Source of the DNA: a virus
Lineage: Duplodnaviria > Caudoviricetes
Length of the DNA stretch: 64,000 nt
Virus record (IMG/VR): IMGVR_UViG_3300038393_000327
Coordinates: 6,683 to 70,682 of that record
Strand: one strand, 5' to 3'
Positions 1 through 64,000 of this stretch are shown here, piece by piece; position 1 is the first letter of the stretch; each line of letters begins with the position of its first letter. A model generated the notes under the pieces. That model worked only from the letters and a program-made list of their open reading frames with translations, was not told the DNA's origin and did no database searches. Position numbers and translations under genes: made by a program.

Positions 1-38
1 GAAGGTCTAGCATTGCCCTGTGCCTTTATCAATGGTAG

Positions 39-266
39 TTACGTGTAGTCTTTGTATCTACCATATCGAGACTCGAAGAGTTCCATCCATCGATAGTCTT
101 CTTGGAGTTGTTCCCAATAGAGATCAATTTGATCCCAATGATCGAACTTCATCTTGTTACGATGAATATTTATTGTGGCTTCTTCTAAGTCTCCTAACCA
201 CCCAACCCAAAGAGCAAGGGTAGTGATGATAAGAACCGTCCATACGAGAATTTCGACTTCATTCAT
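39..266 (-). CDS. hypothetical protein with N-terminal transmembrane helix
   Basis: 75 aa ORF, hydrophobic N-terminus, overlaps upstream ORF in a tightly packed operon. Confidence 0.6.
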   Translation of the reverse strand: MNEVEILVWTVLIITTLALWVGWLGDLEEATINIHRNKMKFDHWDQIDLYWEQLQEDYRWMELFESRYGRYKDYT

Positions 267-495
267 CCTCTTCTTCCTTCTTCTCTTCTTCTACTTTCTC
301 TGATCTGACTTCAAATCCATATATAGTCCCGTGTTTACGAGACACATAATGAGCATCATCTGTATCATTAGGGTCATAACTCAGGAAATGATAGTCTTTA
401 CCTTGTTCGAAGGAGTCATTGATAGCCTGAAACCCCTCGATATCAATAAGAAAGACTTCTTTCCCTAGAGACCCTTTGAAAATCACAAAAAACAT
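259..495 (-). CDS. hypothetical protein, acidic C-terminus
   Basis: 78 aa ORF, AAGG SD, operon packing. Confidence 0.6.
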   Translation of the reverse strand: MFFVIFKGSLGKEVFLIDIEGFQAINDSFEQGKDYHFLSYDPNDTDDAHYVSRKHGTIYGFEVRSEKVEEEKKEEEDE

Positions 496-503
496 TTTGA
501 TCC

Positions 504-731
504 TTAATCTGTTAACTCGTATTCATTACGTATATAATGATTGAAAAACTTACCTTTGCTTTCGGCAGTCATAAAAGCTTCAAATACATCTGGTGGAACG
601 TCTTTGTATTTATACGTCCCATCATAATTCTTAGGAGGACCATACTGAAATACGACAGTCAACACTTGTGTCTTATCATTGTAAGATAACTGATAAGTAC
701 ATTCGGAATTAGTCTTGACCGTGGTTTTCAT
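504..731 (-). CDS. KTSC-domain protein
   Basis: Y-N...LTVVF...Y.Y.DVP..VFEAFM.A.SKGKFFN.YIR matches the KTSC pattern. Confidence 0.8.
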   Translation of the reverse strand: MKTTVKTNSECTYQLSYNDKTQVLTVVFQYGPPKNYDGTYKYKDVPPDVFEAFMTAESKGKFFNHYIRNEYELTD

Positions 732-871
732 TTCACCCTCATCTCATTCAAAAGGAGAACTGTCTCCGAAGCGACAACCTCAGAGACAGCACTACAAAGA
801 TAGAAAGCACCAAGTTCAGTCTCCCGGAATATGGACCAATCACCGAACTCATTCTTCCGGGAGAAGAACAT
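728..871 (-). CDS. small hypothetical protein (47 aa, not in ORF track)
   Basis: MFFSRKNEFGDW...; TAATG overlap at start and ATGA overlap at stop. Confidence 0.55.
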   Translation of the reverse strand: MFFSRKNEFGDWSIFRETELGAFYLCSAVSEVVASETVLLLNEMRVK

Positions 872-1044
872 TACTTTTTCTTTCTCTGTTGCATAGCCTT
901 GATCTTTTCGACCTTGGCAAGTTCACGACGACGAGACTTCCCCGCATCCACTTTGGAGAACTTCGGTCGTCTCAAAGGAGCCAAATGACGATAACCATTG
1001 GCTGCCTGTTTCCTTTTGCGTCTAGCAGTTCTTGCTACGCACAT
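871..1044 (-). CDS. small highly basic protein
   Basis: MCVARTARRKRKQ...; GAGGGA SD before ATG 1044 (shorter than the ORF-track call). Confidence 0.5.
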   Translation of the reverse strand: MCVARTARRKRKQAANGYRHLAPLRRPKFSKVDAGKSRRRELAKVEKIKAMQQRKKK

Positions 1045-1158
1045 GCTTCCCTCATGCAGTCGGGGGAGTTGTTCCACCCGTATACTTCTGAATGAACGGC
1101 CACCCATAGCGATAAGCAACCGCACCGACAATAACACCAAGAACAAATTCGACCAATT

Positions 1159-1389
1159 TTATCTCCATTTCATTGAACCAGGGCAACGAAAAGCCTCTGG
1201 TGGTTGAGCGTTTGACAATGACTTTAACATCATTGCGTGATCTAATCTGCGAACAGCCAAACGCTCTCTAGCCTTTCGCAAATACTTACCATTCATGCCT
1301 TGTCCGCAAGTATTGGACTTCTGTCCGCTTCTTCCGAACCAATGTCTTGGATGGATGGATAGTTGTATCTTTTCTTTCTTCACCATCAC
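1159..1389 (-). CDS. small basic hypothetical protein
   Basis: 76 aa ORF, overlaps upstream stop. Confidence 0.55.
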   Translation of the reverse strand: MMVKKEKIQLSIHPRHWFGRSGQKSNTCGQGMNGKYLRKARERLAVRRLDHAMMLKSLSNAQPPEAFRCPGSMKWR

Positions 1390-1628
1390 TCAGTCCAATT
1401 AGGACGATTGAAGTGCACGTTGTCGAACTGTTCTTCGAGATATCTGGACAGACCAGAGTCATCGAAATCTTCGACGTAGGGCACATCACCCGTCTTAGGA
1501 AAACCCTTACTTGATACTTCCGGGAGATACATTTCTGGAGGGATAGTTTCGATCTCTTCCCTTATGTCAGGGTCTTCTTGTTCTTCTAGAGAGAAACCAG
1601 GTATAGTAGAAGAGGTTGCCAGTTTCAT
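1386..1628 (-). CDS. acidic hypothetical protein
   Basis: start placed at MKLATSS within the 105 aa ORF. Confidence 0.5.
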   Translation of the reverse strand: MKLATSSTIPGFSLEEQEDPDIREEIETIPPEMYLPEVSSKGFPKTGDVPYVEDFDDSGLSRYLEEQFDNVHFNRPNWTE

Positions 1629-2028
1629 TTCAGTAGCCCACCCAATTTTCTTAGTTTTGTCCCTCAAAGGTGGGGAGAGATTTAAATAGAGCGCTCTCCC
1701 CATTCGCTCTCAACTCAGGACGCTTAGCGACCATAAGTTCTTTGCAAGAGTTCTAACAATCGCCATAAAAGTTTTTCCAGGCCATCCTGCCACGTACCTT
1801 TATGATCCCATTGTTATCGTCCATTGCGACGAGGGTTCTTTTCGAATGATCGCCTTCTTTAGGGCGTTTCCCGGCTCCCCAAGCCCTTAATTTAGCTTAT
1901 CTTTGATCAATCTGCTGGTACGCGCCCCGCGTTGCCTAGCGTCGCATAGCTTTCCTCCATTTAGGATCAGTTGATGCTAGTTTCACAGCTTTTATAACTA
2001 TCGCTTAGCTCATTGGCTATCAGCGGAC

Positions 2029-2096
2029 AAAAAAATAGCCCCAAGTGAAAATCTTCTAGGAGCTAGGCTCGACTAGAAAAAGATCACTTGGGGCTA
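2029..2096 (-). terminator. long intrinsic terminator hairpin
   Basis: 13-bp stem TAGCCCCAAGTGA/TCACTTGGGGCTA followed by a T-run on the minus strand. Confidence 0.8.
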
Positions 2097-2106
2097 AGTT
2101 GCCTTG

Positions 2107-2241
2107 TTACTGCGCAGACGGGGTTGACTGCGAGGGGGTAACAAGGGGCGCGACTTGCTCGTAGATAGGAGTGTGATGTTGTGCTGCCACACCACCAGCG
2201 GCCCCCAATGCGAGCAAAAATATCATTCCAAGGAATTTCAC
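2107..2241 (-). CDS. 44 aa peptide with Sec-type signal peptide (not in ORF track)
   Basis: AAGGAG SD, GTG start, MKFLGMIFLLALGAAGGVAA-QHHTPIYEQ..., followed by a terminator. Confidence 0.7.
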   Translation of the reverse strand: MKFLGMIFLLALGAAGGVAAQHHTPIYEQVAPLVTPSQSTPSAQ

Positions 2242-2317
2242 TTATCTCTCCTTCTGTATAATGAAGATTTGTTTATCCCTATCTTGGGCAAAGAGCTTCA
2301 TGGGTTGTAATACTAAC

Positions 2318-2443
2318 AGGTTGAACTTTTTGCGACCGGTGTGTCTACCATTTCCACCACTCCCCGATAAGTGGTCGGGGAGGTAGGACTTGAACCTACA
2401 ATATGCCGGTTTATCCATGCATTTTTGTTGCTGAACTCAACCT
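2318..2443 (-). ncRNA. CAGCAA-stem RNA unit U6 containing a circularly permuted tRNA-like domain (2335-2410)
   Basis: AGGTTGAGTT-CAGCAAC...AGTTCAACCT-G closing stem; inside: ACCGG, T-arm, CTCCCCG-ACCA, cttat, CGGGGAG, D-arm, CCGGT. Confidence 0.8.
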
Positions 2444-2452
2444 AATTAATTC

Positions 2453-2537
2453 AGGCTAGCTTTTTGCTTCTTCATATTACAAGTATGATGCAAAATCGAT
2501 AACGAAGTTATCTCTCATTATTTGCTGCAACTAGCCT
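2453..2537 (-). ncRNA. CAGCAA-stem RNA unit U5
   Basis: AGGCTAG-TTG-CAGCAAA...CTAGCCT-G; internal hairpins GATAA/TTATC and TCATA-CTTGTAA-TATGA. Confidence 0.7.
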
Positions 2538-2545
2538 TTAATCGT

Positions 2546-2794
2546 TTAATTCAATGTATGTTTGGGAGGGACATGAACTACTTCACCACCTGTGATCTCC
2601 TTCACTAATCCAGAAACACTTCGTTCCATGAACATACGATGTATTCCTAGATGGATAAAATACTCCACGAATTCTTCACGGGTAAAAGGACACCCATGGT
2701 GCTTCACTTCGTGCATGTAACATGCTTCGAGATAAACAGCCGAAGTCAGATTGTATAAACAATCACGATTTTTCAATTTGCACTGATGGCACAT
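2546..2794 (-). CDS. Cys/His-rich hypothetical protein inside the ncRNA cluster
   Basis: GAAAGGGAAAAC-ATG; MCHQCKLKNRDC... Confidence 0.6.
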   Translation of the reverse strand: MCHQCKLKNRDCLYNLTSAVYLEACYMHEVKHHGCPFTREEFVEYFIHLGIHRMFMERSVSGLVKEITGGEVVHVPPKHTLN

Positions 2795-2823
2795 GTTTTC
2801 CCTTTCTTTGTCTCTCAAAAAGA

Positions 2824-2952
2824 CACAAGGAAACCACTAGGATTTAGCCAGTTGCGGCGGACCACTCCTATTGGAAGCCTATATTTTGGGACGGACAGGC
2901 TCTTAGTGCATTGAGGAATGGGGGACAGTCTCAACACACGTTCGTCCTTGTG
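2824..2952 (-). ncRNA. candidate multi-branched structured RNA
   Basis: 8-bp closing stem CACAAGGA/TCCTTGTG; internal TTGAG/CTCAA, GCCT/AGGC, TAGGA/TCCTA and CACTA/TAGTG stems; non-coding. Confidence 0.45.
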
Positions 2953-2996
2953 CCCATTTCAGAGACAAGTTTTTAGTTCTTTTTTGGGGATTTACC

Positions 2997-3051
2997 AGGT
3001 AGCACGGGGGGTTTGCATCCAAAGCAATTTTTTATTTGCTGAAGGCTACCT
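2997..3051 (-). ncRNA. CAGCAA-stem RNA unit U4
   Basis: AGGTAGC-CTT-CAGCAAA...GCTACCT-G. Confidence 0.7.
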
Positions 3052-3079
3052 TACTCGGAGGAACTCGAAATCAACTATC

Positions 3080-3221
3080 AGGGTCGTTGTTCCTTAACAC
3101 TGGAACCGCGTGGTTTCTTAAACCCTTATGAGAGCTTATGCGTCCTCTCATTTTGACTATGCTTGCTCCACAGGAGCGTGGTTTATGAACATGATTTTAA
3201 TTTTGTTGCTGCAATGACCCT
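3080..3221 (-). ncRNA. CAGCAA-stem RNA unit U3
   Basis: AGGGTC-ATTG-CAGCAAC...GACCCT-G with three internal hairpins. Confidence 0.7.
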
Positions 3222-3231
3222 TTAATCGTTC

Positions 3232-3292
3232 AGGCTCTCTTTATACATGGAAAGCGTTTCCACGCTTAAGGTTTGATTGCTGTATAGAGCCT
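3232..3292 (-). ncRNA. CAGCAA-stem RNA unit U2
   Basis: AGGCTCT-ATA-CAGCAAT...AGAGCCT-G; internal AAGCGT-GGAA-ACGCTT hairpin. Confidence 0.7.
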
Positions 3293-3302
3293 TTAAATCA
3301 AC

Positions 3303-3365
3303 AGGAACGCGCCTTTCGGGCATGTCAACATTATGGAGTTGGTTTTTGGTTGCTGAAACGTTCCT
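3303..3365 (-). ncRNA. CAGCAA-stem RNA unit U1
   Basis: AGGAACG-TTT-CAGCAAC...CGTTCCT-G. Confidence 0.7.
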
Positions 3366-3372
3366 AAAATGG

Positions 3373-3441
3373 TTTTCTGTGAGTGTAAGCTTCGTTAAGT
3401 ACGAGGGGGTCGGGTTAAAGAATACCCACACTCACAGAAAA
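3373..3441 (-). ncRNA. three-way-junction RNA domain
   Basis: perfect 14-bp stem TTTTCTGTGAGTGT/ACACTCACAGAAAA enclosing two small hairpins. Confidence 0.55.
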
Positions 3442-3442
3442 T

Positions 3443-3515
3443 TGGGAGCGAACATTGGCGTTGAACCAATCACAAGAGACTGAAGGGGACCTCTTGTCCT
3501 TCCTAAGATTCGCTC
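3443..3515 (-). ncRNA. 73-nt tRNA-like RNA lacking a D-stem and ending in CCA
   Basis: 8-bp acceptor-like stem GAGCGAAT/GTTCGCTC plus CCA, T-arm ATTGG-TTCAACG-CCAAT, 7-bp stem with 12-nt loop. Confidence 0.6.
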
Positions 3516-3522
3516 AAAGCGG

Positions 3523-3679
3523 TGTTGCCTAGTGCCTTTCGCTTCGGATGAGGGAACAACGTGGCAAAACTCAAAGCACACTTGACGTACGGGAGTCGGC
3601 CAACATCGGGGGGATGTTTTAGTGGCCTTACCTTTTAACAATCAAGCTTCACTGTGCCTCAAGGATACACTAGGCAACA
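3523..3679 (-). ncRNA. candidate ~155-nt structured RNA
   Basis: perfect 12-bp closing stem TGTTGCCTAGTG/CACTAGGCAACA; internal CTTGAGGCACA/TGTGCTTTGAG helix. Confidence 0.5.
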
Positions 3680-3714
3680 AAAAACCCCACTAGAAATAAA
3701 TCCAATGGGGTTTT
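3679..3714 (-). terminator. intrinsic terminator
   Basis: AAAACCCCA...TGGGGTTTTTT. Confidence 0.75.
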
Positions 3715-3737
3715 CAGTAGTCTAGGGAAAAGAGGTA

Positions 3738-3821
3738 TTACATTTCTCTTACGCTTTGTATTAGAGCAAGCAAAAGAATTACTCCAAATACACCCGCGCC
3801 AAGTATAAGCAGTTGGAGCAT
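3738..3821 (-). CDS. 27 aa single-pass membrane peptide (not in ORF track)
   Basis: GAAAGGAAAATAAA-ATG; MLQLLILGAGVFGVILLLALIQSVREM. Confidence 0.6.
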   Translation of the reverse strand: MLQLLILGAGVFGVILLLALIQSVREM

Positions 3822-3833
3822 TTTATTTTCCTT

Positions 3834-4355
3834 TCACTTGTCCATCCATTTGCGCCGGACTCTACGTTTTGTTCCGACCTTTTCGATACGCTCAACAATC
3901 CGGCCTTTACCTGCTAAACCAGGGTGGAAGCCTTGTATGATCCCATATTTCGGCTCTTGCACCTTGATTTTAGCAGCATTGGCCTTTCTATTGGCTTCGG
4001 CTTTAGCCTTATCGGCCTTTGCCTTGTCCTGTAACTCATGAGCATGAGCAACTTTGCCTTCCAAAGCCATGCAAGAAATAATGGTTTTAGTTAGCTTTTT
4101 CTCTAGTTTCATGACTGCTAATTCAATCCATTTCTTACGTTCTGGACTGGTTTTGCTATCATGTAACTCTTGTTTGTTACGCTCTATTTGCTCACGCAAT
4201 CGTTTTGCGTTCTTTTGCGTTTTCTTCAACTGATTTTCTGGCAAAAGCTTAGTCGGTTTGTTTTTCGCCGACGATGTTAGCATCCCGGAATGAGACCTAA
4301 CATTTGTCATCTTTGACCATTCTTTCGGTTGACGGTTCCGCCTTATCTTAACCAT
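3834..4355 (-). CDS. basic coiled-coil hypothetical protein
   Basis: 173 aa, AAGGGAAA SD, K/R/A-rich heptads. Confidence 0.75.
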   Translation of the reverse strand: MVKIRRNRQPKEWSKMTNVRSHSGMLTSSAKNKPTKLLPENQLKKTQKNAKRLREQIERNKQELHDSKTSPERKKWIELAVMKLEKKLTKTIISCMALEGKVAHAHELQDKAKADKAKAEANRKANAAKIKVQEPKYGIIQGFHPGLAGKGRIVERIEKVGTKRRVRRKWMDK

Positions 4356-4387
4356 TTACTTTCCCTTTCACGATGGTCTAGAAACGC

Positions 4388-4421
4388 AAAAAACCCCATG
4401 AGAAATTAATCCCATGGGGTT
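4388..4421 (-). terminator. intrinsic terminator
   Basis: AACCCCATG...CATGGGGTTTTTT. Confidence 0.75.
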
Positions 4422-4454
4422 CCTGATTTAACGCGCTATGCGTTCGGGATGGCT

Positions 4455-5261
4455 CTAGTGAGCGTGAGCGGCTTCCGGTTCTTTCTTGGCTTTCGCGTTG
4501 GCATTGGCCTTGATAAGTTCTTCGGTTTTGGCTGGAGTTTCCTCCTCCGTTTCATCCGAATGAGAACCATCGTTGAAATTGTCCAGAATGCCCTTAAGCT
4601 TGTCGCCAGAAAGGCCCAAAGCCCGTCCGGCGGCAGCAAGTTTATTCTTTTCAATTCCATTCGTTGCCGCATTCTTGGAAATTTTCATGAGCAAGTTTCC
4701 GACCATGCGTTGCAAGGCGGTAGCATCCATCGCTTCCGCGTCGCGCCGTTCGGCGTCGGCAGACTTCCACATGAAATCGAGCGCCTTTTCTCCGGCGTCT
4801 CTGATTTCCTTTCGTGCGGCCTTGATTTCCTTGATATCCTTCGGAGATAACGCTTTGTTATCCTTGACATCGATCAAGAAAAATCCCTTGATCTTGCCAT
4901 TTTCCGAACGACCGGAGAAATCGAAGAATTTTGTCGGACGACGCTCCCAAACATCTTCGGAAACTTCGCCGTCGATCACTTTGCGAATGCCGCCCTTGCC
5001 GAAGATATCACGTACACGATTTGCATACATGACGCGGAGTGCTTCTGCATCCTTCGGCGAGCCGTTCTTGTCATTAGCAAGCTTGACGTAAAGATCGTTG
5101 ATGAAATGCGGGTGACCATGCATGAGCATAAACATTCCGCTTGCGGCAGCCGCTTGAAGCGATACCGCGCCGGCTCTGGCGTCCTTGACTGCCTTGTCGT
5201 TCAAGTCGTAACGACGCTTGCTATCGGCATTCGTAAGGACGAATTCGTTATTATTAGCCAT
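4455..5261 (-). CDS. early hypothetical protein, GC-rich coding
   Basis: 268 aa, AAGGGAAA SD, own terminator, strong codon bias. Confidence 0.85.
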   Translation of the reverse strand: MANNNEFVLTNADSKRRYDLNDKAVKDARAGAVSLQAAAASGMFMLMHGHPHFINDLYVKLANDKNGSPKDAEALRVMYANRVRDIFGKGGIRKVIDGEVSEDVWERRPTKFFDFSGRSENGKIKGFFLIDVKDNKALSPKDIKEIKAARKEIRDAGEKALDFMWKSADAERRDAEAMDATALQRMVGNLLMKISKNAATNGIEKNKLAAAGRALGLSGDKLKGILDNFNDGSHSDETEEETPAKTEELIKANANAKAKKEPEAAHAH

Positions 5262-5910
5262 AGTCTTTCCCTTTCGCGCCTTTATCCGGTTGAAAAGCTA
5301 CTGACCAAAAGGCAAAAAACCGCCAGTAGCCAAGTAACCGGATTAGCAACGGCCAATTAGGAACAAGCCCGCATGAAACCATCGCGTTAAGGTCTATTCA
5401 ATTGAGAAAGAACCATACTAAAACTAAGACATAGCTTTAGTATCCACCGCTCCCACGCTTTCGCGCTTAGACGGTAAGTAAGGTGGTTGTACAAAACAAC
5501 CAGAATGCAAGCGCTTGGGTGCCTATGCTTCCGCTCTAGCTTCCGCCTTGTCCCGCTTGTCCTACATATCGGAGGCGGGGGCTTGGCTAGTGCACCTATG
5601 GTCCTATCCCGGAGGATGCTTCCGAAGGCTGAAGGCTGACAAGGCAAGCGCACATGTCGCATTCAATGGGTATTAAAACATGCGATTGTGGCAGAAATAA
5701 GGCAGAAAACCAGGAATAAATTCCTATCTTATCACGCGGATATAAGGCACGAGCGCGCACGTATGCCAGGTTAGGCTAACGTTAGGTGATAGGCTCTAAA
5801 TCGTCCACAAATGCCCGTACAAGCGTTTTCGTTGTTTCTGGCATGGTGATACCCGGAAACCCCTAGAAACGCTTCTAGGACCGGTTCCTGTGGCAGCTAG
5901 GGCATAGGCA

Positions 5911-5963
5911 AAAGAAAAGCCCGGTTCCGATCCTGCCAGCTAGGCGAGACCAGTTCCGGGCTT
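5911..5963 (-). terminator. probable terminator hairpin
   Basis: AAGCCCGG...CCGGGCTTTTCTTTT downstream of the early genes. Confidence 0.6.
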
Positions 5964-5970
5964 GATTAGA

Positions 5971-6186
5971 TCACAAGTAATCGTCGGCTTGTCCGCTTTC
6001 GATAAAGGCACATTTGGCACAATGCCTTGATAGCTTTACAAGTCTTTCAGGGTCTTTTGCTTCCTTTGCAGCTTGTAAATAGTAATAAGCCGCTTGAGTA
6101 TAGTTTTCTTCCATTCTCGCAACATCGCCCATTGTTTCGAATAGACCTTTTGCGAGCTCTCTCTTGTCAACATACATCTTAGACAT
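5971..6186 (-). CDS. early hypothetical protein
   Basis: 71 aa, AAGGGA SD. Confidence 0.7.
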   Translation of the reverse strand: MSKMYVDKRELAKGLFETMGDVARMEENYTQAAYYYLQAAKEAKDPERLVKLSRHCAKCAFIESGQADDYL

Positions 6187-6400
6187 GAGATATTCCCTTT
6201 GCTGCTAGTGAGAATTGATAGTGCATTTCTAGAGTATCATAGATATGGTTTATTGCCCTATAGAGTTGGGTTTCATTGATTATCCCATATCTCTTAAGGT
6301 GTATCCTTATGATCTCCGTTGCACAATCTTCCCGCCTATTTCCAGCTAACCAGCTAGACTTAGCGTAAAAGTTGATTTCTGCTATATCACGGTCATTCAT
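6179..6400 (-). CDS. early hypothetical protein
   Basis: 73 aa, AAGGGAAA SD. Confidence 0.7.
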   Translation of the reverse strand: MNDRDIAEINFYAKSSWLAGNRREDCATEIIRIHLKRYGIINETQLYRAINHIYDTLEMHYQFSLAAKGISHV

Positions 6401-6470
6401 AGGTTTTCCCTTTCACGATATTAACCTATTCACCTATCGCCTAATAAATCCCTAGTAGCCATTGTGTTGA

Positions 6471-6665
6471 TTATTTAGCTAGACAAACGATTTCAACTCG
6501 TTTGATTTCACTTGGCTTGTATTGAACGGTATTGTTATTACCGTCGCTACTAATCGCACCTTTAGTCATTAATTCATTGAAGAAATAGAGCATATCGTTA
6601 ATGTCTCTATATTCCCCATAATATTGTCTAGAGCCTTCAAGTTCGAAGAATAGTTGATAGACCAT
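6471..6665 (-). CDS. early hypothetical protein
   Basis: 64 aa ORF. Confidence 0.65.
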   Translation of the reverse strand: MVYQLFFELEGSRQYYGEYRDINDMLYFFNELMTKGAISSDGNNNTVQYKPSEIKRVEIVCLAK

Positions 6666-6668
6666 GTT

Positions 6669-6923
6669 TCAAAACTCCACATTGTAATAGAGTTTCGAAT
6701 ATTTCCTGATAATAGTTAGAACTTCATCAGGTATAGGTAGATCAAAATCAAACCAAGATTGTTCGTAACCTGGTTCAATCTTCATACAATGCTTACCTAT
6801 ATCAGTAACACCGCCTTTCGGAGTAGCGCGGAACAATACACGATAGGTTTCTGTCCTATCGGGATAAGACAAATCAATGTCAAATCCGTTTTCATATTGT
6901 TCTATTCTTTCATACGGTCGCAT
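6669..6923 (-). CDS. early hypothetical protein
   Basis: 84 aa, AAGGGAAA SD. Confidence 0.7.
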   Translation of the reverse strand: MRPYERIEQYENGFDIDLSYPDRTETYRVLFRATPKGGVTDIGKHCMKIEPGYEQSWFDFDLPIPDEVLTIIRKYSKLYYNVEF

Positions 6924-7026
6924 TAGTCTTTCCCTTTCTTTGTAGTGTTAAAACTACTAGGGATTAACTAGACGATAGGTCGTTATATCCTACTAGCTAA
7001 TAAAACCGCTCATATAAGCCGGTTGA

Positions 7027-7203
7027 TTAGTGAAGTTCTTTACGTTTCTTTCTTCCTTCAAAGCCGACTTGTTGAATACCTAAATAGATATGCCAGTCGG
7101 CAAACTCATATCTAGACCATTTCTTTCCGTTTTGGATTGAAATCGTATAGATAGTTTCAAAGTATATAGCCAATGCTAGATTTAAGCTTATTTCGTTATT
7201 CAT
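7027..7203 (-). CDS. early hypothetical protein (58 aa, not in ORF track)
   Basis: MNNEISLNLALAIYF...; start overlaps the upstream stop. Confidence 0.55.
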   Translation of the reverse strand: MNNEISLNLALAIYFETIYTISIQNGKKWSRYEFADWHIYLGIQQVGFEGRKKRKELH

Positions 7204-7529
7204 TTCATTACGTCTCTAATGACATGCAAAGGATTACCTTGCTTCATTAGTTCGCGTTGTTCTTGTATTGTCTTGGAATGAACTCTTACGATTTCTCCAG
7301 CCTTAGTATCCGACCATTCGATTGTATAACCGTTCAATACTCTATCGAATAAATCGTATTGTTCTTTCTGTACTACGGCGACCGTTGAACGCGAATGCTG
7401 TCTTTCCCAATCGCGCCAAGCTTTCCATTCAATGCAATCTGTATTTTGCGCTGATAATGGCAAGTCTTGAACACAAGCCCATAGATAAATACCACGGGCG
7501 ATATCACGCGTCTTAGCTGAATTGTTCAT
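7200..7529 (-). CDS. early hypothetical protein
   Basis: GAGGA SD before ATG 7529 (MNNSAKTRDIARG...). Confidence 0.7.
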   Translation of the reverse strand: MNNSAKTRDIARGIYLWACVQDLPLSAQNTDCIEWKAWRDWERQHSRSTVAVVQKEQYDLFDRVLNGYTIEWSDTKAGEIVRVHSKTIQEQRELMKQGNPLHVIRDVMK

Positions 7530-7736
7530 GTTAGTTATCCTCTTGTGTTGGGTTAGCGCTATGCGCCTCATAGAAGCCCATACAAGCGGTTTAACTAGCT
7601 AGTAGGATGGATCATGCCGACAAGAGAGAACGCGCGTTACAGCGCCTCTTGTGCGGTCCTATTCGATTGTCAAAGAACGGGCGGAAGTCGAGACCGGGGT
7701 TAACTCGTTTCGCCAATGCACTGCTATTCCTCCGGA

Positions 7737-7764
7737 ATTATCACATAACCCCATGAGATTTCAA
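7737..7764 (-). promoter_or_regulatory. possible sigma70-type early promoter
   Basis: TTGAAA-16-GATAAT with an upstream TG. Confidence 0.35.
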
Positions 7765-7879
7765 GCAATAAACATATCGCCAGGAAGGTCAACAGGGGAT
7801 AATTATTTTAAAAATCAACGGAAAAGGAGAAAAATATCTCTTTACTTTAAAAAATATGCATAAATTCCTATTTACCCTC

Positions 7880-7908
7880 TTGACAAACATTTTAAATATT
7901 GATATAAT
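7880..7908 (+). promoter_or_regulatory. consensus sigma70 promoter
   Basis: TTGACA-17 nt-TATAAT. Confidence 0.8.
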
Positions 7909-8502
7909 ATATGTATAAGGAAGAGAATAGAGATAGTTCATTGATAATAACATGAAGTATCAAAGAAAGAGTAGATAACAAAGATAAGAGTATTAGATGT
8001 TTTCGATTAAGCTTCTACTCTGGTTAGACTTCATTGGATAGTCATGAATGGTTTGAGTTAGAGTATCAAAGGCTCTAGCTGGGACAGTGAGCTATGATTA
8101 TGATCCGCGATGACTGGTGCGGGCAAGAATAGGTCTAGCTGTATAAGAGATATGTATCATTCATTTAATGGATAACTATGTCGATGTTATATAAGGCAAG
8201 TACTCATACATGATAGTGTTTACTCTTTATTGTATAAATCCCAAGTAATGGACAATGACCCAAAGCTAATACTGAATAGATAGTATTCACAAATATTAGA
8301 GATAATATACACGAAAAGTATGGCGCTCTCTACTTCTCATCCAAGTATATCTCAAAGTATAACACCTACTATACTTCCTGGTTGATAGTATAGCCGAAGT
8401 ATTACTCTAGTAGAGCCAGGGGAGAGGTGACAGGGTGGGGGTATACCGATATCGTATACACAGTCGGCGTAATTTTGGAAAAATCAAAGGTGTAAATATT
8501 CT

Positions 8503-8913
8503 ATGGCAAATAAAGAAAGAACAGAGCTACAACAGAAGTTCCTAGAGGCTCTATTTGGAGATGCCCAAGGTAATGTTCGTGAAGCTATGAGAATGGCTGG
8601 ATACGCAGAGAATACTAAGGTCTCCGAAGTTGTCCGGGCGCTCCGGGATGATATTGTAGAACAAGCCAATATGGTACTAGCTCTCAATTCTCCTAGGGCA
8701 GCAATGGAATTAGTAGGATTGCTCGTTGACCCAAACCAAGTAGCTGCACCGACTAAACTCAGAGCTATCCAAGAGATTCTTAATAGAGTTGGTGTTGATG
8801 CTCCTAAACAAGATCAAGACATCAATCTCAAAGTTCCACAAGGTGGTCTATTTATTATGCCTGCAAAGGGTAATGACAAGGAGATTAAAGATGAAGAAGA
8901 CAATGAAGGTTAA
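8503..8913 (+). CDS. terS: terminase small subunit
   Basis: HTH-like N-terminus (LTE/QQKFLEAL...AMRMAGY), directly upstream of terL. Confidence 0.7.
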   Translation: MANKERTELQQKFLEALFGDAQGNVREAMRMAGYAENTKVSEVVRALRDDIVEQANMVLALNSPRAAMELVGLLVDPNQVAAPTKLRAIQEILNRVGVDAPKQDQDINLKVPQGGLFIMPAKGNDKEIKDEEDNEG

Positions 8914-8925
8914 GAATTGTAAATC

Positions 8926-10842
8926 ATGCGGGAAACCAATGAACAAGGGCAGTCACAAGAACTGCTAAATGAGAAATATCCTGAAAGACCTCATCTTACT
9001 AGAATTCCTTACGGCTATATAAAGAAAGCAGGTGATCCTAATCTCCTCGTCCCTGATCCGGCTGTTATCCCACTCCTTGATCAAGCCTTAGACCAGTTAG
9101 ACGCAGGTATATCTCTACGGACAGTCACGGAGTGGTTGAATGCTAATACACCTGAATACGCTCAATTATCTCACTCTGGTCTAGTTAAACTCAGGAAGTT
9201 CTACAGACCTAATGCTAAGGTAAAGAAAGCTCCAATAAAGAGACTAACTCCTGATGAGAAAGCAGCCAAGAAAAGAAGGATGCTTATTGCTCAGGAAAAG
9301 AAGAAGATTAAGAATGCTCAAAAGAGGGCAGCCCGGTTAGGAGAAGAACTAACTATAATCAAAGAGAATACTATCGATGCAAAGGATAGGTCTCTGTTGA
9401 TGGAGTTAGACTATTCATCTCCTGAATACAAAGAAATAGAACAAGAAGAGATTCCTGTTGTCTTTAAACCTAACCCCGGACCACAAACCCTCTTCTTTGC
9501 TGCAGAAGAACTCGAAGTTCTCTATGGTGGTGCAGCAGGGGGAGGAAAGTCCTACGCTCTAATCGCTGACCCAATGCGGTACTTCGATAATAAGCATTTT
9601 CGTGGGTTGATCCTTCGTAGAACCAATGACGAACTCCGTGAACTGATCTGGAAATCTCAAGAGTTGTATCCTCAGATTTGGGATAAGGCTCAATGGAGAG
9701 AGAAAGACAAGGAATGGAGATTTCCTTCTGGTGCTAGACTCTGGATGACTTATCTCGAAAGAGATGAAGACGTAATGCGTTACCACGGTCAGGCATTTAC
9801 TTATATCGGTATCGACGAGTTAACTCAATACTCTACTCCATTTGCTTGGAACTTCATGAGGTCTCGTCTCCGTGATGCTTCTGGTACTCTCCCTCTATTC
9901 ATGAGAGCTACCACAAACCCCGGCGGCCCCGGCCACGGATGGGTCAAGAGGATGTTCGTTGATCCTGCCCCGAAGGGGAAAGCTTTCTGGGCAACAGACA
10001 TCGATTCAGGGGAAACTCTAACCTTCCCTAAAGACCATCCTAAGTCAGGACAACCTCTCTTTAAAAGACGTTTCATCCCTGCCCGTGTCTCAGACAATCC
10101 TTATATCTGGGCCGATGGTAACTATGAAGCCAATCTGATGTCTCTCCCTGAAGTCCAACGTAAACAACTTCTTGAAGGGGATTGGTCTGTTGCAGATGGC
10201 GCAGCCTTCTCAGAATTCAATGAAAGAGTCCATACTTGTGAACCATTCGAGGTTCCTGCTGGTTGGAGGAAGTTCAGAAGTTGTGACTTCGGTTATTCAA
10301 CTTTCTCTGCAGTACATTGGTATGCTATTGATCCTGAAGATGTCCTTTATGTTTATAGAGAACTCTATGTCTCTAAGAAGACTGGTAAGGAACTCGCCCG
10401 GCTAATATTGGATTTAGAAAAGAATGAGAAAGTCACTTATGGTGTCCTAGACTCTTCTGTCTGGGCTCAAAGAGGACAAACCGGCCCGAGTATCGCAGAA
10501 GAAATGATCGCAGAGGGTTGCCGTTGGAGGCCATCAGATCGTACCGCAGGTAGCCGTATCAATGGAAAGAACAGACTTCACGAACTCTTGAAGGTGAATA
10601 AATACACCAATCGCCCCGGCATCATCTTCTTTAATACTTGTCGCCAAATCATCGCTGATCTACCTATGATCCCTATGGACCCTAAAGGTGGAGAAGACAT
10701 TGATGATAGATATTTATCTGATCACGCTTATGACTCAATTCGTTATGGTATCATGACTAGACCCCGTGGTAATGAAGTAATGTCACTACAAAACTACAAG
10801 GTTACTCATTGGATGCCTTCAGACCCCACTTTTGGATATTAA
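8926..10842 (+). CDS. terL: terminase large subunit with ~170 aa N-terminal extension
   Basis: YGGAAGGGKS Walker A, GIDELTQ Walker B, RATTNPGG, C-terminal DHAYDSIRY nuclease motif. Confidence 0.95.
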   Translation: MRETNEQGQSQELLNEKYPERPHLTRIPYGYIKKAGDPNLLVPDPAVIPLLDQALDQLDAGISLRTVTEWLNANTPEYAQLSHSGLVKLRKFYRPNAKVKKAPIKRLTPDEKAAKKRRMLIAQEKKKIKNAQKRAARLGEELTIIKENTIDAKDRSLLMELDYSSPEYKEIEQEEIPVVFKPNPGPQTLFFAAEELEVLYGGAAGGGKSYALIADPMRYFDNKHFRGLILRRTNDELRELIWKSQELYPQIWDKAQWREKDKEWRFPSGARLWMTYLERDEDVMRYHGQAFTYIGIDELTQYSTPFAWNFMRSRLRDASGTLPLFMRATTNPGGPGHGWVKRMFVDPAPKGKAFWATDIDSGETLTFPKDHPKSGQPLFKRRFIPARVSDNPYIWADGNYEANLMSLPEVQRKQLLEGDWSVADGAAFSEFNERVHTCEPFEVPAGWRKFRSCDFGYSTFSAVHWYAIDPEDVLYVYRELYVSKKTGKELARLILDLEKNEKVTYGVLDSSVWAQRGQTGPSIAEEMIAEGCRWRPSDRTAGSRINGKNRLHELLKVNKYTNRPGIIFFNTCRQIIADLPMIPMDPKGGEDIDDRYLSDHAYDSIRYGIMTRPRGNEVMSLQNYKVTHWMPSDPTFGY

Positions 10843-10852
10843 GAGGAAGTAA

Positions 10853-13009
10853 ATGGATAAACCAAAGGTTACAACCAGTAATAGGTTTTACTCTCCCCAA
10901 GATGGGTTTATGAGTCAAGGTCTCACTACTGAAACAGACAACGCTAACGATGAAATCCTAGCTCTCAGAGAAGGTAAAGATGTAGCCAACGAGACACTTC
11001 AATACCAACCTCTTGTTGCTCATATCAAAGAAAGATACACTCGGGCTAAGAATAAAAGACTTCTAGATGAGCAACGCTGGTTATCAGCTTATCGGAATTA
11101 CAGAGGTATTTATTCCCCAGAAGTAGCTTTCACAGATACTGAGAAGTCTAGAGCTTTCATCAAGATCACTAAGACTAAAGTCCTTGCTGCTTATGCTCAA
11201 GTCTCCGATATTCTTTGGTCAGGTGCTAAATTCCCTATTGGAGTTGAAGCTTCTAATATCCCAGAGGGTGTAGCCGATACGGTTCATCTAGACCCTAAAG
11301 AACCTGATACTTCTCAGGGTCCTCAACAACAATCAACCATCGCCCGGCCAGATATCGCACAACTCTTAGGTCCTCTAAAACAAAAACTAGAACCTGTTGT
11401 CGATAAGCTAAAAGAAGGCCCCGGCCTCACCCCTACATCTTTCACATGGTCCCCTGCTGTTGAAGCTGCAAGGAAAATGGATCAAAAGTTGCAGGATCAA
11501 ATGAATGAAGCAGGTGCAGATAAATCACTTCGCTCCGTTGCTTTTGAAATGTGTTTGTTTGGTCAGGGGGTGTTTAAAGGTCCTTTAGCTAAAGATAAAG
11601 AATATCCTAAGTGGACTGAAGATGGAACTTACCAACCTTCTATTAAACGTATTCCAGATATGGAGTTCGTTAGTATTTGGGACTCTTATCCTGATCCAGA
11701 TGCTATTAATATGGATGATTGTGAATATTTTATCCAAAGACATAGGATGTCTAAGTCTCAATTAAGGCAACTAAAGAAGCGTCCTTATTTCCGTGAAAAG
11801 AGTATTGAGAATGCTATTTCCGATAACTTCAATTACATCGAAGAGTATTGGGAGAACACGATTAAAGACTATATGCTTCGTCAGGGTACAGAGAGATTTG
11901 AGGTTTTCGAGTTTTGGGGTAACGTAGATAGTGATTTCGAAGAAATCGCTGAACTAGAAATCCCTGATGACTATAAAGACAAAGATCAAGTTCAGGTGAA
12001 TATCTGGGTTTGTAATGGTCACATCCTTCGTGTTGTGTTCAACCCATTCACTCCTGCTCGTATCCCATATCACTCAGTTCCTTATGAACTCAATCCATAT
12101 TCCTTCTTTGGGATTGGTGTTGCCGAGAATATGGAAGACACTCAACTTCTCATGAACGGTTTTGCTCGTTCAATGGTAGATAATGGTGTGCTATCTGGTA
12201 ACGTTATTCTAGAAATCAACGAAGATAATCTAGTTCCCGGACAAGATTTTAAAATCCATCCGGGTAAAATTTTTAGAACAACAGGGCAACTAGGACAAAC
12301 TATCCATTCTATTGATGTCAAGAGCGTGTCTCAAGAACTCATGGCTATGTTTGATAAAGCTAGACAGCTTGCTGACGAAGCAACTGGTATCCCTAGTTAT
12401 TCACATGGTCAAGGTGGTATCCAAGGTATTGGTCGTACCGCTTCAGGTATGCAAATGCTCATGGGTGCTGCTGCTCAGAATATCAAAGCAGTCGTTCGTA
12501 ACATCGATGACTATCTACTTGTTCCTCTAGCTCGTGATCTCTTTGCGTTTAATATGCAATATGATTTTGATCCTCAATTTATTGGTGATCTTAAATGTGT
12601 TGCTCTAGGTACAACTTCTCTAATGAGGAATGAAGTACGTTCTCAGAAAATACTTCAATTCCTGCAATTGACAGCTAATCCTATGGATGCTCCTTGGGTT
12701 AAGAGAGACTATCTACTACGTGAACTAGCAGAGTCTCTTGATCTAGAAGCAGAGAAATCTGTTAATGATCCAAGAGAAGCTGGCTTGCAAGCTGAACAGA
12801 TGAAAGCAATGATGGAAGCTCAAGGTATTGATCCTAATAAGCAAGGAGCCCAAGGTTCCCCATCTGTTCCCGGTGCAGGAACTCCTTCTTCAGGTAGTTC
12901 TGTTGGACAAGGTGGATCACCAGTTCCCGGAGAACAAGGTTTCTCTGGTGGCGGTGGTGGGTCACAACAAGCTGCTAACGTGAATAAGGCTAAGGCTCAG
13001 AATGGATAA
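10853..13009 (+). CDS. portal protein
   Basis: 718 aa after terL; P22/SIO1-type motifs (PYELNPYSFFGIGV, RTASGMQMLM). Confidence 0.9.
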   Translation: MDKPKVTTSNRFYSPQDGFMSQGLTTETDNANDEILALREGKDVANETLQYQPLVAHIKERYTRAKNKRLLDEQRWLSAYRNYRGIYSPEVAFTDTEKSRAFIKITKTKVLAAYAQVSDILWSGAKFPIGVEASNIPEGVADTVHLDPKEPDTSQGPQQQSTIARPDIAQLLGPLKQKLEPVVDKLKEGPGLTPTSFTWSPAVEAARKMDQKLQDQMNEAGADKSLRSVAFEMCLFGQGVFKGPLAKDKEYPKWTEDGTYQPSIKRIPDMEFVSIWDSYPDPDAINMDDCEYFIQRHRMSKSQLRQLKKRPYFREKSIENAISDNFNYIEEYWENTIKDYMLRQGTERFEVFEFWGNVDSDFEEIAELEIPDDYKDKDQVQVNIWVCNGHILRVVFNPFTPARIPYHSVPYELNPYSFFGIGVAENMEDTQLLMNGFARSMVDNGVLSGNVILEINEDNLVPGQDFKIHPGKIFRTTGQLGQTIHSIDVKSVSQELMAMFDKARQLADEATGIPSYSHGQGGIQGIGRTASGMQMLMGAAAQNIKAVVRNIDDYLLVPLARDLFAFNMQYDFDPQFIGDLKCVALGTTSLMRNEVRSQKILQFLQLTANPMDAPWVKRDYLLRELAESLDLEAEKSVNDPREAGLQAEQMKAMMEAQGIDPNKQGAQGSPSVPGAGTPSSGSSVGQGGSPVPGEQGFSGGGGGSQQAANVNKAKAQNG

Positions 13010-13217
13010 GAGATTAGCTAACGATATTATACAACACTTCGATATGAAAACAATGCAAGTCCTTGAAGCTTATATCCAAGATAGAGAGGAGTATCTTTTC
13101 AAACAAATGAAGACTTCTCTGGACTCTGATGGTTGGAGAAAGTTTCAAGGAGCTTGTCAAGAATTAGACATACTCAGAAAGATTAGGGAATACGCTATAG
13201 CGATAAAGGAGAGCTAA
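13002..13217 (+). CDS. small conserved post-portal protein
   Basis: 71 aa; ...FQG...L..L..I.E pattern typical of this position. Confidence 0.7.
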   Translation: MDKRLANDIIQHFDMKTMQVLEAYIQDREEYLFKQMKTSLDSDGWRKFQGACQELDILRKIREYAIAIKES

Positions 13218-16154
13218 ATGGCATTTAATATACCAAGTTATAATGGCCTAGCTTCTCTAGGAACAGATGATAAGAAGAAACCTAATAGTTCTTCAGATGA
13301 CAAAAAGAAAACTGATAAGGCTGCAAAGAAGAAGGCTGAAGACGAAAAGCATCTAAGAGACAACGGTCTAAGCCCAACTTCTCAATCCGGTATTGAGGCA
13401 ATCACTGATCCAATGCCTTCTGGTCCTTTAGCCATGACACAACTAGTTCGTGGTGAAGACGGTAAGATGCATTCAGTCTACGTTGACGCTACTACTGGTC
13501 AAGCTCTTAGTGATCTTAAAGGTTATACGATCATTGACGGTCAAACCTTTTATGATGTCACTGCATCAGATGATAAGAATAAAGACGGTAAAGTCTCTAC
13601 TTCAGAAACAGATACTAAAGCTTCTAACATCCCTTCATCTGATGGTAGTGGTCGGTCTGTTCTACAAGAAAGAGGTTCTGGTACTTCAGCACTTGACGGG
13701 CCTCAAACACCTGGTCCTGCGGCTACTGCAAGTAATAACTTCGGTTATACTTCCAAGCCTAGTGGTCTCGGTGTTCTTGGTCTGGCTGCTGGAGTTGTTA
13801 ACCCTGCTCTAGGTGGTGCTGTCAGTATGGCTTCTAAAGCCATTAACGTGGGCAATATGTCTGCAGTTAATGAGGCTAGAAAAGGTCTAGGTCTCCCCGG
13901 TCTTACTGGTGCACAACAAGTTAAAGGTGCTCTTAAAGACAATAGAGGTCAAATCGCTAACGTTAATATTGGTGATAACAAGTATTCAGTTGGCTTCGAA
14001 GCATTGTCTCCTGACAACAAAACTAATCTAACTTATAACGAAGCAAAAACTCGTGAAGCTCTGGCTAAGACGAATATCACTGAGACTCCTAAAGATCAGG
14101 TTACTAAAGCTCCAGAGAAAACTAGTCAATCTCTCGCTTCTAAGATTACTGGATTAAATAAAGGTTGGTTGACTAAAGCATTAAATCAACTTGTCGGTGT
14201 TGATCCTACTTCAACAGTAGAACCTGGACAAGTAGAGCCAACGGTTGCTCAAAGTGTTCCTACACCAACAGCCAAGCCTTCTCAAGAGGCTTCTATTGGC
14301 CTTCCTCAATCGGCACCCGCACCTACTAGTGCTACGAATACTACCCCTACATCTTCAAATGGTGTAGGACTTATTGGACGACCCAATAATCCTGGTGTGA
14401 TTGCGGGTGCTACACCTGATGCTTTAGGACGTGTGTCTTTACAATCAGTAGATTTCGATAAGATGGGTCTTCAACCAGCTATGGCTGCTCAAATGAAGAG
14501 TTTTCAGAAAGCTGCTGCTGCTCAAAATCTTGATTTGTCTGTTGATGTAGCAAATATGAATAGAACTGCTGCTCAACAACAGTCAATTGTAGATGCAGGA
14601 TACTCTAAAACAAATAATTCTTATCACAGAGTTGGTTTAGCAGCGGATATTTCTGCAACTAAACTTAATGCTAAGAACCAGCCTGATCCAGCAACTCAAG
14701 CAGCCTCTCGTGCGTTGGCTGAAAAACTTGGTTTAAATACTCTTAGTGCTTCATTTGACCCTGCTCACGTTGAAGCACACGTCCCCGGAGAGACTGCAAA
14801 AAGTCTTATGAACCGTCCAAGAGATGCATTTGGTAATATCCAACTATCTCCTGAAGAAGATTTAAGTGTTAGAAATAATTCAGTTCCTACACCAACAGAA
14901 CGCCCTTCTACAACCCCAGAAGTCGATAGAAATTATTCTGGTCAAGGAGTGTTCGGTACTGATGATGCTACGGCAACTCCTGGTCCAAACCACTCTCTAG
15001 GCGCTCCTAGTGTAGCAACTTCTGCTCCAATAGGACCTAATCATTCTCTTGGAGCCTCAGAGGCTTCGACTAGTTTAGGATATATTGGTGCAAATCATTC
15101 TTTAGGTGCTCCTGCTCCAGATGGTACTGATTATTCAGGTGCTGGTGCATTACCTAATGCTGATAGTATAGGAATGACACCTAGTACTAATACTACACCT
15201 CATGCAAATAACAATCTAGGTACAACTCCTGCTGCTTTAGCAGCTATGGGTTTCACTCCTAGAAGCGCAACGCAAAAAGCAGAAATGGCTAGAACCATTG
15301 CAGGAGAACTTTCTCAGAAAAGTCTCAAAGCCCTAGCATCAACTGATCCTGCTACCGCTGCTGCAGCTAAGAACGAAGTCGGTTCTATGCTTGCTACTAT
15401 GGAAAATAGAGCAGCAAGCGATAAATACGGAAGTATTTCTAAGACTTTGGCTCCTAGTCAGTATAATTCTCTGTTCTCAAAGAACTTGAAGACTACTAAT
15501 CAGAATTATGCTAACAACAAAGACTCTATCAACGCTGCTGTTAGTGATTATTATTCAGGTAATCTTCCTGATGCTAACTATGGTGCTACCAACTACCATG
15601 CAACAAACATGTCTAAACCTCCAGGTTGGAGTAAAGCCATGAGTAGTGTGTCACAGATTGGAGATCATACATTCGGTAATCTTCCTGGTTATACACCATC
15701 TGCCGCCTCACAAGCTGCTTCTAAGGCTTTTGGAACCATGGCAGGTACTAGTTACTCTCCCGGTAAAGCCTCAGATGACGCTGTAGGACCCGGTACTAGT
15801 AATCCATCACAATATGGTGGCGCTGGATATACCCCCGGTGGTATGGATTCTCCTTCTAATTCTTCTAGAACCCCTGCTGCGTCCACTGGACTAGGTGTTC
15901 CCGGTTATGGTGGTGTTGGATTAGGATACGGTGGTGTTGCTCAATCAGGCAATTCTACACCTGCTTCTGGTAATTCTGGTGCTTCTGCCAGTTCTTCCCC
16001 CGGTGGTTCTACAGGTTCTGGTGCTTCAGGCGCTGGTTCCGGTGGTGGAGCTTCAGGTGGTGGTATAGGTAGAGGTGCTTCTACTGGTGGTTCTCCTGCT
16101 GCTAGTGGCGGATATGCTACCGGAGCCACGAAAGGCTCAACAGGAGGGTTATAA
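13218..16154 (+). CDS. large virion protein with M15-like peptidase and SleB/Hydrolase_2-like domains
   Basis: R.A.QQ...S.H..G.AADI...FDPAHVE; TIAGE...ENRA...QY...ATNYHA..P.W...IGDHTF; Gly/Ser-rich tail. Confidence 0.75.
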   Translation: MAFNIPSYNGLASLGTDDKKKPNSSSDDKKKTDKAAKKKAEDEKHLRDNGLSPTSQSGIEAITDPMPSGPLAMTQLVRGEDGKMHSVYVDATTGQALSDLKGYTIIDGQTFYDVTASDDKNKDGKVSTSETDTKASNIPSSDGSGRSVLQERGSGTSALDGPQTPGPAATASNNFGYTSKPSGLGVLGLAAGVVNPALGGAVSMASKAINVGNMSAVNEARKGLGLPGLTGAQQVKGALKDNRGQIANVNIGDNKYSVGFEALSPDNKTNLTYNEAKTREALAKTNITETPKDQVTKAPEKTSQSLASKITGLNKGWLTKALNQLVGVDPTSTVEPGQVEPTVAQSVPTPTAKPSQEASIGLPQSAPAPTSATNTTPTSSNGVGLIGRPNNPGVIAGATPDALGRVSLQSVDFDKMGLQPAMAAQMKSFQKAAAAQNLDLSVDVANMNRTAAQQQSIVDAGYSKTNNSYHRVGLAADISATKLNAKNQPDPATQAASRALAEKLGLNTLSASFDPAHVEAHVPGETAKSLMNRPRDAFGNIQLSPEEDLSVRNNSVPTPTERPSTTPEVDRNYSGQGVFGTDDATATPGPNHSLGAPSVATSAPIGPNHSLGASEASTSLGYIGANHSLGAPAPDGTDYSGAGALPNADSIGMTPSTNTTPHANNNLGTTPAALAAMGFTPRSATQKAEMARTIAGELSQKSLKALASTDPATAAAAKNEVGSMLATMENRAASDKYGSISKTLAPSQYNSLFSKNLKTTNQNYANNKDSINAAVSDYYSGNLPDANYGATNYHATNMSKPPGWSKAMSSVSQIGDHTFGNLPGYTPSAASQAASKAFGTMAGTSYSPGKASDDAVGPGTSNPSQYGGAGYTPGGMDSPSNSSRTPAASTGLGVPGYGGVGLGYGGVAQSGNSTPASGNSGASASSSPGGSTGSGASGAGSGGGASGGGIGRGASTGGSPAASGGYATGATKGSTGGL

Positions 16155-16468
16155 TGAAGCTAAAAAATAGTAAATTCTACAATAAACCTAATCCAAATGT
16201 AGAAGATAGAACAACCGATATCCCACCTGATCCTCAAGAAGGTGAAAAACTCTGGGGTGGTGGTGTTTATCATAAACCAAAAAACACAAAAATCTCTGAT
16301 GACGTGGAGTTTAATCCTGATGACAAGAAAGAAATGTCTGTTGTCAAGGAATTAGCTAAGAAAAACATTGAAGGAACTACTCCTACACCCACTCCGAGAC
16401 CTTCAGACGGCTTCAAAAGCCATGATAATCTAGTTACTCCCGGTAAATGGAGAACTAAATCTAAATAA
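16154..16468 (+). CDS. small hydrophilic protein with C-terminal VTPGKWR motif
   Basis: 104 aa; TAATG coupling. Confidence 0.7.
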   Translation: MKLKNSKFYNKPNPNVEDRTTDIPPDPQEGEKLWGGGVYHKPKNTKISDDVEFNPDDKKEMSVVKELAKKNIEGTTPTPTPRPSDGFKSHDNLVTPGKWRTKSK

Positions 16469-16512
16469 TATGGGCTACCCTATCTCAAAGGCCCCCAGCA
16501 TAAGGACTTATA

Positions 16513-17394
16513 ATGACCAAATATAAGAATGAAGACCGAATTGCCCAAGAAGAAGCCGAATTAGAGCGTCTTGAAGCTGATTACCGTAAACAATACGGTG
16601 AAAAATCAACTGAAGAAGGTAATTCACCTCCTGAACCCGTATCTGATGCGCAACTTCAAGAGGAAGAGACATGGAAGAAACGTCATAGTGACTTAAGAAG
16701 CTATACTCAACGTCAATTGAACGATAAAGACAAAGAAATTCTTGCTCTAAGAGAAGAAATTTCCAAAGCTGAGAAAGCTAATCGTCAACGAGACCTTCCA
16801 AAGAATAAAGAAGAGCTTGAAAATTGGGTTTCGGAGTATCCAGACCTAGCTAGAGTTCTCGGTACGATGATTGATACTCGTGCAGAGGCTCAAATTACTA
16901 ACGTTGCTGATGAAGTCCGGTCTGTTAAGATGGAATTAGAAGCAGAACGTACAGCAATGGCTAAGGAACGTGCTCTAAACGAAGTTCTCAAAGCTCATCC
17001 AGACTTTCTATCCCTAATCCAGACACAAGATTTCAAGGATTGGGTAGAGAAACAGCCTCTTCCTAAGTCAGAAGGCGGTAGAGGTAAGATCGGTCAGGCT
17101 ATTTATGAAGCCTTATGGGTAAATGAAACCGATCCAGAAGCTGCAATCCAAGCTGTAGATGTCTACAAGCAAGATAAAGCAGGATCACGCAGACCTTCTC
17201 CTGATAGGGAAGCTGCTCTTACAGTAAAAAAGACATCTTCGGGAACTCCTGCCTCTGATGGTGGGAAGAAAACTTGGAAAGAGTCCGAAATTGAAAACCT
17301 CCAATATTGGGAGTGGGACAAGTACGAGAAAGAAATCGAAGATGCAAGACGTGAAGGACGTATTATTTATGATCTTTCAGGAGCCGCTAGGTAA
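16513..17394 (+). CDS. capsid scaffolding protein
   Basis: acidic coiled coil, WKKRHSDLR, C-terminal ARREGRI..D; precedes the capsid gene. Confidence 0.85.
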   Translation: MTKYKNEDRIAQEEAELERLEADYRKQYGEKSTEEGNSPPEPVSDAQLQEEETWKKRHSDLRSYTQRQLNDKDKEILALREEISKAEKANRQRDLPKNKEELENWVSEYPDLARVLGTMIDTRAEAQITNVADEVRSVKMELEAERTAMAKERALNEVLKAHPDFLSLIQTQDFKDWVEKQPLPKSEGGRGKIGQAIYEALWVNETDPEAAIQAVDVYKQDKAGSRRPSPDREAALTVKKTSSGTPASDGGKKTWKESEIENLQYWEWDKYEKEIEDARREGRIIYDLSGAAR

Positions 17395-17567
17395 CTAGCC
17401 ACCTCTTGAGAGTCAAGATACTCTTCATAAGACAATAAATTACATAAAGAATACCTATTTGAAGTGACCTCTCTTTGGCCGGAGACACTCACAAGTAAAA
17501 TAGCCTCTCCCTATGTATTTAGTTGTGTTTAAACATCAAATTCAACCTAATACAAAGGAATACTTTT

Positions 17568-18626
17568 ATGGCATTTCAATCTGCTGCAGGCTATAATAAC
17601 CTGCCTAATGGTGTATTTTCACCAACTATCTACTCAAAGAAGGTTCAGAAACAGTTCCGTCGTACTGCAGTCGCAGAAGCGATCACTAATTCTGACTACT
17701 TCGGTGAAATCAAGAACTTTGGCGACTCTGTTAAGATCATCAAAGAGCCTGAAATCACAATCCAAGCCTATGCCCGTGGTACTCAACTAACTCCACAGGA
17801 CCTACAGGACAGTGACTTCTATCTAATCGTTGATCGTGCGAATTCATTCATCTTTCGCATTGACGATATCGAGAAGCAACAGTCACATGTCAACTGGATG
17901 GACCTAGCCTCTGATCGTGCAGCTTATGACATGTCCATGGTTTATGACCGTGACATTCTTGGCTACCTCTCAGGTTACGAGTATGATGAGTCTGCCGGTA
18001 CTTGGTCTGCTCGTTCAAGCGCTGTTGGCTCAAAGGCCGAAAGCACTGCGGACACAGACGAACTGCTTGGCATCCACAAGCTAACTCGTGCTTCTTTCGT
18101 CACTGGTGGTTCTTCATCAGAGTCAGTTGCACTAGGTGTGTCTGGCACTTATGACGTTACTCCTCTTCAAATCCTTAACCGTATGAACCGTCTTCTTGAC
18201 GTTCAGAACGTGCCAAAGGAAGGACGTTACGTTGTTCTTGACCCGATCTTCATCGAGAAGCTAATGGATGAGAATTCAAAGTTCATCAACAACGACTACA
18301 TGGCTAACCAGAATGCTGGTGGTCAGCTAACCAACGGTAAGCTAGTCCAGAACAAGATTCGTGGCTTCGAAATCTACGAGTCAAACAACCTTCCAGTTGT
18401 TGGTACTGGTCCTGGCACTATCGACAACAACGGTTCTTCAAGCAACTTCGGTGTTGTCCTAGCTGGTTGGAATGGTGCTGCTGCTACTGCACAGCAACTA
18501 GAGAAGACAGAGCACTATCGCGATCCATATTCCTTCGGTGATATCGTTCGTGGTATGCATCTTTACGGTCGTAAGATTCTCAAGCCACAGGGCCTCGTCC
18601 GCTGCTGGTACAATATCAACGCTTAA
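17568..18626 (+). CDS. major capsid protein
   Basis: MAFQSAAGYNNLPNGVFSPTIYSKKV...DIVRGMHLYGRKIL; AAAGGA SD; high-expression codon bias. Confidence 0.95.
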   Translation: MAFQSAAGYNNLPNGVFSPTIYSKKVQKQFRRTAVAEAITNSDYFGEIKNFGDSVKIIKEPEITIQAYARGTQLTPQDLQDSDFYLIVDRANSFIFRIDDIEKQQSHVNWMDLASDRAAYDMSMVYDRDILGYLSGYEYDESAGTWSARSSAVGSKAESTADTDELLGIHKLTRASFVTGGSSSESVALGVSGTYDVTPLQILNRMNRLLDVQNVPKEGRYVVLDPIFIEKLMDENSKFINNDYMANQNAGGQLTNGKLVQNKIRGFEIYESNNLPVVGTGPGTIDNNGSSSNFGVVLAGWNGAAATAQQLEKTEHYRDPYSFGDIVRGMHLYGRKILKPQGLVRCWYNINA

Positions 18627-18645
18627 TTAAAGGAGATATAATCTT

Positions 18646-19140
18646 ATGGCTACTGTTTCTCTTGCTGCCGCGTCAACTCGCGTCCAGCATCCTTCACGAG
18701 CTTCAAACGTCAAAGTGCCCTACCTCGTAGAATACGTCGTAGACCTTGCCACTGCAGCTACAGCTAAGGGTACTGCCCTTGCAGCCTCTGATGTGATCGA
18801 AGCAATTCGTATCCCAGCAGAAACTGTTGTGCTATTCGCTGGTTTTGAAATTGTAACTGCCGCTACTGGTGGTTCTTCAGACCAAGCAATTCTTCTAGGT
18901 GATGGTGGTGATCCAAATCGTTGGGTTGATACTTTTGACCTAGACGCTGCTACTGCTGGCGCTCATGGTACAATCGTTATTGCTACTGCTAACCCGACTG
19001 TGTTTGCTACTGCTGACACTATTGATATCACTATTTCTGCTGCTACCACAGTTGCTACCGCTGGTACAATTCGTGTTTATGCACAGATGGTCGATGTCAG
19101 TAATGCCAAGAAGCCCGGTCTTGCTGCTCTAGCATCTTAA
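18646..19140 (+). CDS. putative capsid decoration protein
   Basis: 164 aa Ala/Thr-rich, co-transcribed with the capsid gene ahead of a terminator. Confidence 0.65.
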   Translation: MATVSLAAASTRVQHPSRASNVKVPYLVEYVVDLATAATAKGTALAASDVIEAIRIPAETVVLFAGFEIVTAATGGSSDQAILLGDGGDPNRWVDTFDLDAATAGAHGTIVIATANPTVFATADTIDITISAATTVATAGTIRVYAQMVDVSNAKKPGLAALAS

Positions 19141-19148
19141 TAACTAAA

Positions 19149-19186
19149 GGCTCCGGGGGTGAGATATCTCCCGGAGTCTCTTTTTA
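19149..19186 (+). terminator. terminator after capsid genes
   Basis: GGCTCCGGG...CCCGGAGTC followed by TCTTTTT. Confidence 0.75.
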
Positions 19187-19201
19187 AGGAGAGGCTCTTT
19201 A

Positions 19202-19498
19202 ATGTCACAATTTACTCTTCGAACTACTGATCTCGTCAGTGTTACTACGGTTGCATCCTCTGCGTCTTCTGTTTCTCTTATTTCCGCAAATACCAAGAGA
19301 AAAGGTCTGACTATTCAAAATACAAGTACTGCAATCCTTTACGCTCTACTAGGTGGTGGTACAGCTACTGCTACGACTGCTCATTCTGTTCAAATTCCTT
19401 CAAATGGTTATTATGAAGTTCCTTATGGATTTACAGGGGCTGTCTCTGGTATTTGGGCTTCTGCAAATGGCTCAGCTAATATTACGGAGTTCCTATGA
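19202..19498 (+). CDS. small beta-rich virion protein
   Basis: 98 aa; RKGLTIQNTS..LY...G pattern common in phage structural proteins. Confidence 0.7.
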   Translation: MSQFTLRTTDLVSVTTVASSASSVSLISANTKRKGLTIQNTSTAILYALLGGGTATATTAHSVQIPSNGYYEVPYGFTGAVSGIWASANGSANITEFL

Positions 19499-20712
19499 TG
19501 TGGTCTAATCCCTATACCAGAACCCAAAATTCTATGAGTGTAGGGGTTGGTCAGAACGGTTTTAACTCTTTTACACCTTTTTCTTTATTTTCTAACGGCG
19601 AAGACGGTTTTCTTTATGATTTTAGCAAAACCGATCGACTTTTTCAAGACACTGCCGGTACAACTGCTGTAGCTCTAGACGCAGACCCAATCGGATTAGC
19701 GTTGGAAGGCCATGCATGGGGCGGCAAGACGCTGCCGCAGTTGATTGCGGGGCAGGCGGAGCTTAACCTCAATCCTGGACCGTTTGCCAATGCCATTGGT
19801 TATACCGCGTCATCCGGTACGCTTGCCATCGTAGGCGATGAGATCGAGCAGACCACTTCTGCCGCTGCCGCCAGCGTTGTTTCCATACCCGTGACGACAG
19901 TCGTTGGGCAGTTCTATGTCTTGCAATATGATGCACATCGAGGGTCTTCCTCGACCATAAGCATTCAGGCGGGCACAGCGGCTGCTGGCGGCGCAATCGC
20001 ATCAGCCACCATTTCGAGCGCAACGTCCGTTACCGGGCAGATCATCTTCAAGGCGACGACCACTACCACCTACCTCCAGATGGTGAATAACCAAGCGGTG
20101 GCGGGCAGGACTGGATACGTTCGCCAACTCTCCTGCAAGGCCATCCCCGGCAACCACGGCCTGCAAGCCACCAACCCGGCTCGCCCACTCTGGAAGACGC
20201 CGAACTTCGCCCGGTTTGACGGCTCTGATGACACCACTGTCACCGGTATTAGTCCTCCGTCAGCTACGGCCGGCTTTCTCGGAGCCCGTATTTATCAGGC
20301 GGCGGGAAATAGCAACAAGGTCATCATGGGAGCCCGCACTAGCAGTGGCGTGGGGTCAGCGTGGTTCAATATTCGGTCTGACGGAGGTAACGCAGGCTTG
20401 CTCGGTGGGATTGTTGGTGATGGCGACGCTCTTGCGGTCAAGGGGAACACTATTGTCACGGGGCGGTGGGTCAATGTTGGTCTTGGATGGTCGGGGGGAA
20501 CCTATCGTTTTTATACCAACGGCGTTGTCGATAGCCCTAACTACGCCATCACGGGTTCTGTGACATCGGCTAAGACCGCCCTAGGGTCTCTGAATGTCAA
20601 CGGAGCCCCGACTGGATTTGACGCGCTCGACATGGCCGCAGCAATTCAGATTAACCGAGAGCCCTCCCCGGCAGAAATACTGGCCCTCTCCAACTATTGG
20701 AACGCACAATGA
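19495..20712 (+). CDS. fibre/receptor-binding protein with carbohydrate-binding and LamG-like domains
   Basis: 405 aa; GC-rich from about 19700; GNHGLQAT...FDGSDD then a concanavalin-like C-terminus. Confidence 0.7.
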   Translation: MMWSNPYTRTQNSMSVGVGQNGFNSFTPFSLFSNGEDGFLYDFSKTDRLFQDTAGTTAVALDADPIGLALEGHAWGGKTLPQLIAGQAELNLNPGPFANAIGYTASSGTLAIVGDEIEQTTSAAAASVVSIPVTTVVGQFYVLQYDAHRGSSSTISIQAGTAAAGGAIASATISSATSVTGQIIFKATTTTTYLQMVNNQAVAGRTGYVRQLSCKAIPGNHGLQATNPARPLWKTPNFARFDGSDDTTVTGISPPSATAGFLGARIYQAAGNSNKVIMGARTSSGVGSAWFNIRSDGGNAGLLGGIVGDGDALAVKGNTIVTGRWVNVGLGWSGGTYRFYTNGVVDSPNYAITGSVTSAKTALGSLNVNGAPTGFDALDMAAAIQINREPSPAEILALSNYWNAQ

Positions 20713-21143
20713 GCAACCTTCCTTGCATCATGATCGCCAAGGCTGCGGTCAAGGACAACGTCAACCTCGTGCTGGAGGCGCAGGGACGTGGCCCCGGACG
20801 GTTCTGGATGCAAATGCGGACAAATGGGCAGCTTGGCGGCGGTGTAGGAAATCAAAATAGCGTCGTAATAGTTGGCGGGACATCGAACGCCGGCCTAGTT
20901 ACGACCGGAGTTCTTACATTCGACGGGGCTAACGTCGTTCTTTATAGGAATGGGGTTAGTGTTTATTCGGGGGCACAATCCGGTGTGCCGGACACTACAA
21001 CCCCACTAGCGCTCGGTGGATTGAACAACAACGGCACAGTGGGTTTTTTCGCACCCGCGGACATGTTCAACGCTCTCGCCATCAACCGCGCCCTCACCCC
21101 CGCCGAAATCGTCAACCTCACCAACTCATGGGGAACCACATGA
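20709..21143 (+). CDS. chimeric ORF: 30 codons of the 21159 protein fused to an alternative LamG-like C-terminus
   Basis: first 30 aa identical to 21159..21572; remainder homologous to the C-terminus of 19495..20712. Confidence 0.65.
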   Translation: MSNLPCIMIAKAAVKDNVNLVLEAQGRGPGRFWMQMRTNGQLGGGVGNQNSVVIVGGTSNAGLVTTGVLTFDGANVVLYRNGVSVYSGAQSGVPDTTTPLALGGLNNNGTVGFFAPADMFNALAINRALTPAEIVNLTNSWGTT

Positions 21144-21158
21144 ATATAGGAGAACTAA

Positions 21159-21572
21159 ATGAGTAATCTTCCTTGTATTATGATTGCTAAAGCAGCAGTC
21201 AAAGATAACGTAAATCTTGTTCTCGAAGCTCAAGGTCGAGGACCAGGCAACCTCTCACGCAAGATGTGCGCCATCGATCCCAACGCTACATGGGAAACCC
21301 CTGCCACACACTACATGATGCAGGACATGTCAGCTACAGATACTTTGGTCGCTGAATGGCAAGCTCTGTGTAATGGTGATCTTCCAGCTATAGAAGGTCA
21401 ATGGGGTGAAGATGGGATTATTTCTAGTCTTGATGCTCAAACAGCTTGTTCTAATGGCAACATGCAAGTCTATTCTGCAGCGGGTCTAGTTTCACTTGAA
21501 GACTCCACAGAATGGAGAGACGGTACATTTGTTGGAGTCGGGTTGCAATTTGTTCCTGATCCACCTCTATAA
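21159..21572 (+). CDS. putative fibre assembly/partner protein
   Basis: 137 aa, AGGAG SD. Confidence 0.7.
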   Translation: MSNLPCIMIAKAAVKDNVNLVLEAQGRGPGNLSRKMCAIDPNATWETPATHYMMQDMSATDTLVAEWQALCNGDLPAIEGQWGEDGIISSLDAQTACSNGNMQVYSAAGLVSLEDSTEWRDGTFVGVGLQFVPDPPL

Positions 21573-21581
21573 GGAGATAAC

Positions 21582-22013
21582 ATGTCTGCTACTAATACAA
21601 CCGAAGACAACATTCTTAAGTTGATCTTCAATGCTACTGCATGGGGTAATATCGCAGATAATACTGCTACTTCTCCTGCGACAAATCTTTATATTTCACT
21701 TCATACTGCTGATCCAGGTGAGACTGGTTCTCAGACAACTTCAGAGAGTGCCTACACTTCTTATGCTAGAGTTGCTGTTGCTAGGACATCTGGTGGTTTC
21801 ACGATCTCTAATCCTAATGTGACTAATGCTGCTGCAGTGACTTTTCCAGCTTGTACTGGTGGCTCTAGTACTGTTACTCACTTTGGTATTGGACTAGCAT
21901 CTTCTGGTGCTGGCACTCTTCTATTCTCAGGTGCACTAACTGCTTCTCTTGCTGTCTCTAATGGTATCACACCTCAATTCGCTATTGGACAACTTTCTGT
22001 AACTGCTGACTAA
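21582..22013 (+). CDS. virion structural protein
   Basis: LYISLHTADPG...YARVAV...AVTFP...THFGI pattern. Confidence 0.75.
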   Translation: MSATNTTEDNILKLIFNATAWGNIADNTATSPATNLYISLHTADPGETGSQTTSESAYTSYARVAVARTSGGFTISNPNVTNAAAVTFPACTGGSSTVTHFGIGLASSGAGTLLFSGALTASLAVSNGITPQFAIGQLSVTAD

Positions 22014-22024
22014 GGAGTAACTCT

Positions 22025-23233
22025 ATGACTTCTCCCTCTGTTGTTCAAAGATTGTCGGGAGCAGCTTCTGCTAGAGCTACGACTTTTACTGCAACTTTTT
22101 CTGCAGCAACAGCAGGAAATCTCTTGGTTCTGGAAATGAATCTTGAGACAAATAACTCTGGTCCTGCCGGACCCCCTTCTGGTTGGACAACAGGTATCCT
22201 AAATACTACCGATGGTCAAAATAACACTTCTATTTTCTACAAGATAGCTGCGGGTGGTGAAACTAGTGTTAGTCCTACATTCGGTAATAATACATGGACT
22301 TGGGTATTTAGAGAGATCAGTGGTGGTACTGCGATAACGTTTGGTACTTCTGCAACTGGTACTTCTGCAAATCCTGATCCTCCTTCTGTTACTGGTGCTG
22401 CGACAAATGATTATCTTTGGATTGCTGGTTCTGGATATAAGACAACAACTACTAGTTCTTATTCTTCTGGTTATTCAAATGGGCTTACTGCTTCATCCAC
22501 AGGAAATCTTGTTCGTCTTGCTAGTGCAGAGAAACAATCAAATGGAATTTCAGAAGATGCTGGAACTCTAACACTTGGAGCATCTGCTAACTGGATTGCT
22601 TTTTCTTATGGAATTCAATCTCTTTATTCTAATATCGTTGGTTCTAGCACTCTAACCTTTAGTCAATCCGGCACAGCCAAGGGCAATACTGCTTTAATAG
22701 CATCTAGTACTCTAACATTCTCACAATCTGCAGTCATAAAAGGTAATACCTCTCTTGTTGCATCTAGCTCTCTGACGTTTAGTCAAACCGGAACAATCAA
22801 AGGCAATACTGCTTTAGTTGGTTCTAGTAGTCTGACATTTACAAACACTTCTACACTCAAAGGAACTGGTTTAGTAATAGCGTCTAGTACTTTGACATTT
22901 AGTCCAAGTGCAGTGATTAGTAGTCTCGCCTCTATTATCGGCTCAAGCACTTTGACATTCAGTGCGACTGGTACTGGTAGATTTGTAGCTCTTTTAGTTG
23001 GAAATACCACTCTTAATTTTGCAACGACTGGAATTCTTGTCGGAACAGCCTCTATTAGTGGTTCTATAACATATGTATTCGATGTCAATGGGTCTTTAGT
23101 TTTTATTAGATCACCTTATGAATTTGATGTCAGTGATCCTTCTGGTCCAATTTACGACACCAGTGATACAGAAGGAAATCTTTATGAAATAACAACTGGT
23201 GACGGATATGGTATAATTTATGAAGAGGATTAA
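22025..23233 (+). CDS. fibre-like virion protein with ~21-aa repeats
   Basis: about 7 copies of (L)xxSSTLTFSxSGTxKG. Confidence 0.7.
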   Translation: MTSPSVVQRLSGAASARATTFTATFSAATAGNLLVLEMNLETNNSGPAGPPSGWTTGILNTTDGQNNTSIFYKIAAGGETSVSPTFGNNTWTWVFREISGGTAITFGTSATGTSANPDPPSVTGAATNDYLWIAGSGYKTTTTSSYSSGYSNGLTASSTGNLVRLASAEKQSNGISEDAGTLTLGASANWIAFSYGIQSLYSNIVGSSTLTFSQSGTAKGNTALIASSTLTFSQSAVIKGNTSLVASSSLTFSQTGTIKGNTALVGSSSLTFTNTSTLKGTGLVIASSTLTFSPSAVISSLASIIGSSTLTFSATGTGRFVALLVGNTTLNFATTGILVGTASISGSITYVFDVNGSLVFIRSPYEFDVSDPSGPIYDTSDTEGNLYEITTGDGYGIIYEED

Positions 23234-23235
23234 CA

Positions 23236-23973
23236 ATGCCTAGTACCTATATGGATTTGACTAATCGTCTTCTGAGACGTATTAACGATGTTGAAATTTC
23301 AGAGTCTGATTTTCTTTCTGTGAGAGGAATTCAAGCTGTAGCTAAAGATTGTGTTCTGGATACAATACGAGAAATTAATTCCTCTCGTATTGACTGGCCC
23401 TTTAATGCAGTAGAACATTCTCAATCTCTCGTGGCTGGCACAGAAGAATACGCTTGGCCATTACAATTTACTGCTGCTGATTGGGACTCTTTTCAAATTC
23501 AAAAAGATGACGATTTAAATGTTAATCATACTCAACTAACTGCGATCTCAAGGGAAGAATGGTATCATAATTATCGTGATATGGATTATGACTCAGAGTC
23601 CCTTGGACGTGGCGTCCCTACTTTTGTATTTCCATCACACGGTCAAGGTTGGGGTGTTACTCCAAGTCCTAACCAAGCTTATGCAATTAAATACAGGTAC
23701 TATAAAAATCCAGATGATCTAGTGGATTTTGACGATGAGACAACGATACCTAGTAAATTCGACTATGTAATTCTCGCTGGTTCTCTACAACATATGAATT
23801 TATTCAAAGAAAATCCAAATGGTGTTGCTATAGCACAAAAGAAATTCAAAGATGGTGTATCAGATATGGTTAATCTTTATCTTCCTAATCCGATTTATGC
23901 TTATGACACTAGAGTTAATTTTGGTGGTGGTGTTCCAGGTGGAGGTTATCTCTTTTATAAAGGTGGACTCTAA
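23236..23973 (+). CDS. tail adaptor (tubular protein A-like)
   Basis: 245 aa, precedes the nozzle gene; WPF...L..G..EY..P pattern. Confidence 0.75.
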   Translation: MPSTYMDLTNRLLRRINDVEISESDFLSVRGIQAVAKDCVLDTIREINSSRIDWPFNAVEHSQSLVAGTEEYAWPLQFTAADWDSFQIQKDDDLNVNHTQLTAISREEWYHNYRDMDYDSESLGRGVPTFVFPSHGQGWGVTPSPNQAYAIKYRYYKNPDDLVDFDDETTIPSKFDYVILAGSLQHMNLFKENPNGVAIAQKKFKDGVSDMVNLYLPNPIYAYDTRVNFGGGVPGGGYLFYKGGL

Positions 23974-25539
23974 ATGGCTAACATGGAAGGTTTTCAATCC
24001 TACAAACTCATTTGTGAAGGTGGATTAAATTCTAATAAAAACTACCTCGATCTGTCTGAAAGAACTCCTGGTGCAGCGATCATTTTGCAGAATTTCGAGT
24101 CCTCATTGTATGGTGGATATCGTAGAATTGATGGATTTGAAGCTCTAGAACCATTAGCGCCTGAAGTTGATCCGACGAATGCAGAAGGTGCCATCCTAGG
24201 TCTAAAGATTTTCGTTGATGATATCATAGCAGCAAGAAAACAGCAGTCTGGGAATACTTATAATTTCTATAAATGGCAATCCGGTAGTTCTTGGAATGCT
24301 TACACTACAGGTTTGACTCTTTCGACTGTCAATCTCGATAAAATTAGAGCTGATGTTTTCAATTTCGACGGTACAAATAAGATTGTATTTGTCGATGGAG
24401 TAAACGGAGTTATCGTATTTGATGGTGCTTCTTGGACTCAACCGACAGGTGATCAGTCAATCAATGCCCCTAAATATGTCACGATTTTCAAGAACACTGT
24501 TTTTGTTTCTGGCGATGCAACTCACCCTGAATTAGTAGTTTATTCTAAACCTCTAGACGAAAGTGATTGGGACGTTGCTTCCGGTGCAGGACAAATCAAT
24601 GCCGGTTTCGTCGTGAAACAAATTCTCCCATTCCGTGATGAACTTTATGTCTTCGGAGAGACACAAATCAAGAAGATTGTCATAGATGGAACAGATTTTG
24701 TTATCCAAGATGTAACTAAAAATATTGGTCTCGTTGCTTCTGACAGCGTTCAGGAAATCAACGGTGATCTCTTGTTTCTTTCCCAAGATGGTTTTAGAAC
24801 TATTGCTGGTACTAATCGTATCGGTGACGTTGAAATTGCTGTACAAAGCAAAAATATTCAACAAGATGTCATTGATTTGATCTTGAATGCCGATTTACCT
24901 AGTGTGAATACAGTTATTGTAAGACGTAAGTCCCAGATCAGGTGTTTTTTCTCTGACGAATCACTCGATGTCAACAAAAATAATGGTATTTTAGGTAGTT
25001 TGAGAGGGGGTGACAACGGTATTTCATGGGAATGGAGTCGTCTAAAAGGTATTAGGACATCTATTTGTACTTCTGGATACGTTGGAACTCAAGAGTATGT
25101 TCTTCATGGAGATTTTAACGGTAAAGTCTATCGACAAGAAAGTGGACATTCTTTTGATGGAGAACCAATCACTGCTATTTATACTACTCCTTATCTAGAT
25201 TTTGGAGAGAGTATGGTCAGAAAAACTATCCATCGGATCAATATCTTCATCAGACCAGAGGGAGAACTATCTATTAATGCTGCTCTCCAATATGATTGGG
25301 GCTCTAGAAAAGTCACAAATCCTTCTACATACGTGATTGAAGGTTCTGTTACAGGTGATTTGTATGGTTCTGCTATCTATGGTACATCTCATTATGCAAC
25401 TAGTGTAGAACCAATGCTCTGGCAAAATATTGAAGGTTCTGGTTTTTCTAATAAAATCACATTCAGTTCATCTGACACAAATGAAAGTTATTCAATTCAA
25501 GGCATCGTTTATGAGTATGCCGTTAACGGGAGAAAATAA
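23974..25539 (+). CDS. tail nozzle (tubular protein B-like)
   Basis: 521 aa, GGLN start, beta-propeller-like, follows the adaptor. Confidence 0.75.
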   Translation: MANMEGFQSYKLICEGGLNSNKNYLDLSERTPGAAIILQNFESSLYGGYRRIDGFEALEPLAPEVDPTNAEGAILGLKIFVDDIIAARKQQSGNTYNFYKWQSGSSWNAYTTGLTLSTVNLDKIRADVFNFDGTNKIVFVDGVNGVIVFDGASWTQPTGDQSINAPKYVTIFKNTVFVSGDATHPELVVYSKPLDESDWDVASGAGQINAGFVVKQILPFRDELYVFGETQIKKIVIDGTDFVIQDVTKNIGLVASDSVQEINGDLLFLSQDGFRTIAGTNRIGDVEIAVQSKNIQQDVIDLILNADLPSVNTVIVRRKSQIRCFFSDESLDVNKNNGILGSLRGGDNGISWEWSRLKGIRTSICTSGYVGTQEYVLHGDFNGKVYRQESGHSFDGEPITAIYTTPYLDFGESMVRKTIHRINIFIRPEGELSINAALQYDWGSRKVTNPSTYVIEGSVTGDLYGSAIYGTSHYATSVEPMLWQNIEGSGFSNKITFSSSDTNESYSIQGIVYEYAVNGRK

Positions 25540-27170
25540 TGGGTACAGGATATACTCGACAATCTGATGCTGAAATCGATGATGGACTTACTGTTGAAGC
25601 TGTCGATCTAGATAATGAATTCGATGCAATTCAATCAGCTTTCAACGGGACTACAGGTCATTCTCACGACGGAACAAGCGGTGAGGGCCCAAAGATTTCT
25701 CTAACCACTAGTATTACTGGTATCCTTCCTATTGCTAATGGTGGTGTCGGGGGTCTCAACAGTGTTACTACCTCTGATCCTACTGTTAATGATGATAGTA
25801 ATGATGGGTACGTAGTTGGCTCTCAATGGGTCAACACCACAGGGGATAAATTCTTTATCTGTGTTGATAACACTGTGGGAGCAGCAGTTTGGCAACGATA
25901 TCAACTCTATGATGTTGATCTAGAGGCTATCGCTGCTCTTTCTAGTGCTGCTGATAAAGTACTTTATGCTACTGGTTCAGGTACATGGGCTCTCGCAACT
26001 CAAACTTCATTCGCAAGGACATTGATTGATGACGCAGACGCAGCCGCAGCCAGAACAACCCTCGGTCTTGTTATTGGAACAAACGTCCAAGCATACGATG
26101 CCGAACTCAATGCACTCGCAGGTCTTACCTCAGCAGCGGATAAAGTTCCTTATTTCACAGGTTCCGGAACAGCAGATGTCACGAGTTTTACCTCCTTTGC
26201 AAGAACCCTTGTGGATGATGCAGATGCTTCTACAGCGTTAAGTACCCTCGGCTTCACAACTTTCACTAAAACTCTCGTAGATGACGTAGATGCTGCAACT
26301 GCTAGGGCTACTCTTGGTGTGACTATTGGCACCAACGTACAAGCTTATGATGCAACTCTTGCTGCTCTAGCTGCATTCAATACCAATGGTATTTTAGTTC
26401 AAACTGCTGCTGATACTTTCACAGGCAGAACACTAACTGGAACTGCCAACGAAATCACTGTCACTAATGGTGATGGTGTTTCAGGTAATCCTACTTTAAG
26501 TCTTCCTTCTGCGTTGACTTTCACTGGTAAAACGATTACAGGTGGCACTTATGCATCTTTTAGTTCTAGTTCTGTTACAATCACTGGTGGTAGTATCACA
26601 GGTATTACTGATCTAGCAATTGCAGATGGAGGTACTGGTGCTTCTGATGCGGCTACTGCTTTTGGAAATCTAAAACAATCTGCCACAACTTCAGCTACTG
26701 GTGTTGTAGAATTAGCGACTGATGCAGAGACTCAAACAGGTACAGATACTGTGAGAGCTATCACTCCTTCTAATCTAACTGCAAAAGAAGCCACTACCAC
26801 TGATTATAGAGCCAACAACGCAGATCGTATCCTTACAACTGATATTGTATGGTCTTCAGCAGCCGAAGTAACTCTAACTGATGCTGCAACTATCGCTGTT
26901 GATATGAATACATTCATTAATGCTGCAGTGACTCTTGGTGGTAATAGAACTCTTGGTTCCCCCACTAATGAAAAAGTCGGACAGTCAGGGTATATTAGAA
27001 TTATACAAGATGGTACAGGATCAAGAACTTTGGCTTATGGTTCAGATTGGAAATTCGCTGGAGGAACTGCTCCTGTTTTAACCACGACTGCAGGTGCCGT
27101 AGATTATCTTTTTTATTTCGTTTCTGCAAGTAATTTCATTTTCGGTAACTTAGTAAAGGATATCAAATGA
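25539..27170 (+). CDS. tail fibre
   Basis: N-terminal anchor EFDAIQSAFNGTTGHSHDG; internal ARTTLG/GTNVQAYD repeats. Confidence 0.85.
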   Translation: MGTGYTRQSDAEIDDGLTVEAVDLDNEFDAIQSAFNGTTGHSHDGTSGEGPKISLTTSITGILPIANGGVGGLNSVTTSDPTVNDDSNDGYVVGSQWVNTTGDKFFICVDNTVGAAVWQRYQLYDVDLEAIAALSSAADKVLYATGSGTWALATQTSFARTLIDDADAAAARTTLGLVIGTNVQAYDAELNALAGLTSAADKVPYFTGSGTADVTSFTSFARTLVDDADASTALSTLGFTTFTKTLVDDVDAATARATLGVTIGTNVQAYDATLAALAAFNTNGILVQTAADTFTGRTLTGTANEITVTNGDGVSGNPTLSLPSALTFTGKTITGGTYASFSSSSVTITGGSITGITDLAIADGGTGASDAATAFGNLKQSATTSATGVVELATDAETQTGTDTVRAITPSNLTAKEATTTDYRANNADRILTTDIVWSSAAEVTLTDAATIAVDMNTFINAAVTLGGNRTLGSPTNEKVGQSGYIRIIQDGTGSRTLAYGSDWKFAGGTAPVLTTTAGAVDYLFYFVSASNFIFGNLVKDIK

Positions 27171-27835
27171 TCCCTGGTATTCTCGGTATTAGTGGTTTGA
27201 TTTCTTCGGAACGATCCGCAGCGTTCTTAACTAGTGCGTCACTTGGAAGTGGTACAAATCCTAGTGGCTCTTTGAGTTTTGGAACAGTAGATAGTGTACG
27301 TAGAATTGTGTGTGGTGTGCACTGGGTTGAAGGTGGATTTCATAGAACTCTGAATAGTGCTACTATTGGCGGTGTTGCTGCTACTATTCATGTTAATGTC
27401 GGTCATAATGGTGGTTCAACTGGATTAGGTGCTGCAGTTATGAGTGCTTTGGTCCCTACAGGAACTAGTGGAACAGTAGCTTTAAGTTTCAGTGGAACTG
27501 TAAATGATTCTTATGTCTCTACTTATAGGATAGTAGGTATGTCGTTGACTGATACAGGAAGTGACGAAAAACAAGTAACTACCGGACAATTATCTGTTAC
27601 TCTAACTAGTGCATCCAACGGAACTATCATTGGAGCATATACTGGTTCAACTAATACTCATACCAATGGTATTACTTGGAGTGCCAATATGAATGAACAA
27701 TATGATGTTGATTTTTCTAACAGAGCGGGTGGAGCGTTCGCTACAGGATTTTCTTCTGGTTCTCAAATCATTACAGCTACTCAGGGTACTATTTCTAACT
27801 CTGGTTGCGATCTCGCTGTCACTTCATGGGGTTAA
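27167..27835 (+). CDS. tail fibre distal/partner protein
   Basis: 222 aa, coupled to the fibre gene. Confidence 0.65.
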   Translation: MIPGILGISGLISSERSAAFLTSASLGSGTNPSGSLSFGTVDSVRRIVCGVHWVEGGFHRTLNSATIGGVAATIHVNVGHNGGSTGLGAAVMSALVPTGTSGTVALSFSGTVNDSYVSTYRIVGMSLTDTGSDEKQVTTGQLSVTLTSASNGTIIGAYTGSTNTHTNGITWSANMNEQYDVDFSNRAGGAFATGFSSGSQIITATQGTISNSGCDLAVTSWG

Positions 27836-27836
27836 T

Positions 27837-28292
27837 ATGAAGAAGACACAAAGACAATCAGATAATATTATAGATGTCCGTGATCACACTTCTTCAATTC
27901 CTAAATCTCAACGCAAAGATTTGATGTTAGATAATATTGAGATCAAGAAAAATAATAAATCAAGACAAGATTATATTGATAATAATCCAACTCCCAAAAA
28001 TACTCCTTTTAAAGAGCAAATTGATGCTATCGAAAAATCTGGAAAACAGGCTTCCGAAGCTAGAAAGAAGCAAATTGCTGAGAATATAGGAGATTTATCT
28101 AGAACTAGATGGAATGGTGATAGTGCTAGACATCGGGGTCCGGCAAGATCAACCACTAGTGGAGAAGGAGATTTAAAAGATAATGACCCTTACACTACTC
28201 AACCTAGATGGCAATCTTTACCAGATACATATACCTCTCAAGTCACTCCTGGAGAGTGGAGACAAAGATTAAAGAAAGATAGTGGAAAATGA
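27837..28292 (+). CDS. hydrophilic protein with C-terminal YTSQVTPGEWR motif
   Basis: start re-placed at ATG 27837 after the upstream stop; 151 aa. Confidence 0.65.
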   Translation: MKKTQRQSDNIIDVRDHTSSIPKSQRKDLMLDNIEIKKNNKSRQDYIDNNPTPKNTPFKEQIDAIEKSGKQASEARKKQIAENIGDLSRTRWNGDSARHRGPARSTTSGEGDLKDNDPYTTQPRWQSLPDTYTSQVTPGEWRQRLKKDSGK

Positions 28293-28885
28293 GAATACTG
28301 AACAAAGATACTATAGACTTAATCAAGTCTTATGAAGGTCTAAGGCTCAATGCTTATCAGGACTCAGTAGGTGTTTGGACTATTGGCTATGGTCATACTT
28401 CTGCTGCTGGTAATCCTGCAGTAACTTCAGGTATGAAGATCACTAATCAACAAGCAGAAGACATGCTCCGTTCTGATCTTCGTAAATATCAAGCCTATGT
28501 TGAAGCAGTAGTTAGAGTTCCAGTCAACGATAACCAATATGGTGCAATGGTTTCTCTATGCTATAATATCGGACCCGGTAATTTCGCTAAGAGCACTCTC
28601 GTTAAGAAAGTGAATGCCAGTGATTGGAGAGGTGCTGCAGAACAGTTTGGAGTATGGAATAAAGCAGGGGGTAAGGTTTTAGCTGGTTTAGTCCGTCGAA
28701 GAAGTGCAGAAGCTGCTCTATTCGCTAAACCCGCAGGAAACACCCCTAGCGAGCCCGTACAGCCTGTTCCTGTTGTTCCTGCACCTGCACAGCCAGTTGT
28801 AGGGAAACCTTCTGAGAAGCCTCCTGTGACCTTAATAAGCATAATCATTGAATTAGTAAAAACAATCTTCGGAAGGAAATCATAA
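28289..28885 (+). CDS. endolysin, GH24 lysozyme
   Basis: EG...Y.D..G..TIGYGH, CYNIG, GL..RR..E. Confidence 0.92.
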   Translation: MRILNKDTIDLIKSYEGLRLNAYQDSVGVWTIGYGHTSAAGNPAVTSGMKITNQQAEDMLRSDLRKYQAYVEAVVRVPVNDNQYGAMVSLCYNIGPGNFAKSTLVKKVNASDWRGAAEQFGVWNKAGGKVLAGLVRRRSAEAALFAKPAGNTPSEPVQPVPVVPAPAQPVVGKPSEKPPVTLISIIIELVKTIFGRKS

Positions 28886-29178
28886 TGCCAGCAGGTCGGA
28901 AAGAAAAATATAAACAAATTAATGATACACCTGACAACAGTGTTACTCTAATTCGTAAGGATTCTAAAGCTGATACTGATTATAAGAATGAACAAAAAGC
29001 ATTCACTGAAGCAGCAGATTTTCTAGGTCCAGATACACAATTTAGGAAAAAAATTGTTGACCGTTCTTCTGCTGATGAAGTCGTGAATAAAATTAAACAA
29101 AAACGTTCTCCTTATACTTCTCAAGTCACTCCAGGTGAATTCAAATCTAAAGATAAAATCGACGGGAAGATGCCATGA
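28885..29178 (+). CDS. hydrophilic protein with C-terminal YTSQVTPGEFK motif
   Basis: 97 aa; TAATG coupling. Confidence 0.65.
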   Translation: MPAGRKEKYKQINDTPDNSVTLIRKDSKADTDYKNEQKAFTEAADFLGPDTQFRKKIVDRSSADEVVNKIKQKRSPYTSQVTPGEFKSKDKIDGKMP

Positions 29179-29354
29179 GAAAATGGATAGCTCAGAGATA
29201 TAAAGCCTTCGTCCCTCTAGTGATGGTAGGTATCTATCTAATCAATAAGCACTATGGTTGGGATTTACCTCTTTCACAAGATGATATTATTACTCTCCTT
29301 GGTGTTCTTATATCCATTGGAGTTCACCAAGTACCTAATCAACCAATGGATTAA
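29175..29354 (+). CDS. small 2-TM protein, holin candidate (not in ORF track)
   Basis: 59 aa MRKWIAQRYKAFVPLVMVGIYL...ITLLGVLISIGV; ATGA overlap. Confidence 0.6.
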   Translation: MRKWIAQRYKAFVPLVMVGIYLINKHYGWDLPLSQDDIITLLGVLISIGVHQVPNQPMD

Positions 29355-29356
29355 TC

Positions 29357-29725
29357 ATGTTAAAGCTGCTACTTAGTTTGGTCTCGGGACCGCTAACCCA
29401 GATTTCTAACGATCTAAAAGAGGCTTATCAAGCCAAACTAAATGCGGCGAATGATGCAGAGAGGATTGCCGCTGATGAAAGAATTAATCTATTGGAAGCT
29501 AGGAAATCAGTCATTATGGCTGCTCAATCAGACCCTCTGGAAAGACTGGTCCGTATTGGGTTTGCTTTCCCTTTTGTCGCGTACACATGGAAGCTAATCC
29601 TTTGGGATAAAATTCTAGGTTGGGGAGTGACTGATAGTTTATCTTCTGACTTAACTCAATTAATGTGGATCGTCGTTGGGGGATACTTCCTTGACACAAC
29701 AGTAAAGAGGATATTCAAACGATGA
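29357..29725 (+). CDS. GTA-type 3TM holin-like protein
   Basis: coiled N-half, then VRIGFAFPF..., WIVVGGYF. Confidence 0.65.
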   Translation: MLKLLLSLVSGPLTQISNDLKEAYQAKLNAANDAERIAADERINLLEARKSVIMAAQSDPLERLVRIGFAFPFVAYTWKLILWDKILGWGVTDSLSSDLTQLMWIVVGGYFLDTTVKRIFKR

Positions 29726-29940
29726 GCGAAGATGATTTCAAAGAAGATGAACTAATCGATATTCGTCTCCCACGCAAACAATATGAGACGCTTAAATTAA
29801 TGATTGAAAGAGAACAAGCTTATAATTGGTTCATTAACACGATAAAGAATAATTGGTTATGGGTAGTCGGTGGTGGAGTTCTTAGTATCTGGTTGTTATA
29901 TGACAAGTTTCATATCTTGTTCTCTAATGGAGTTAAATAA
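29722..29940 (+). CDS. small membrane protein
   Basis: 72 aa with C-terminal TM helix. Confidence 0.65.
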   Translation: MSEDDFKEDELIDIRLPRKQYETLKLMIEREQAYNWFINTIKNNWLWVVGGGVLSIWLLYDKFHILFSNGVK

Positions 29941-31613
29941 TGGTTGATGTCACATATAACCCACAAGATAATAATTACTATCTAGCAGATGGTACTAGAT
30001 GGGGTGCTGGTAGTAGCAACAACGACAAAAGCCAACTTAATGTTGTTAGTTCTTTCGATCCACCTGCTAATCCACCTGTTATTGACCCTAATAACCCTCC
30101 CCCTACTACTGTTGTCCCTGGTAAGCCCGCAGCCGGCACAGGTCAAGTCAATGTTGCAGATTATGCTGCACAACTGGTCACTGATCCTTCTAAAGCCCTG
30201 ACTAAAGATGATCCTAGTACCCCTGATAATGAGAGTATGTTCTTACAAGATCATGTCCAGAATATCGATGCTAATGCTCAGGGAACTAATATTACTGCCC
30301 CTCAACAAGGTCCTGATATACAAGGTCAGACTACTCAGGCTCAGACGACCACTGCACAACAAGTTGATCCTAGGGATGCTACAACTTATGATGCAGCCAA
30401 GTCACAAGATCAAGTAGAACAAAATGGTCAAGCTACTGCTCAACAAGGACAAGTAGATCAAAACCATCTGATTGATGCTCCACAAGAAGATGTCCAAGCA
30501 ATGGCTAATGGGCAGGGTCCTGTTGGTCAAGCTCTTAATGACTACGCTAAACAGAATCTATCTAATATCATTGATACTAGTACTCCTAGTGGTAAAGCGC
30601 TAGCAGAAGCTCTCGGTGATGGTAATTACGTAGATAGTAAGGCTACTCTTAAAGGCCAATTAGACACCCTACAGTCTGAATTCGTAGATGCCGATGGTAA
30701 TCCTAAAATTCCCGGATGGGCTGCTGCAACAGCACGTAATGTCTCTAAAATCGCTGCTTTCAAAGGTATGTCAGGCACTGCTGCTACGGCTGCCATGGCT
30801 CAAGCTCTTATGGAAGCTAGTATCCCTGTTGCTCAACAAGATGCTCAGTTCTTTCAAACACTCACTCTTAAGAACCTAGATAACAAACAACAAGCCACAA
30901 TCAACAAAGCAAACGTTCTTGCTAATTTCGAAATGACTAATCTCGATAATAGAATGACGGCTGCTGTTGAGAACTCCAAAGCATTCTTGCAAATGGATAT
31001 GGCTAATCTAGACAATAAGCAACAAGCAGAAATTCTGAATACTCAATCCAGAGTTCAATCAATTCTTGAGGACTCTAAACAAGAGAATGCTGCTCGTCTA
31101 TTCGCTGCTCAGTCCCAACAGGATATGGATAAATTCTATGACAGTTTGAATTCTAGTATCCAGCAATTCAATGCTGCACAATCAAACGGTATGGCTCAAT
31201 TTAATGCTGGTCAAGACAATGATATGTCTAAATTCAATGCTGATCTAGAAAATAACAGAGATCAATTTTATAAGAATATGCAATATAACGTGGATACTGC
31301 TAATGCTAAGTGGAGACAGACTGTCACACTACAAGACAACGCAAATCAATTTGAAGCTGCTGCTACTGATGTTAAGACATTGACCACGATTTCCCAAGAA
31401 CAATTAAATCAAATTTGGGATAGATCAGATGCTCTTCTAGATTATGCTTGGAAATCTTCTGAGAATGATCTAGACAGAAAGGCGTCGATTGCTATGGCTA
31501 AACTACAGTCTAGGTTAGCTGGACAGAATGCAGATAAAGCTGGATTAGGTTCTCTCCTAGGAACTATTGCAGGTAAAGGCGCGAGTTCATTACTCGATTG
31601 GGCTTTTGGTTAA
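29940..31613 (+). CDS. internal virion (ejection) protein
   Basis: 557 aa Q/N/A-rich with QFNA repeats; position after lysis genes. Confidence 0.75.
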   Translation: MVDVTYNPQDNNYYLADGTRWGAGSSNNDKSQLNVVSSFDPPANPPVIDPNNPPPTTVVPGKPAAGTGQVNVADYAAQLVTDPSKALTKDDPSTPDNESMFLQDHVQNIDANAQGTNITAPQQGPDIQGQTTQAQTTTAQQVDPRDATTYDAAKSQDQVEQNGQATAQQGQVDQNHLIDAPQEDVQAMANGQGPVGQALNDYAKQNLSNIIDTSTPSGKALAEALGDGNYVDSKATLKGQLDTLQSEFVDADGNPKIPGWAAATARNVSKIAAFKGMSGTAATAAMAQALMEASIPVAQQDAQFFQTLTLKNLDNKQQATINKANVLANFEMTNLDNRMTAAVENSKAFLQMDMANLDNKQQAEILNTQSRVQSILEDSKQENAARLFAAQSQQDMDKFYDSLNSSIQQFNAAQSNGMAQFNAGQDNDMSKFNADLENNRDQFYKNMQYNVDTANAKWRQTVTLQDNANQFEAAATDVKTLTTISQEQLNQIWDRSDALLDYAWKSSENDLDRKASIAMAKLQSRLAGQNADKAGLGSLLGTIAGKGASSLLDWAFG

Positions 31614-31623
31614 GAGGTAAAAC

Positions 31624-32352
31624 ATGGGCGTCACATTTGAAGATATGGTCGTTAAGTCTATGCGCTTGTATTGGAACAAGGCGAAAGACTACAATGGTAT
31701 GGCCTCAACAAAAAACAACAAATACAACAAAGACTATTTTGATGGTGTAGAGAAAGATATGCTTCCTGCAGGTCAGAAATACACTAAACCGACTCTTCCA
31801 AAGACTGATCTGTCGAATATCCCCGGAATGATGCCCAATCCAAATGGCCCTATTCCCGGTGAGAATTATACTTCTGATACTAAGAATTACCCTTGGCATC
31901 GTCCACCAGAAGTCACCAGTCTAGATCAAGGCATTAGTCTTTCAGCCAAGCAACTTATGGATGAAGAAAAGTCTTCTGGTCTATTGACCATGATGCAAAT
32001 GGGAACTCCGTTATCTCTATTGACAGATATGTTCGTAACATCAGGTATTGGAGCAGGTAAATGGACTCCTGACTTTGCTATTCTCTTAGCTGGTCCTGTA
32101 TCTCATATTATGATGCTTATGGCTAAGGCTCACGGAATTGAACCTGATCTTGGAATTGATCTTAAGAAAGACACTAAGACAATTTCTTACATGAAAGCTA
32201 TCCAAGGCGATCAAGAGAATATCGCTAATGTCTATAAAGCTCTAGATGATCCTGATGTCATTGCCCATGCAGAACAACAAGTTCAGGGTTTTATGGGGAT
32301 GGGCCAACAAATGAACCAACAACAAACTCCACCAGAAGAAGGAATTGAATAA
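31624..32352 (+). CDS. internal virion protein
   Basis: PIPGENYTSD..NYPW.RPP motif conserved in this phage group. Confidence 0.7.
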   Translation: MGVTFEDMVVKSMRLYWNKAKDYNGMASTKNNKYNKDYFDGVEKDMLPAGQKYTKPTLPKTDLSNIPGMMPNPNGPIPGENYTSDTKNYPWHRPPEVTSLDQGISLSAKQLMDEEKSSGLLTMMQMGTPLSLLTDMFVTSGIGAGKWTPDFAILLAGPVSHIMMLMAKAHGIEPDLGIDLKKDTKTISYMKAIQGDQENIANVYKALDDPDVIAHAEQQVQGFMGMGQQMNQQQTPPEEGIE

Positions 32353-34229
32353 TGGGATTTATGGCCGGATTTGGCTCTGCCTTCTCACAGTCCTTCCAGG
32401 CTGATCAGGATCGTATTGCTCAAAAAGACGAAGACACATTCCGTATGCAATATCAAGACTATATTTCTCAAAGAGATTATAGACAAAAATTGGATTTAGA
32501 GAATAAGAAAAATCTTCGTATGGCTCGTAGTATTGTTGCTGGTACAACAGGACAACCTCCTGAAGCTGTACAATGGGCTTATGAACAACTGTCTGGTGGT
32601 GCTTCCCCAGAGTATGTTCAGAAATATCTCAACGATAATCAAGCTACTGTAACTCCTAACACCACAACTAAACCTGGTGATGGCGCTACAGCTAATGATG
32701 CTCAACCTGCTGATCCAAGAGATAATCTATCTACTGCTGCTTCGTCTTCTGTTGACTCACAAATGACAGCATCAGGAATGAAAGCTCCTGCTTCTGGTGG
32801 TATCTTTGGTAATATCAAACAAGGTATGCATGACATCTTTAGTGGTGAAGGTAAAGCTGCTAGGACTAATGATAGATCAACTCAACGTATTGCTGGTGCT
32901 ACTGGTGTTGATCCTCAACAAGTCAAAGACACCCTTTCTGGTAAGAACATGCCAGGTGATCCTCTTGATGGTATGCCAAACACTCAGATTAAGTTTGCCC
33001 CTAAAGGTGCTACATTCCAACAACTTCAAGCGGCTGCTAATAATTACAATGATGCAACTGCTCTAAAAGTCTGGACTGATCAGAATGGTACTCCTGAACA
33101 AAAAATGTATGCAGACAACCTTTATAATCAGTTCAAACAACAGAAATCAAACGAAATCCGTCAAAATGCTTTTGCCCTTGATCCTTCCAAAGCTCCTCAA
33201 CGGGGAATGGTTAGAAACCCGAATGGTCTAGGATACAATGGTAAATTTGTCCAAGCTGATTACTCAGATGGTGATCCCTTACATCCTAAATGGATCGATG
33301 ACCAAGGACAAGAAGTTGACCCTAAACTAGTCCAACCCGTTGGTCAAAATCAGGAAGCTGATATGAAAGCTGTTGCGGAGGAAGCCTCAGAAGACATGAA
33401 GCCTTATGAACAGGCTAAAACTGATCAAAAAGCATTTATTCGTACTGCTAATGATTACATTACTCTCCTTAAAGACAGTAAGGGTAAGTATGATGCTAAG
33501 GCTATGGATATCACAGGTGACGTATCTCAATTCGTTGATCGTTGGAGACGCGCCGCTGTTAATATCGCTGATCTAGTGATGCCTCAAGGTGAAGTTCCTG
33601 ATGCTAGTTCTGCTGTTGCAGAACTAGATAAAGCTGAAGCTAAAGTTAGAAATGAACTTGCTTCTGGTAGACTTATCGATGCTAATTCTCAGAATGCATT
33701 AAAAGCTTCTCTAATCGATATTCAAGGAACTAAACTTGCTTATCAAATGGCTGCTCAAGCTAACGGTAGTACCAAAGGTATTTCTAATGCAGATTTTCAA
33801 CACTTTAAAGACGTTGTATCCGGTAATGGAAATCCTGTAACTGCCGCCAAAGCTCTTCAAATGTCAATCAAACAAGGTTCTGGTAATCTTGGAGATATGG
33901 AAAAAAATATCAAGACAGGTAGAGGCAAAGCTTCTTACTATAAAGGTAAGTATCCCGGTGCTCCTAATGGATTTGATATGGGACAGTCATTTGAAGATGA
34001 GTCTGCACAAGACCCAGAAATTGCAGCAGCATTAAAGAATATCAACGCTGATGCAGGTGAGGAAACCAATCCAGGTCAACAAATAAACACTTCTGAAAAT
34101 ATGCCAGAATGGGCGACAAAAGCTCAACAGCCTATTGTAGGATTGGATGGACAAGAAGTGGCACCTGGAATGTGGAAATACATGTCTCCTGCTCTTCAAG
34201 ACGCGATCAAGAAAAAGAATGGATTGTAA
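32352..34229 (+). CDS. internal virion (ejection) protein
   Basis: 625 aa, MGFMAGFGSAF start typical of ejection proteins. Confidence 0.7.
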   Translation: MGFMAGFGSAFSQSFQADQDRIAQKDEDTFRMQYQDYISQRDYRQKLDLENKKNLRMARSIVAGTTGQPPEAVQWAYEQLSGGASPEYVQKYLNDNQATVTPNTTTKPGDGATANDAQPADPRDNLSTAASSSVDSQMTASGMKAPASGGIFGNIKQGMHDIFSGEGKAARTNDRSTQRIAGATGVDPQQVKDTLSGKNMPGDPLDGMPNTQIKFAPKGATFQQLQAAANNYNDATALKVWTDQNGTPEQKMYADNLYNQFKQQKSNEIRQNAFALDPSKAPQRGMVRNPNGLGYNGKFVQADYSDGDPLHPKWIDDQGQEVDPKLVQPVGQNQEADMKAVAEEASEDMKPYEQAKTDQKAFIRTANDYITLLKDSKGKYDAKAMDITGDVSQFVDRWRRAAVNIADLVMPQGEVPDASSAVAELDKAEAKVRNELASGRLIDANSQNALKASLIDIQGTKLAYQMAAQANGSTKGISNADFQHFKDVVSGNGNPVTAAKALQMSIKQGSGNLGDMEKNIKTGRGKASYYKGKYPGAPNGFDMGQSFEDESAQDPEIAAALKNINADAGEETNPGQQINTSENMPEWATKAQQPIVGLDGQEVAPGMWKYMSPALQDAIKKKNGL

Positions 34230-34232
34230 TCA

Positions 34233-37208
34233 ATGGCTACAGATCAAGAACTCCAACTAGAGTATGAATATGCTCAAGCTAGAGCAAAAGCTGATGCTGA
34301 AAGAAATGCAGCCGCAGAAGCTGAAATTCAAGCCAACGGTCCTCGTAATTCTTCTGGTTCTCCTGATGACAGACAAGTGGCTAACGACCAAGTCAAGCAA
34401 GAAGAATACGACAATAATTACGTAAGTGGTATTGAGAATATTCCTCATAATACTATGCTTGAAGCTAAGGGTCTAGCTAAAGGTGTAGCTAACGCCGGTA
34501 TAGGTGTCCTTCAGACTGCTAATGCTGTGGGACACTCTATCGGTTCTGGTCTTGGTAGAGCTTATGATGCAGTAGCACCTTCTATTGGATTAAGTCCTCG
34601 CGATCCTGCTAGTGTTAAAGCTGCAGATGATCAAGCTTCTAAAGAGCAGAAATTTTTCCAAGACAATACATTCCAACAAACTACAGGCCCAGACAAATTC
34701 TTCATGCCAGCAGGTCAGGTTGCTGCGACAGTCGCTGCTGGTGGAGGAATTGGTGGTGCAGTTAAAGAAGCTGCTGCTCCTATTGTTGGTAAAATTGGTG
34801 GCTATCTAGCAGGGGCTGCTGCAGGGGGTGCCGCTGCCGCTAGTACTTTTCCTCAACAAGAGGGATTACTTGTTCGTAGTGATGGCTTTGTTGGATTTGG
34901 GATTAATCCAGAAGACAGTCCAGCCACACAACAGACAAAGAAATTTCTTAATCAGTCTATCGATAATATGATGCTTGGAGTCGTTGGTGATGGCGCTTAT
35001 GCTCTCGGAAAGAAGGGTAAAGAAGTCGTCACTAACGTGATCAAGAGTTTTACGAATCACGGTTCTTTATCTAAAATTCAACAACAGGCTGCAGAAGATG
35101 TCGTTGCTGTCTTTGGACAATTAGGAGAACATCCTACTGCTGAACAGCAACAACAAGCTGCCCAACAGGTTATCGACTTGATTGATAAGAACGGTACTGC
35201 TGTTTATGATTTTGGTGAAGGTGTAGGGAAGAAAGAAGTCAAAAGAGATACGATTTCTAGTATCACAAACGGTATGGACCAAAGTGATCCAATTGATAGA
35301 GCTATCGCTACTAGAATGGAAGCTCTCCGTTCTTCTGCTAAAAGAGGCAACGCCCCTAAAACTGCTGTGCAACTTCAAGAACCAGAGCGTGTTCTCAACG
35401 AAGGATTACAAGAAGCTCAGGCTGTAAGAGGCGGGGATACGGCCATTGATCAAACTAAACAAGTCTTACAAGATAGGGCAACACAAGAAGCAGGTGTACT
35501 GGATCAAGGTGTTCAGAATGCTAAAGATGATTTGGCTCAACAGTCTGCTGACTATACTGACGTAATTGCTAAAGACCCTACATTTGGTCCTGAAGTTCAG
35601 AAAGCCAAAGAAGGTGGCATTCCATTAGACATCAACAAGAAACAGCGAGAAATCAAAGGAACGATTGTTGATAAATCTAAGGCTGCTCTAGAAACAGATC
35701 GTAATATCCGTAATGCTGCGTATAAAGCCGTAGCTGATACAGGTGCTCCTGCGAACATGGATGAATTCATGCAGATTGTAGAGGATAATAAATCCACTCT
35801 TTCTCCTGAATTACAAAAAATAATCGAAGGAGCAGACGGTTCTTATGGGTATCTGTATAACAAAGTTCGTAACCGTCTCTCTAAAGAAATCGGTGATGCA
35901 CGAACCGCTGGGAAACCAGTGGATGGTCTTTACGCTCTTAAGAGAGATATTGATGAAGGTCAGATTGATTGGTTGACAGGTAAAGGTGGTCCATTTGGTC
36001 TCCCTGTTGAACCCGGCTCTGCTGATGATATCGGACAAATTGTAAAGAATGCAGCAGATAATGCTAAGAAAGTCAATACCGAATATTCTGCTAAGTGGAA
36101 AGATACTATCGGCGATGAATTGAGGAATAATTTCGATAAAAATCGAATGGCTCCAGGTTCTCTTCAAGAGAAAGGTAGAGACCTTGTTGATGCGGCTATC
36201 TCTAATCCTAATAGGAAAGAGAGTATTGAAAATCTCAGAAATATTCTTGGTCCTGAAGGTGAGAGTTTAATCTCTGATGCAGCATTAGCTAAGGCGACTC
36301 AAGATATCACTGCTGGTAAGGGTGCTAACTTTGACCAGATTACAGATAAACTTCAACAATATGCTAACTCTTTTGGTCCTAAACAAAAGGCGAGACTAGA
36401 AGGTTTCTTATCTGATCTCAAAGCTAAGAAGATGTCTCTCGAAGAATTAGGGGCTAAGATTCCTCAACTTGAGAAAGATGCTGCTGCTGAAAAGGAAGCA
36501 ATCTTCGGAGAACGTTTCCCCGGTCTATTTGAAAATGTAGGAGGAAAGAAACTCCCTAAAGATCGTGGTTATGAAGTCTTCGAAGATGCAATGAATGCTA
36601 AACAACCAACACAGTTGAAGGCTCTTATTAAACAGGCTCAGAAAAATCCAGAAGATATGTCTGGTATTCAAACTGCTTGGTTGAAATCTGCAGAGAAGAA
36701 AATCAATTCTAATCCTAAGAGTATCGGTGAATTAGATGAAAACTTCATTGATAATGGGAAACTAATTTTCGGTGAAGGGTCAGATGAAGTCAAAGCTATT
36801 ACAGGTCTCAGAGACGAAGTGTCAAAACTTCAATCATCTTTGAATAGACCAGGAATGGAGGGTCTTTCTGCAACAGAGAACCAATCCAATCTTAAAAGTG
36901 CTATCTCTCTAGTCCAAACATTCATCTTCGGTGTTCTCAATCCGACTGCTGCTAGAGTGAATAAGATCACTAGTAACCTAGCTAAATCATATAGCTCTGT
37001 TGATACTTCTCACCAAGCTATTGATAATATTCTTTCTGATAATCAAGAAATGAGACAGGCTATGGTCAATCTTATTAATAAATCTAAAAACCGTCTTTCC
37101 CCCGCTACGTGGAAACAATTGTTCACAGCAGGCGCAAGGTTAGGTCTTTATGAATTAAAGCCAGAAAAGGGTTTGAACTTTCAAACTAATAAAGCTCTTC
37201 AGAAATAA
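34233..37208 (+). CDS. large internal virion (ejection) protein
   Basis: 991 aa, Gly/Ala hydrophobic stretches near the N-terminus, last gene of the structural operon. Confidence 0.75.
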   Translation: MATDQELQLEYEYAQARAKADAERNAAAEAEIQANGPRNSSGSPDDRQVANDQVKQEEYDNNYVSGIENIPHNTMLEAKGLAKGVANAGIGVLQTANAVGHSIGSGLGRAYDAVAPSIGLSPRDPASVKAADDQASKEQKFFQDNTFQQTTGPDKFFMPAGQVAATVAAGGGIGGAVKEAAAPIVGKIGGYLAGAAAGGAAAASTFPQQEGLLVRSDGFVGFGINPEDSPATQQTKKFLNQSIDNMMLGVVGDGAYALGKKGKEVVTNVIKSFTNHGSLSKIQQQAAEDVVAVFGQLGEHPTAEQQQQAAQQVIDLIDKNGTAVYDFGEGVGKKEVKRDTISSITNGMDQSDPIDRAIATRMEALRSSAKRGNAPKTAVQLQEPERVLNEGLQEAQAVRGGDTAIDQTKQVLQDRATQEAGVLDQGVQNAKDDLAQQSADYTDVIAKDPTFGPEVQKAKEGGIPLDINKKQREIKGTIVDKSKAALETDRNIRNAAYKAVADTGAPANMDEFMQIVEDNKSTLSPELQKIIEGADGSYGYLYNKVRNRLSKEIGDARTAGKPVDGLYALKRDIDEGQIDWLTGKGGPFGLPVEPGSADDIGQIVKNAADNAKKVNTEYSAKWKDTIGDELRNNFDKNRMAPGSLQEKGRDLVDAAISNPNRKESIENLRNILGPEGESLISDAALAKATQDITAGKGANFDQITDKLQQYANSFGPKQKARLEGFLSDLKAKKMSLEELGAKIPQLEKDAAAEKEAIFGERFPGLFENVGGKKLPKDRGYEVFEDAMNAKQPTQLKALIKQAQKNPEDMSGIQTAWLKSAEKKINSNPKSIGELDENFIDNGKLIFGEGSDEVKAITGLRDEVSKLQSSLNRPGMEGLSATENQSNLKSAISLVQTFIFGVLNPTAARVNKITSNLAKSYSSVDTSHQAIDNILSDNQEMRQAMVNLINKSKNRLSPATWKQLFTAGARLGLYELKPEKGLNFQTNKALQK

Positions 37209-37253
37209 AAAAGCCCCCGGTATCCTTGAATGGACGCCGGGGGTTTCTTTTTA
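37207..37253. terminator. bidirectional terminator between convergent operons
   Basis: AAAAAAGCCCCCGG...CCGGGGGTTTCTTTTT. Confidence 0.85.
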
Positions 37254-37254
37254 T

Positions 37255-37389
37255 CTACTCTATAGACTGTAGTTCACAATAAATACAAAGAGCCATAGAA
37301 TACGCTGCTACATCAAATTTACCTTGCCATGCTGAAAACACAGAAATAAATAAACTCAATAATGAAAGAATTGACCAAAATAATACCAT
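37255..37389 (-). CDS. 44 aa membrane peptide (not in ORF track)
   Basis: TAATG overlap; MVLFWSILSLLSLFISVFSAW... Confidence 0.5.
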   Translation of the reverse strand: MVLFWSILSLLSLFISVFSAWQGKFDVAAYSMALCIYCELQSIE

Positions 37390-37775
37390 TATGCTGCTTT
37401 CTTATCTGCGAAGATTTTAAGATTTTGAATTACGGAATCAATATCTGAAAACTGTCTGACTCCAGGAAGTGAGTGGAATACTTGTTCCTTTTCTCCTACG
37501 ATCCAGACATGTTTCTTTAGTGCATATCCCATACCTAGTTCTGTATGCCTTCCTCCACCTTTCTGCAATGAGCCATAAGGATCAGTAAAGACAAGGACCA
37601 TCTCTGCTTTGATGACATCTTCCCAATCCATGACTGCGATATCTTCGAGAGATTTTCCTTCCTCATCACCGTTAGTCCACCGTGCTGTGACGATATGTCC
37701 TGCGGCTTCGAGTTGGTCTGCATATTCTCTAATCTCTTTAATTCTGGCATATCTACCAGCAGTATAAATCTTCAA
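37389..37775 (-). CDS. nucleoside 2-deoxyribosyltransferase-like protein
   Basis: KIYTAG...D.EDV..AE...F...GGRHTELG.A. Confidence 0.8.
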   Translation of the reverse strand: MKIYTAGRYARIKEIREYADQLEAAGHIVTARWTNGDEEGKSLEDIAVMDWEDVIKAEMVLVFTDPYGSLQKGGGRHTELGMGYALKKHVWIVGEKEQVFHSLPGVRQFSDIDSVIQNLKIFADKKAA

Positions 37776-37778
37776 TCA

Positions 37779-38201
37779 TTATTCCTTTTCAGTAACTGGC
37801 GGGACAGCATTCGGGAACTTCTCGATTAGCTCTCCTGCCTTTTTGTTGAGTTCTTCTTGCCATCCTACAGGTGCTTTGGGTGGCCGATCATCTTGTAATT
37901 TTTCAAAGATCATAGCATCTCTAAGAACAGTGAGACTAGCGAGAGCTTTAGTAATATGAGAAAGATTACTAAGAGGATCAATGTCCTCTCCCTCCCACCA
38001 CGCTGTGAGATGTCTAAGAGTAGCATCGTAATACACAGAAGAACGAACCCCACTAGCGCGATAGTTGTGGCGACCATACTTTCTTGCTCCTTCCATCATT
38101 GCTACACCGATCTCTGCGAGTACAGGTGCTGAGATTGTGCTAAATGGAACTTTCTTAATACCTACTGCATCTTTTGGGTTGGTTTCTTTCTTTTCTATCA
38201 A
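37779..38201 (-). CDS. dATP/dGTP diphosphohydrolase-like (DUF5664-type)
   Basis: NPKD..G..K.P...GARKYG..NY...RH..AWW.GED.D..S.L.H..KA. Confidence 0.85.
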   Translation of the reverse strand: MIEKKETNPKDAVGIKKVPFSTISAPVLAEIGVAMMEGARKYGRHNYRASGVRSSVYYDATLRHLTAWWEGEDIDPLSNLSHITKALASLTVLRDAMIFEKLQDDRPPKAPVGWQEELNKKAGELIEKFPNAVPPVTEKE

Positions 38202-38362
38202 ACATCTAACTCCATTTGTTGCTCAGTGATAATTCCCACTCTCCACCGACCATCTTGAGTCCAATAGAGTTCAGCCTTAAAATAATCTGTGTTGTTGAAT
38301 TCAGCCGTTGTTTCAATAAACTGAATAGCGTCATAGAAATCGTTGAATATTTCAATAATCAT
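38198..38362 (-). CDS. small hypothetical protein (54 aa, not in ORF track)
   Basis: overlaps both neighbours (ATGA and TTGA). Confidence 0.55.
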   Translation of the reverse strand: MIIEIFNDFYDAIQFIETTAEFNNTDYFKAELYWTQDGRWRVGIITEQQMELDV

Positions 38363-38922
38363 TTACATCCCCATTGTTCTGCCATAGCATCGGCTATCCC
38401 GGCGTAAGTTATAGAACGCATCAATCCACGATTCGAACTCGGCGGGAGTTTCCATATTCTTTGCTCTCGTCCATCTACGATATTCGTTGGCTTGAGCAAC
38501 GGCAAATTCTTTAGCCATAGCCCGGTCTTCTTTGTTTCTCCGTGACCGAACATCCACGGTTGAATGTACTGATCTGGTTTTCTCCATAATTTACTTAATC
38601 TCCCAACTGGATTTTCTACGGCCACCATGTCTGCATAATCAAAGAAACTACTAGCAAAACTAGCAGCAGGGATATAAAGATCGGGACGATCATAATACCA
38701 ACGATTACCAGACACAGCCAAATATGTACAAGGAGGGTGAGAAATAATGAGGTCATAATAATTCTTACCTTTAGAATTTAAGAGGTCTAAAACATCACAA
38801 GTATAATGGTAAGGACTATTATCCAATGAGTCTAATAAATCACAACTAACTACATAATGTTCCCTCTTCCTGAATGCTTCCCTCACTATCCCGCTGAACT
38901 CGCAGGCTATTAAAACTCGCAA
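38359..38922 (-). CDS. DNA cytosine methyltransferase-like protein (short phage family)
   Basis: RVLIACEFSG, HPPCT, ENPVG, QPWMFGH. Confidence 0.75.
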   Translation of the reverse strand: MRVLIACEFSGIVREAFRKREHYVVSCDLLDSLDNSPYHYTCDVLDLLNSKGKNYYDLIISHPPCTYLAVSGNRWYYDRPDLYIPAASFASSFFDYADMVAVENPVGRLSKLWRKPDQYIQPWMFGHGETKKTGLWLKNLPLLKPTNIVDGREQRIWKLPPSSNRGLMRSITYAGIADAMAEQWGCK

Positions 38923-39040
38923 TGCTTCTTAATCCCTCCTGTGGAATTGTTAATGATAACTTAGAAATAGAAGACTCCCTAGAGTAAATTACCCTAGAGA
39001 GTCCATTTTCGTATTCAACTAAAAATTTATGTAAGGTCAA
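38846..39040 (-). CDS. hypothetical protein
   Basis: 64 aa; fills the gap between nrdJ and the methylase-like gene. Confidence 0.4.
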   Translation of the reverse strand: MTLHKFLVEYENGLSRVIYSRESSISKLSLTIPQEGLRSIASFNSLRVQRDSEGSIQEEGTLCS

Positions 39041-40940
39041 CTACTTCACATCCATCTGCTGCACAGGCAAGAGTTTGGAGTCCTGTTGTGTTATCTTCTT
39101 GTTCGTAATAACTCAAATCCTCCCATCTGATTTCTTTTGGCATCTTTGCAACCCACTGGTTGTATGTTGCTTCATCAATCTCTTGATATGGAGCCTGCCT
39201 ATACACATGATCAGAATGTGGAAGAAAGCTAACCCCAGATATAATGTCGAAATTCTTATAGACCCAACCTCCTACTTCTGGCCATTCTTGCTCTTTGACA
39301 GTGACTGTGATTGAGGGCTTGTGTTCGCACCAGTCTTCTTGGATGTATTTCCAGTATGCGAGTTGGTCGAGGGCAGTAAGATCGTCTCTCGTAAGAGCTC
39401 CCTTTGGAGACTCAATCGGGAAGTAGAATACAGTAGTGCTTTCTGGCTTAGTGACATCAGGTTCATTTGGAATACCTGCTTCTTTCATAAATGTTGTCAG
39501 AGGGTCTTTGTTATCTGCTCGAACGGAACGAAGATAAAAAGGAGCATGTCTAGCGTGAAGGCCACTAGAGCTATCAACCAATTGGGATACAGTACCACTA
39601 GGTTTAACACAAGTAATAGCAGTACTGGGATTAATACCCAAGAGTTCAGCATAATCTTTATTCGTTGCGATGGCTTCATCACGTAATTCCTTCAGGTCTA
39701 TTTTACTTAGATATAAATCTTTGTTGTCTAATTGGCCTGTCAACGAAACACCTAGAAGACGTTCCTCTTCAGTATTCTGTTGCCAAATCTTTCTTAGGTA
39801 TGGGAAGTAAGTGAGCGTACTTTGGAATGTTCCAAGGATCGTTGCAAGACGAACTTTAACTCGTAAACTCTCTTGAGTATCTTCGGATCGGACAACAACC
39901 TCTGTAAGATTGCAGAACTGGTAGGGTCTAAGGATAATTTCAGAGCATGGATTTGTTCCGAAATCTTCGTCAAACTTTCTTCGACCGTTTTTTGCTGCTT
40001 GCTTTTGGGAAGCAACACGATTAAAGATACCTCGCTCTCCTGATTTAGACTCGTAGAGTGAGAGCCATTCTTGCATGAATTGTCCGACATCAGGTTTTTC
40101 CGTATAACAGATTGAGTTATTTGATAATGCTCTTTGTGGTTCGTTAGTCCACCATTCACCCATCTTAGCTTTTCTCATCCGATCATCGGACAAGTTGCTA
40201 AGAGAGATCATTGCACTACGACGAACTCCTCCGACAACGACGATCTCCCCAATCTTACAGAGGATATCGTGACACTCCAAGGAGTTGAGCTTTCTACCTG
40301 CACTGCCTTTAAACTTAGAGATAACGAATTTGAAGAGGTCCTCCAAAGGTCCAGGGCCAGATGCTCGTCCTCCAAAAGTCTTAAGTCTTGCTCCGGCAGG
40401 TCGTATTCTAGAGATATCCCACTTGGGAATTTCACCTGAATATAACAGGGATATAACTTGTCTGAGAGCTTTGGCCCATCCTTCTTTTGAGTCTTTGACA
40501 ACAACAGTTGTTTCGCTGTTGAAAAGGAGGTCTGGAACTTCTGGAAGCTTATTGATGTACTGTCGTTCAACTGAAAATCCTACTCCTGTTCCACATAGGA
40601 GGATGTACATTGCTTCGTCAAATGACTTGATGTCATCTATAGGTAGGTACGAGCAATTATAACCTGCTGTGTTATCACGTTCGAGAGCAGGACCAGCAGT
40701 CATCATGGCTCTCATAGAAGGCATTACTTCTAGATTATAAATGGCATTATAAAGGTCTTGATATAATTGACCTTTGATTGAATATCCATGATTATCTAAT
40801 GCATGATGATGCATAAAATTTAGATATCTAGTTACTGTTTCATCCCATCGTTCTCGTCTTTTTTCTTCTTCTAACCAACGAGAATACCGGGATACGTAGA
40901 TAAATTTTTGGTAGTAATTCTTAAATGGACTGTCCGTCAT
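39027..40940 (-). CDS. nrdJ: class II (B12-dependent) ribonucleotide reductase
   Basis: VMPSMR, YNC, TNPCSEI, CVKPSGTVS, C-terminal CAADGC. Confidence 0.95.
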   Translation of the reverse strand: MTDSPFKNYYQKFIYVSRYSRWLEEEKRRERWDETVTRYLNFMHHHALDNHGYSIKGQLYQDLYNAIYNLEVMPSMRAMMTAGPALERDNTAGYNCSYLPIDDIKSFDEAMYILLCGTGVGFSVERQYINKLPEVPDLLFNSETTVVVKDSKEGWAKALRQVISLLYSGEIPKWDISRIRPAGARLKTFGGRASGPGPLEDLFKFVISKFKGSAGRKLNSLECHDILCKIGEIVVVGGVRRSAMISLSNLSDDRMRKAKMGEWWTNEPQRALSNNSICYTEKPDVGQFMQEWLSLYESKSGERGIFNRVASQKQAAKNGRRKFDEDFGTNPCSEIILRPYQFCNLTEVVVRSEDTQESLRVKVRLATILGTFQSTLTYFPYLRKIWQQNTEEERLLGVSLTGQLDNKDLYLSKIDLKELRDEAIATNKDYAELLGINPSTAITCVKPSGTVSQLVDSSSGLHARHAPFYLRSVRADNKDPLTTFMKEAGIPNEPDVTKPESTTVFYFPIESPKGALTRDDLTALDQLAYWKYIQEDWCEHKPSITVTVKEQEWPEVGGWVYKNFDIISGVSFLPHSDHVYRQAPYQEIDEATYNQWVAKMPKEIRWEDLSYYEQEDNTTGLQTLACAADGCEVVDLT

Positions 40941-41132
40941 TCACTCTCCTTCTAATTCAACAAATTCTGTTGTACCTAAATTCTCCCAAATCCAATTCAA
41001 TTCATCCATAGTTAGTAATTCATCTTCTAACCATCCATCCCATGAACCAATTTCATACCACCAAGCCGCAACCATTTGTTCTAAATTTACTTGAGCTAAC
41101 TCGATTAATTCTCGTTTACGTTGAGGGGTCAT
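40941..41132 (-). CDS. hypothetical protein
   Basis: 63 aa ORF with SD. Confidence 0.6.
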   Translation of the reverse strand: MTPQRKRELIELAQVNLEQMVAAWWYEIGSWDGWLEDELLTMDELNWIWENLGTTEFVELEGE

Positions 41133-41150
41133 ATTTTACCTCTATAATCC

Positions 41151-41582
41151 TCATAACTTAACTGATTGAACCTTTCCGCCACATGTATTCACATACTTGA
41201 TTGCATGACGTACTGCTTCTATCGCTGTTGCCCCTTGAGCCATTGCTCCTTGAGCTACGTTAGCACCAGACCCCATACTATAGAAATCTGCTTTGATACT
41301 CATAGGATAACCGATAGGATCAATGAGAGCGATATCGCCATCGGGGTGGATTATGATACCTTCGAAATCTTCTAACTTTAATTCTGACAATCCTGGCTTG
41401 TCTGGTTCATCATCTTCGAACCAATCAAAAAACATTGACATCGTAGCATACGAACCAGCAGCCCCTAGAAGAAATCCTGTTTTTGTTTTATGAACTTTCT
41501 TGCCTGCACCAACAATTAATCCACTAGTGGAAATGTTAGAGTCAGCAGCAAGAACTCCGTCACGATATGCTACAATGGTTAT
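41151..41582 (-). CDS. HslV/proteasome-beta-like Ntn peptidase; AUA start
   Basis: (M)TIVAYRDGVLAADS...GAAG...SMGSG..VA.GAM; frame is closed upstream; AAGGAG + 8 nt + ATA overlapping the mazG stop (TAATA). Confidence 0.8.
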   Translation of the reverse strand: MTIVAYRDGVLAADSNISTSGLIVGAGKKVHKTKTGFLLGAAGSYATMSMFFDWFEDDEPDKPGLSELKLEDFEGIIIHPDGDIALIDPIGYPMSIKADFYSMGSGANVAQGAMAQGATAIEAVRHAIKYVNTCGGKVQSVKL

Positions 41583-41911
41583 TAGCGTAACTCCTTGGAT
41601 TGAACAACGGGAATATTATATCTCTCGTGCAGTTTGTCGTAATTCATTTGGAACAATTCTTCTGGTTTAAATCCGAGATCAATAGCTAGATTACACCAAT
41701 ACCACATGACATCACCGAGTTCTAGCTTCATGGCTTCTTCTCGTTTTCCGAGTTCTCGGGGATTTCCTCCGTATCGGATTGTTTTCTTGATGATGTCCAC
41801 TGCTTCTCCGGTCTCCCCAGCCAAACCGAGAGCAGGATACACAACAGCAAACTTATGATCGTCATATTGCGCTGTCTCTTTTACTGAATTAAAAAATATT
41901 TTAAAGTCCAT
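41582..41911 (-). CDS. mazG: MazG-like nucleotide pyrophosphohydrolase
   Basis: ALGLAGETGE..D.IKK...ELGDVMWY...N..KL..RY. Confidence 0.9.
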   Translation of the reverse strand: MDFKIFFNSVKETAQYDDHKFAVVYPALGLAGETGEAVDIIKKTIRYGGNPRELGKREEAMKLELGDVMWYWCNLAIDLGFKPEELFQMNYDKLHERYNIPVVQSKELR

Positions 41912-42083
41912 GTTCTTGGTCAAATCTCCCTTGTTGATATGCAATTACCGCAATCCAATAATATAAAAAGTCTTCTTTACGTCCTCGTTCTGGACGATGA
42001 GTGGCTCTGAAATCCAACATCATGTATTCATTGTATTGATCTTTAGCTTCCTCCATGATTTCTTCATAAGCATCACTTTTCAT
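41901..42083 (-). CDS. hypothetical protein
   Basis: 60 aa, overlaps neighbours. Confidence 0.6.
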   Translation of the reverse strand: MKSDAYEEIMEEAKDQYNEYMMLDFRATHRPERGRKEDFLYYWIAVIAYQQGRFDQEHGL

Positions 42084-42351
42084 GCATGATACCTAAGAGT
42101 TCAGCGTGATCTACAAGGAGTTCATGATACTTATCGCGTGATCCAGTGATCTTATTAGTCAAGTCTTCTAGACAATAGGCCATACCTTTAAGGTCTAAAT
42201 ATTCATCGATTGCAACAGACCACATACTTTTTCCGTCTTGAAGAGTCAGAACGTACTTTCCGGATTGAAAACTATATACTAATTCAATCTTCTCAGGTTG
42301 TAAGGGCTTCCCAGGAAAATCTAAGTCCTGATATTTGGGAAATATTGCCAT
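42073..42351 (-). CDS. hypothetical protein
   Basis: 92 aa with GGAG SD. Confidence 0.55.
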   Translation of the reverse strand: MAIFPKYQDLDFPGKPLQPEKIELVYSFQSGKYVLTLQDGKSMWSVAIDEYLDLKGMAYCLEDLTNKITGSRDKYHELLVDHAELLGIMHEK

Positions 42352-42937
42352 TCCATAACTCCGCTAGATATTGAATTTCTTTTTGGCTATGAGGATCAGA
42401 CCTAAGCTTATAAGCCCTAGCCCAGGCAGCCAAGGAGCCTGTGGTGTACATTTCAGTATACATAGATTGAGGAAGTACCATACGAGCTTGCTCAGGGGCG
42501 ACGCCGATACGAATAAGTTCTTCATAAAGAGTAGCAGCTTCTTTAGCATAATATCTTACTGCCTCTTGCATTTTGTAGGACATCTCGACTTTTTCGTCTG
42601 ATGATCCTTGTTTGACTGACCCTTCTGGTCTTTTCCTCCATATATCCGGTACAAAGAACTCGGGTACATCATCCACGTATCTTCGGGAGACTTCATTTGT
42701 CACAAAGCCAACTGTATGTTTAGCGAATTGTCTAGCCACGAAAATAGGCATCTTTTGCCAAAGAGTTATCTGTACATGTCCGAAAGGAGTCCAGTGCCCA
42801 TGTCGTGCGAGGTAATTAATTAGTTTTTGGTCTCCTTCTCTAAGGATACCGTCGGGTACAATTTTCTTAAAAGATACACGGGCAGCATCTGCCACCCGTA
42901 CATCTGTTCCCATATAATCTATGAGTTTAGCTTCCAA
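42293..42937 (-). CDS. thyX: flavin-dependent thymidylate synthase
   Basis: HWTPF, PIFVARQ..KH...NEVSRRY, EQARMVLP, R.DPHSQKEI. Confidence 0.95.
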   Translation of the reverse strand: MEAKLIDYMGTDVRVADAARVSFKKIVPDGILREGDQKLINYLARHGHWTPFGHVQITLWQKMPIFVARQFAKHTVGFVTNEVSRRYVDDVPEFFVPDIWRKRPEGSVKQGSSDEKVEMSYKMQEAVRYYAKEAATLYEELIRIGVAPEQARMVLPQSMYTEMYTTGSLAAWARAYKLRSDPHSQKEIQYLAELWNGNISQISGLRFSWEALTT

Positions 42938-43645
42938 TTACTTAATCGCTCTCTTAGCAAACACTACATTAAGATAATCATTGATTTCTTCTACAGGAGT
43001 GAAGAAGTTGAAAAATGTAATCGGCATTGCACCACCTGTAGTAACACCAATGACTTGGTATTCCTTTGTTTGATCATTCCAAGTGAACATACTAGAACCT
43101 GAAGAACCAGGAGCTAGATCAGGAGTTGCTCTATAGAATTGACCAGACTGAGACACATCCTTGAATACACCGTCTTCCACATAACCAAGACGACCAGAAG
43201 TCCATGTCATAGAACGACCAAGAGGATATCCTACTAGTTCGACATTCTGACCATAAGTTAAAGTGATATCTCTAGGAGCCACCTTAGCGACATGTTCGAA
43301 ATATGTCTGCTTATCACGAAGCTTAAGCAACGCGAGATCAGACTTGTAAGATTGACCATAAACATCTGCTAGATAGGTCTTAACCCCTGTCTGCCTGTTA
43401 TGATTATCATACAGAGCTTTGTTGACTGTGACGATCTTCCCGTCGTTCTCTGTGCAATGTTTGGCAGTCAGAACATAGGTTTCGACTTCACCTGTCTTGA
43501 CATCGCGATCTGACTTAATGATCTCACCAGAACAATAGTCTCCAATCTGGACACTCGGTTCAAACATCTGATCAGCCATGGGATCAGCCCATGAAGGTGT
43601 GGACAGACCTAAGACCATCAGCACACCAAAAATAAATTTCTTCAT
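42938..43645 (-). CDS. secreted trypsin-like serine protease
   Basis: signal peptide; LTAKHC, DLALL, PGSSGS catalytic triad. Confidence 0.85.
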   Translation of the reverse strand: MKKFIFGVLMVLGLSTPSWADPMADQMFEPSVQIGDYCSGEIIKSDRDVKTGEVETYVLTAKHCTENDGKIVTVNKALYDNHNRQTGVKTYLADVYGQSYKSDLALLKLRDKQTYFEHVAKVAPRDITLTYGQNVELVGYPLGRSMTWTSGRLGYVEDGVFKDVSQSGQFYRATPDLAPGSSGSSMFTWNDQTKEYQVIGVTTGGAMPITFFNFFTPVEEINDYLNVVFAKRAIK

Positions 43646-43656
43646 ATATTTCCCTT

Positions 43657-43821
43657 TTATATATCCGATGGTATCATGCCCTCAAGGATTTCATCATCCA
43701 TCAATCCACTTTCATAGACAGCTAGAACCACTTCGCCTACTGTCAAATCAAACATTTCAAAGAATTCTTCTAAACTAATGTCTAAGTTTTCAATAATCCT
43801 CTCCAATATCTTTTCGTTCAT
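43657..43821 (-). CDS. acidic hypothetical protein (54 aa, not in ORF track)
   Basis: GAAGG SD; MNEKILERIIENLDISLEEFF... Confidence 0.55.
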   Translation of the reverse strand: MNEKILERIIENLDISLEEFFEMFDLTVGEVVLAVYESGLMDDEILEGMIPSDI

Positions 43822-43981
43822 CTTCAATTCCTTCATAGTCTCGGGGGTCTAGTTTGACCCTCTTATATACTTCTTTTCTTGGGTCAAATACTTTCGGATG
43901 AGTATTCTCATGCATCCATTTTGCAACCTGATCTCTTTTCCGTTGTTGACTTCTTCGTTGTTTAGTTTCAGGATCACCCAT
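43790..43981 (-). CDS. hypothetical protein
   Basis: 63 aa. Confidence 0.6.
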   Translation of the reverse strand: MGDPETKQRRSQQRKRDQVAKWMHENTHPKVFDPRKEVYKRVKLDPRDYEGIEDERKDIGEDY

Positions 43982-44544
43982 CAGATAATTCTTAGCTCTT
44001 CAATATTGACTGGTGTATAATTGATTAGTTCAACACAAACACACTTATATCTTTTTGTATCACCATCTGGTTCTGCATTAGTATGAGTGTGTCCATGTAT
44101 ATTTTTTAAGAAATATTTCTTTTCTTTCGGTTCATATTGTTGTGTTCCATTATTCCAAACCATACTGTGTTCAATACGTTCAGCAGAACTAGGGTGTACA
44201 GGAACATGGGTCAACAAGAGACCGAATTCTTTAAACATCCTCCACACATCGATCTTCTTAAAATGATTTTGGAGAATTTGATCTTTCCCGTTGTCATGAT
44301 TACCTAAGATCAATCTCTTTTGACCTTTAAGATGAGAAAGAATATTATTAATATATTCACGAGATTGACCTCCCATGTATACATCACCTAGATGATAAAC
44401 TTTGTCTCCATCTTTGACAACAGAATTCCATTTTTCTACCATATCCCAATCCATTTCTTCTACATCTTTGTAAGGACGATTAGAGTAGGAAATGATATTT
44501 TTATGACCAAAATGCGTGTCACTGACTAACCAAATATCAGCCAT
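43981..44544 (-). CDS. calcineurin-like metallophosphoesterase
   Basis: SDTHFGH, YHLGD, GNHD, THVP, HGHTH. Confidence 0.9.
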   Translation of the reverse strand: MADIWLVSDTHFGHKNIISYSNRPYKDVEEMDWDMVEKWNSVVKDGDKVYHLGDVYMGGQSREYINNILSHLKGQKRLILGNHDNGKDQILQNHFKKIDVWRMFKEFGLLLTHVPVHPSSAERIEHSMVWNNGTQQYEPKEKKYFLKNIHGHTHTNAEPDGDTKRYKCVCVELINYTPVNIEELRII

Positions 44545-45298
44545 ATTCTCTTTCCAGTCTTTTCAAGGAGACCCATTCGAGATCGTAGTCTCCATTCTCA
44601 ACTTCTCTTTTAATTACTAAACCTCTGGACCAGAGACGATTGACTTCTCCTGCCCAATCACTATCGTGTTCTTGATATACACCAGCTACGAGTCCGTGAA
44701 GCCTTCTACCATTAGCGTCAGTACGTATGCTATAATCAAAGGTATGAGTATGACCGCAAGTAACTGAACTAAAATGCTTGGTGAGAAGAGAATAGCCCCC
44801 GTGCTCACCCCCAACAGGACGACCAGATACACCACTAACCATATAGTGTGCATATGTGATCCCATCCACGACAAGACATCCGGGAGTTTGACCTTTGTAT
44901 CGTACGATTTCGTCGTAGTCTTTCTTAAGGTCGAAGTCCTCGAAAGATATTGTTCCATCGAGTTCCGGCTGAAGTTCAAGTAATCTTCTCTGTCTTTCTT
45001 CGTGATTTCCTTCCAAGAAGATCGTCCGTGGTCTCTTTTTCTTTGCCTTCCGAATCGGGGCGAAAAGTCTTTCTGAGAATTCGAGTCCTGCATTTAAGTC
45101 TTTCTTATAGGCTTTGCCATGGAATGAAGCTTTGCCTTTATCATAACCAGACAATGAGGCTAAGTCCCATTGATCACCTAAATTGATGAATACATCTGGT
45201 TTTAAGTCTACGATTAATTTACCAACCCAATCCGCTCGTCTGTTATCATAATCAGGATGAGCATGAGGATCAGGTAATACTAGGTGGATTTTGCTAAT
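44537..45298 (-). CDS. metallophosphoesterase; AUU start
   Basis: upstream extension supplies PDPH and NLGD motifs, then GNHE and GHTH; GGAGG + 8 nt + ATT; in-frame TAG just upstream. Confidence 0.8.
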   Translation of the reverse strand: MSKIHLVLPDPHAHPDYDNRRADWVGKLIVDLKPDVFINLGDQWDLASLSGYDKGKASFHGKAYKKDLNAGLEFSERLFAPIRKAKKKRPRTIFLEGNHEERQRRLLELQPELDGTISFEDFDLKKDYDEIVRYKGQTPGCLVVDGITYAHYMVSGVSGRPVGGEHGGYSLLTKHFSSVTCGHTHTFDYSIRTDANGRRLHGLVAGVYQEHDSDWAGEVNRLWSRGLVIKREVENGDYDLEWVSLKRLEREYG

Positions 45299-45636
45299 CG
45301 CTTCTTCCTCCTTTTTCTATTTCGTTTCTTTTTAGGTACTAACCATCCTCTTCTATTTTTTTCAAGGTAATCCGCTGCGGCTCTAAAAAGGATAGGGTTT
45401 GAATGTCGTCCAAGAAATCTGGAGTTGCAGAAATCACACAATAATCCACGGATTTCAAGAGTTGCGTGATCATGATCAACACTGAGTCTTTTAGTAAATT
45501 CTGACTCGTGTCTTTGGCAAATTGCACAACAGTAATTCTGTTCCTCTAACATTTCTTCGTATTCAGCTTGACTGATACCGTAAGTTCTTTTGATATGGTA
45601 CCATCTAGCTTTTTCTTTTTTATCTTCAGGAGTCAT
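45280..45636 (-). CDS. endonuclease VII-like protein
   Basis: YGIS..EY..ML..Q...CAIC...VDHDH..IRGLLC..CN. Confidence 0.85.
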   Translation of the reverse strand: MTPEDKKEKARWYHIKRTYGISQAEYEEMLEEQNYCCAICQRHESEFTKRLSVDHDHATLEIRGLLCDFCNSRFLGRHSNPILFRAAADYLEKNRRGWLVPKKKRNRKRRKKRLAKST

Positions 45637-46480
45637 CAAATAACTCTGGAACAGCAGGTTCTCTATTCACTTCTGTAAGATGTACAGGTCCATATGAATA
45701 AAGGAAGGATCGAAGACCAGGCCAACAAGATTTCTTGAAAGGACAATAGGAACAATTAACTCCGAGTTTTAAATTACCCGATGCCCCGAAAGGTTCATCT
45801 TTGAAACCCCTCTCCGGTATTTCGGTTGAGGCGATGGTTTCTTTCTTTGCACGATAGGTTTCTGACCAGTCAGTACTTTCATCCTTCGCATGAAGATCAA
45901 GTGTGATATGCCCAAGCGTCTTGTCAACGACGAGGAAGCCAGCTTGTCGTTTGTCCGTGACTTTATCATCGGTCTGGCTAGAATGTAGATACGATTGAAG
46001 CTGTGCCACATATCCGAACGGATCATTTTGCGAAAGCGTTCCGTCTTTAAATTTCTTAAATGAATACGAGGAGGCAGATTTAACATCAACAATGACACCA
46101 TCAATGACCGCATCACGGTGGCCTTTGATACCTTCGATTTCTTGGGTGTCTTGGCGGCCAGTAACTTCATGACCTGATAACTCCGCTAGGAATAAAACAA
46201 CTTCTTCTAATAAATGCCCGATCATAAACTTCATGTAAGTTTCGGGCCGTAGTTTCTCTCCTAACTCTGGTTGATTAATTTCATACCAAAGTTGTTTTTC
46301 ACAAGCTTTACCAATGTTAGACATTCGGAGAGTTGGTTCTCTTACTCTTTGTGTTAGAGCAGTAGAGATAGTTTGTGCAATATTATCTTTAAATCTGTTT
46401 AAGAAGTCCTCGGGGATATTTTCAACCCCCGAAGATAATGTATTTTCTATATCACTTACGAGTGTTGTAATGCTTTTTAT
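45626..46480 (-). CDS. PD-(D/E)xK (Cas4-like) exonuclease; AUA start
   Basis: (M)KSITTLVSDI...EPTLRMSNIGK.C..QLWY...GH.DA...VDVKS...CSYC..K..CW; AAGGAG + 7 nt + ATA. Confidence 0.8.
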   Translation of the reverse strand: MKSITTLVSDIENTLSSGVENIPEDFLNRFKDNIAQTISTALTQRVREPTLRMSNIGKACEKQLWYEINQPELGEKLRPETYMKFMIGHLLEEVVLFLAELSGHEVTGRQDTQEIEGIKGHRDAVIDGVIVDVKSASSYSFKKFKDGTLSQNDPFGYVAQLQSYLHSSQTDDKVTDKRQAGFLVVDKTLGHITLDLHAKDESTDWSETYRAKKETIASTEIPERGFKDEPFGASGNLKLGVNCSYCPFKKSCWPGLRSFLYSYGPVHLTEVNREPAVPELFDDS

Positions 46481-46498
46481 ATTATCACTCCTTTTTGA

Positions 46499-47020
46499 TT
46501 ACCACTTAACTGTTTCGTTTTCTTCTTCTGTCTCAACAGGTTCCTTGTATTCGATGAGATCAATGAGTTTTACTGACTCAAGGCGATTACCTGGACCCAT
46601 AGCTGTTGGATAAACACACAGGGTGATCTGGACATCAGAACCATTTCCAATGAGAATTGTCTCACCCTTCTTGACGATCTTTGTCTTAGGGTCATCATAA
46701 GAACGAAGCATCTTGTCATCCTCGCCATAATATCCAACGAGGACCTTGCCATCTTTGCCGTAGATCACAGGGGGAGTGAAATACACGATCTTACCCTTGA
46801 TCATCTTTGTAGTAGGACGAGAGGCAGCAAAGAAAGAACCATTCTCGTCTTTATTCACCTTCTTCTGGATACCTAGAGCCTTGTATTTATTCCACTCTTC
46901 AGGATCATCCATATAAAGGTTCATTGTCCAACGAACAGCACCTTTGAATTCGTCTGGCTTATAAAGTTTTGTCCAGTATGCTTTACCGTTGAACTGTACG
47001 TATTGTGTTTGTGATACCAT
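46499..47020 (-). CDS. ssb: single-stranded DNA-binding protein (gp2.5-like)
   Basis: GKAYW.KL..PD, IGNGS.V.....Y...G.RLE.V; acidic tail ending in W. Confidence 0.75.
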   Translation of the reverse strand: MVSQTQYVQFNGKAYWTKLYKPDEFKGAVRWTMNLYMDDPEEWNKYKALGIQKKVNKDENGSFFAASRPTTKMIKGKIVYFTPPVIYGKDGKVLVGYYGEDDKMLRSYDDPKTKIVKKGETILIGNGSDVQITLCVYPTAMGPGNRLESVKLIDLIEYKEPVETEEENETVKW

Positions 47021-47035
47021 TAAATTTCCTTTTTG

Positions 47036-47503
47036 TTATATTGTATTCGGTATAAAAATATTAACTGATAACTTAGCTAATTCATCTACTAACTCATTCA
47101 GTTTATTCCCATTATGAGCTTTGACCCATTGGAAATCCCAATTAATCCATTTTACTTTCTTCATGGCTTCGACTGCTTCCCATAAATCTAGATGGGTTTT
47201 AGTCTTCCATTTCCCTGTTGCTCCCATGACTACGTATTTGGAGTCACTCACGATAGTCACATCATAAGGCTTCGCTCCCTTCTCTATATCGTCTAAAATG
47301 TCAGGATACCAGAGAAGACTATCAACAGCTAACATAGCTTCGAATAAAGCTTGTAATTCCATCTCATTGTTAGTTGTTTCGTCTTTACGACCTGCTCTCC
47401 AATGCTGAATTTGAGATTTAGGATAGTCAGGGGGTTCGATTACAAATGCCCAACCACCAGGACCAGGATTTCCGAAACACGCTCCATCAGTGAATATCCT
47501 CAT
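47036..47503 (-). CDS. rnhA: ribonuclease HI
   Basis: FTDGAC.GNPGPGG, TNNEMEL, SDSKY, WVKAH, NELVDELA. Confidence 0.92.
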   Translation of the reverse strand: MRIFTDGACFGNPGPGGWAFVIEPPDYPKSQIQHWRAGRKDETTNNEMELQALFEAMLAVDSLLWYPDILDDIEKGAKPYDVTIVSDSKYVVMGATGKWKTKTHLDLWEAVEAMKKVKWINWDFQWVKAHNGNKLNELVDELAKLSVNIFIPNTI

Positions 47504-47521
47504 CGTTGTACTCTTTTAACA

Positions 47522-49351
47522 CTAGTGAATGTTAGCATACTTATCACCAAATTGAATTCCGATTGCAAGCTCTCTATTGAGCTTTAGTTTTTCATTAGTC
47601 TTTTTGATTGATTGCTCTAAGAGTTTTGTTGCACCTTCTCGGTGTCCTTTCTTTATATGGAGGACGATTTCGTCATGGAATTGGGCGGTGAGTTGTTCTC
47701 TTTGTTGCAACACTTCACGAACCCAGAGGTCAAATACAAATGACGCAGTTCCTTGAATAAGAGTTGAGAACACGTCTTTCTCATTTCTGAGTGAGTACCA
47801 GAACCCGGATACAGGATTTCGCATCCACATTTGACCATCAATTTCCCTAATCTTCTGTTGTTTTGCTACTACTTTAATAGCCCAATTAAGAGACCAATAA
47901 CCATCGAATAGTTCTTTGGCTTTCTCAAGTGTGATACCGAGAGTTTTAACAAGTTTAGGAGGAAACGCTCCGTATTGCATAGCGTAACCACCATTCTTAG
48001 CCATATCTCTAATACGACTCTTTGACTTATCACCGTTCTTATAGGCTTGAACCTCTTCTTCAGTCATCATCTTTGCAGTGACAGCTACTTTAAGATGAGG
48101 ATCATACCCATCTTCCAACATAGTTTTCACATAGCCGGGATCAAGTGGATAAATGTAATGTTGCTTAAGTCTATCCTCAAGAGAGGACATGTCCGCACCA
48201 CACAACTCATATCCATCATCAGCAACCAAAGATGATCTAATTGCTTCTGCATATAGTCTGTCGGGTTTGGGGAGATTGACACAAGGATGTTTGTGTTTAA
48301 AACGGAGAGTGTTAGTCAACCCATTGACTTGGGCTTTGACGTATCCATCTTCTTGTGTTTCTAAAAGACCACGGATAATAGGGATACGATGAGATAGAAC
48401 TCCCAATCCGTCTAAGTGTTCGAGTTCTGGAACTTTTTCATAGAGTTCCTTAACACTAGGACAAATACCCTTACCGTGTTTCTGATTGACTTGGGGAACA
48501 GGGTCTTTGCCTTTAGGATATTCAAAGAGACGAGGAACCCACCCTAGAGAAAATAACCACTCTTTGATCTGTTGAGGACTGGTAGGACTAGGTTCTTCTT
48601 CACCAACAACGACCTCGATCTCTTCTGTTTCAATAGGGAGATTGTTGAGAGAACATAAATCGAACCACTCTAATCCCTTAGCAGTGAGAGTACCGTCTTT
48701 CTTAGTGAACCTCTTAGGTCTAGTCTTCGTACCATACTTAACCACTTTGGGCATTACGCCCCGGAGAATATTGATTTTCTTTGCCTGCTCTTTCTCTAAT
48801 TCAATAAGAGCTTTCTTGGCATATTCAATATCAATTTTCCATCTAGACACTTCTGCCAGATGAGCGCAATGCATTTTAAATGTTAGATAATCAATGAATG
48901 CCCAGACACCATTTTCAGACTGATAAATCTTCTTGAGTTTATTCCATTGGGCATTCCATAGATGGGTGTTGATCTTAACGTCTTCTTCGCATCTATGTAT
49001 GTATTCTTCTATTGTTAGATTAAACCAATCATTGATCTTAGGTTTAGGGACATTAAAATCATCCCCGTAACTTTCAAGACCATGTTGATATCGTTGAGGT
49101 TCTAAATACCATGACAACGACAGCGTATCTACAAACTTACAGTTGAGCTTAATACCAAGGAGCTTTTCTAAAACAGGAATATCCCAACGTTTAATATTAT
49201 GACCAATGAAAATAGTCACCTTCTTTAAAAACTCTCTCATATCCTCATAATCAACGAAGGATACAAGACCTAACTCCTTGGTATAAGTACTCATACAATA
49301 CAGTTTAGTAGGTTTCAGGCCATCGCCTTCTACGTCTATAACTGCCTCTAT
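47522..49351 (-). CDS. polA: family A DNA polymerase with 3'-5' exonuclease; AUA start
   Basis: ExoI DVEGDGL lies 5' of the first ATG; GHNI..WD, DMSSLE, R..AK...YA..YG, QFHDE; AGGAG + 7 nt + ATA. Confidence 0.9.
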   Translation of the reverse strand: MEAVIDVEGDGLKPTKLYCMSTYTKELGLVSFVDYEDMREFLKKVTIFIGHNIKRWDIPVLEKLLGIKLNCKFVDTLSLSWYLEPQRYQHGLESYGDDFNVPKPKINDWFNLTIEEYIHRCEEDVKINTHLWNAQWNKLKKIYQSENGVWAFIDYLTFKMHCAHLAEVSRWKIDIEYAKKALIELEKEQAKKINILRGVMPKVVKYGTKTRPKRFTKKDGTLTAKGLEWFDLCSLNNLPIETEEIEVVVGEEEPSPTSPQQIKEWLFSLGWVPRLFEYPKGKDPVPQVNQKHGKGICPSVKELYEKVPELEHLDGLGVLSHRIPIIRGLLETQEDGYVKAQVNGLTNTLRFKHKHPCVNLPKPDRLYAEAIRSSLVADDGYELCGADMSSLEDRLKQHYIYPLDPGYVKTMLEDGYDPHLKVAVTAKMMTEEEVQAYKNGDKSKSRIRDMAKNGGYAMQYGAFPPKLVKTLGITLEKAKELFDGYWSLNWAIKVVAKQQKIREIDGQMWMRNPVSGFWYSLRNEKDVFSTLIQGTASFVFDLWVREVLQQREQLTAQFHDEIVLHIKKGHREGATKLLEQSIKKTNEKLKLNRELAIGIQFGDKYANIH

Positions 49352-49381
49352 AATTATTCTCCTATCTCGATCTATACAAAT

Positions 49382-49409
49382 ATTATATCAAACTGAAATT
49401 ATTTGTCAA
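49382..49409 (-). promoter_or_regulatory. sigma70 promoter for polA
   Basis: TTGACA-16-TATAAT. Confidence 0.7.
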
Positions 49410-49412
49410 GTC

Positions 49413-49523
49413 TTATTTATCAAAAATAATAAGATAAGCCATATAAACTAAAATTCCTACCAGTATCCAAACCGAAAAGATAGCAAATAAAAGTAAAGCT
49501 ACAACAATATAATCTGTAATCAT
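49413..49523 (-). CDS. 36 aa membrane peptide (not in ORF track)
   Basis: ATGA overlap with the helicase stop; MITDYIVVALLLFAIFSVWILV... Confidence 0.5.
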   Translation of the reverse strand: MITDYIVVALLLFAIFSVWILVGILVYMAYLIIFDK

Positions 49524-51148
49524 TTTATAGGCATCCTATATTCATCATCTAATTGTATTTCACGAAGCTTACGGGACATAACATCCATAACACACATTCC
49601 ACCTGGACCTGTCTGTCCACCTAGACGTGCCTTATCAATGTTCATGTAGATTGTATTACGGACTGTAGGATCAGGACTCAACTTGTCTCTGGTGAGTTTG
49701 ATAATGGTGTTACTGACGTTCTCGATATTCCTAGAGCCTCTGGTTCTGCCGTTGTCATTAGTATGTGAAATCATGATGATACAAATACGAAGTTCTTTGG
49801 CAAGAAGTTTAAGTCTCTGAGAAATTCTATCGAGTTTCAATCTTCCGTCATCATCTTGTAGTCCTGTTGCCAACCAAGTGATGTGATCAAGAAAGATAAA
49901 ATCACACTTGGCACCACTGGCTAAGAAACGGATGTTATCTAAAAGAGCTTGTTCGTCTTGGAGTTCAAATGACGTATAGATATGGACTCTATCGTCTGCT
50001 CCACCTACAGCTTTCTGATATCCTTCGAAGATATCTGTTACAGACAACCCACTATCAGGGAGAGTAGCTGGGAGACCCAACTCATATCCTGCGATAGCTT
50101 TAATCGTCGTACCGGAGTCTTCTTCTAAGTGAATGATACCGATGTTTGATTTGGTAGTTTTGAGGAGATGGTGCTGCAATGCCCTGAAGAATTCAGTTTT
50201 ACCAACACCGGATGCGTTGGCTTCAGGACTGGCAGGGACGCCAGTGATACACACGATCTCACCTTTATGGAGACCGTAAAGCATTGCATTCAAGGAACTA
50301 AAAGGATAAGTTCCGATCTGGTCTTCTTTTACTTCTTCAAGAGCAGATTTAATATCTGCAAACGAAGAAATGATATTGTCAGGAGAATATCGTTTGGCGT
50401 TATCCCAGACACTGAACAAGCCGCTACTATCGTTATTTTGAAGATAGTCATTAGCGTCTTTAAATTTCTGGATTTTGACCAGATAGACTCTTGTGAAATC
50501 AAATAAAGCACTGATTTCTTTCGTTGTTTTTCGATCTACTTCATCATTGTCTAGGCAAAGATAAATCTTCTTAAATGAATTGATATAGTCTCTGTGCTTG
50601 ATACACACTTTCATTGCTTGGGCAAGATTTCCACTAGGCAACGATACCGCTGCCGTCTTCCCCCTAGTAACTTGCCAAATGCTAGGGGCATCGTATTCAC
50701 CAGCAGTAATGGTGATACTTTCTTTGCTTCCAGGATCAAACCTGTCCATTCCGAAGAGATCAGGGTCTTTCATATCCCCAACCCCTCGGAACTTCTTTTC
50801 TTTCATATTTCTGATTTTAACCCCTCGATTATCTGGATAGGGAAATCCAGTCTCGAAAGGTTCACCATCAATGAATTTGGTACTGATCCCGTAGAAACGT
50901 AACGTTGTCTCTGTCAACCCACGATGAGGGTAGAACGAAGAAGTTATAGTTTGTGGTATGATGATTTCTCTCTCAGCCACTGGTAGTAATTCTTCCAATT
51001 GCCCTCCTTCGTTTCTATTGAAGTTTTTTCCTCCACATTTTCCGTAACAATATCCTGACCCGTCTTCACGAACACAGTACGCATCAGAAGAGTCTCCACA
51101 AGGACACGGTATATGTCGTTTAACAAATTTTCCACTTTCGTTGTTTAT
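49520..51148 (-). CDS. T7 gp4-like primase-helicase; AUA start, probable internal UUG start at 50998
   Basis: in-frame upstream Zn motif CPCGDSSDA...GYCYGKC; TOPRIM ITAGEYD/LDND; GVGKT, FLDHI, ISH, RGS; GGAGG + 7 nt + ATA. Confidence 0.9.
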   Translation of the reverse strand: MNNESGKFVKRHIPCPCGDSSDAYCVREDGSGYCYGKCGGKNFNRNEGGQLEELLPVAEREIIIPQTITSSFYPHRGLTETTLRFYGISTKFIDGEPFETGFPYPDNRGVKIRNMKEKKFRGVGDMKDPDLFGMDRFDPGSKESITITAGEYDAPSIWQVTRGKTAAVSLPSGNLAQAMKVCIKHRDYINSFKKIYLCLDNDEVDRKTTKEISALFDFTRVYLVKIQKFKDANDYLQNNDSSGLFSVWDNAKRYSPDNIISSFADIKSALEEVKEDQIGTYPFSSLNAMLYGLHKGEIVCITGVPASPEANASGVGKTEFFRALQHHLLKTTKSNIGIIHLEEDSGTTIKAIAGYELGLPATLPDSGLSVTDIFEGYQKAVGGADDRVHIYTSFELQDEQALLDNIRFLASGAKCDFIFLDHITWLATGLQDDDGRLKLDRISQRLKLLAKELRICIIMISHTNDNGRTRGSRNIENVSNTIIKLTRDKLSPDPTVRNTIYMNIDKARLGGQTGPGGMCVMDVMSRKLREIQLDDEYRMPIK

Positions 51149-51151
51149 ATT

Positions 51152-51244
51152 TTATCCTCCAAATATTGCTGCAATGAATGGTGCAGACATAAATGAAAAT
51201 AGACAAATCCAAAAAATTGCCCAAAGTTTATGTTCACTTGTCAT
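51152..51244 (-). CDS. 30 aa membrane peptide (not in ORF track)
   Basis: MTSEHKLWAIFWICLFSF...; its last codons provide the primase SD. Confidence 0.5.
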   Translation of the reverse strand: MTSEHKLWAIFWICLFSFMSAPFIAAIFGG

Positions 51245-51436
51245 CTATACCTCCCAATATGGTTCACAGAAAGCCACCATCGGTCCAACTGGAATTGGAT
51301 ATTGTGGTGCATGTTCTTGTTGATGTTGCCACAGTTTGCATTCATCATATGAAATGAAATCAGGATGATCAATTCGTGGACCACCACCTAGAATAAAAAT
51401 AACACACATCCACTTCATCATACGCACCTTCGACAT
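51245..51436 (-). CDS. hypothetical protein
   Basis: 63 aa ORF in a packed operon. Confidence 0.5.
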   Translation of the reverse strand: MSKVRMMKWMCVIFILGGGPRIDHPDFISYDECKLWQHQQEHAPQYPIPVGPMVAFCEPYWEV

Positions 51437-51717
51437 GAACTCTTAATTTCGAACCAATCACAGTCACATTCTGACAAGTTCATCAATCCGTTCTGAGTAA
51501 GATTCCCCTGTCTGTCACGATAACGGACTGATCTTTCTTCGTTGTCTGCATCCCACTCGGATTCAAGAGCTTTTCGAATAGCTTTAACAGGAACATATAA
51601 ATCACCATGCTTTCCCGTGATCAACAGGAAATCCTTCTTTCTCTCGTTGTTTCTAATAAATTGTACTGCACCAGTCTCTGTCTTGATTACAGGACCACGA
51701 TAAAACTTCTTAGTCAT
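51418..51717 (-). CDS. hypothetical protein
   Basis: 99 aa. Confidence 0.6.
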   Translation of the reverse strand: MTKKFYRGPVIKTETGAVQFIRNNERKKDFLLITGKHGDLYVPVKAIRKALESEWDADNEERSVRYRDRQGNLTQNGLMNLSECDCDWFEIKSSCRRCV

Positions 51718-51931
51718 GGAATGCCATTGCCTCGTCGTAGTATTCCCAATTATCTACACCAGCAGCCTCAAGTTTATCTAACTTTTCAAGACGCTTTCGA
51801 AGATAACAAGTCTCATTCCATTGTTCTTGGAGAAATTGGACGGCATCTTCTTTAGTCCCTTCTTCTGCAATGGCATTGATGAATGCAGCAGGGACATGAG
51901 GATATTCTTTAATTATCATATAATTTAACAC
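51710..51931 (-). CDS. conserved phage hypothetical protein
   Basis: LEAAGVDNWEYY motif common in phages. Confidence 0.7.
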   Translation of the reverse strand: MLNYMIIKEYPHVPAAFINAIAEEGTKEDAVQFLQEQWNETCYLRKRLEKLDKLEAAGVDNWEYYDEAMAFHD

Positions 51932-52631
51932 CCTTGTTGAATAGTAGGTCCATAGCTCTCAGAGATTGCTCATAAACGTACTTTATAGACTCGTCAGAGG
52001 CCAACCAAGCACAAGACAGTGGTCGGTACTCTACTCCATAGGTTTTCGCTCTGAAGGCCCCTCTAGAGCCGTATAAACGCCTACGCTTATCGTCATTATC
52101 CCACAGCATAGATGCAGGATAGAGGACAGCATCGAGTTGCTTAACGGCTTCTCGACACATATCGAAATGGGTAGAGTCATTAGGATCAAGCCAGTTACCC
52201 CAACCAATATGGATATGGCCACCAGCAGTCCTGAATGGTTCTGTTGTCTCTGGTGGTATATTCTCTTCTCCGGTATATGCATTGTAATCAGGCATACAAC
52301 CAAGGAGTTTGGCTGTCTCAGGAAGATTCTCGAAATAGTCTGGATCGAAATGAGCAGTAGGTTCAAAGACGATCATGTGGTCAGACATGAAGCCTTCAAC
52401 TCTTGCATATAGATTATCTAGAACCAGTCCGATGTTCTTCGTGAAATCAAAGAAGGAAGATGCCGGGTCTGTATTGAACTCTAGAGCGACACCATCAACT
52501 TGGATGGCACCACCGGGAACCTTATGAGGTTCTTCTTTTGTTCCTGGAATCCAATCATGAGCAGAGACGAAATCTCCCTCTAGGTTTTTGATAAAGAGTT
52601 CTGGGTCACAACCAATTGTAAAATCAACCAT
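51909..52631 (-). CDS. phiEco32-like COOH.NH2 ligase type 2 (copy 1)
   Basis: TIGCDPELF, QVDGVALEFN..P, GC.PD.NAY, RTAGGHIHIG, K.YGVEYR. Confidence 0.9.
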   Translation of the reverse strand: MVDFTIGCDPELFIKNLEGDFVSAHDWIPGTKEEPHKVPGGAIQVDGVALEFNTDPASSFFDFTKNIGLVLDNLYARVEGFMSDHMIVFEPTAHFDPDYFENLPETAKLLGCMPDYNAYTGEENIPPETTEPFRTAGGHIHIGWGNWLDPNDSTHFDMCREAVKQLDAVLYPASMLWDNDDKRRRLYGSRGAFRAKTYGVEYRPLSCAWLASDESIKYVYEQSLRAMDLLFNKGVKLYDN

Positions 52632-52635
52632 GTTT

Positions 52636-52818
52636 TTAAAACCAAGTCAGATCAGAGGCATGAGGGAAACGGATAGCTAGAATGAATATCAGTATCCAGA
52701 TAGAGAAGAAAACGCATATTCCTCTACTATCCCAATCCCATAAATGTGGAAGTCTCCATGACACGAACATTCCTACTAGAATGGGTACTATTAGTGCTAT
52801 CAGAATTGAAGTGATCAT
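52636..52818 (-). CDS. small 2-TM protein
   Basis: 60 aa hydrophobic. Confidence 0.6.
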   Translation of the reverse strand: MITSILIALIVPILVGMFVSWRLPHLWDWDSRGICVFFSIWILIFILAIRFPHASDLTWF

Positions 52819-53747
52819 TACAGGTACTTCTTGAAAACTTGCTTTGCAGCTTCGGCATATGTCTTAGGTTTACCATCGAACTTAACACCAGTCTTGTACA
52901 GTTCTGCAGCAAACTTAATACCGTTCTCTTTGTCAGCAAAGATATCTTGAATATTCTTCCTAGAGTAATCAAATCTCTTCCTGAATGTTCCACCAGAGAA
53001 GTCATTAGGCTCTCCGTTCTTGAATTTCTTAAGGCTAGCCATCTGAGGGAACATATAAGTGTTGACTGGTGACGCTGCCGGAGTATATTGCTGTTGAAAA
53101 TCCAGTGTCACACAACACAAAGCCTCGAATTCATCCAGTCCTTCCTTACGTAGAGTATCCCACTTAAGTGAAGAACCCGGGAGATAACAATAAGTGAATT
53201 TCAGGAGATTGACCATCACTGTAGGATCAACATCAGTGTTAGTCAGGATGATACCTGTGAACTTCTCTTTTCCTTCTGGTCCAGAATGTGTCCTGATAAG
53301 AGTGTGTTCTCCACCAAAACCCTTGATCCAAGGAGAACGATCACTCCATACGTAATTGAATAGATCATTCTCTGGACATGTACCAAAAGGAACAGCTAGA
53401 GCAAAAGGCTCACCCTTGGGGAAAGGATACCTCAAATCTCCTGGCTTGCCTTCTGGTTGTGTTGCCTCTGCTCCATGAGTTGATTGATATTTACGGAGAT
53501 ATCCATAACAAGGATTGGAAGGACGAGGTACGATCTCTAGATCACCGTTGTCATGCTTCATAACTAGGCAACCAGGATAACTCCCGTGAAGAGTGTTGTT
53601 GAAATTGATTAGTTCAGGGAGAACTTGTTCTAGAGTTCCGTTTGGGAAAATCACATTCTTGACATTAGCCATTTCTTCAGTCTCTTCTTCATCAAACCAG
53701 TCATCGTCATAGAAATCGTCGTCTTCTAAGAAATCTTCTTCGTTCAT
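52818..53747 (-). CDS. hypothetical protein of the amidoligase cluster
   Basis: 309 aa, acidic N-terminus. Confidence 0.75.
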   Translation of the reverse strand: MNEEDFLEDDDFYDDDWFDEEETEEMANVKNVIFPNGTLEQVLPELINFNNTLHGSYPGCLVMKHDNGDLEIVPRPSNPCYGYLRKYQSTHGAEATQPEGKPGDLRYPFPKGEPFALAVPFGTCPENDLFNYVWSDRSPWIKGFGGEHTLIRTHSGPEGKEKFTGIILTNTDVDPTVMVNLLKFTYCYLPGSSLKWDTLRKEGLDEFEALCCVTLDFQQQYTPAASPVNTYMFPQMASLKKFKNGEPNDFSGGTFRKRFDYSRKNIQDIFADKENGIKFAAELYKTGVKFDGKPKTYAEAAKQVFKKYL

Positions 53748-54022
53748 GGTTTGTTATCGTTTGCTACTAAATCTTTTTCTAGCTCTAGGTCCATTAAATC
53801 TAAAGTACCATCATCGAGCCAACCATAAGGATCATCTTTGGCTTCGTAATCAGCCATCAGTTCCTCGTGCCATTCTCTACATTCTTTACAAATGAAAGAA
53901 TCTTTTCTGATAGGATCAATCATAAAATATTCAGTAGTGAAGTCTCCAGAATTTGTTTCAATGTCTTGTGAAGAAACTTTGTTGCATGAGACACAACGTC
54001 TGTGTGCACCTGTATTTACCAT
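53744..54022 (-). CDS. small Zn-finger protein
   Basis: CVSC...CKEC. Confidence 0.65.
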   Translation of the reverse strand: MVNTGAHRRCVSCNKVSSQDIETNSGDFTTEYFMIDPIRKDSFICKECREWHEELMADYEAKDDPYGWLDDGTLDLMDLELEKDLVANDNKP

Positions 54023-54155
54023 TAATTATTTTTTCTCTTTATACGGCCAGAGGTGTCTTAAAGCTAAAGGGACACGGCCGGTAGTTATTATGAATTTAAC
54101 ATTTAGAAAGATAGAGATATTATATATTACCCTTCCTATCTAACTTAATACAGAT

Positions 54156-54184
54156 ATTATATCATATAAAAATACCAAAGTCAA
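54156..54184 (-). promoter_or_regulatory. sigma70 promoter
   Basis: TTGACT-17-TATAAT. Confidence 0.75.
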
Positions 54185-54188
54185 TACC

Positions 54189-54887
54189 TTAGTCGTAATG
54201 ATCGTACATTGACCATCCAGCTTGACCTGGCATACCCCAAAAATCTCTAATTTCTTTCTCTCTTTCAGAAGTATTTTCTATATTCTCGTTGACAGCACCG
54301 GGGAAGTCTGACTCCCAGATGTCCCACTCATAATAAGGTCTACCAGTTATAGGAGAGACCATAACACGAGATTGACGAGTCCCCCTGTTGCTTAGTTTGG
54401 TTGCACTGAATGCATCCTTATCCCCAATATACATGAACCCGTGAGCCCATTTATGCTTCAGATAAGTATGACCAACACTCTCCAAAGCAGGACTATTCAT
54501 CTGATCCAACAAGACGATCTTTTCGATCCTTCTGTTGAAATACAAATTGTTCTGTTGGAGTTCATCGATAGCCAAGATGTGTTGTGGACTAACGAGAAAA
54601 GCCTCTCCCTTGATACAAGCATGGATCATTACTTTCTCATCGAAGACAACTGGATAATCTGTCCCAGCACTCATCATCTTGAGATTGGTATTGACCGTCA
54701 TAGCTTTACCTAGATACTTAGCTCCCTCTAGGTATTTATTATTCTCTAGTGTATCACGCTTGAGATTGTCATACACAAACAACAAAATATCTCGCCTGAA
54801 CCGAAGATCATGAAAATCAGGAGATTGCCAAGCCCGTGTCTCAAGCTTCGTTAACAGAGAAATATATCGATCAATTTTCTCAGCCAA
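54189..54887 (-). CDS. gamma-glutamylcyclotransferase (AIG2-like) fold protein
   Basis: LLFVYDNLKRD resembles FVYGTLKRG; IKGEAF, L..IDELQ. Confidence 0.65.
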   Translation of the reverse strand: MAEKIDRYISLLTKLETRAWQSPDFHDLRFRRDILLFVYDNLKRDTLENNKYLEGAKYLGKAMTVNTNLKMMSAGTDYPVVFDEKVMIHACIKGEAFLVSPQHILAIDELQQNNLYFNRRIEKIVLLDQMNSPALESVGHTYLKHKWAHGFMYIGDKDAFSATKLSNRGTRQSRVMVSPITGRPYYEWDIWESDFPGAVNENIENTSEREKEIRDFWGMPGQAGWSMYDHYD

Positions 54888-55920
54888 CGTGAACCTCCTG
54901 TTCAGCTTTCCTCTTGTTCATTTCGATCTTCTTTTCTAGCTTATTTTCTTTGTTGTTCTTTGTTAGTTCTTGATATGCAATAGTTATCGAACGAAGATAA
55001 TTTGTGAGGAGCATGAACATAGTTGTAGCATCATCGATATTTTCCTTGAAGAGTTTGTGGATTTCAGACTCTTCGAAGCTTGCCATAGCGATGAAGCCGT
55101 CCGCTGTGAACAGATCGACCTCTTCCAAAATGTCCACTATTTGTTTTGACAAAGAGATCGTCCTCTCGAAAGGGGGATATTTTAAAATCTCAATATCACC
55201 GACCTTTTGGACAGTCTGGACTGCTGGAAGTTTACCCTTCTTCTTTTCTTCTTCAGCTTTCCTCTCGTTGAACAGAGTTCCTCTCTTGATTTCCTTGAAA
55301 TAATCATCATTAGAAGCTAAGAATTCTTTACCATTCTCGTCTTTGATTTTCTCCCATCCTGAAGAATTCAACAAGAGAGGAGGTTGGTCATTCACGATAA
55401 GGACTGCTCGGCCTGATGTAGAAATCCACTTATTAAGGATGACTTCTTGAATAAATGGATCACTAAGATCAGCACTCCCTTGTGACCCTTTAAGTCTTGT
55501 CAGGAGTGGAGCAATCTTCGCGAGAGCATACTGTCTGGAATCGCTATCTTTCTTGGTGTCAAGTTCTTGAATGTGTTCTTTCTGAGCATCTGGAACATAT
55601 ACGTTATACACTGTTCCGTTGTGCATGAAATAGATATCACGCTTAGCCGAATGATAGACTTGGATAGGCTGAACATTATCCATATGCACTTCACCAGCAG
55701 ATGCATTCCTCAAATGCACCCATCGTTCAGCGTCTTCGTTGTCCTTCAAAATCTTATAAATCTTATCGGGATCGACTTTCGCTGGCATGTCCTTGATAAC
55801 TTGAATTTTGTTATTCGCCTTAATCAGAACGCCATATCCATGCTCATTGTTATGGACAGCATTGAACAACAGATCAAAAGGGAGTGTATATCCCGGCAAG
55901 AGTTGGAAAATTGAACACAT
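54880..55920 (-). CDS. class II glutamine amidotransferase (copy 1)
   Basis: N-terminal Cys (MCS), N.HGYG, HLR.A..G, MHNG, DS. Confidence 0.85.
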   Translation of the reverse strand: MCSIFQLLPGYTLPFDLLFNAVHNNEHGYGVLIKANNKIQVIKDMPAKVDPDKIYKILKDNEDAERWVHLRNASAGEVHMDNVQPIQVYHSAKRDIYFMHNGTVYNVYVPDAQKEHIQELDTKKDSDSRQYALAKIAPLLTRLKGSQGSADLSDPFIQEVILNKWISTSGRAVLIVNDQPPLLLNSSGWEKIKDENGKEFLASNDDYFKEIKRGTLFNERKAEEEKKKGKLPAVQTVQKVGDIEILKYPPFERTISLSKQIVDILEEVDLFTADGFIAMASFEESEIHKLFKENIDDATTMFMLLTNYLRSITIAYQELTKNNKENKLEKKIEMNKRKAEQEVHVG

Positions 55921-55925
55921 TCAGA

Positions 55926-56687
55926 TTAACCTTTCAATGCCTTCGCATAAATTTCAACAGTAGTCCCTTGAAGACCTGGAGCACTGTTAACTTCAAGGAC
56001 ATATGCCTTGCCAGTTTGCTTGTGGACCACGATATCAACAGCGCCGAAATCAAGTCCGATCTCAGAGACAGTATCGATTGCAGCTTGGATCACGCTCTGA
56101 TGAGGATTAACATTAGCCCTCTGATAGATGAAACCATTGTCTAGGTTCCTGATCTTCCAGTTGATGTCTTCCTTGTCATGCTTTTCAGCATATTCCTTGG
56201 AAAGTGTCTTCCGTTGGATATCAACAGACTTCCCATTAATGACATGAACACGATACTCTTCTGTCTTCGGAATATACTTCACATACAAAGGAGCCTTGAC
56301 GAAATCCTTTGGGTTAAGGTTCTTATGCATTAGCACAATACCGGCCCCAGAATGCCCATTCAGAACGGTTCTGGCTACAACCCAATATCCCTCCCCAACC
56401 CACTCTAAAGCCTTCTCATGGCTCTCTGTGAACTCAGGAAGGTATGGTGAACCCTTAAGATGCTTGAAGAACTTCAGTTTATCCGAAGTCAATGCCACCT
56501 TCTGAGGATGGTTGATGATCTTGCACTTCAAGACTTCATTAGGAACTTGTGTAGCTCCCCAATTGATGACTTGCTTTTGAAGACCCCCTTTGAACTTTGA
56601 ACCTTCGTTCTTGATCCTCTTGATACCCAATGCTTCTTTAAGTGCCTTGGCACCTTCCGAATTCGGGTTATACGAAAAGATATGCAT
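55926..56687 (-). CDS. ATP-grasp ligase (RimK-like)
   Basis: INWG, EYRVHV, DFGAVDI, LEVNSAPG. Confidence 0.9.
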   Translation of the reverse strand: MHIFSYNPNSEGAKALKEALGIKRIKNEGSKFKGGLQKQVINWGATQVPNEVLKCKIINHPQKVALTSDKLKFFKHLKGSPYLPEFTESHEKALEWVGEGYWVVARTVLNGHSGAGIVLMHKNLNPKDFVKAPLYVKYIPKTEEYRVHVINGKSVDIQRKTLSKEYAEKHDKEDINWKIRNLDNGFIYQRANVNPHQSVIQAAIDTVSEIGLDFGAVDIVVHKQTGKAYVLEVNSAPGLQGTTVEIYAKALKG

Positions 56688-57865
56688 TAGAAATTATCCT
56701 CTATTTCTTCGTCTTGGATATTGAATGGATTAGGTGCAGGTTGTTCAAGGTCAGGATGGAATTGAGGTACTACTGGCTTTAACACTGCATCTATTATTGC
56801 ATTGGCAGCGTTAGGATCAATCCAAGCATTCACTGGCTTCTTCTTACCAACCTTTGGTGCTGCTTGACCTTGTGCAGCGGCTTTGAGGAATGCATTGTCA
56901 GCATCTTCGATATATTTAAAGTTCTTGATGATAACGTGTTTTTGTTCTTCTGTCAGAGCTTCAAACGAACTTCCATATATCTTGATAGACAACTCGTCTA
57001 GATTTTTCGACGACAATTTTTTTGGTGCTTGTTCTTTGTCTAACGCCCTCCAGTCAGGGATTGACACGGCACAATTGGCAGCAAACCAGAAATTCTGTTC
57101 TACCAATTTGTCTTCATCAGGAAATTTCAGTAACTTCCTGTACTTACCGAAGATGTCTGTTAGGAGTTCGTTGCCTCTCTTCTTCCAAGCCAGAATGATA
57201 TCTTTTGGAGTGATATCTTGTCTTGAATACACGAGAAGACTGTTCAGAATTCCAACCCAATCTTCGATGATTTTGATATCAGTTGTCCCTCGAAGAAGTC
57301 TGATTTCTAGAGAACCGTACTTCCACAGTGCGCTCATGTTCAACGCGGCGTACTTAGAAGAATTCGGCTCAATTTCTAGATGATTGAACCTTCTCTTTTG
57401 AATGCAATCCAAGACATGGAGGATAAAGCCGAAGTTCTCTTCTGCATCAGAAAGTGGGAGACAGAAAAGATTGCTTTCTCTCGAAGGACCTGCAAATTTC
57501 TTCAACAAATTCTCAACAATACAATACACTGTCAAGAAATTACCAAGTGTCAGAAACTTTTCGTTCAAGAAATTGATATGGACATGGACACTGGTTGTGA
57601 AAGAACTCTGATTGAATTCGATCCCATCGATCTTTGATTTGAACTCAATCAGAGCTTCAGGGACTTCCTTCTCAAACATCAAAGGAACTTTTAAGACATA
57701 TTCATAAGGTGCCGGTCCTCTTAGAGAATCGTCATTATGGACTGTCCAAAAAGCCATGTTTGGCTTATGATATGCAACCTTCGCTTCTGTTTCAATCTCA
57801 ATACCGAATTCACCTTTATGTTTCTTTAAAGCTTTGAATTTAGCAAATTCGTCTGCTAATGTCAT
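56687..57865 (-). CDS. putative amidoligase (COOH.NH2 ligase type 1)
   Basis: GIEIE, DDSLRG..EYV, SVHVH, KYAALN, G.LEIR. Confidence 0.85.
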   Translation of the reverse strand: MTLADEFAKFKALKKHKGEFGIEIETEAKVAYHKPNMAFWTVHNDDSLRGPAPYEYVLKVPLMFEKEVPEALIEFKSKIDGIEFNQSSFTTSVHVHINFLNEKFLTLGNFLTVYCIVENLLKKFAGPSRESNLFCLPLSDAEENFGFILHVLDCIQKRRFNHLEIEPNSSKYAALNMSALWKYGSLEIRLLRGTTDIKIIEDWVGILNSLLVYSRQDITPKDIILAWKKRGNELLTDIFGKYRKLLKFPDEDKLVEQNFWFAANCAVSIPDWRALDKEQAPKKLSSKNLDELSIKIYGSSFEALTEEQKHVIIKNFKYIEDADNAFLKAAAQGQAAPKVGKKKPVNAWIDPNAANAIIDAVLKPVVPQFHPDLEQPAPNPFNIQDEEIEDNF

Positions 57866-57874
57866 AGTTTATCC

Positions 57875-58504
57875 TTAATCGATTTGCCAACCGAGAACGT
57901 GTGAAAGATATTTCGAAATCACCCATCCGAGTTCATCACTCTTGACATGGACGATGTATTTGTTCGGTTGTATCCATCCTACATACTGGTTCTTGTAGAA
58001 GACTTTAATGATGCCTTGCTCATCGATACTTAAAGCAATCGAGAGATTAATGGCAATTTCACCAACACCCCCTAATTTCCTAAGACCATGCAGAGCCTGT
58101 TCAAGACTTGGATATCTTCGTTGAGCCATTTCAACAAATCCCTGAGAGAACAACAGAGAAGTGACATTGACTATCTTCTTCTTAGCACTTCCAGGAAGAT
58201 ACTGGAATTTAGAATTATGTTGATTAATCCCTTGCTTAACCTTCCTTACAGGAATTCTGGAGAGATATGCTGTTAATTCAAATTTCTTATAGTTAACATA
58301 TCCCAATGGGATACTGGAAAAATCGAAATGATCATCTGTGAACTTGATTTGGTGTTTAGGAGGACCCCCGCCGCCATATTCGAGATCATATAATTCTAAC
58401 ATCTGGCCTCCACCTTCTTTAAAATAGTATGGAGTGCCCTTATACATGAAGATACTCTCAGCAATTTTCTGAGGAATATCTTGAGCAATGATTGTACATT
58501 TCAT
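57875..58504 (-). CDS. hypothetical protein of the amidoligase cluster
   Basis: 209 aa; PLGYVN...YLSR.P.R..KQG. Confidence 0.7.
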   Translation of the reverse strand: MKCTIIAQDIPQKIAESIFMYKGTPYYFKEGGGQMLELYDLEYGGGGPPKHQIKFTDDHFDFSSIPLGYVNYKKFELTAYLSRIPVRKVKQGINQHNSKFQYLPGSAKKKIVNVTSLLFSQGFVEMAQRRYPSLEQALHGLRKLGGVGEIAINLSIALSIDEQGIIKVFYKNQYVGWIQPNKYIVHVKSDELGWVISKYLSHVLGWQID

Positions 58505-59214
58505 AGTGCAATTCTCGGATTAATATTCTGGACGATCTTGAACCTATGCATAACGATATTGAACATTTCTCTTCGTGTGTCTTCTTTGCGGACCCACCTG
58601 TTAGATGGAGCACGGAGTTCAATACCATAACTCTTCGGACGAAATGCTCCCTTACCCCCATAGAAAGCCATCCTTTTCTTCTCTAGAAGAGTTGTGGGTT
58701 CAAAGAACTTTTCACTCCTGAAAGCAGAAGCAACTTTCTGACAAGCATAGAAGTGTTCACCACCAAAAGGTTTCATTCCTTCAGTCCAACCTATATGAAC
58801 GTGACCAGAAGCTGTTCTGAAAGGTTGTTTTTCAAGTCCGGGAGGAGGAGTTTGTTGAGCCCCCATAGATGTAAAATCGGGGACACAACCCAGCATCTTG
58901 GCTTTCCAAGGCTGTTTGTCAAAATACTTTGGATCAAACTTGGCAAATGGAGTATACGACAAGCGTAAATTCTTGTCGATTCTCTTCACCATTTCATTCA
59001 TTTGAGTAAGAACAGTTCTAATATTCCCTTCGAATTCATCTTGAGTTTTAGCAGGATCGATGTTGAATTCAAATGCCATACCATCGACCTGAACAGCACC
59101 CTTATCGACCTTATACGGTTCTTTCTTAGTGCCGGGGAGAATACCATATGCCGAAATATAATCATAGCCATCCAGAATAAAAAGTTCAGGATCGCAACCA
59201 ATTGTTATGTCCAT
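58501..59214 (-). CDS. phiEco32-like COOH.NH2 ligase type 2 (copy 2)
   Basis: TIGCDPELF, QVDGMAFEFN..P, RTASGHVHIG, K.YGIELR. Confidence 0.9.
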   Translation of the reverse strand: MDITIGCDPELFILDGYDYISAYGILPGTKKEPYKVDKGAVQVDGMAFEFNIDPAKTQDEFEGNIRTVLTQMNEMVKRIDKNLRLSYTPFAKFDPKYFDKQPWKAKMLGCVPDFTSMGAQQTPPPGLEKQPFRTASGHVHIGWTEGMKPFGGEHFYACQKVASAFRSEKFFEPTTLLEKKRMAFYGGKGAFRPKSYGIELRAPSNRWVRKEDTRREMFNIVMHRFKIVQNINPRIAL

Positions 59215-59563
59215 CTGTCGTCCAATATGTGTTACGAATTTTAAAATATTTTAGAGCCCTTTTACAACCAACACAAGGCTCTGAATTAGAAACATTTTTA
59301 CCTCCTGTGACCCTCAAAACATAAAGATCACATTCTGTCAAGACATTTTTATCTTTAATTTTAGTTAGAGCATCCAATTCTGCATGAATAAAAATCTTTT
59401 CTTCTTTGTCTGCGAAGAATTTCTGAAGAGGATGGGATTTTTTCTTATTATGCCCAACAGAAAGAATACTTCCTTTATGAACAACAACAGCACAATGCTG
59501 TGAATTTCCCACCTTATCTGCCCTAGGGACAGATTTCAAAAGGAACTGAAAAATGTCATCCAT
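59186..59563 (-). CDS. zinc-dependent nucleotide/nucleic-acid deaminase (CMP/dCMP deaminase fold)
   Basis: H.A, G.N, HAE, PC..C. Confidence 0.85.
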   Translation of the reverse strand: MDDIFQFLLKSVPRADKVGNSQHCAVVVHKGSILSVGHNKKKSHPLQKFFADKEEKIFIHAELDALTKIKDKNVLTECDLYVLRVTGGKNVSNSEPCVGCKRALKYFKIRNTYWTTDGHNNWLRS

Positions 59564-60682
59564 CTAGTTCACGAAATTTCTTTCCCTCAGACCTCCTACT
59601 TCGAAGAGATCATCACACTTCTTACAGAGATAACGTCCTGTGCCTATCTCATTACCAAGATACTGCTCAAGAAGGTCCATGTCCTTTCCGCAACCGCAGC
59701 AATCCTTGTGGAGGGCTTCTCTGGGCATGACTGCTCGTTCTTTTGGGCCTGCTTCTTTGCTTCCCTCTGTTCCCTTCTCGTCCTTTTCCTTAGCTTTCTG
59801 TTGCTCAGGAAGAGGGGATGGTTTTGCCAATTCTGTACGAGGAACAATCCTTAGATCAGGCTTTTGTTGAACAGGAACAAGAACCCCATGCTTTATTTCA
59901 AAACTAGGGGAAAAATCCTTGACTTTCTCCTGTTTCTTTTCGACAGGAGGGGGATTGACATATTCCAACGTCCACGGTTGTTTCTTACTCGAAGCGTGAA
60001 TATCGAGTGGAGAAATCCTATGGATCAACCCTGTAGCGAACTCACATACATTATGTCTCTTAATAAAATTCCTATTTAGAATCCATTCGAGCATCTCTTT
60101 CTCGGAAGCCCAATACAGAACCTTACGGTTCAAATTCCAAGAACAATGCAACGGACGATGTTCATTCCTAGCAAAGACTAGTTCCCTCTTCACCTTGTCA
60201 TAGATCACGATTGCATAAGCAGACTTTGAATTAAGTTTCGAGAGGACTGGTTGAACACCATGAGTGTTGATATCATTGAACATCAGTTCTGAGTCAGTGA
60301 TGTTATTTCCAGGACGATAGTCACTTGACTCTAGAGTTCCGTTGTGCATTCCAACGATCTTACTCAAATCGAATGGATGAGCGTTATCTGCACTGATAAC
60401 TCCTTTAGTTGCTGCCCGGACATGACCAGCGAAGAAGTTATCAACATGAGAATTGAAAAGATGCCTATCTCCACCCTTACCCTTTTCGTGATACCACAAA
60501 AGATAAGCAATTTCATTGGCAGTCTTTTCAACTGTGTAATTAGCATATTTGTTGTAGACAGCGCCTTGAACAATTCCTGCCCCATCCTGACCTCGAACTA
60601 CGGATGCTTGAGCGAGTTCCCTCAAGATTTTCAGGTCCGTGTCGATGATCCCGTTGCCTGCAATACCAAAAATTCCACACAC
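59564..60682 (-). CDS. class II glutamine amidotransferase (copy 2)
   Basis: MCGIFG, RGQDGAG, GHVRAAT, NAHPF, HNG, DSE, WASE. Confidence 0.9.
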   Translation of the reverse strand: MCGIFGIAGNGIIDTDLKILRELAQASVVRGQDGAGIVQGAVYNKYANYTVEKTANEIAYLLWYHEKGKGGDRHLFNSHVDNFFAGHVRAATKGVISADNAHPFDLSKIVGMHNGTLESSDYRPGNNITDSELMFNDINTHGVQPVLSKLNSKSAYAIVIYDKVKRELVFARNEHRPLHCSWNLNRKVLYWASEKEMLEWILNRNFIKRHNVCEFATGLIHRISPLDIHASSKKQPWTLEYVNPPPVEKKQEKVKDFSPSFEIKHGVLVPVQQKPDLRIVPRTELAKPSPLPEQQKAKEKDEKGTEGSKEAGPKERAVMPREALHKDCCGCGKDMDLLEQYLGNEIGTGRYLCKKCDDLFEVGGLRERNFVN

Positions 60683-61002
60683 TATACGATTTCCTTAATT
60701 TTCCAAAGGTTTGAGGTCCTAAGAATCTCTTTGAAAACAGAGAAATTCTTGTTTAGAGGCACAAATCTCGATAGATCATACCATCCTTCACATTCGTATC
60801 TTTCATTAGGACCAACTCTTTTCAATGTGATTGGATTAACAACCTCTAAAAGTTGAACAGCAGGTAAAAACTTCCTACCATTCCAAGCTTCACCTATATC
60901 TCTTATGGTGTAAATCTTGTTCAATGTAAGTATTTGTATGACCGGATTTCCCTTATTTGGTCTAATACAGACAACTTGCATCCCAATTTTAGCATCCCAC
61001 AT
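60682..61002 (-). CDS. hypothetical protein
   Basis: 106 aa; G.QVVCI...LT..KIYTI. Confidence 0.7.
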   Translation of the reverse strand: MWDAKIGMQVVCIRPNKGNPVIQILTLNKIYTIRDIGEAWNGRKFLPAVQLLEVVNPITLKRVGPNERYECEGWYDLSRFVPLNKNFSVFKEILRTSNLWKIKEIV

Positions 61003-61006
61003 GGCA

Positions 61007-61681
61007 TCACAAAAGCATGTTCACCAGTTCAAAGAAATAGACGTTGCAATCATGACGCTCGTCTACATATTCAGGATGGGGTTGGAAGCACAGAGACTTG
61101 GTATGTTCATAATACACAACCTCTGTATCAAATTTGGGATTAGGACGATTTGGATCGGCACTAACAAAGAAAGTTGCTTCCTTTGCAATACCAATCACTT
61201 CTCCCTTATCACTTGGGATCATCATCTGGTGGTGAGTACTGGTCATCTCAAGATCAGTTTGATAGATCAAGAGATCACGTACAGTATGACTACGACCATG
61301 ATTATTCACGTCTTGCCACATCTTCCCACCAGAGAGAATATTGAGGAATTGTCCTCCCCTACAGATACCGACTTTTGGATATCCATCGAAAGCATTCCAA
61401 GCAGCGACTTCCCTACGATCTCGATTAGCATCGAGGTATTCACAGGCTACATTCTTCTCGTTGTAATAGCTTGGAGATACGTCGCTACCACCAGTGAAAC
61501 AAATCAAGTCTGGTTCACCGAGATGTTGATAGTCTGGAATGACCTTGTATCCACGGTCTCTAAACATTCTCTGCACGAGATCATCGTTACCAATTACTTT
61601 GACAGACTTATGTTTAGTCTCGAAATAGTTCAACAGGAGAGCCTTGCCCTTCTTTTCCTGCTTAGCCTTATACTTACTCAT
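61007..61681 (-). CDS. class I glutamine amidotransferase / peptidase C26-like
   Basis: FTGG.DV.P, GICRGGQ, STHHQ, QPHPE. Confidence 0.9.
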   Translation of the reverse strand: MSKYKAKQEKKGKALLLNYFETKHKSVKVIGNDDLVQRMFRDRGYKVIPDYQHLGEPDLICFTGGSDVSPSYYNEKNVACEYLDANRDRREVAAWNAFDGYPKVGICRGGQFLNILSGGKMWQDVNNHGRSHTVRDLLIYQTDLEMTSTHHQMMIPSDKGEVIGIAKEATFFVSADPNRPNPKFDTEVVYYEHTKSLCFQPHPEYVDERHDCNVYFFELVNMLL

Positions 61682-62403
61682 TTGAATTTCTTGTCCATTT
61701 CTTTGAGGTTTTCACGAGAGATTTCAACGCCATAATATCCCACGTAATCCTTATACTTATTATCGCCTAACCATTTTCGTGGATCACCATGACCTAATTT
61801 TGATTTAGCGAAGAGAAGTGTATTATAGGCTGATCTTACGTGTGGTTTGCTTTCTTTGATGGCTTCCCAATCAGGGTCACCACACCAAGCCCAATGGTTA
61901 TCGTTTTCTACACCTCTATACTCTAAACGTTTTCCGTTATACACGAAATCTTTAGCATAGACATACGCTCTGGCGGGATCGATACCTTCCTTCACTGCTT
62001 CATACCAAAAGCGGATATGATCTTCGAATTCATTGAAAGCCCGAGAGGCGATGAGGAAATTCATCAAGAACTTTTTGTTTGCTTTCTTGAGGGTTTCTGG
62101 CCCAACAAAAAAGCCTCTGATTTTCTTCTCGTCTTTGATAATTTCAATTGGGTCTATAAGGAGAGACCTCCAAGGAGATTTATCCCCTGTGATCCATTGT
62201 AGATATTGGACTCCTGCATCATCATCCAACTCACAGTAGTACCCTACTCCTAGATATTTGAAGGTTTTGGGTGAATGGACACCAATCTCGTAATAACAGG
62301 GTTCACGAGCTTCAAGGATTTCTTCTTTGCCTGTCTCGAATGCGAACCAACTATCACTACCGTTACATTTAAGAAGATGCAAACGGCCTGTTTCTTTTGT
62401 CAT
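61678..62403 (-). CDS. hypothetical protein
   Basis: 241 aa, coupled to neighbours. Confidence 0.7.
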   Translation of the reverse strand: MTKETGRLHLLKCNGSDSWFAFETGKEEILEAREPCYYEIGVHSPKTFKYLGVGYYCELDDDAGVQYLQWITGDKSPWRSLLIDPIEIIKDEKKIRGFFVGPETLKKANKKFLMNFLIASRAFNEFEDHIRFWYEAVKEGIDPARAYVYAKDFVYNGKRLEYRGVENDNHWAWCGDPDWEAIKESKPHVRSAYNTLLFAKSKLGHGDPRKWLGDNKYKDYVGYYGVEISRENLKEMDKKFK

Positions 62404-62615
62404 CTTTTCACAATTTCATTTCTATCAAATTTAACTTCGTAAATGGAATATAATTCCTGTATCCCGTACGGATATCTTTGTATCTTTCTTACTGCATCGT
62501 TCTGACTTCTAAGTAAAATCTTATCGTAGTCAGAAACTCTACCTGAATAAATCTTCTTCATCAGGTGCGAAACCACGTAGTCATTCTTTGCGACTACGTA
62601 TTTCTTCTCGATCAT
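62400..62615 (-). CDS. hypothetical protein
   Basis: 71 aa, ATGA overlaps. Confidence 0.6.
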   Translation of the reverse strand: MIEKKYVVAKNDYVVSHLMKKIYSGRVSDYDKILLRSQNDAVRKIQRYPYGIQELYSIYEVKFDRNEIVKR

Positions 62616-63631
62616 TTGAATAATCTTTCAATGTGTTCAATCACTTTTGCACTCCGATAAGTATAATCAGAGTGTTCAATCATATGGAATGGTTTCTTCC
62701 ATTCTCTGAGTTTCTGTACCATACCATAATAGAATTGCCACCTTTGCATCTCCGTCATTACGCGCTCACCATCCTGGACCCAAGGAACAGAAGGAGCCAT
62801 GCATAGATATAGATCGATGTCCCGTTGACGAGCAAATTCGAAAAACGGTAACGAGTCCGCGTCAGGATGCCAAAGTTCAAAATACAAAGCAGTAACGAGA
62901 GATTCAGTGTCGCTAATAACCAGAGGGACATCATAACACCTAGATACTGCATTCTCGATGAAGGCATCTTGTCCATGGAGAATAACTTCGAAGTCTTGTC
63001 TGTTGAGTTTGTTATGTCTAGGCTTGCAGATTGTCCTCCCGTATTCTGGCACACAAGGACACCCGAAGTGTTTTCCAAGTTCCTTGACCAAGAGAGACTT
63101 CCCTGTTGACTCAGGTCCTACGATAGCAACCTTTTTAACGAAGGATGGTTTGACATAGTTAGGTAACAAAGAAAAGTATTGTTGGAGGTCACTTCTTACT
63201 TTTGTTCCACTTACCTGAATGATTTCTCTGTCTGGATCGACGGGATACCATTCGGCGCTAAGTTCTTCAGCAATTCGTTTTCCGTACTCATCAGATGTGA
63301 AGACATGAGTAATATAATTACTTGGACTGACATCATCAAGAATACGGGCAGTATCCGCCAACCAACGATCCCAATAACTTTCATCTGTGATTGTCCCCTT
63401 CTCGTCTTTCGATACATTAATATCGAATTCTCTTTGAGCAATAATTTGATGAGGCCAACCGCCTATGGCCTTTGCAGCCCACTCGATCCTCTTTTGGACA
63501 GGAATAAAATCTTCATCCGTAAAACCAATAAGGACGATCAACTTATCAACACAAGCTGCTGCTGTCTGCAATAAAAGCTCATGACCTTGGTGGAACGGGA
63601 GAAACTTTCCCAGAGTTAGGCCAACTTTCAT
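62612..63631 (-). CDS. nadR: NadR-like NMN adenylyltransferase / ribosylnicotinamide kinase
   Basis: GKFLPFHQGH, SGT.VR, VGPESTGKS, PEYGR, DT, W.QDG.R. Confidence 0.92.
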   Translation of the reverse strand: MKVGLTLGKFLPFHQGHELLLQTAAACVDKLIVLIGFTDEDFIPVQKRIEWAAKAIGGWPHQIIAQREFDINVSKDEKGTITDESYWDRWLADTARILDDVSPSNYITHVFTSDEYGKRIAEELSAEWYPVDPDREIIQVSGTKVRSDLQQYFSLLPNYVKPSFVKKVAIVGPESTGKSLLVKELGKHFGCPCVPEYGRTICKPRHNKLNRQDFEVILHGQDAFIENAVSRCYDVPLVISDTESLVTALYFELWHPDADSLPFFEFARQRDIDLYLCMAPSVPWVQDGERVMTEMQRWQFYYGMVQKLREWKKPFHMIEHSDYTYRSAKVIEHIERLFK

Positions 63632-64000
63632 TTTTCTGCCACTTCATCTACGATTTCATCGTCTATCCACTGGAATATCCCGTAGATACACAGACACAAT
63701 AGAATTACATACAGACCACTGGTCACATACAACTCCTTGAGGAAATACACAGGAATGGCAACTAGATCAATCATGATCCATAGTATCCAATTCTCTGTGA
63801 ATTTCTTACTCAAAAGGTATTGAGCCACGATAGAAGCCACCATGATGAACGAGTCCCATCCGGGATAGGCAGCATGAGTGTAGAACTTGAAAAACAGTCC
63901 GAAGACAGCAGTTCCAACAAGAACACCTAGTGCAACCAACGTCATCTCTGAGGTAGTCAAGCTCCTTGGATGAAGAGTGTTCTTTCCTTCATCCCCTTGA
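63628..64000 (-). CDS. pnuC: nicotinamide riboside transporter, 5' part outside the window
   Basis: WDSF...SIVAQYL..KK..ENW.LW...D..AI..Y..K.LY; frame is open to the window edge. Confidence 0.88.
   Translation of the reverse strand, partial: QGDEGKNTLHPRSLTTSEMTLVALGVLVGTAVFGLFFKFYTHAAYPGWDSFIMVASIVAQYLLSKKFTENWILWIMIDLVAIPVYFLKELYVTSGLYVILLCLCIYGIFQWIDDEIVDEVAEK

Follow-up and report, generated by a model that had tools for sequence, protein, structure and literature searches.

Probable near-cognate start codons in the replication region

How are five conserved genes translated if their reading frames hold essential motifs upstream of the first ATG, GTG or TTG codon? The question arises in the replication region of a soil-metagenome phage of the phiM6/HMO-2011-like type, whose complete genome measures 70.7 kb; 64 kb of it form the window analyzed here. 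An earlier note had placed the starts of these genes at ATA or ATT codons preceded by Shine-Dalgarno (SD) sequences, and every coordinate was confirmed, all on the minus strand. The set comprises a primase-helicase, a family A DNA polymerase (PolA), a Cas4-like exonuclease and an HslV-like peptidase, each with ATA, and a metallophosphoesterase (MPE) with ATT. These five DNA-replication and repair genes almost certainly carry near-cognate start codons behind strong SDs. The motifs said to lie upstream of the first canonical codon, namely the Cys4 zinc finger, ExoI, DxH/GD and the Thr following ATA, were all located there, and the structural and early genes have ordinary starts, as the note had also stated, with ATG in structural genes and ATG, GTG or TTG in early genes. 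No paper describing a near-cognate start habit in these phage genes was found.

In their stop-to-stop frames, 51 (primase-helicase), 31 (PolA), 58 (exonuclease), 54 (MPE) and 58 (HslV-like) codons precede the first ATG, GTG or TTG; the remaining clear genes of at least 100 aa have about 15 or fewer, with a single exception of 29. Orthologue alignment, which the earlier note had called for, places all five near-cognates codon-for-codon on ATG, GTG or TTG starts, and other relatives keep or swap near-cognates at these sites. PHROG profile matches begin at residues 2 to 6 in four of the extended proteins and at residues 18 to 28 in the exonuclease. Synonymous codon differences outnumber non-synonymous ones in the lead regions of the primase (23 vs. 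14), the HslV-like peptidase (20 vs. 10) and PolA (8 vs. 4), indicating that these N-terminal leads evolve as coding sequence under purifying selection. The SD lies 7–8 nt from the start at all five codons, with duplex energies of −7.3 to −11.6 kcal/mol that exceed 83% of the same genome's canonical starts in strength; among 453 internal in-frame ATA/ATT codons, all five rank in the top 3.3% (p ~4e-8).

Primase-helicase and DNA polymerase

The primase-helicase (542 aa; 49520..51148, minus strand) has the start region GGAGG(51160-51156)-ATAAAAT-ATA(51148-51146). PHROG 239 matches residues 6–532, Pfam places Toprim_2 at 150–236 and DnaB_C at 283–510, and a CPCG...C..C Cys4 zinc finger (residues ~15–39) precedes TTG 50998, which is the first canonical codon; the domain order is that of T7 gp4-type proteins, with an N-terminal Cys4, TOPRIM and a DnaB-like helicase. 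The closest relative, L003 (78% identity), retains the ATA at the equivalent position, and L014 has it as well. A hydrophobic ORF of 30 codons (51152..51244, minus strand, ATG 51244) terminates in the same frame with a TAA (51154-51152) that ends 3 nt before the ATA, and translational coupling from this ORF to the primase start is possible. Just past the zinc finger, an internal AAGGAGG (51009-51003) with TTG (50998-50996) provides a candidate second start (50996..51009, minus strand) with an SD energy of −12.2 kcal/mol, and most relatives, although not all, have an in-frame canonical codon with an SD at the equivalent site. The internal TTG is a candidate start for a zinc-finger-less primase-helicase isoform; if both isoforms exist, a weak AUA for the full-length protein would tilt their ratio to the short form.

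PolA (609 aa; 47522..49351, minus strand) has the start region AGGAG(49363-49359)-AATAATT-ATA(49351-49349), and the codon before it, an ATT at 49354 with 4-nt spacing, may serve as an alternative start. PHROG 17 matches residues 4–605 and DNA_pol_A covers 243–605. The ExoI motif IDVEGDG (residues 5–11) lies upstream of the first ATG, with D6, E8 and G11 invariant (alignment A1). Both the N-terminal ExoI DxE and the palm and fingers of a family A polymerase with 3′-5′ exonuclease are present. The ATA aligns with ATG in L003, CTG in L001, ATT in L004 and ATA in the Rhizobium phages RHph_N3_13 and RHph_N3_19; ATT is also found in L010 and ATA in L023 and L030, and several of these near-cognates apparently arose independently of one another. 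The nearest relatives (P0001–P0004) have canonical PolA starts. Approximately 30 nt upstream of the PolA ATA, a TTGACA and a TATAAT spaced 16 nt apart, the −10 element preceded by TG, make up a perfect promoter of the sigma-70 type (49382..49409, minus strand). No other 12/12 match occurs in 40.9–52.7 kb, and the window as a whole contains two against a chance expectation of 0.09.

Exonuclease, metallophosphoesterase and HslV-like peptidase

The PD-(D/E)XK, Cas4-like exonuclease (284 aa; 45626..46480, minus strand) matches Pfam PDDEXK_1 and PHROG 1990, and its start region reads AAGGAG(46493-46488)-TGATAAT-ATA(46480-46478). Its profile matches miss the extreme N-terminus, for which the support comes from orthologue alignments beginning at residues 1–4. 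Some relatives have ATG, GTG or TTG at this position, while ATA is found in L020, L023/24 and L030; in L004 (ATA) and L001 (ATC) a near-cognate lies about 10 codons further upstream.

The calcineurin-like MPE (253 aa; 44537..45298, minus strand) has the start region GGAGG(45311-45307)-AAGAAGCG-ATT(45298-45296), the start falling within the last codons of the EndoVII gene, whose stop is at 45282-45280. Pfam Metallophos begins at residue 6 and PHROG 221 at residue 3, and the DxH/GD metal-binding motifs (LPDPHAHPD...NLGDQWD) lie upstream of TTG 45154. The ATT aligns with TTG in L053 and L054 and with ATG in L007, L010 and L045, and the MPE start is ATA in L001 as opposed to ATG in L004.

The HslV-like Ntn peptidase (143 aa; 41151..41582, minus strand) has the start region AAGGAG(41596-41591)-TTACGCTA-ATA(41582-41580), the ATA overlapping the MazG stop (TAATA). 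Pfam Proteasome reaches 28.7 bits (cut-off 22.4), and PHROG 1040 matches residues 2–142. Homologues begin MTTIAYRDGVLAADS, with MTTIAYRDG given as a homologue N-terminus, and initiation at the ATA-ACC of this gene would yield (fM)T-I-V-A-Y-R-D-G, placing directly after the initiator Met a Thr that is the predicted catalytic first residue once the Met is removed. The ATA aligns with GTG or TTG in L001, L004 and L030, and L088/L089 (71% identity) share both the ATA and the TAATA arrangement.

Distribution among related phages

A census was taken of approximately 80 related loci, de-duplicated at 95% and extending about 10 kb either side of PolA, in which a near-cognate site was counted only with an SD of −5 kcal/mol or stronger. 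Of 177 ORFs for DNA enzymes, 23 have a near-cognate start, as do 3 of the 395 remaining ORFs (Fisher p = 7e-10, kinship ignored). The 26 codons consist of 17 ATA, four ATT, four ATC and one CTG. The relatives' exonuclease, MPE, EndoI and EndoVII genes are among those with ATA, ATT or ATC. The earlier note had treated the five genes as one replication operon or module; the census bears out a single functional class, but with its own promoter ahead of PolA the region is not one simple operon.

Near-cognate genes number five in the phage studied here and three apiece in L001, L023 and L030; L004 has two or three, and every RHph phage has two. The cultured Rhizobium phages RHph_N3_13, RHph_I3_11 and RHph_N3_19 and Sinorhizobium phage phiM6 have genomes of 68–70 kb, similar in size to ours, with a similar replication-region gene order, the same amidoligase module and PolA proteins 52–55% identical to ours. 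The RHph PolA, like ours, has an ATA and no canonical start at its true N-terminus, and EndoI begins with ATA or ATC in the RHph phages and phiM6. Unlike our phage, which has more near-cognate genes than any of these, phiM6 begins PolA, primase and MPE with ATG and the exonuclease with TTG. Their presence in cultured, viable Rhizobium phages indicates that the near-cognate starts are not a metagenome artifact. On the evidence of these genomes, the putative near-cognate habit is a property of the whole phiM6/HMO-2011-like group, and an evolutionarily labile one.

The same phages illustrate a consequence for annotation, as standard gene finders shorten or miss genes with near-cognate starts and broken N-termini pass into function predictions and protein databases. 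The RHph polymerase is annotated in GenBank at 577 aa, without ExoI, and EndoI is missing from the RHph_N3_19 record and shortened in that of RHph_N3_13.

Weak initiation as a probable tuning knob

The best explanation, and probably the correct one, is that genuine SD-driven initiation at AUA or AUU sets a low output of DNA-processing enzymes, with the start codon acting as a labile tuning knob. The five intact genes would be translated from AUA (four) or AUU (one) by ordinary SD-guided 30S initiation with the initiator tRNA, aided by unusually strong SDs at optimal spacing and, at four sites, perhaps by closeness to the stop of an upstream ORF. A look for RNA runs containing this phage listed none. 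A low set-point of synthesis is the likely effect, given that AUA and AUU initiate far less well than AUG in model bacteria: initiation at AUA, AUU, AUC or CUG in E. coli reaches about 1–2% (0.02–3%) of that at AUG (10.1101/063800), a value that may differ in the phage host, and an AUG-to-AUA change in T4 rIIB lowered translation by about 85% (PMC5499595). The weakness of AUA is not guaranteed, however, since an AUA mRNA with an optimized initiation region matched the activity of an AUG mRNA in E. coli extract (PMC5499595). The affected products, which are DNA-processing enzymes, nucleases and a peptidase, may be needed in small amounts or be harmful in excess, and they would be carried on mRNAs that are otherwise well expressed, in the case of PolA even behind a perfect promoter. 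PolA and the primase-helicase are not obviously low-demand proteins, an observation that speaks against attenuation. A start position that switches between ATG/GTG/TTG and ATA/ATT/ATC/CTG among relatives is what would be expected of a quantitative tuning knob. We infer selection for low output from this pattern, although near-neutral decay of start codons offset by strong SDs, with no adaptive attenuation, would produce the same one.

Alternative explanations

It is possible, if not the likelier reading, that initiation at these sites depends on termination-reinitiation, in which ribosomes ending an upstream ORF restart on the spot with laxer codon checking and output stays in constant proportion to upstream translation. 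An upstream stop is close by (−19 to +18 nt) at four of the five sites: the HslV-like start has its TAATA overlap, the MPE start lies within EndoVII by 19 nt, the exonuclease start follows a stop at +18 nt, and the primase start follows the 30-codon ORF at +3 nt. In relatives, stops are often immediately adjacent, as in TAA-CTG at L001 PolA, TAA-ATA at L023 PolA (the EndoVII stop) and TGA-ATA at the L030 exonuclease. However, the PolA ATA is about 60 nt from the previous ORF and behind its own promoter, approximately 13 of the relatives' 29 near-cognate sites have no stop of a 70-aa or longer ORF nearby, and tight packing is also usual around canonical starts in these genomes, such that stop proximity does not discriminate.

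Conditional control is a less probable alternative. A translational regulon, in which output tracks the initiation fidelity of the infected cell and the replication enzymes are switched as a group, is rather unlikely, as is its combination with an input from host state (IF3 level, ppGpp, nutrients or temperature) or from an unknown phage factor relaxing IF3 proofreading. Single genomes carry several near-cognate genes, such as the five here and the three of L001; these genes are confined to one functional class, and infC is a precedent for an AUU sensed by IF3. In E. coli extracts, nutrient limitation and ppGpp depress non-AUG starts more, and an IF3 dose response is seen (PMC5499595), making a host-side version possible. 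The earlier note had suggested, as an example, control exerted by the phage through IF3 or initiator choice, which gains no support from the genome: neither a tRNA nor a homologue of IF3_N, IF3_C or SUI1 is encoded in the complete phage genome, and about 40 of its larger ORFs, scanned with Pfam, returned no translational domains. The signal is also dispensable, as close relatives have ATG, GTG or TTG at the same sites (ATG for PolA in the closest, and ATG, TTG or GTG at the same codon of the MPE, exonuclease and HslV-like genes in others). Co-occurrence within the clade is confounded by shared ancestry, and the five sites have ordinary local folding and no common motif besides the SD. A tunable attenuator fits a start codon that is not fixed among relatives better than an obligatory regulon signal does. 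There is only a modest chance that the replication, recombination and nuclease genes of the phiM6/HMO-2011 group share a regime in which AUA, AUU, AUC or CUG with extra-strong SDs reads host initiation fidelity; if so, a translational regulon would gate genome replication to host physiology, whether IF3/ppGpp state or a phage factor. Some members of the group can be grown in culture with their hosts (RHph phages on Rhizobium, phiM6 on S. meliloti 1021), making the choice between attenuator and host-state sensor directly testable.

It is very improbable that the true starts are the first downstream ATG or TTG codons, with untranslated remnants upstream, or that these are start-loss pseudogenes. 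Short automatic calls exist (the 94-aa HslV-like P0121 in a public collection and the 577-aa RHph PolA), and the primase-helicase has a strong internal SD and TTG, but truncation would delete the ExoI motif, zinc finger, DxH/GD metal ligands and catalytic Thr1 from extensions that are under purifying selection. Outside the primase-helicase, the SDs of internal canonical codons are weak or absent (+0.9 to −3.9 kcal/mol), and pseudogenes are at odds with a complete genome and viable cultured relatives.

Least credible of all are sequencing or assembly error, a base modification read as A or T, recoding by frameshift or readthrough fusion, and a variant code, even though the phage group bears an amidoligase/ATP-grasp/GATase module and the primase ATA is in frame with the small upstream ORF across a single TAA: the source contig, checked as the earlier note had advised, is 16x deep with zero differences, and over 45189-45339, a stretch that includes the MPE ATT, its sequence is matched exactly by a contig from a separate study. 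The same or other near-cognates recur in independent metagenomes and isolates. Fusions are ruled out by orthologues whose canonical starts stand alone at precisely these codons, and where an internal ATA was checked, in the ExoI segment of PolA, the closest relative has Ile. For the module, modification of host peptidoglycan has been proposed in relatives (PMC6256558); a DNA-modifying role is conjecture.

Comparison with known systems

T7 gene 4 produces gp4A, the full-length primase-helicase, and gp4B, which arises from an internal start and lacks the zinc finger. The phage primase shares with it the order of Cys4 zinc finger, TOPRIM and DnaB-type helicase, and likewise has an in-frame canonical start with a strong SD (TTG 50998) just after the zinc finger. 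Both starts of T7 gene 4 are AUG, whereas the full-length form here would depend on a weak AUA.

The closest likeness to tuned weak initiation is found in E. coli infC (IF3) and pcnB (poly(A) polymerase I), in which an SD-preceded AUU replaces AUG and the product is held controlled or low; as would be the case here, initiator tRNA reads a mismatched codon against which IF3 discriminates. The phage differs in that codon identity varies freely among relatives (ATG, GTG, TTG, ATA, ATT, ATC or CTG), AUA rather than AUU dominates (17 of 26 in the census), and the autoregulatory logic of IF3 is not evident. Whereas infC and pcnB are the only two confirmed non-canonical starts in E. coli (10.1101/063800), a single 70-kb phage has AUA at four and AUU at one of five genes that all belong to one functional class, and its group offers a large natural data set of strong SD and near-cognate codon combinations that may set protein dose.

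Putative Near-Cognate Start Sites

Five conserved genes on the minus strand appear to begin at near-cognate codons preceded by a strong Shine-Dalgarno (SD) sequence. Read directly from the sequence, the SD, spacer and codon at all five sites match the earlier note exactly: GGAGG-7 nt-ATA for the primase-helicase (51148), AGGAG-7 nt-ATA for the DNA polymerase PolA (49351), AAGGAG-7 nt-ATA for the exonuclease (46480), GGAGG-8 nt-ATT for the metallophosphoesterase (MPE; 45298) and AAGGAG-8 nt-ATA for the HslV-like peptidase (41582). The source contig shows no differences at 16x depth, and contig X3, from another study, is identical around the MPE ATT (45189-45339).

Pfam and PHROG profiles identify the products as a primase-helicase, PolA, a Cas4-like PD-(D/E)XK exonuclease, a metallophosphoesterase and an HslV-family peptidase. 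Profile matches start at residues 2-6 of the extended protein in four of the five; those of the exonuclease start at residues 18-28, and its N-terminus is covered by orthologue alignments from residues 1-4. The N-terminal extensions include the Cys4 zinc finger of the primase-helicase, the ExoI DxE motif of PolA, the DxH and GD metal ligands of the MPE and, in the HslV-like peptidase, whose homologues start with MTTIAYRDGVLAADS, the Thr required as residue 1 of an Ntn hydrolase.

In the stop-to-stop frames, the first ATG, GTG or TTG is preceded by 51 codons in the primase-helicase, 31 in PolA, 58 in the exonuclease, 54 in the MPE and 58 in the HslV-like gene; among the remaining clear genes the figure does not exceed about 15, apart from one at 29. 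Since runs of 31-58 codons without a canonical start are not rare in themselves (9-28%), it is homology and the SDs that carry the argument. Duplex energies between SD and anti-SD range from -7.3 to -11.6 kcal/mol for the five codons. Of 453 in-frame ATA/ATT codons internal to genes, only 3.3% reach -7.3 kcal/mol, giving a chance of about 4 × 10⁻⁸ for five out of five; of the canonical starts of the same genome, only 17% do.

The Phage Genome and Its Relatives

The window corresponds to positions 6683-70682 of one virus record of 70,682 bp, which carries direct terminal repeats, is rated complete and derives from a soil metagenome assembly with a depth of ~16x. Structural genes occupy the plus strand at ~8.5-37.2 kb; genes for replication and nucleotide metabolism, together with the early genes, are on the minus strand. 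The phage's family A polymerase shares 52-55% identity with the polymerases of the cultured Rhizobium phages RHph_N3_13, RHph_I3_11 and RHph_N3_19 and of Sinorhizobium phage phiM6, a member of the HMO-2011-like group (PMC6256558). As in the RHph phages and phiM6, an amidoligase/ATP-grasp/glutamine-amidotransferase/GGCT module is present. This amidoligase-type module (54189-63643, minus strand) comprises a GGACT protein, two class-II GATase-like proteins, an ATP-grasp protein and a Peptidase_C26/GATase, accompanied by a NadR-like cytidylyltransferase-AAA_28 protein; its COOH-NH2 ligase lies at 51909-52646, and the same module occurs in phiM6, PA11 and RIO-1. Outside the window, at genome positions 2043-3485 (L090, 2046-3443, minus strand), is encoded a 466-aa protein with DUF2828, DUF7788 and weak VWA domains, which is unusual for a phage.

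Megablast gave no match to the region among GenBank phages, and the single PolA protein as query found no related loci among viral or genome contigs. With an alignment as query, metagenome contigs yielded 80 loci, and about 90 related loci (L001 and so on) were fetched overall. The closest long relative is the contig carrying the related polymerase P0003 (74% identity), where the exonuclease and MPE are called at full length. Contigs X2 and X4 represent strains 90-99% similar to the window phage. X2, from another soil metagenome, lacks 107 nt within 49414-49522 and with them the 40-codon ORF that separates the stop of the primase-helicase gene from the promoter of PolA.

Start Codons of Orthologues

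The orthologue alignment proposed as a check in the earlier note bears out the assignments: for each of the five genes, some relatives have a canonical start at exactly the codon that aligns with the ATA or ATT. The PolA site is ATG in L003 (77% identical) and phiM6; the MPE site is TTG in L053 and L054 and ATG in L007, L010 and L045; the HslV-like site is GTG or TTG in L001, L004 and L030; the exonuclease site is ATG, GTG or TTG in L022, L036, L006, L083 and L084; and the primase-helicase site is ATG or TTG in many loci. Near-cognate codons also recur among relatives. PolA has ATA in RHph_N3_13, RHph_N3_19, L023/24 and L030, ATT in L004 and L010, and CTG immediately after TAA in L001. L014 shares the primase-helicase ATA, as does L003, the closest relative (78%), and the exonuclease ATA is found at the equivalent position in L020, L023/24 and L030, with a near-cognate about 10 codons further upstream in L004 (ATA) and L001 (ATC). 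At the MPE site L001 has ATA and L004 ATG, and L088/L089 (71% identical, from two other runs) share both the HslV-like ATA and its overlap with the preceding stop as TAATA.

Change within the extensions follows the pattern of coding DNA, synonymous codon differences outnumbering non-synonymous ones by 23 to 14 in the primase-helicase, 20 to 10 in the HslV-like gene and 8 to 4 in PolA. Canonical starts are present in the nearest PolA relatives (P0001-P0004, P0006 and P0008); given these and the full-length calls in the 74% relative, several near-cognates of this phage are recent and the trait is labile.

Among cultured phages, the GenBank PolA proteins of RHph_N3_13 and RHph_N3_19 are annotated from an internal ATG. 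The T7-type endonuclease I (EndoI) of cultured Rhizobium and Sinorhizobium phages and metagenomic relatives has ATA, ATC or ATT at the family N-terminus (L005 16322-16756; L007 17304-17744; L010 14757-15197; L006 16668-17096; L004 14191-14616). Its GenBank entries are short in RHph_N3_13 and phiM6, and in the RHph_N3_19 record it is unannotated, an antisense hypothetical ORF being given instead.

Census across Relatives

Coding-strand ORFs of all loci were clustered, and each family N-terminus was estimated from homologues with unambiguous canonical starts. ORFs were counted when they had no canonical start at that N-terminus and an SD-preceded near-cognate there, with an SD of -5 kcal/mol or lower required. 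The set covered ~10 kb on each side of PolA, with copies at least 95% identical removed and the HslV-like family left out as too small. This family-based census replaced an all-strand screen for conserved start-less leads that was swamped by antisense shadow ORFs. SD strength at near-cognate sites relative to canonical orthologues is biased by the census's own SD threshold and is not counted as evidence.

Near-cognate starts were found in 7 of 69 PolA genes, 2 of 47 primase-helicases, 2 of 21 MPEs, 2 of 16 EndoVII genes, 5 of 14 Cas4-like exonucleases and 5 of 10 T7-type EndoI genes, and in 3 of 395 members of all other families (RNR, ThyX, MazG, the amidoligase module and others). The DNA enzymes (23/177) thus differ from the others (3/395) with an odds ratio of 19.5 (Fisher p = 7 × 10⁻¹⁰, without phylogenetic correction). 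The codons counted were ATA (17), ATT (4), ATC (4) and CTG (1). These putative near-cognate starts are a clade-wide, class-specific habit.

Probable Dose Setting and Alternative Explanations

In the simplest reading, initiator tRNA would start on AUA or AUU by ordinary SD-guided initiation. Such starts are weak in E. coli, where AUA, AUU, AUC and CUG yield 1-2% (0.02-3%) of AUG (10.1101/063800); in figures cited in PMC5499595, translation of T4 rIIB falls by ~85% on an AUG-to-AUA change, and AUA in a phage hydrolase gives 7.5% of AUG. A dose-setting device fits three findings, namely the enrichment in nucleases, polymerase, primase and a peptidase, the extra-strong SDs, and the frequent switching between ATG and near-cognates. 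The PolA gene lies behind a perfect TTGACA-16-TATAAT promoter (49382-49409, minus strand), the sole one in the region, which suggests strong transcription with throttled translation of this first cistron. Two perfect TTGACA-N16/17-TATAAT promoters were found in the window versus 0.09 expected by chance; the second (7880-7908, plus strand) stands at the head of the structural arm, ~0.6 kb before the first ORF on the plus strand.

Termination-reinitiation may contribute, as for four of the five starts the distance to an upstream stop is between -19 and +18 nt and several relatives' near-cognates directly follow a stop; that it is not required is shown by the PolA site. Conditional control of the near-cognate starts is unlikely. 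The earlier note had suggested a coordinated translational control layer, for example phage modulation of IF3 or of initiator selection, but no phage-encoded handle on initiation fidelity was found: the genome has no homologue of IF3_N, IF3_C or SUI1, ARAGORN detected no tRNA or tmRNA, and ~40 of the larger ORFs, when scanned, showed nothing translational. Beyond the SD the five sites have no motif in common, and their local folding is ordinary (-5.6 versus -7.5 ± 3.6 kcal/mol at canonical starts). That close relatives use canonical codons at these positions speaks against a signal that is obligatory. A host-side version may still apply. In E. coli extracts, nutrient limitation, ppGpp and the dose of IF3 weigh more heavily on non-AUG mRNAs, and an AUA mRNA can match AUG when its initiation region is optimal (PMC5499595).

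Frameshift or readthrough fusions are rejected by orthologues with free-standing starts at these exact codons, and truncated proteins or pseudogenes by the motifs that would go missing, the selection on the extensions and the viability of cultured relatives. The genetic code is taken as standard, since the internal ATA checked, within the ExoI segment of PolA, corresponds to Ile in the closest relative, and sequencing error is contradicted by depth, independent samples and relatives.

Five gaps of ~166-417 nt on the minus strand contain small frames without any ATG, GTG or TTG (2084-2272, 3670-3822, 5796-5939, 8296-8406 and 54026-54139). The four frames searched have no homologue in the fetched loci, the translations inspected look non-coding, and the window has no Rfam match at the gathering threshold. 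The frames were rejected as further near-cognate genes; the gaps are probably non-coding control regions, with small near-cognate-initiated genes a lesser possibility.

Comparison with Known Systems

Near-cognate initiation as an attenuator is already known from infC and pcnB. These two are the only confirmed natural cases in E. coli (10.1101/063800). The literature searched, on AUA/ATA initiation in phages at large and in the HMO-2011-like group, contained no account of many near-cognate starts in one functional class across a phage group that includes cultured members with mis-annotated polymerases.

In the primase-helicase, an AAGGAGG followed after 4 nt by an in-frame TTG (50996-51009, minus strand) lies directly past the zinc finger and, at -12.2 kcal/mol, is the strongest SD of the genome scan. 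At the equivalent codon L003 carries an ATG, 5 nt after a GGAG, and in most relatives a canonical codon with an SD before it occurs 10-15 codons past the zinc finger. By analogy with T7 gp4A/gp4B, this arrangement suggests an isoform pair in which the ATA would throttle the full-length form.
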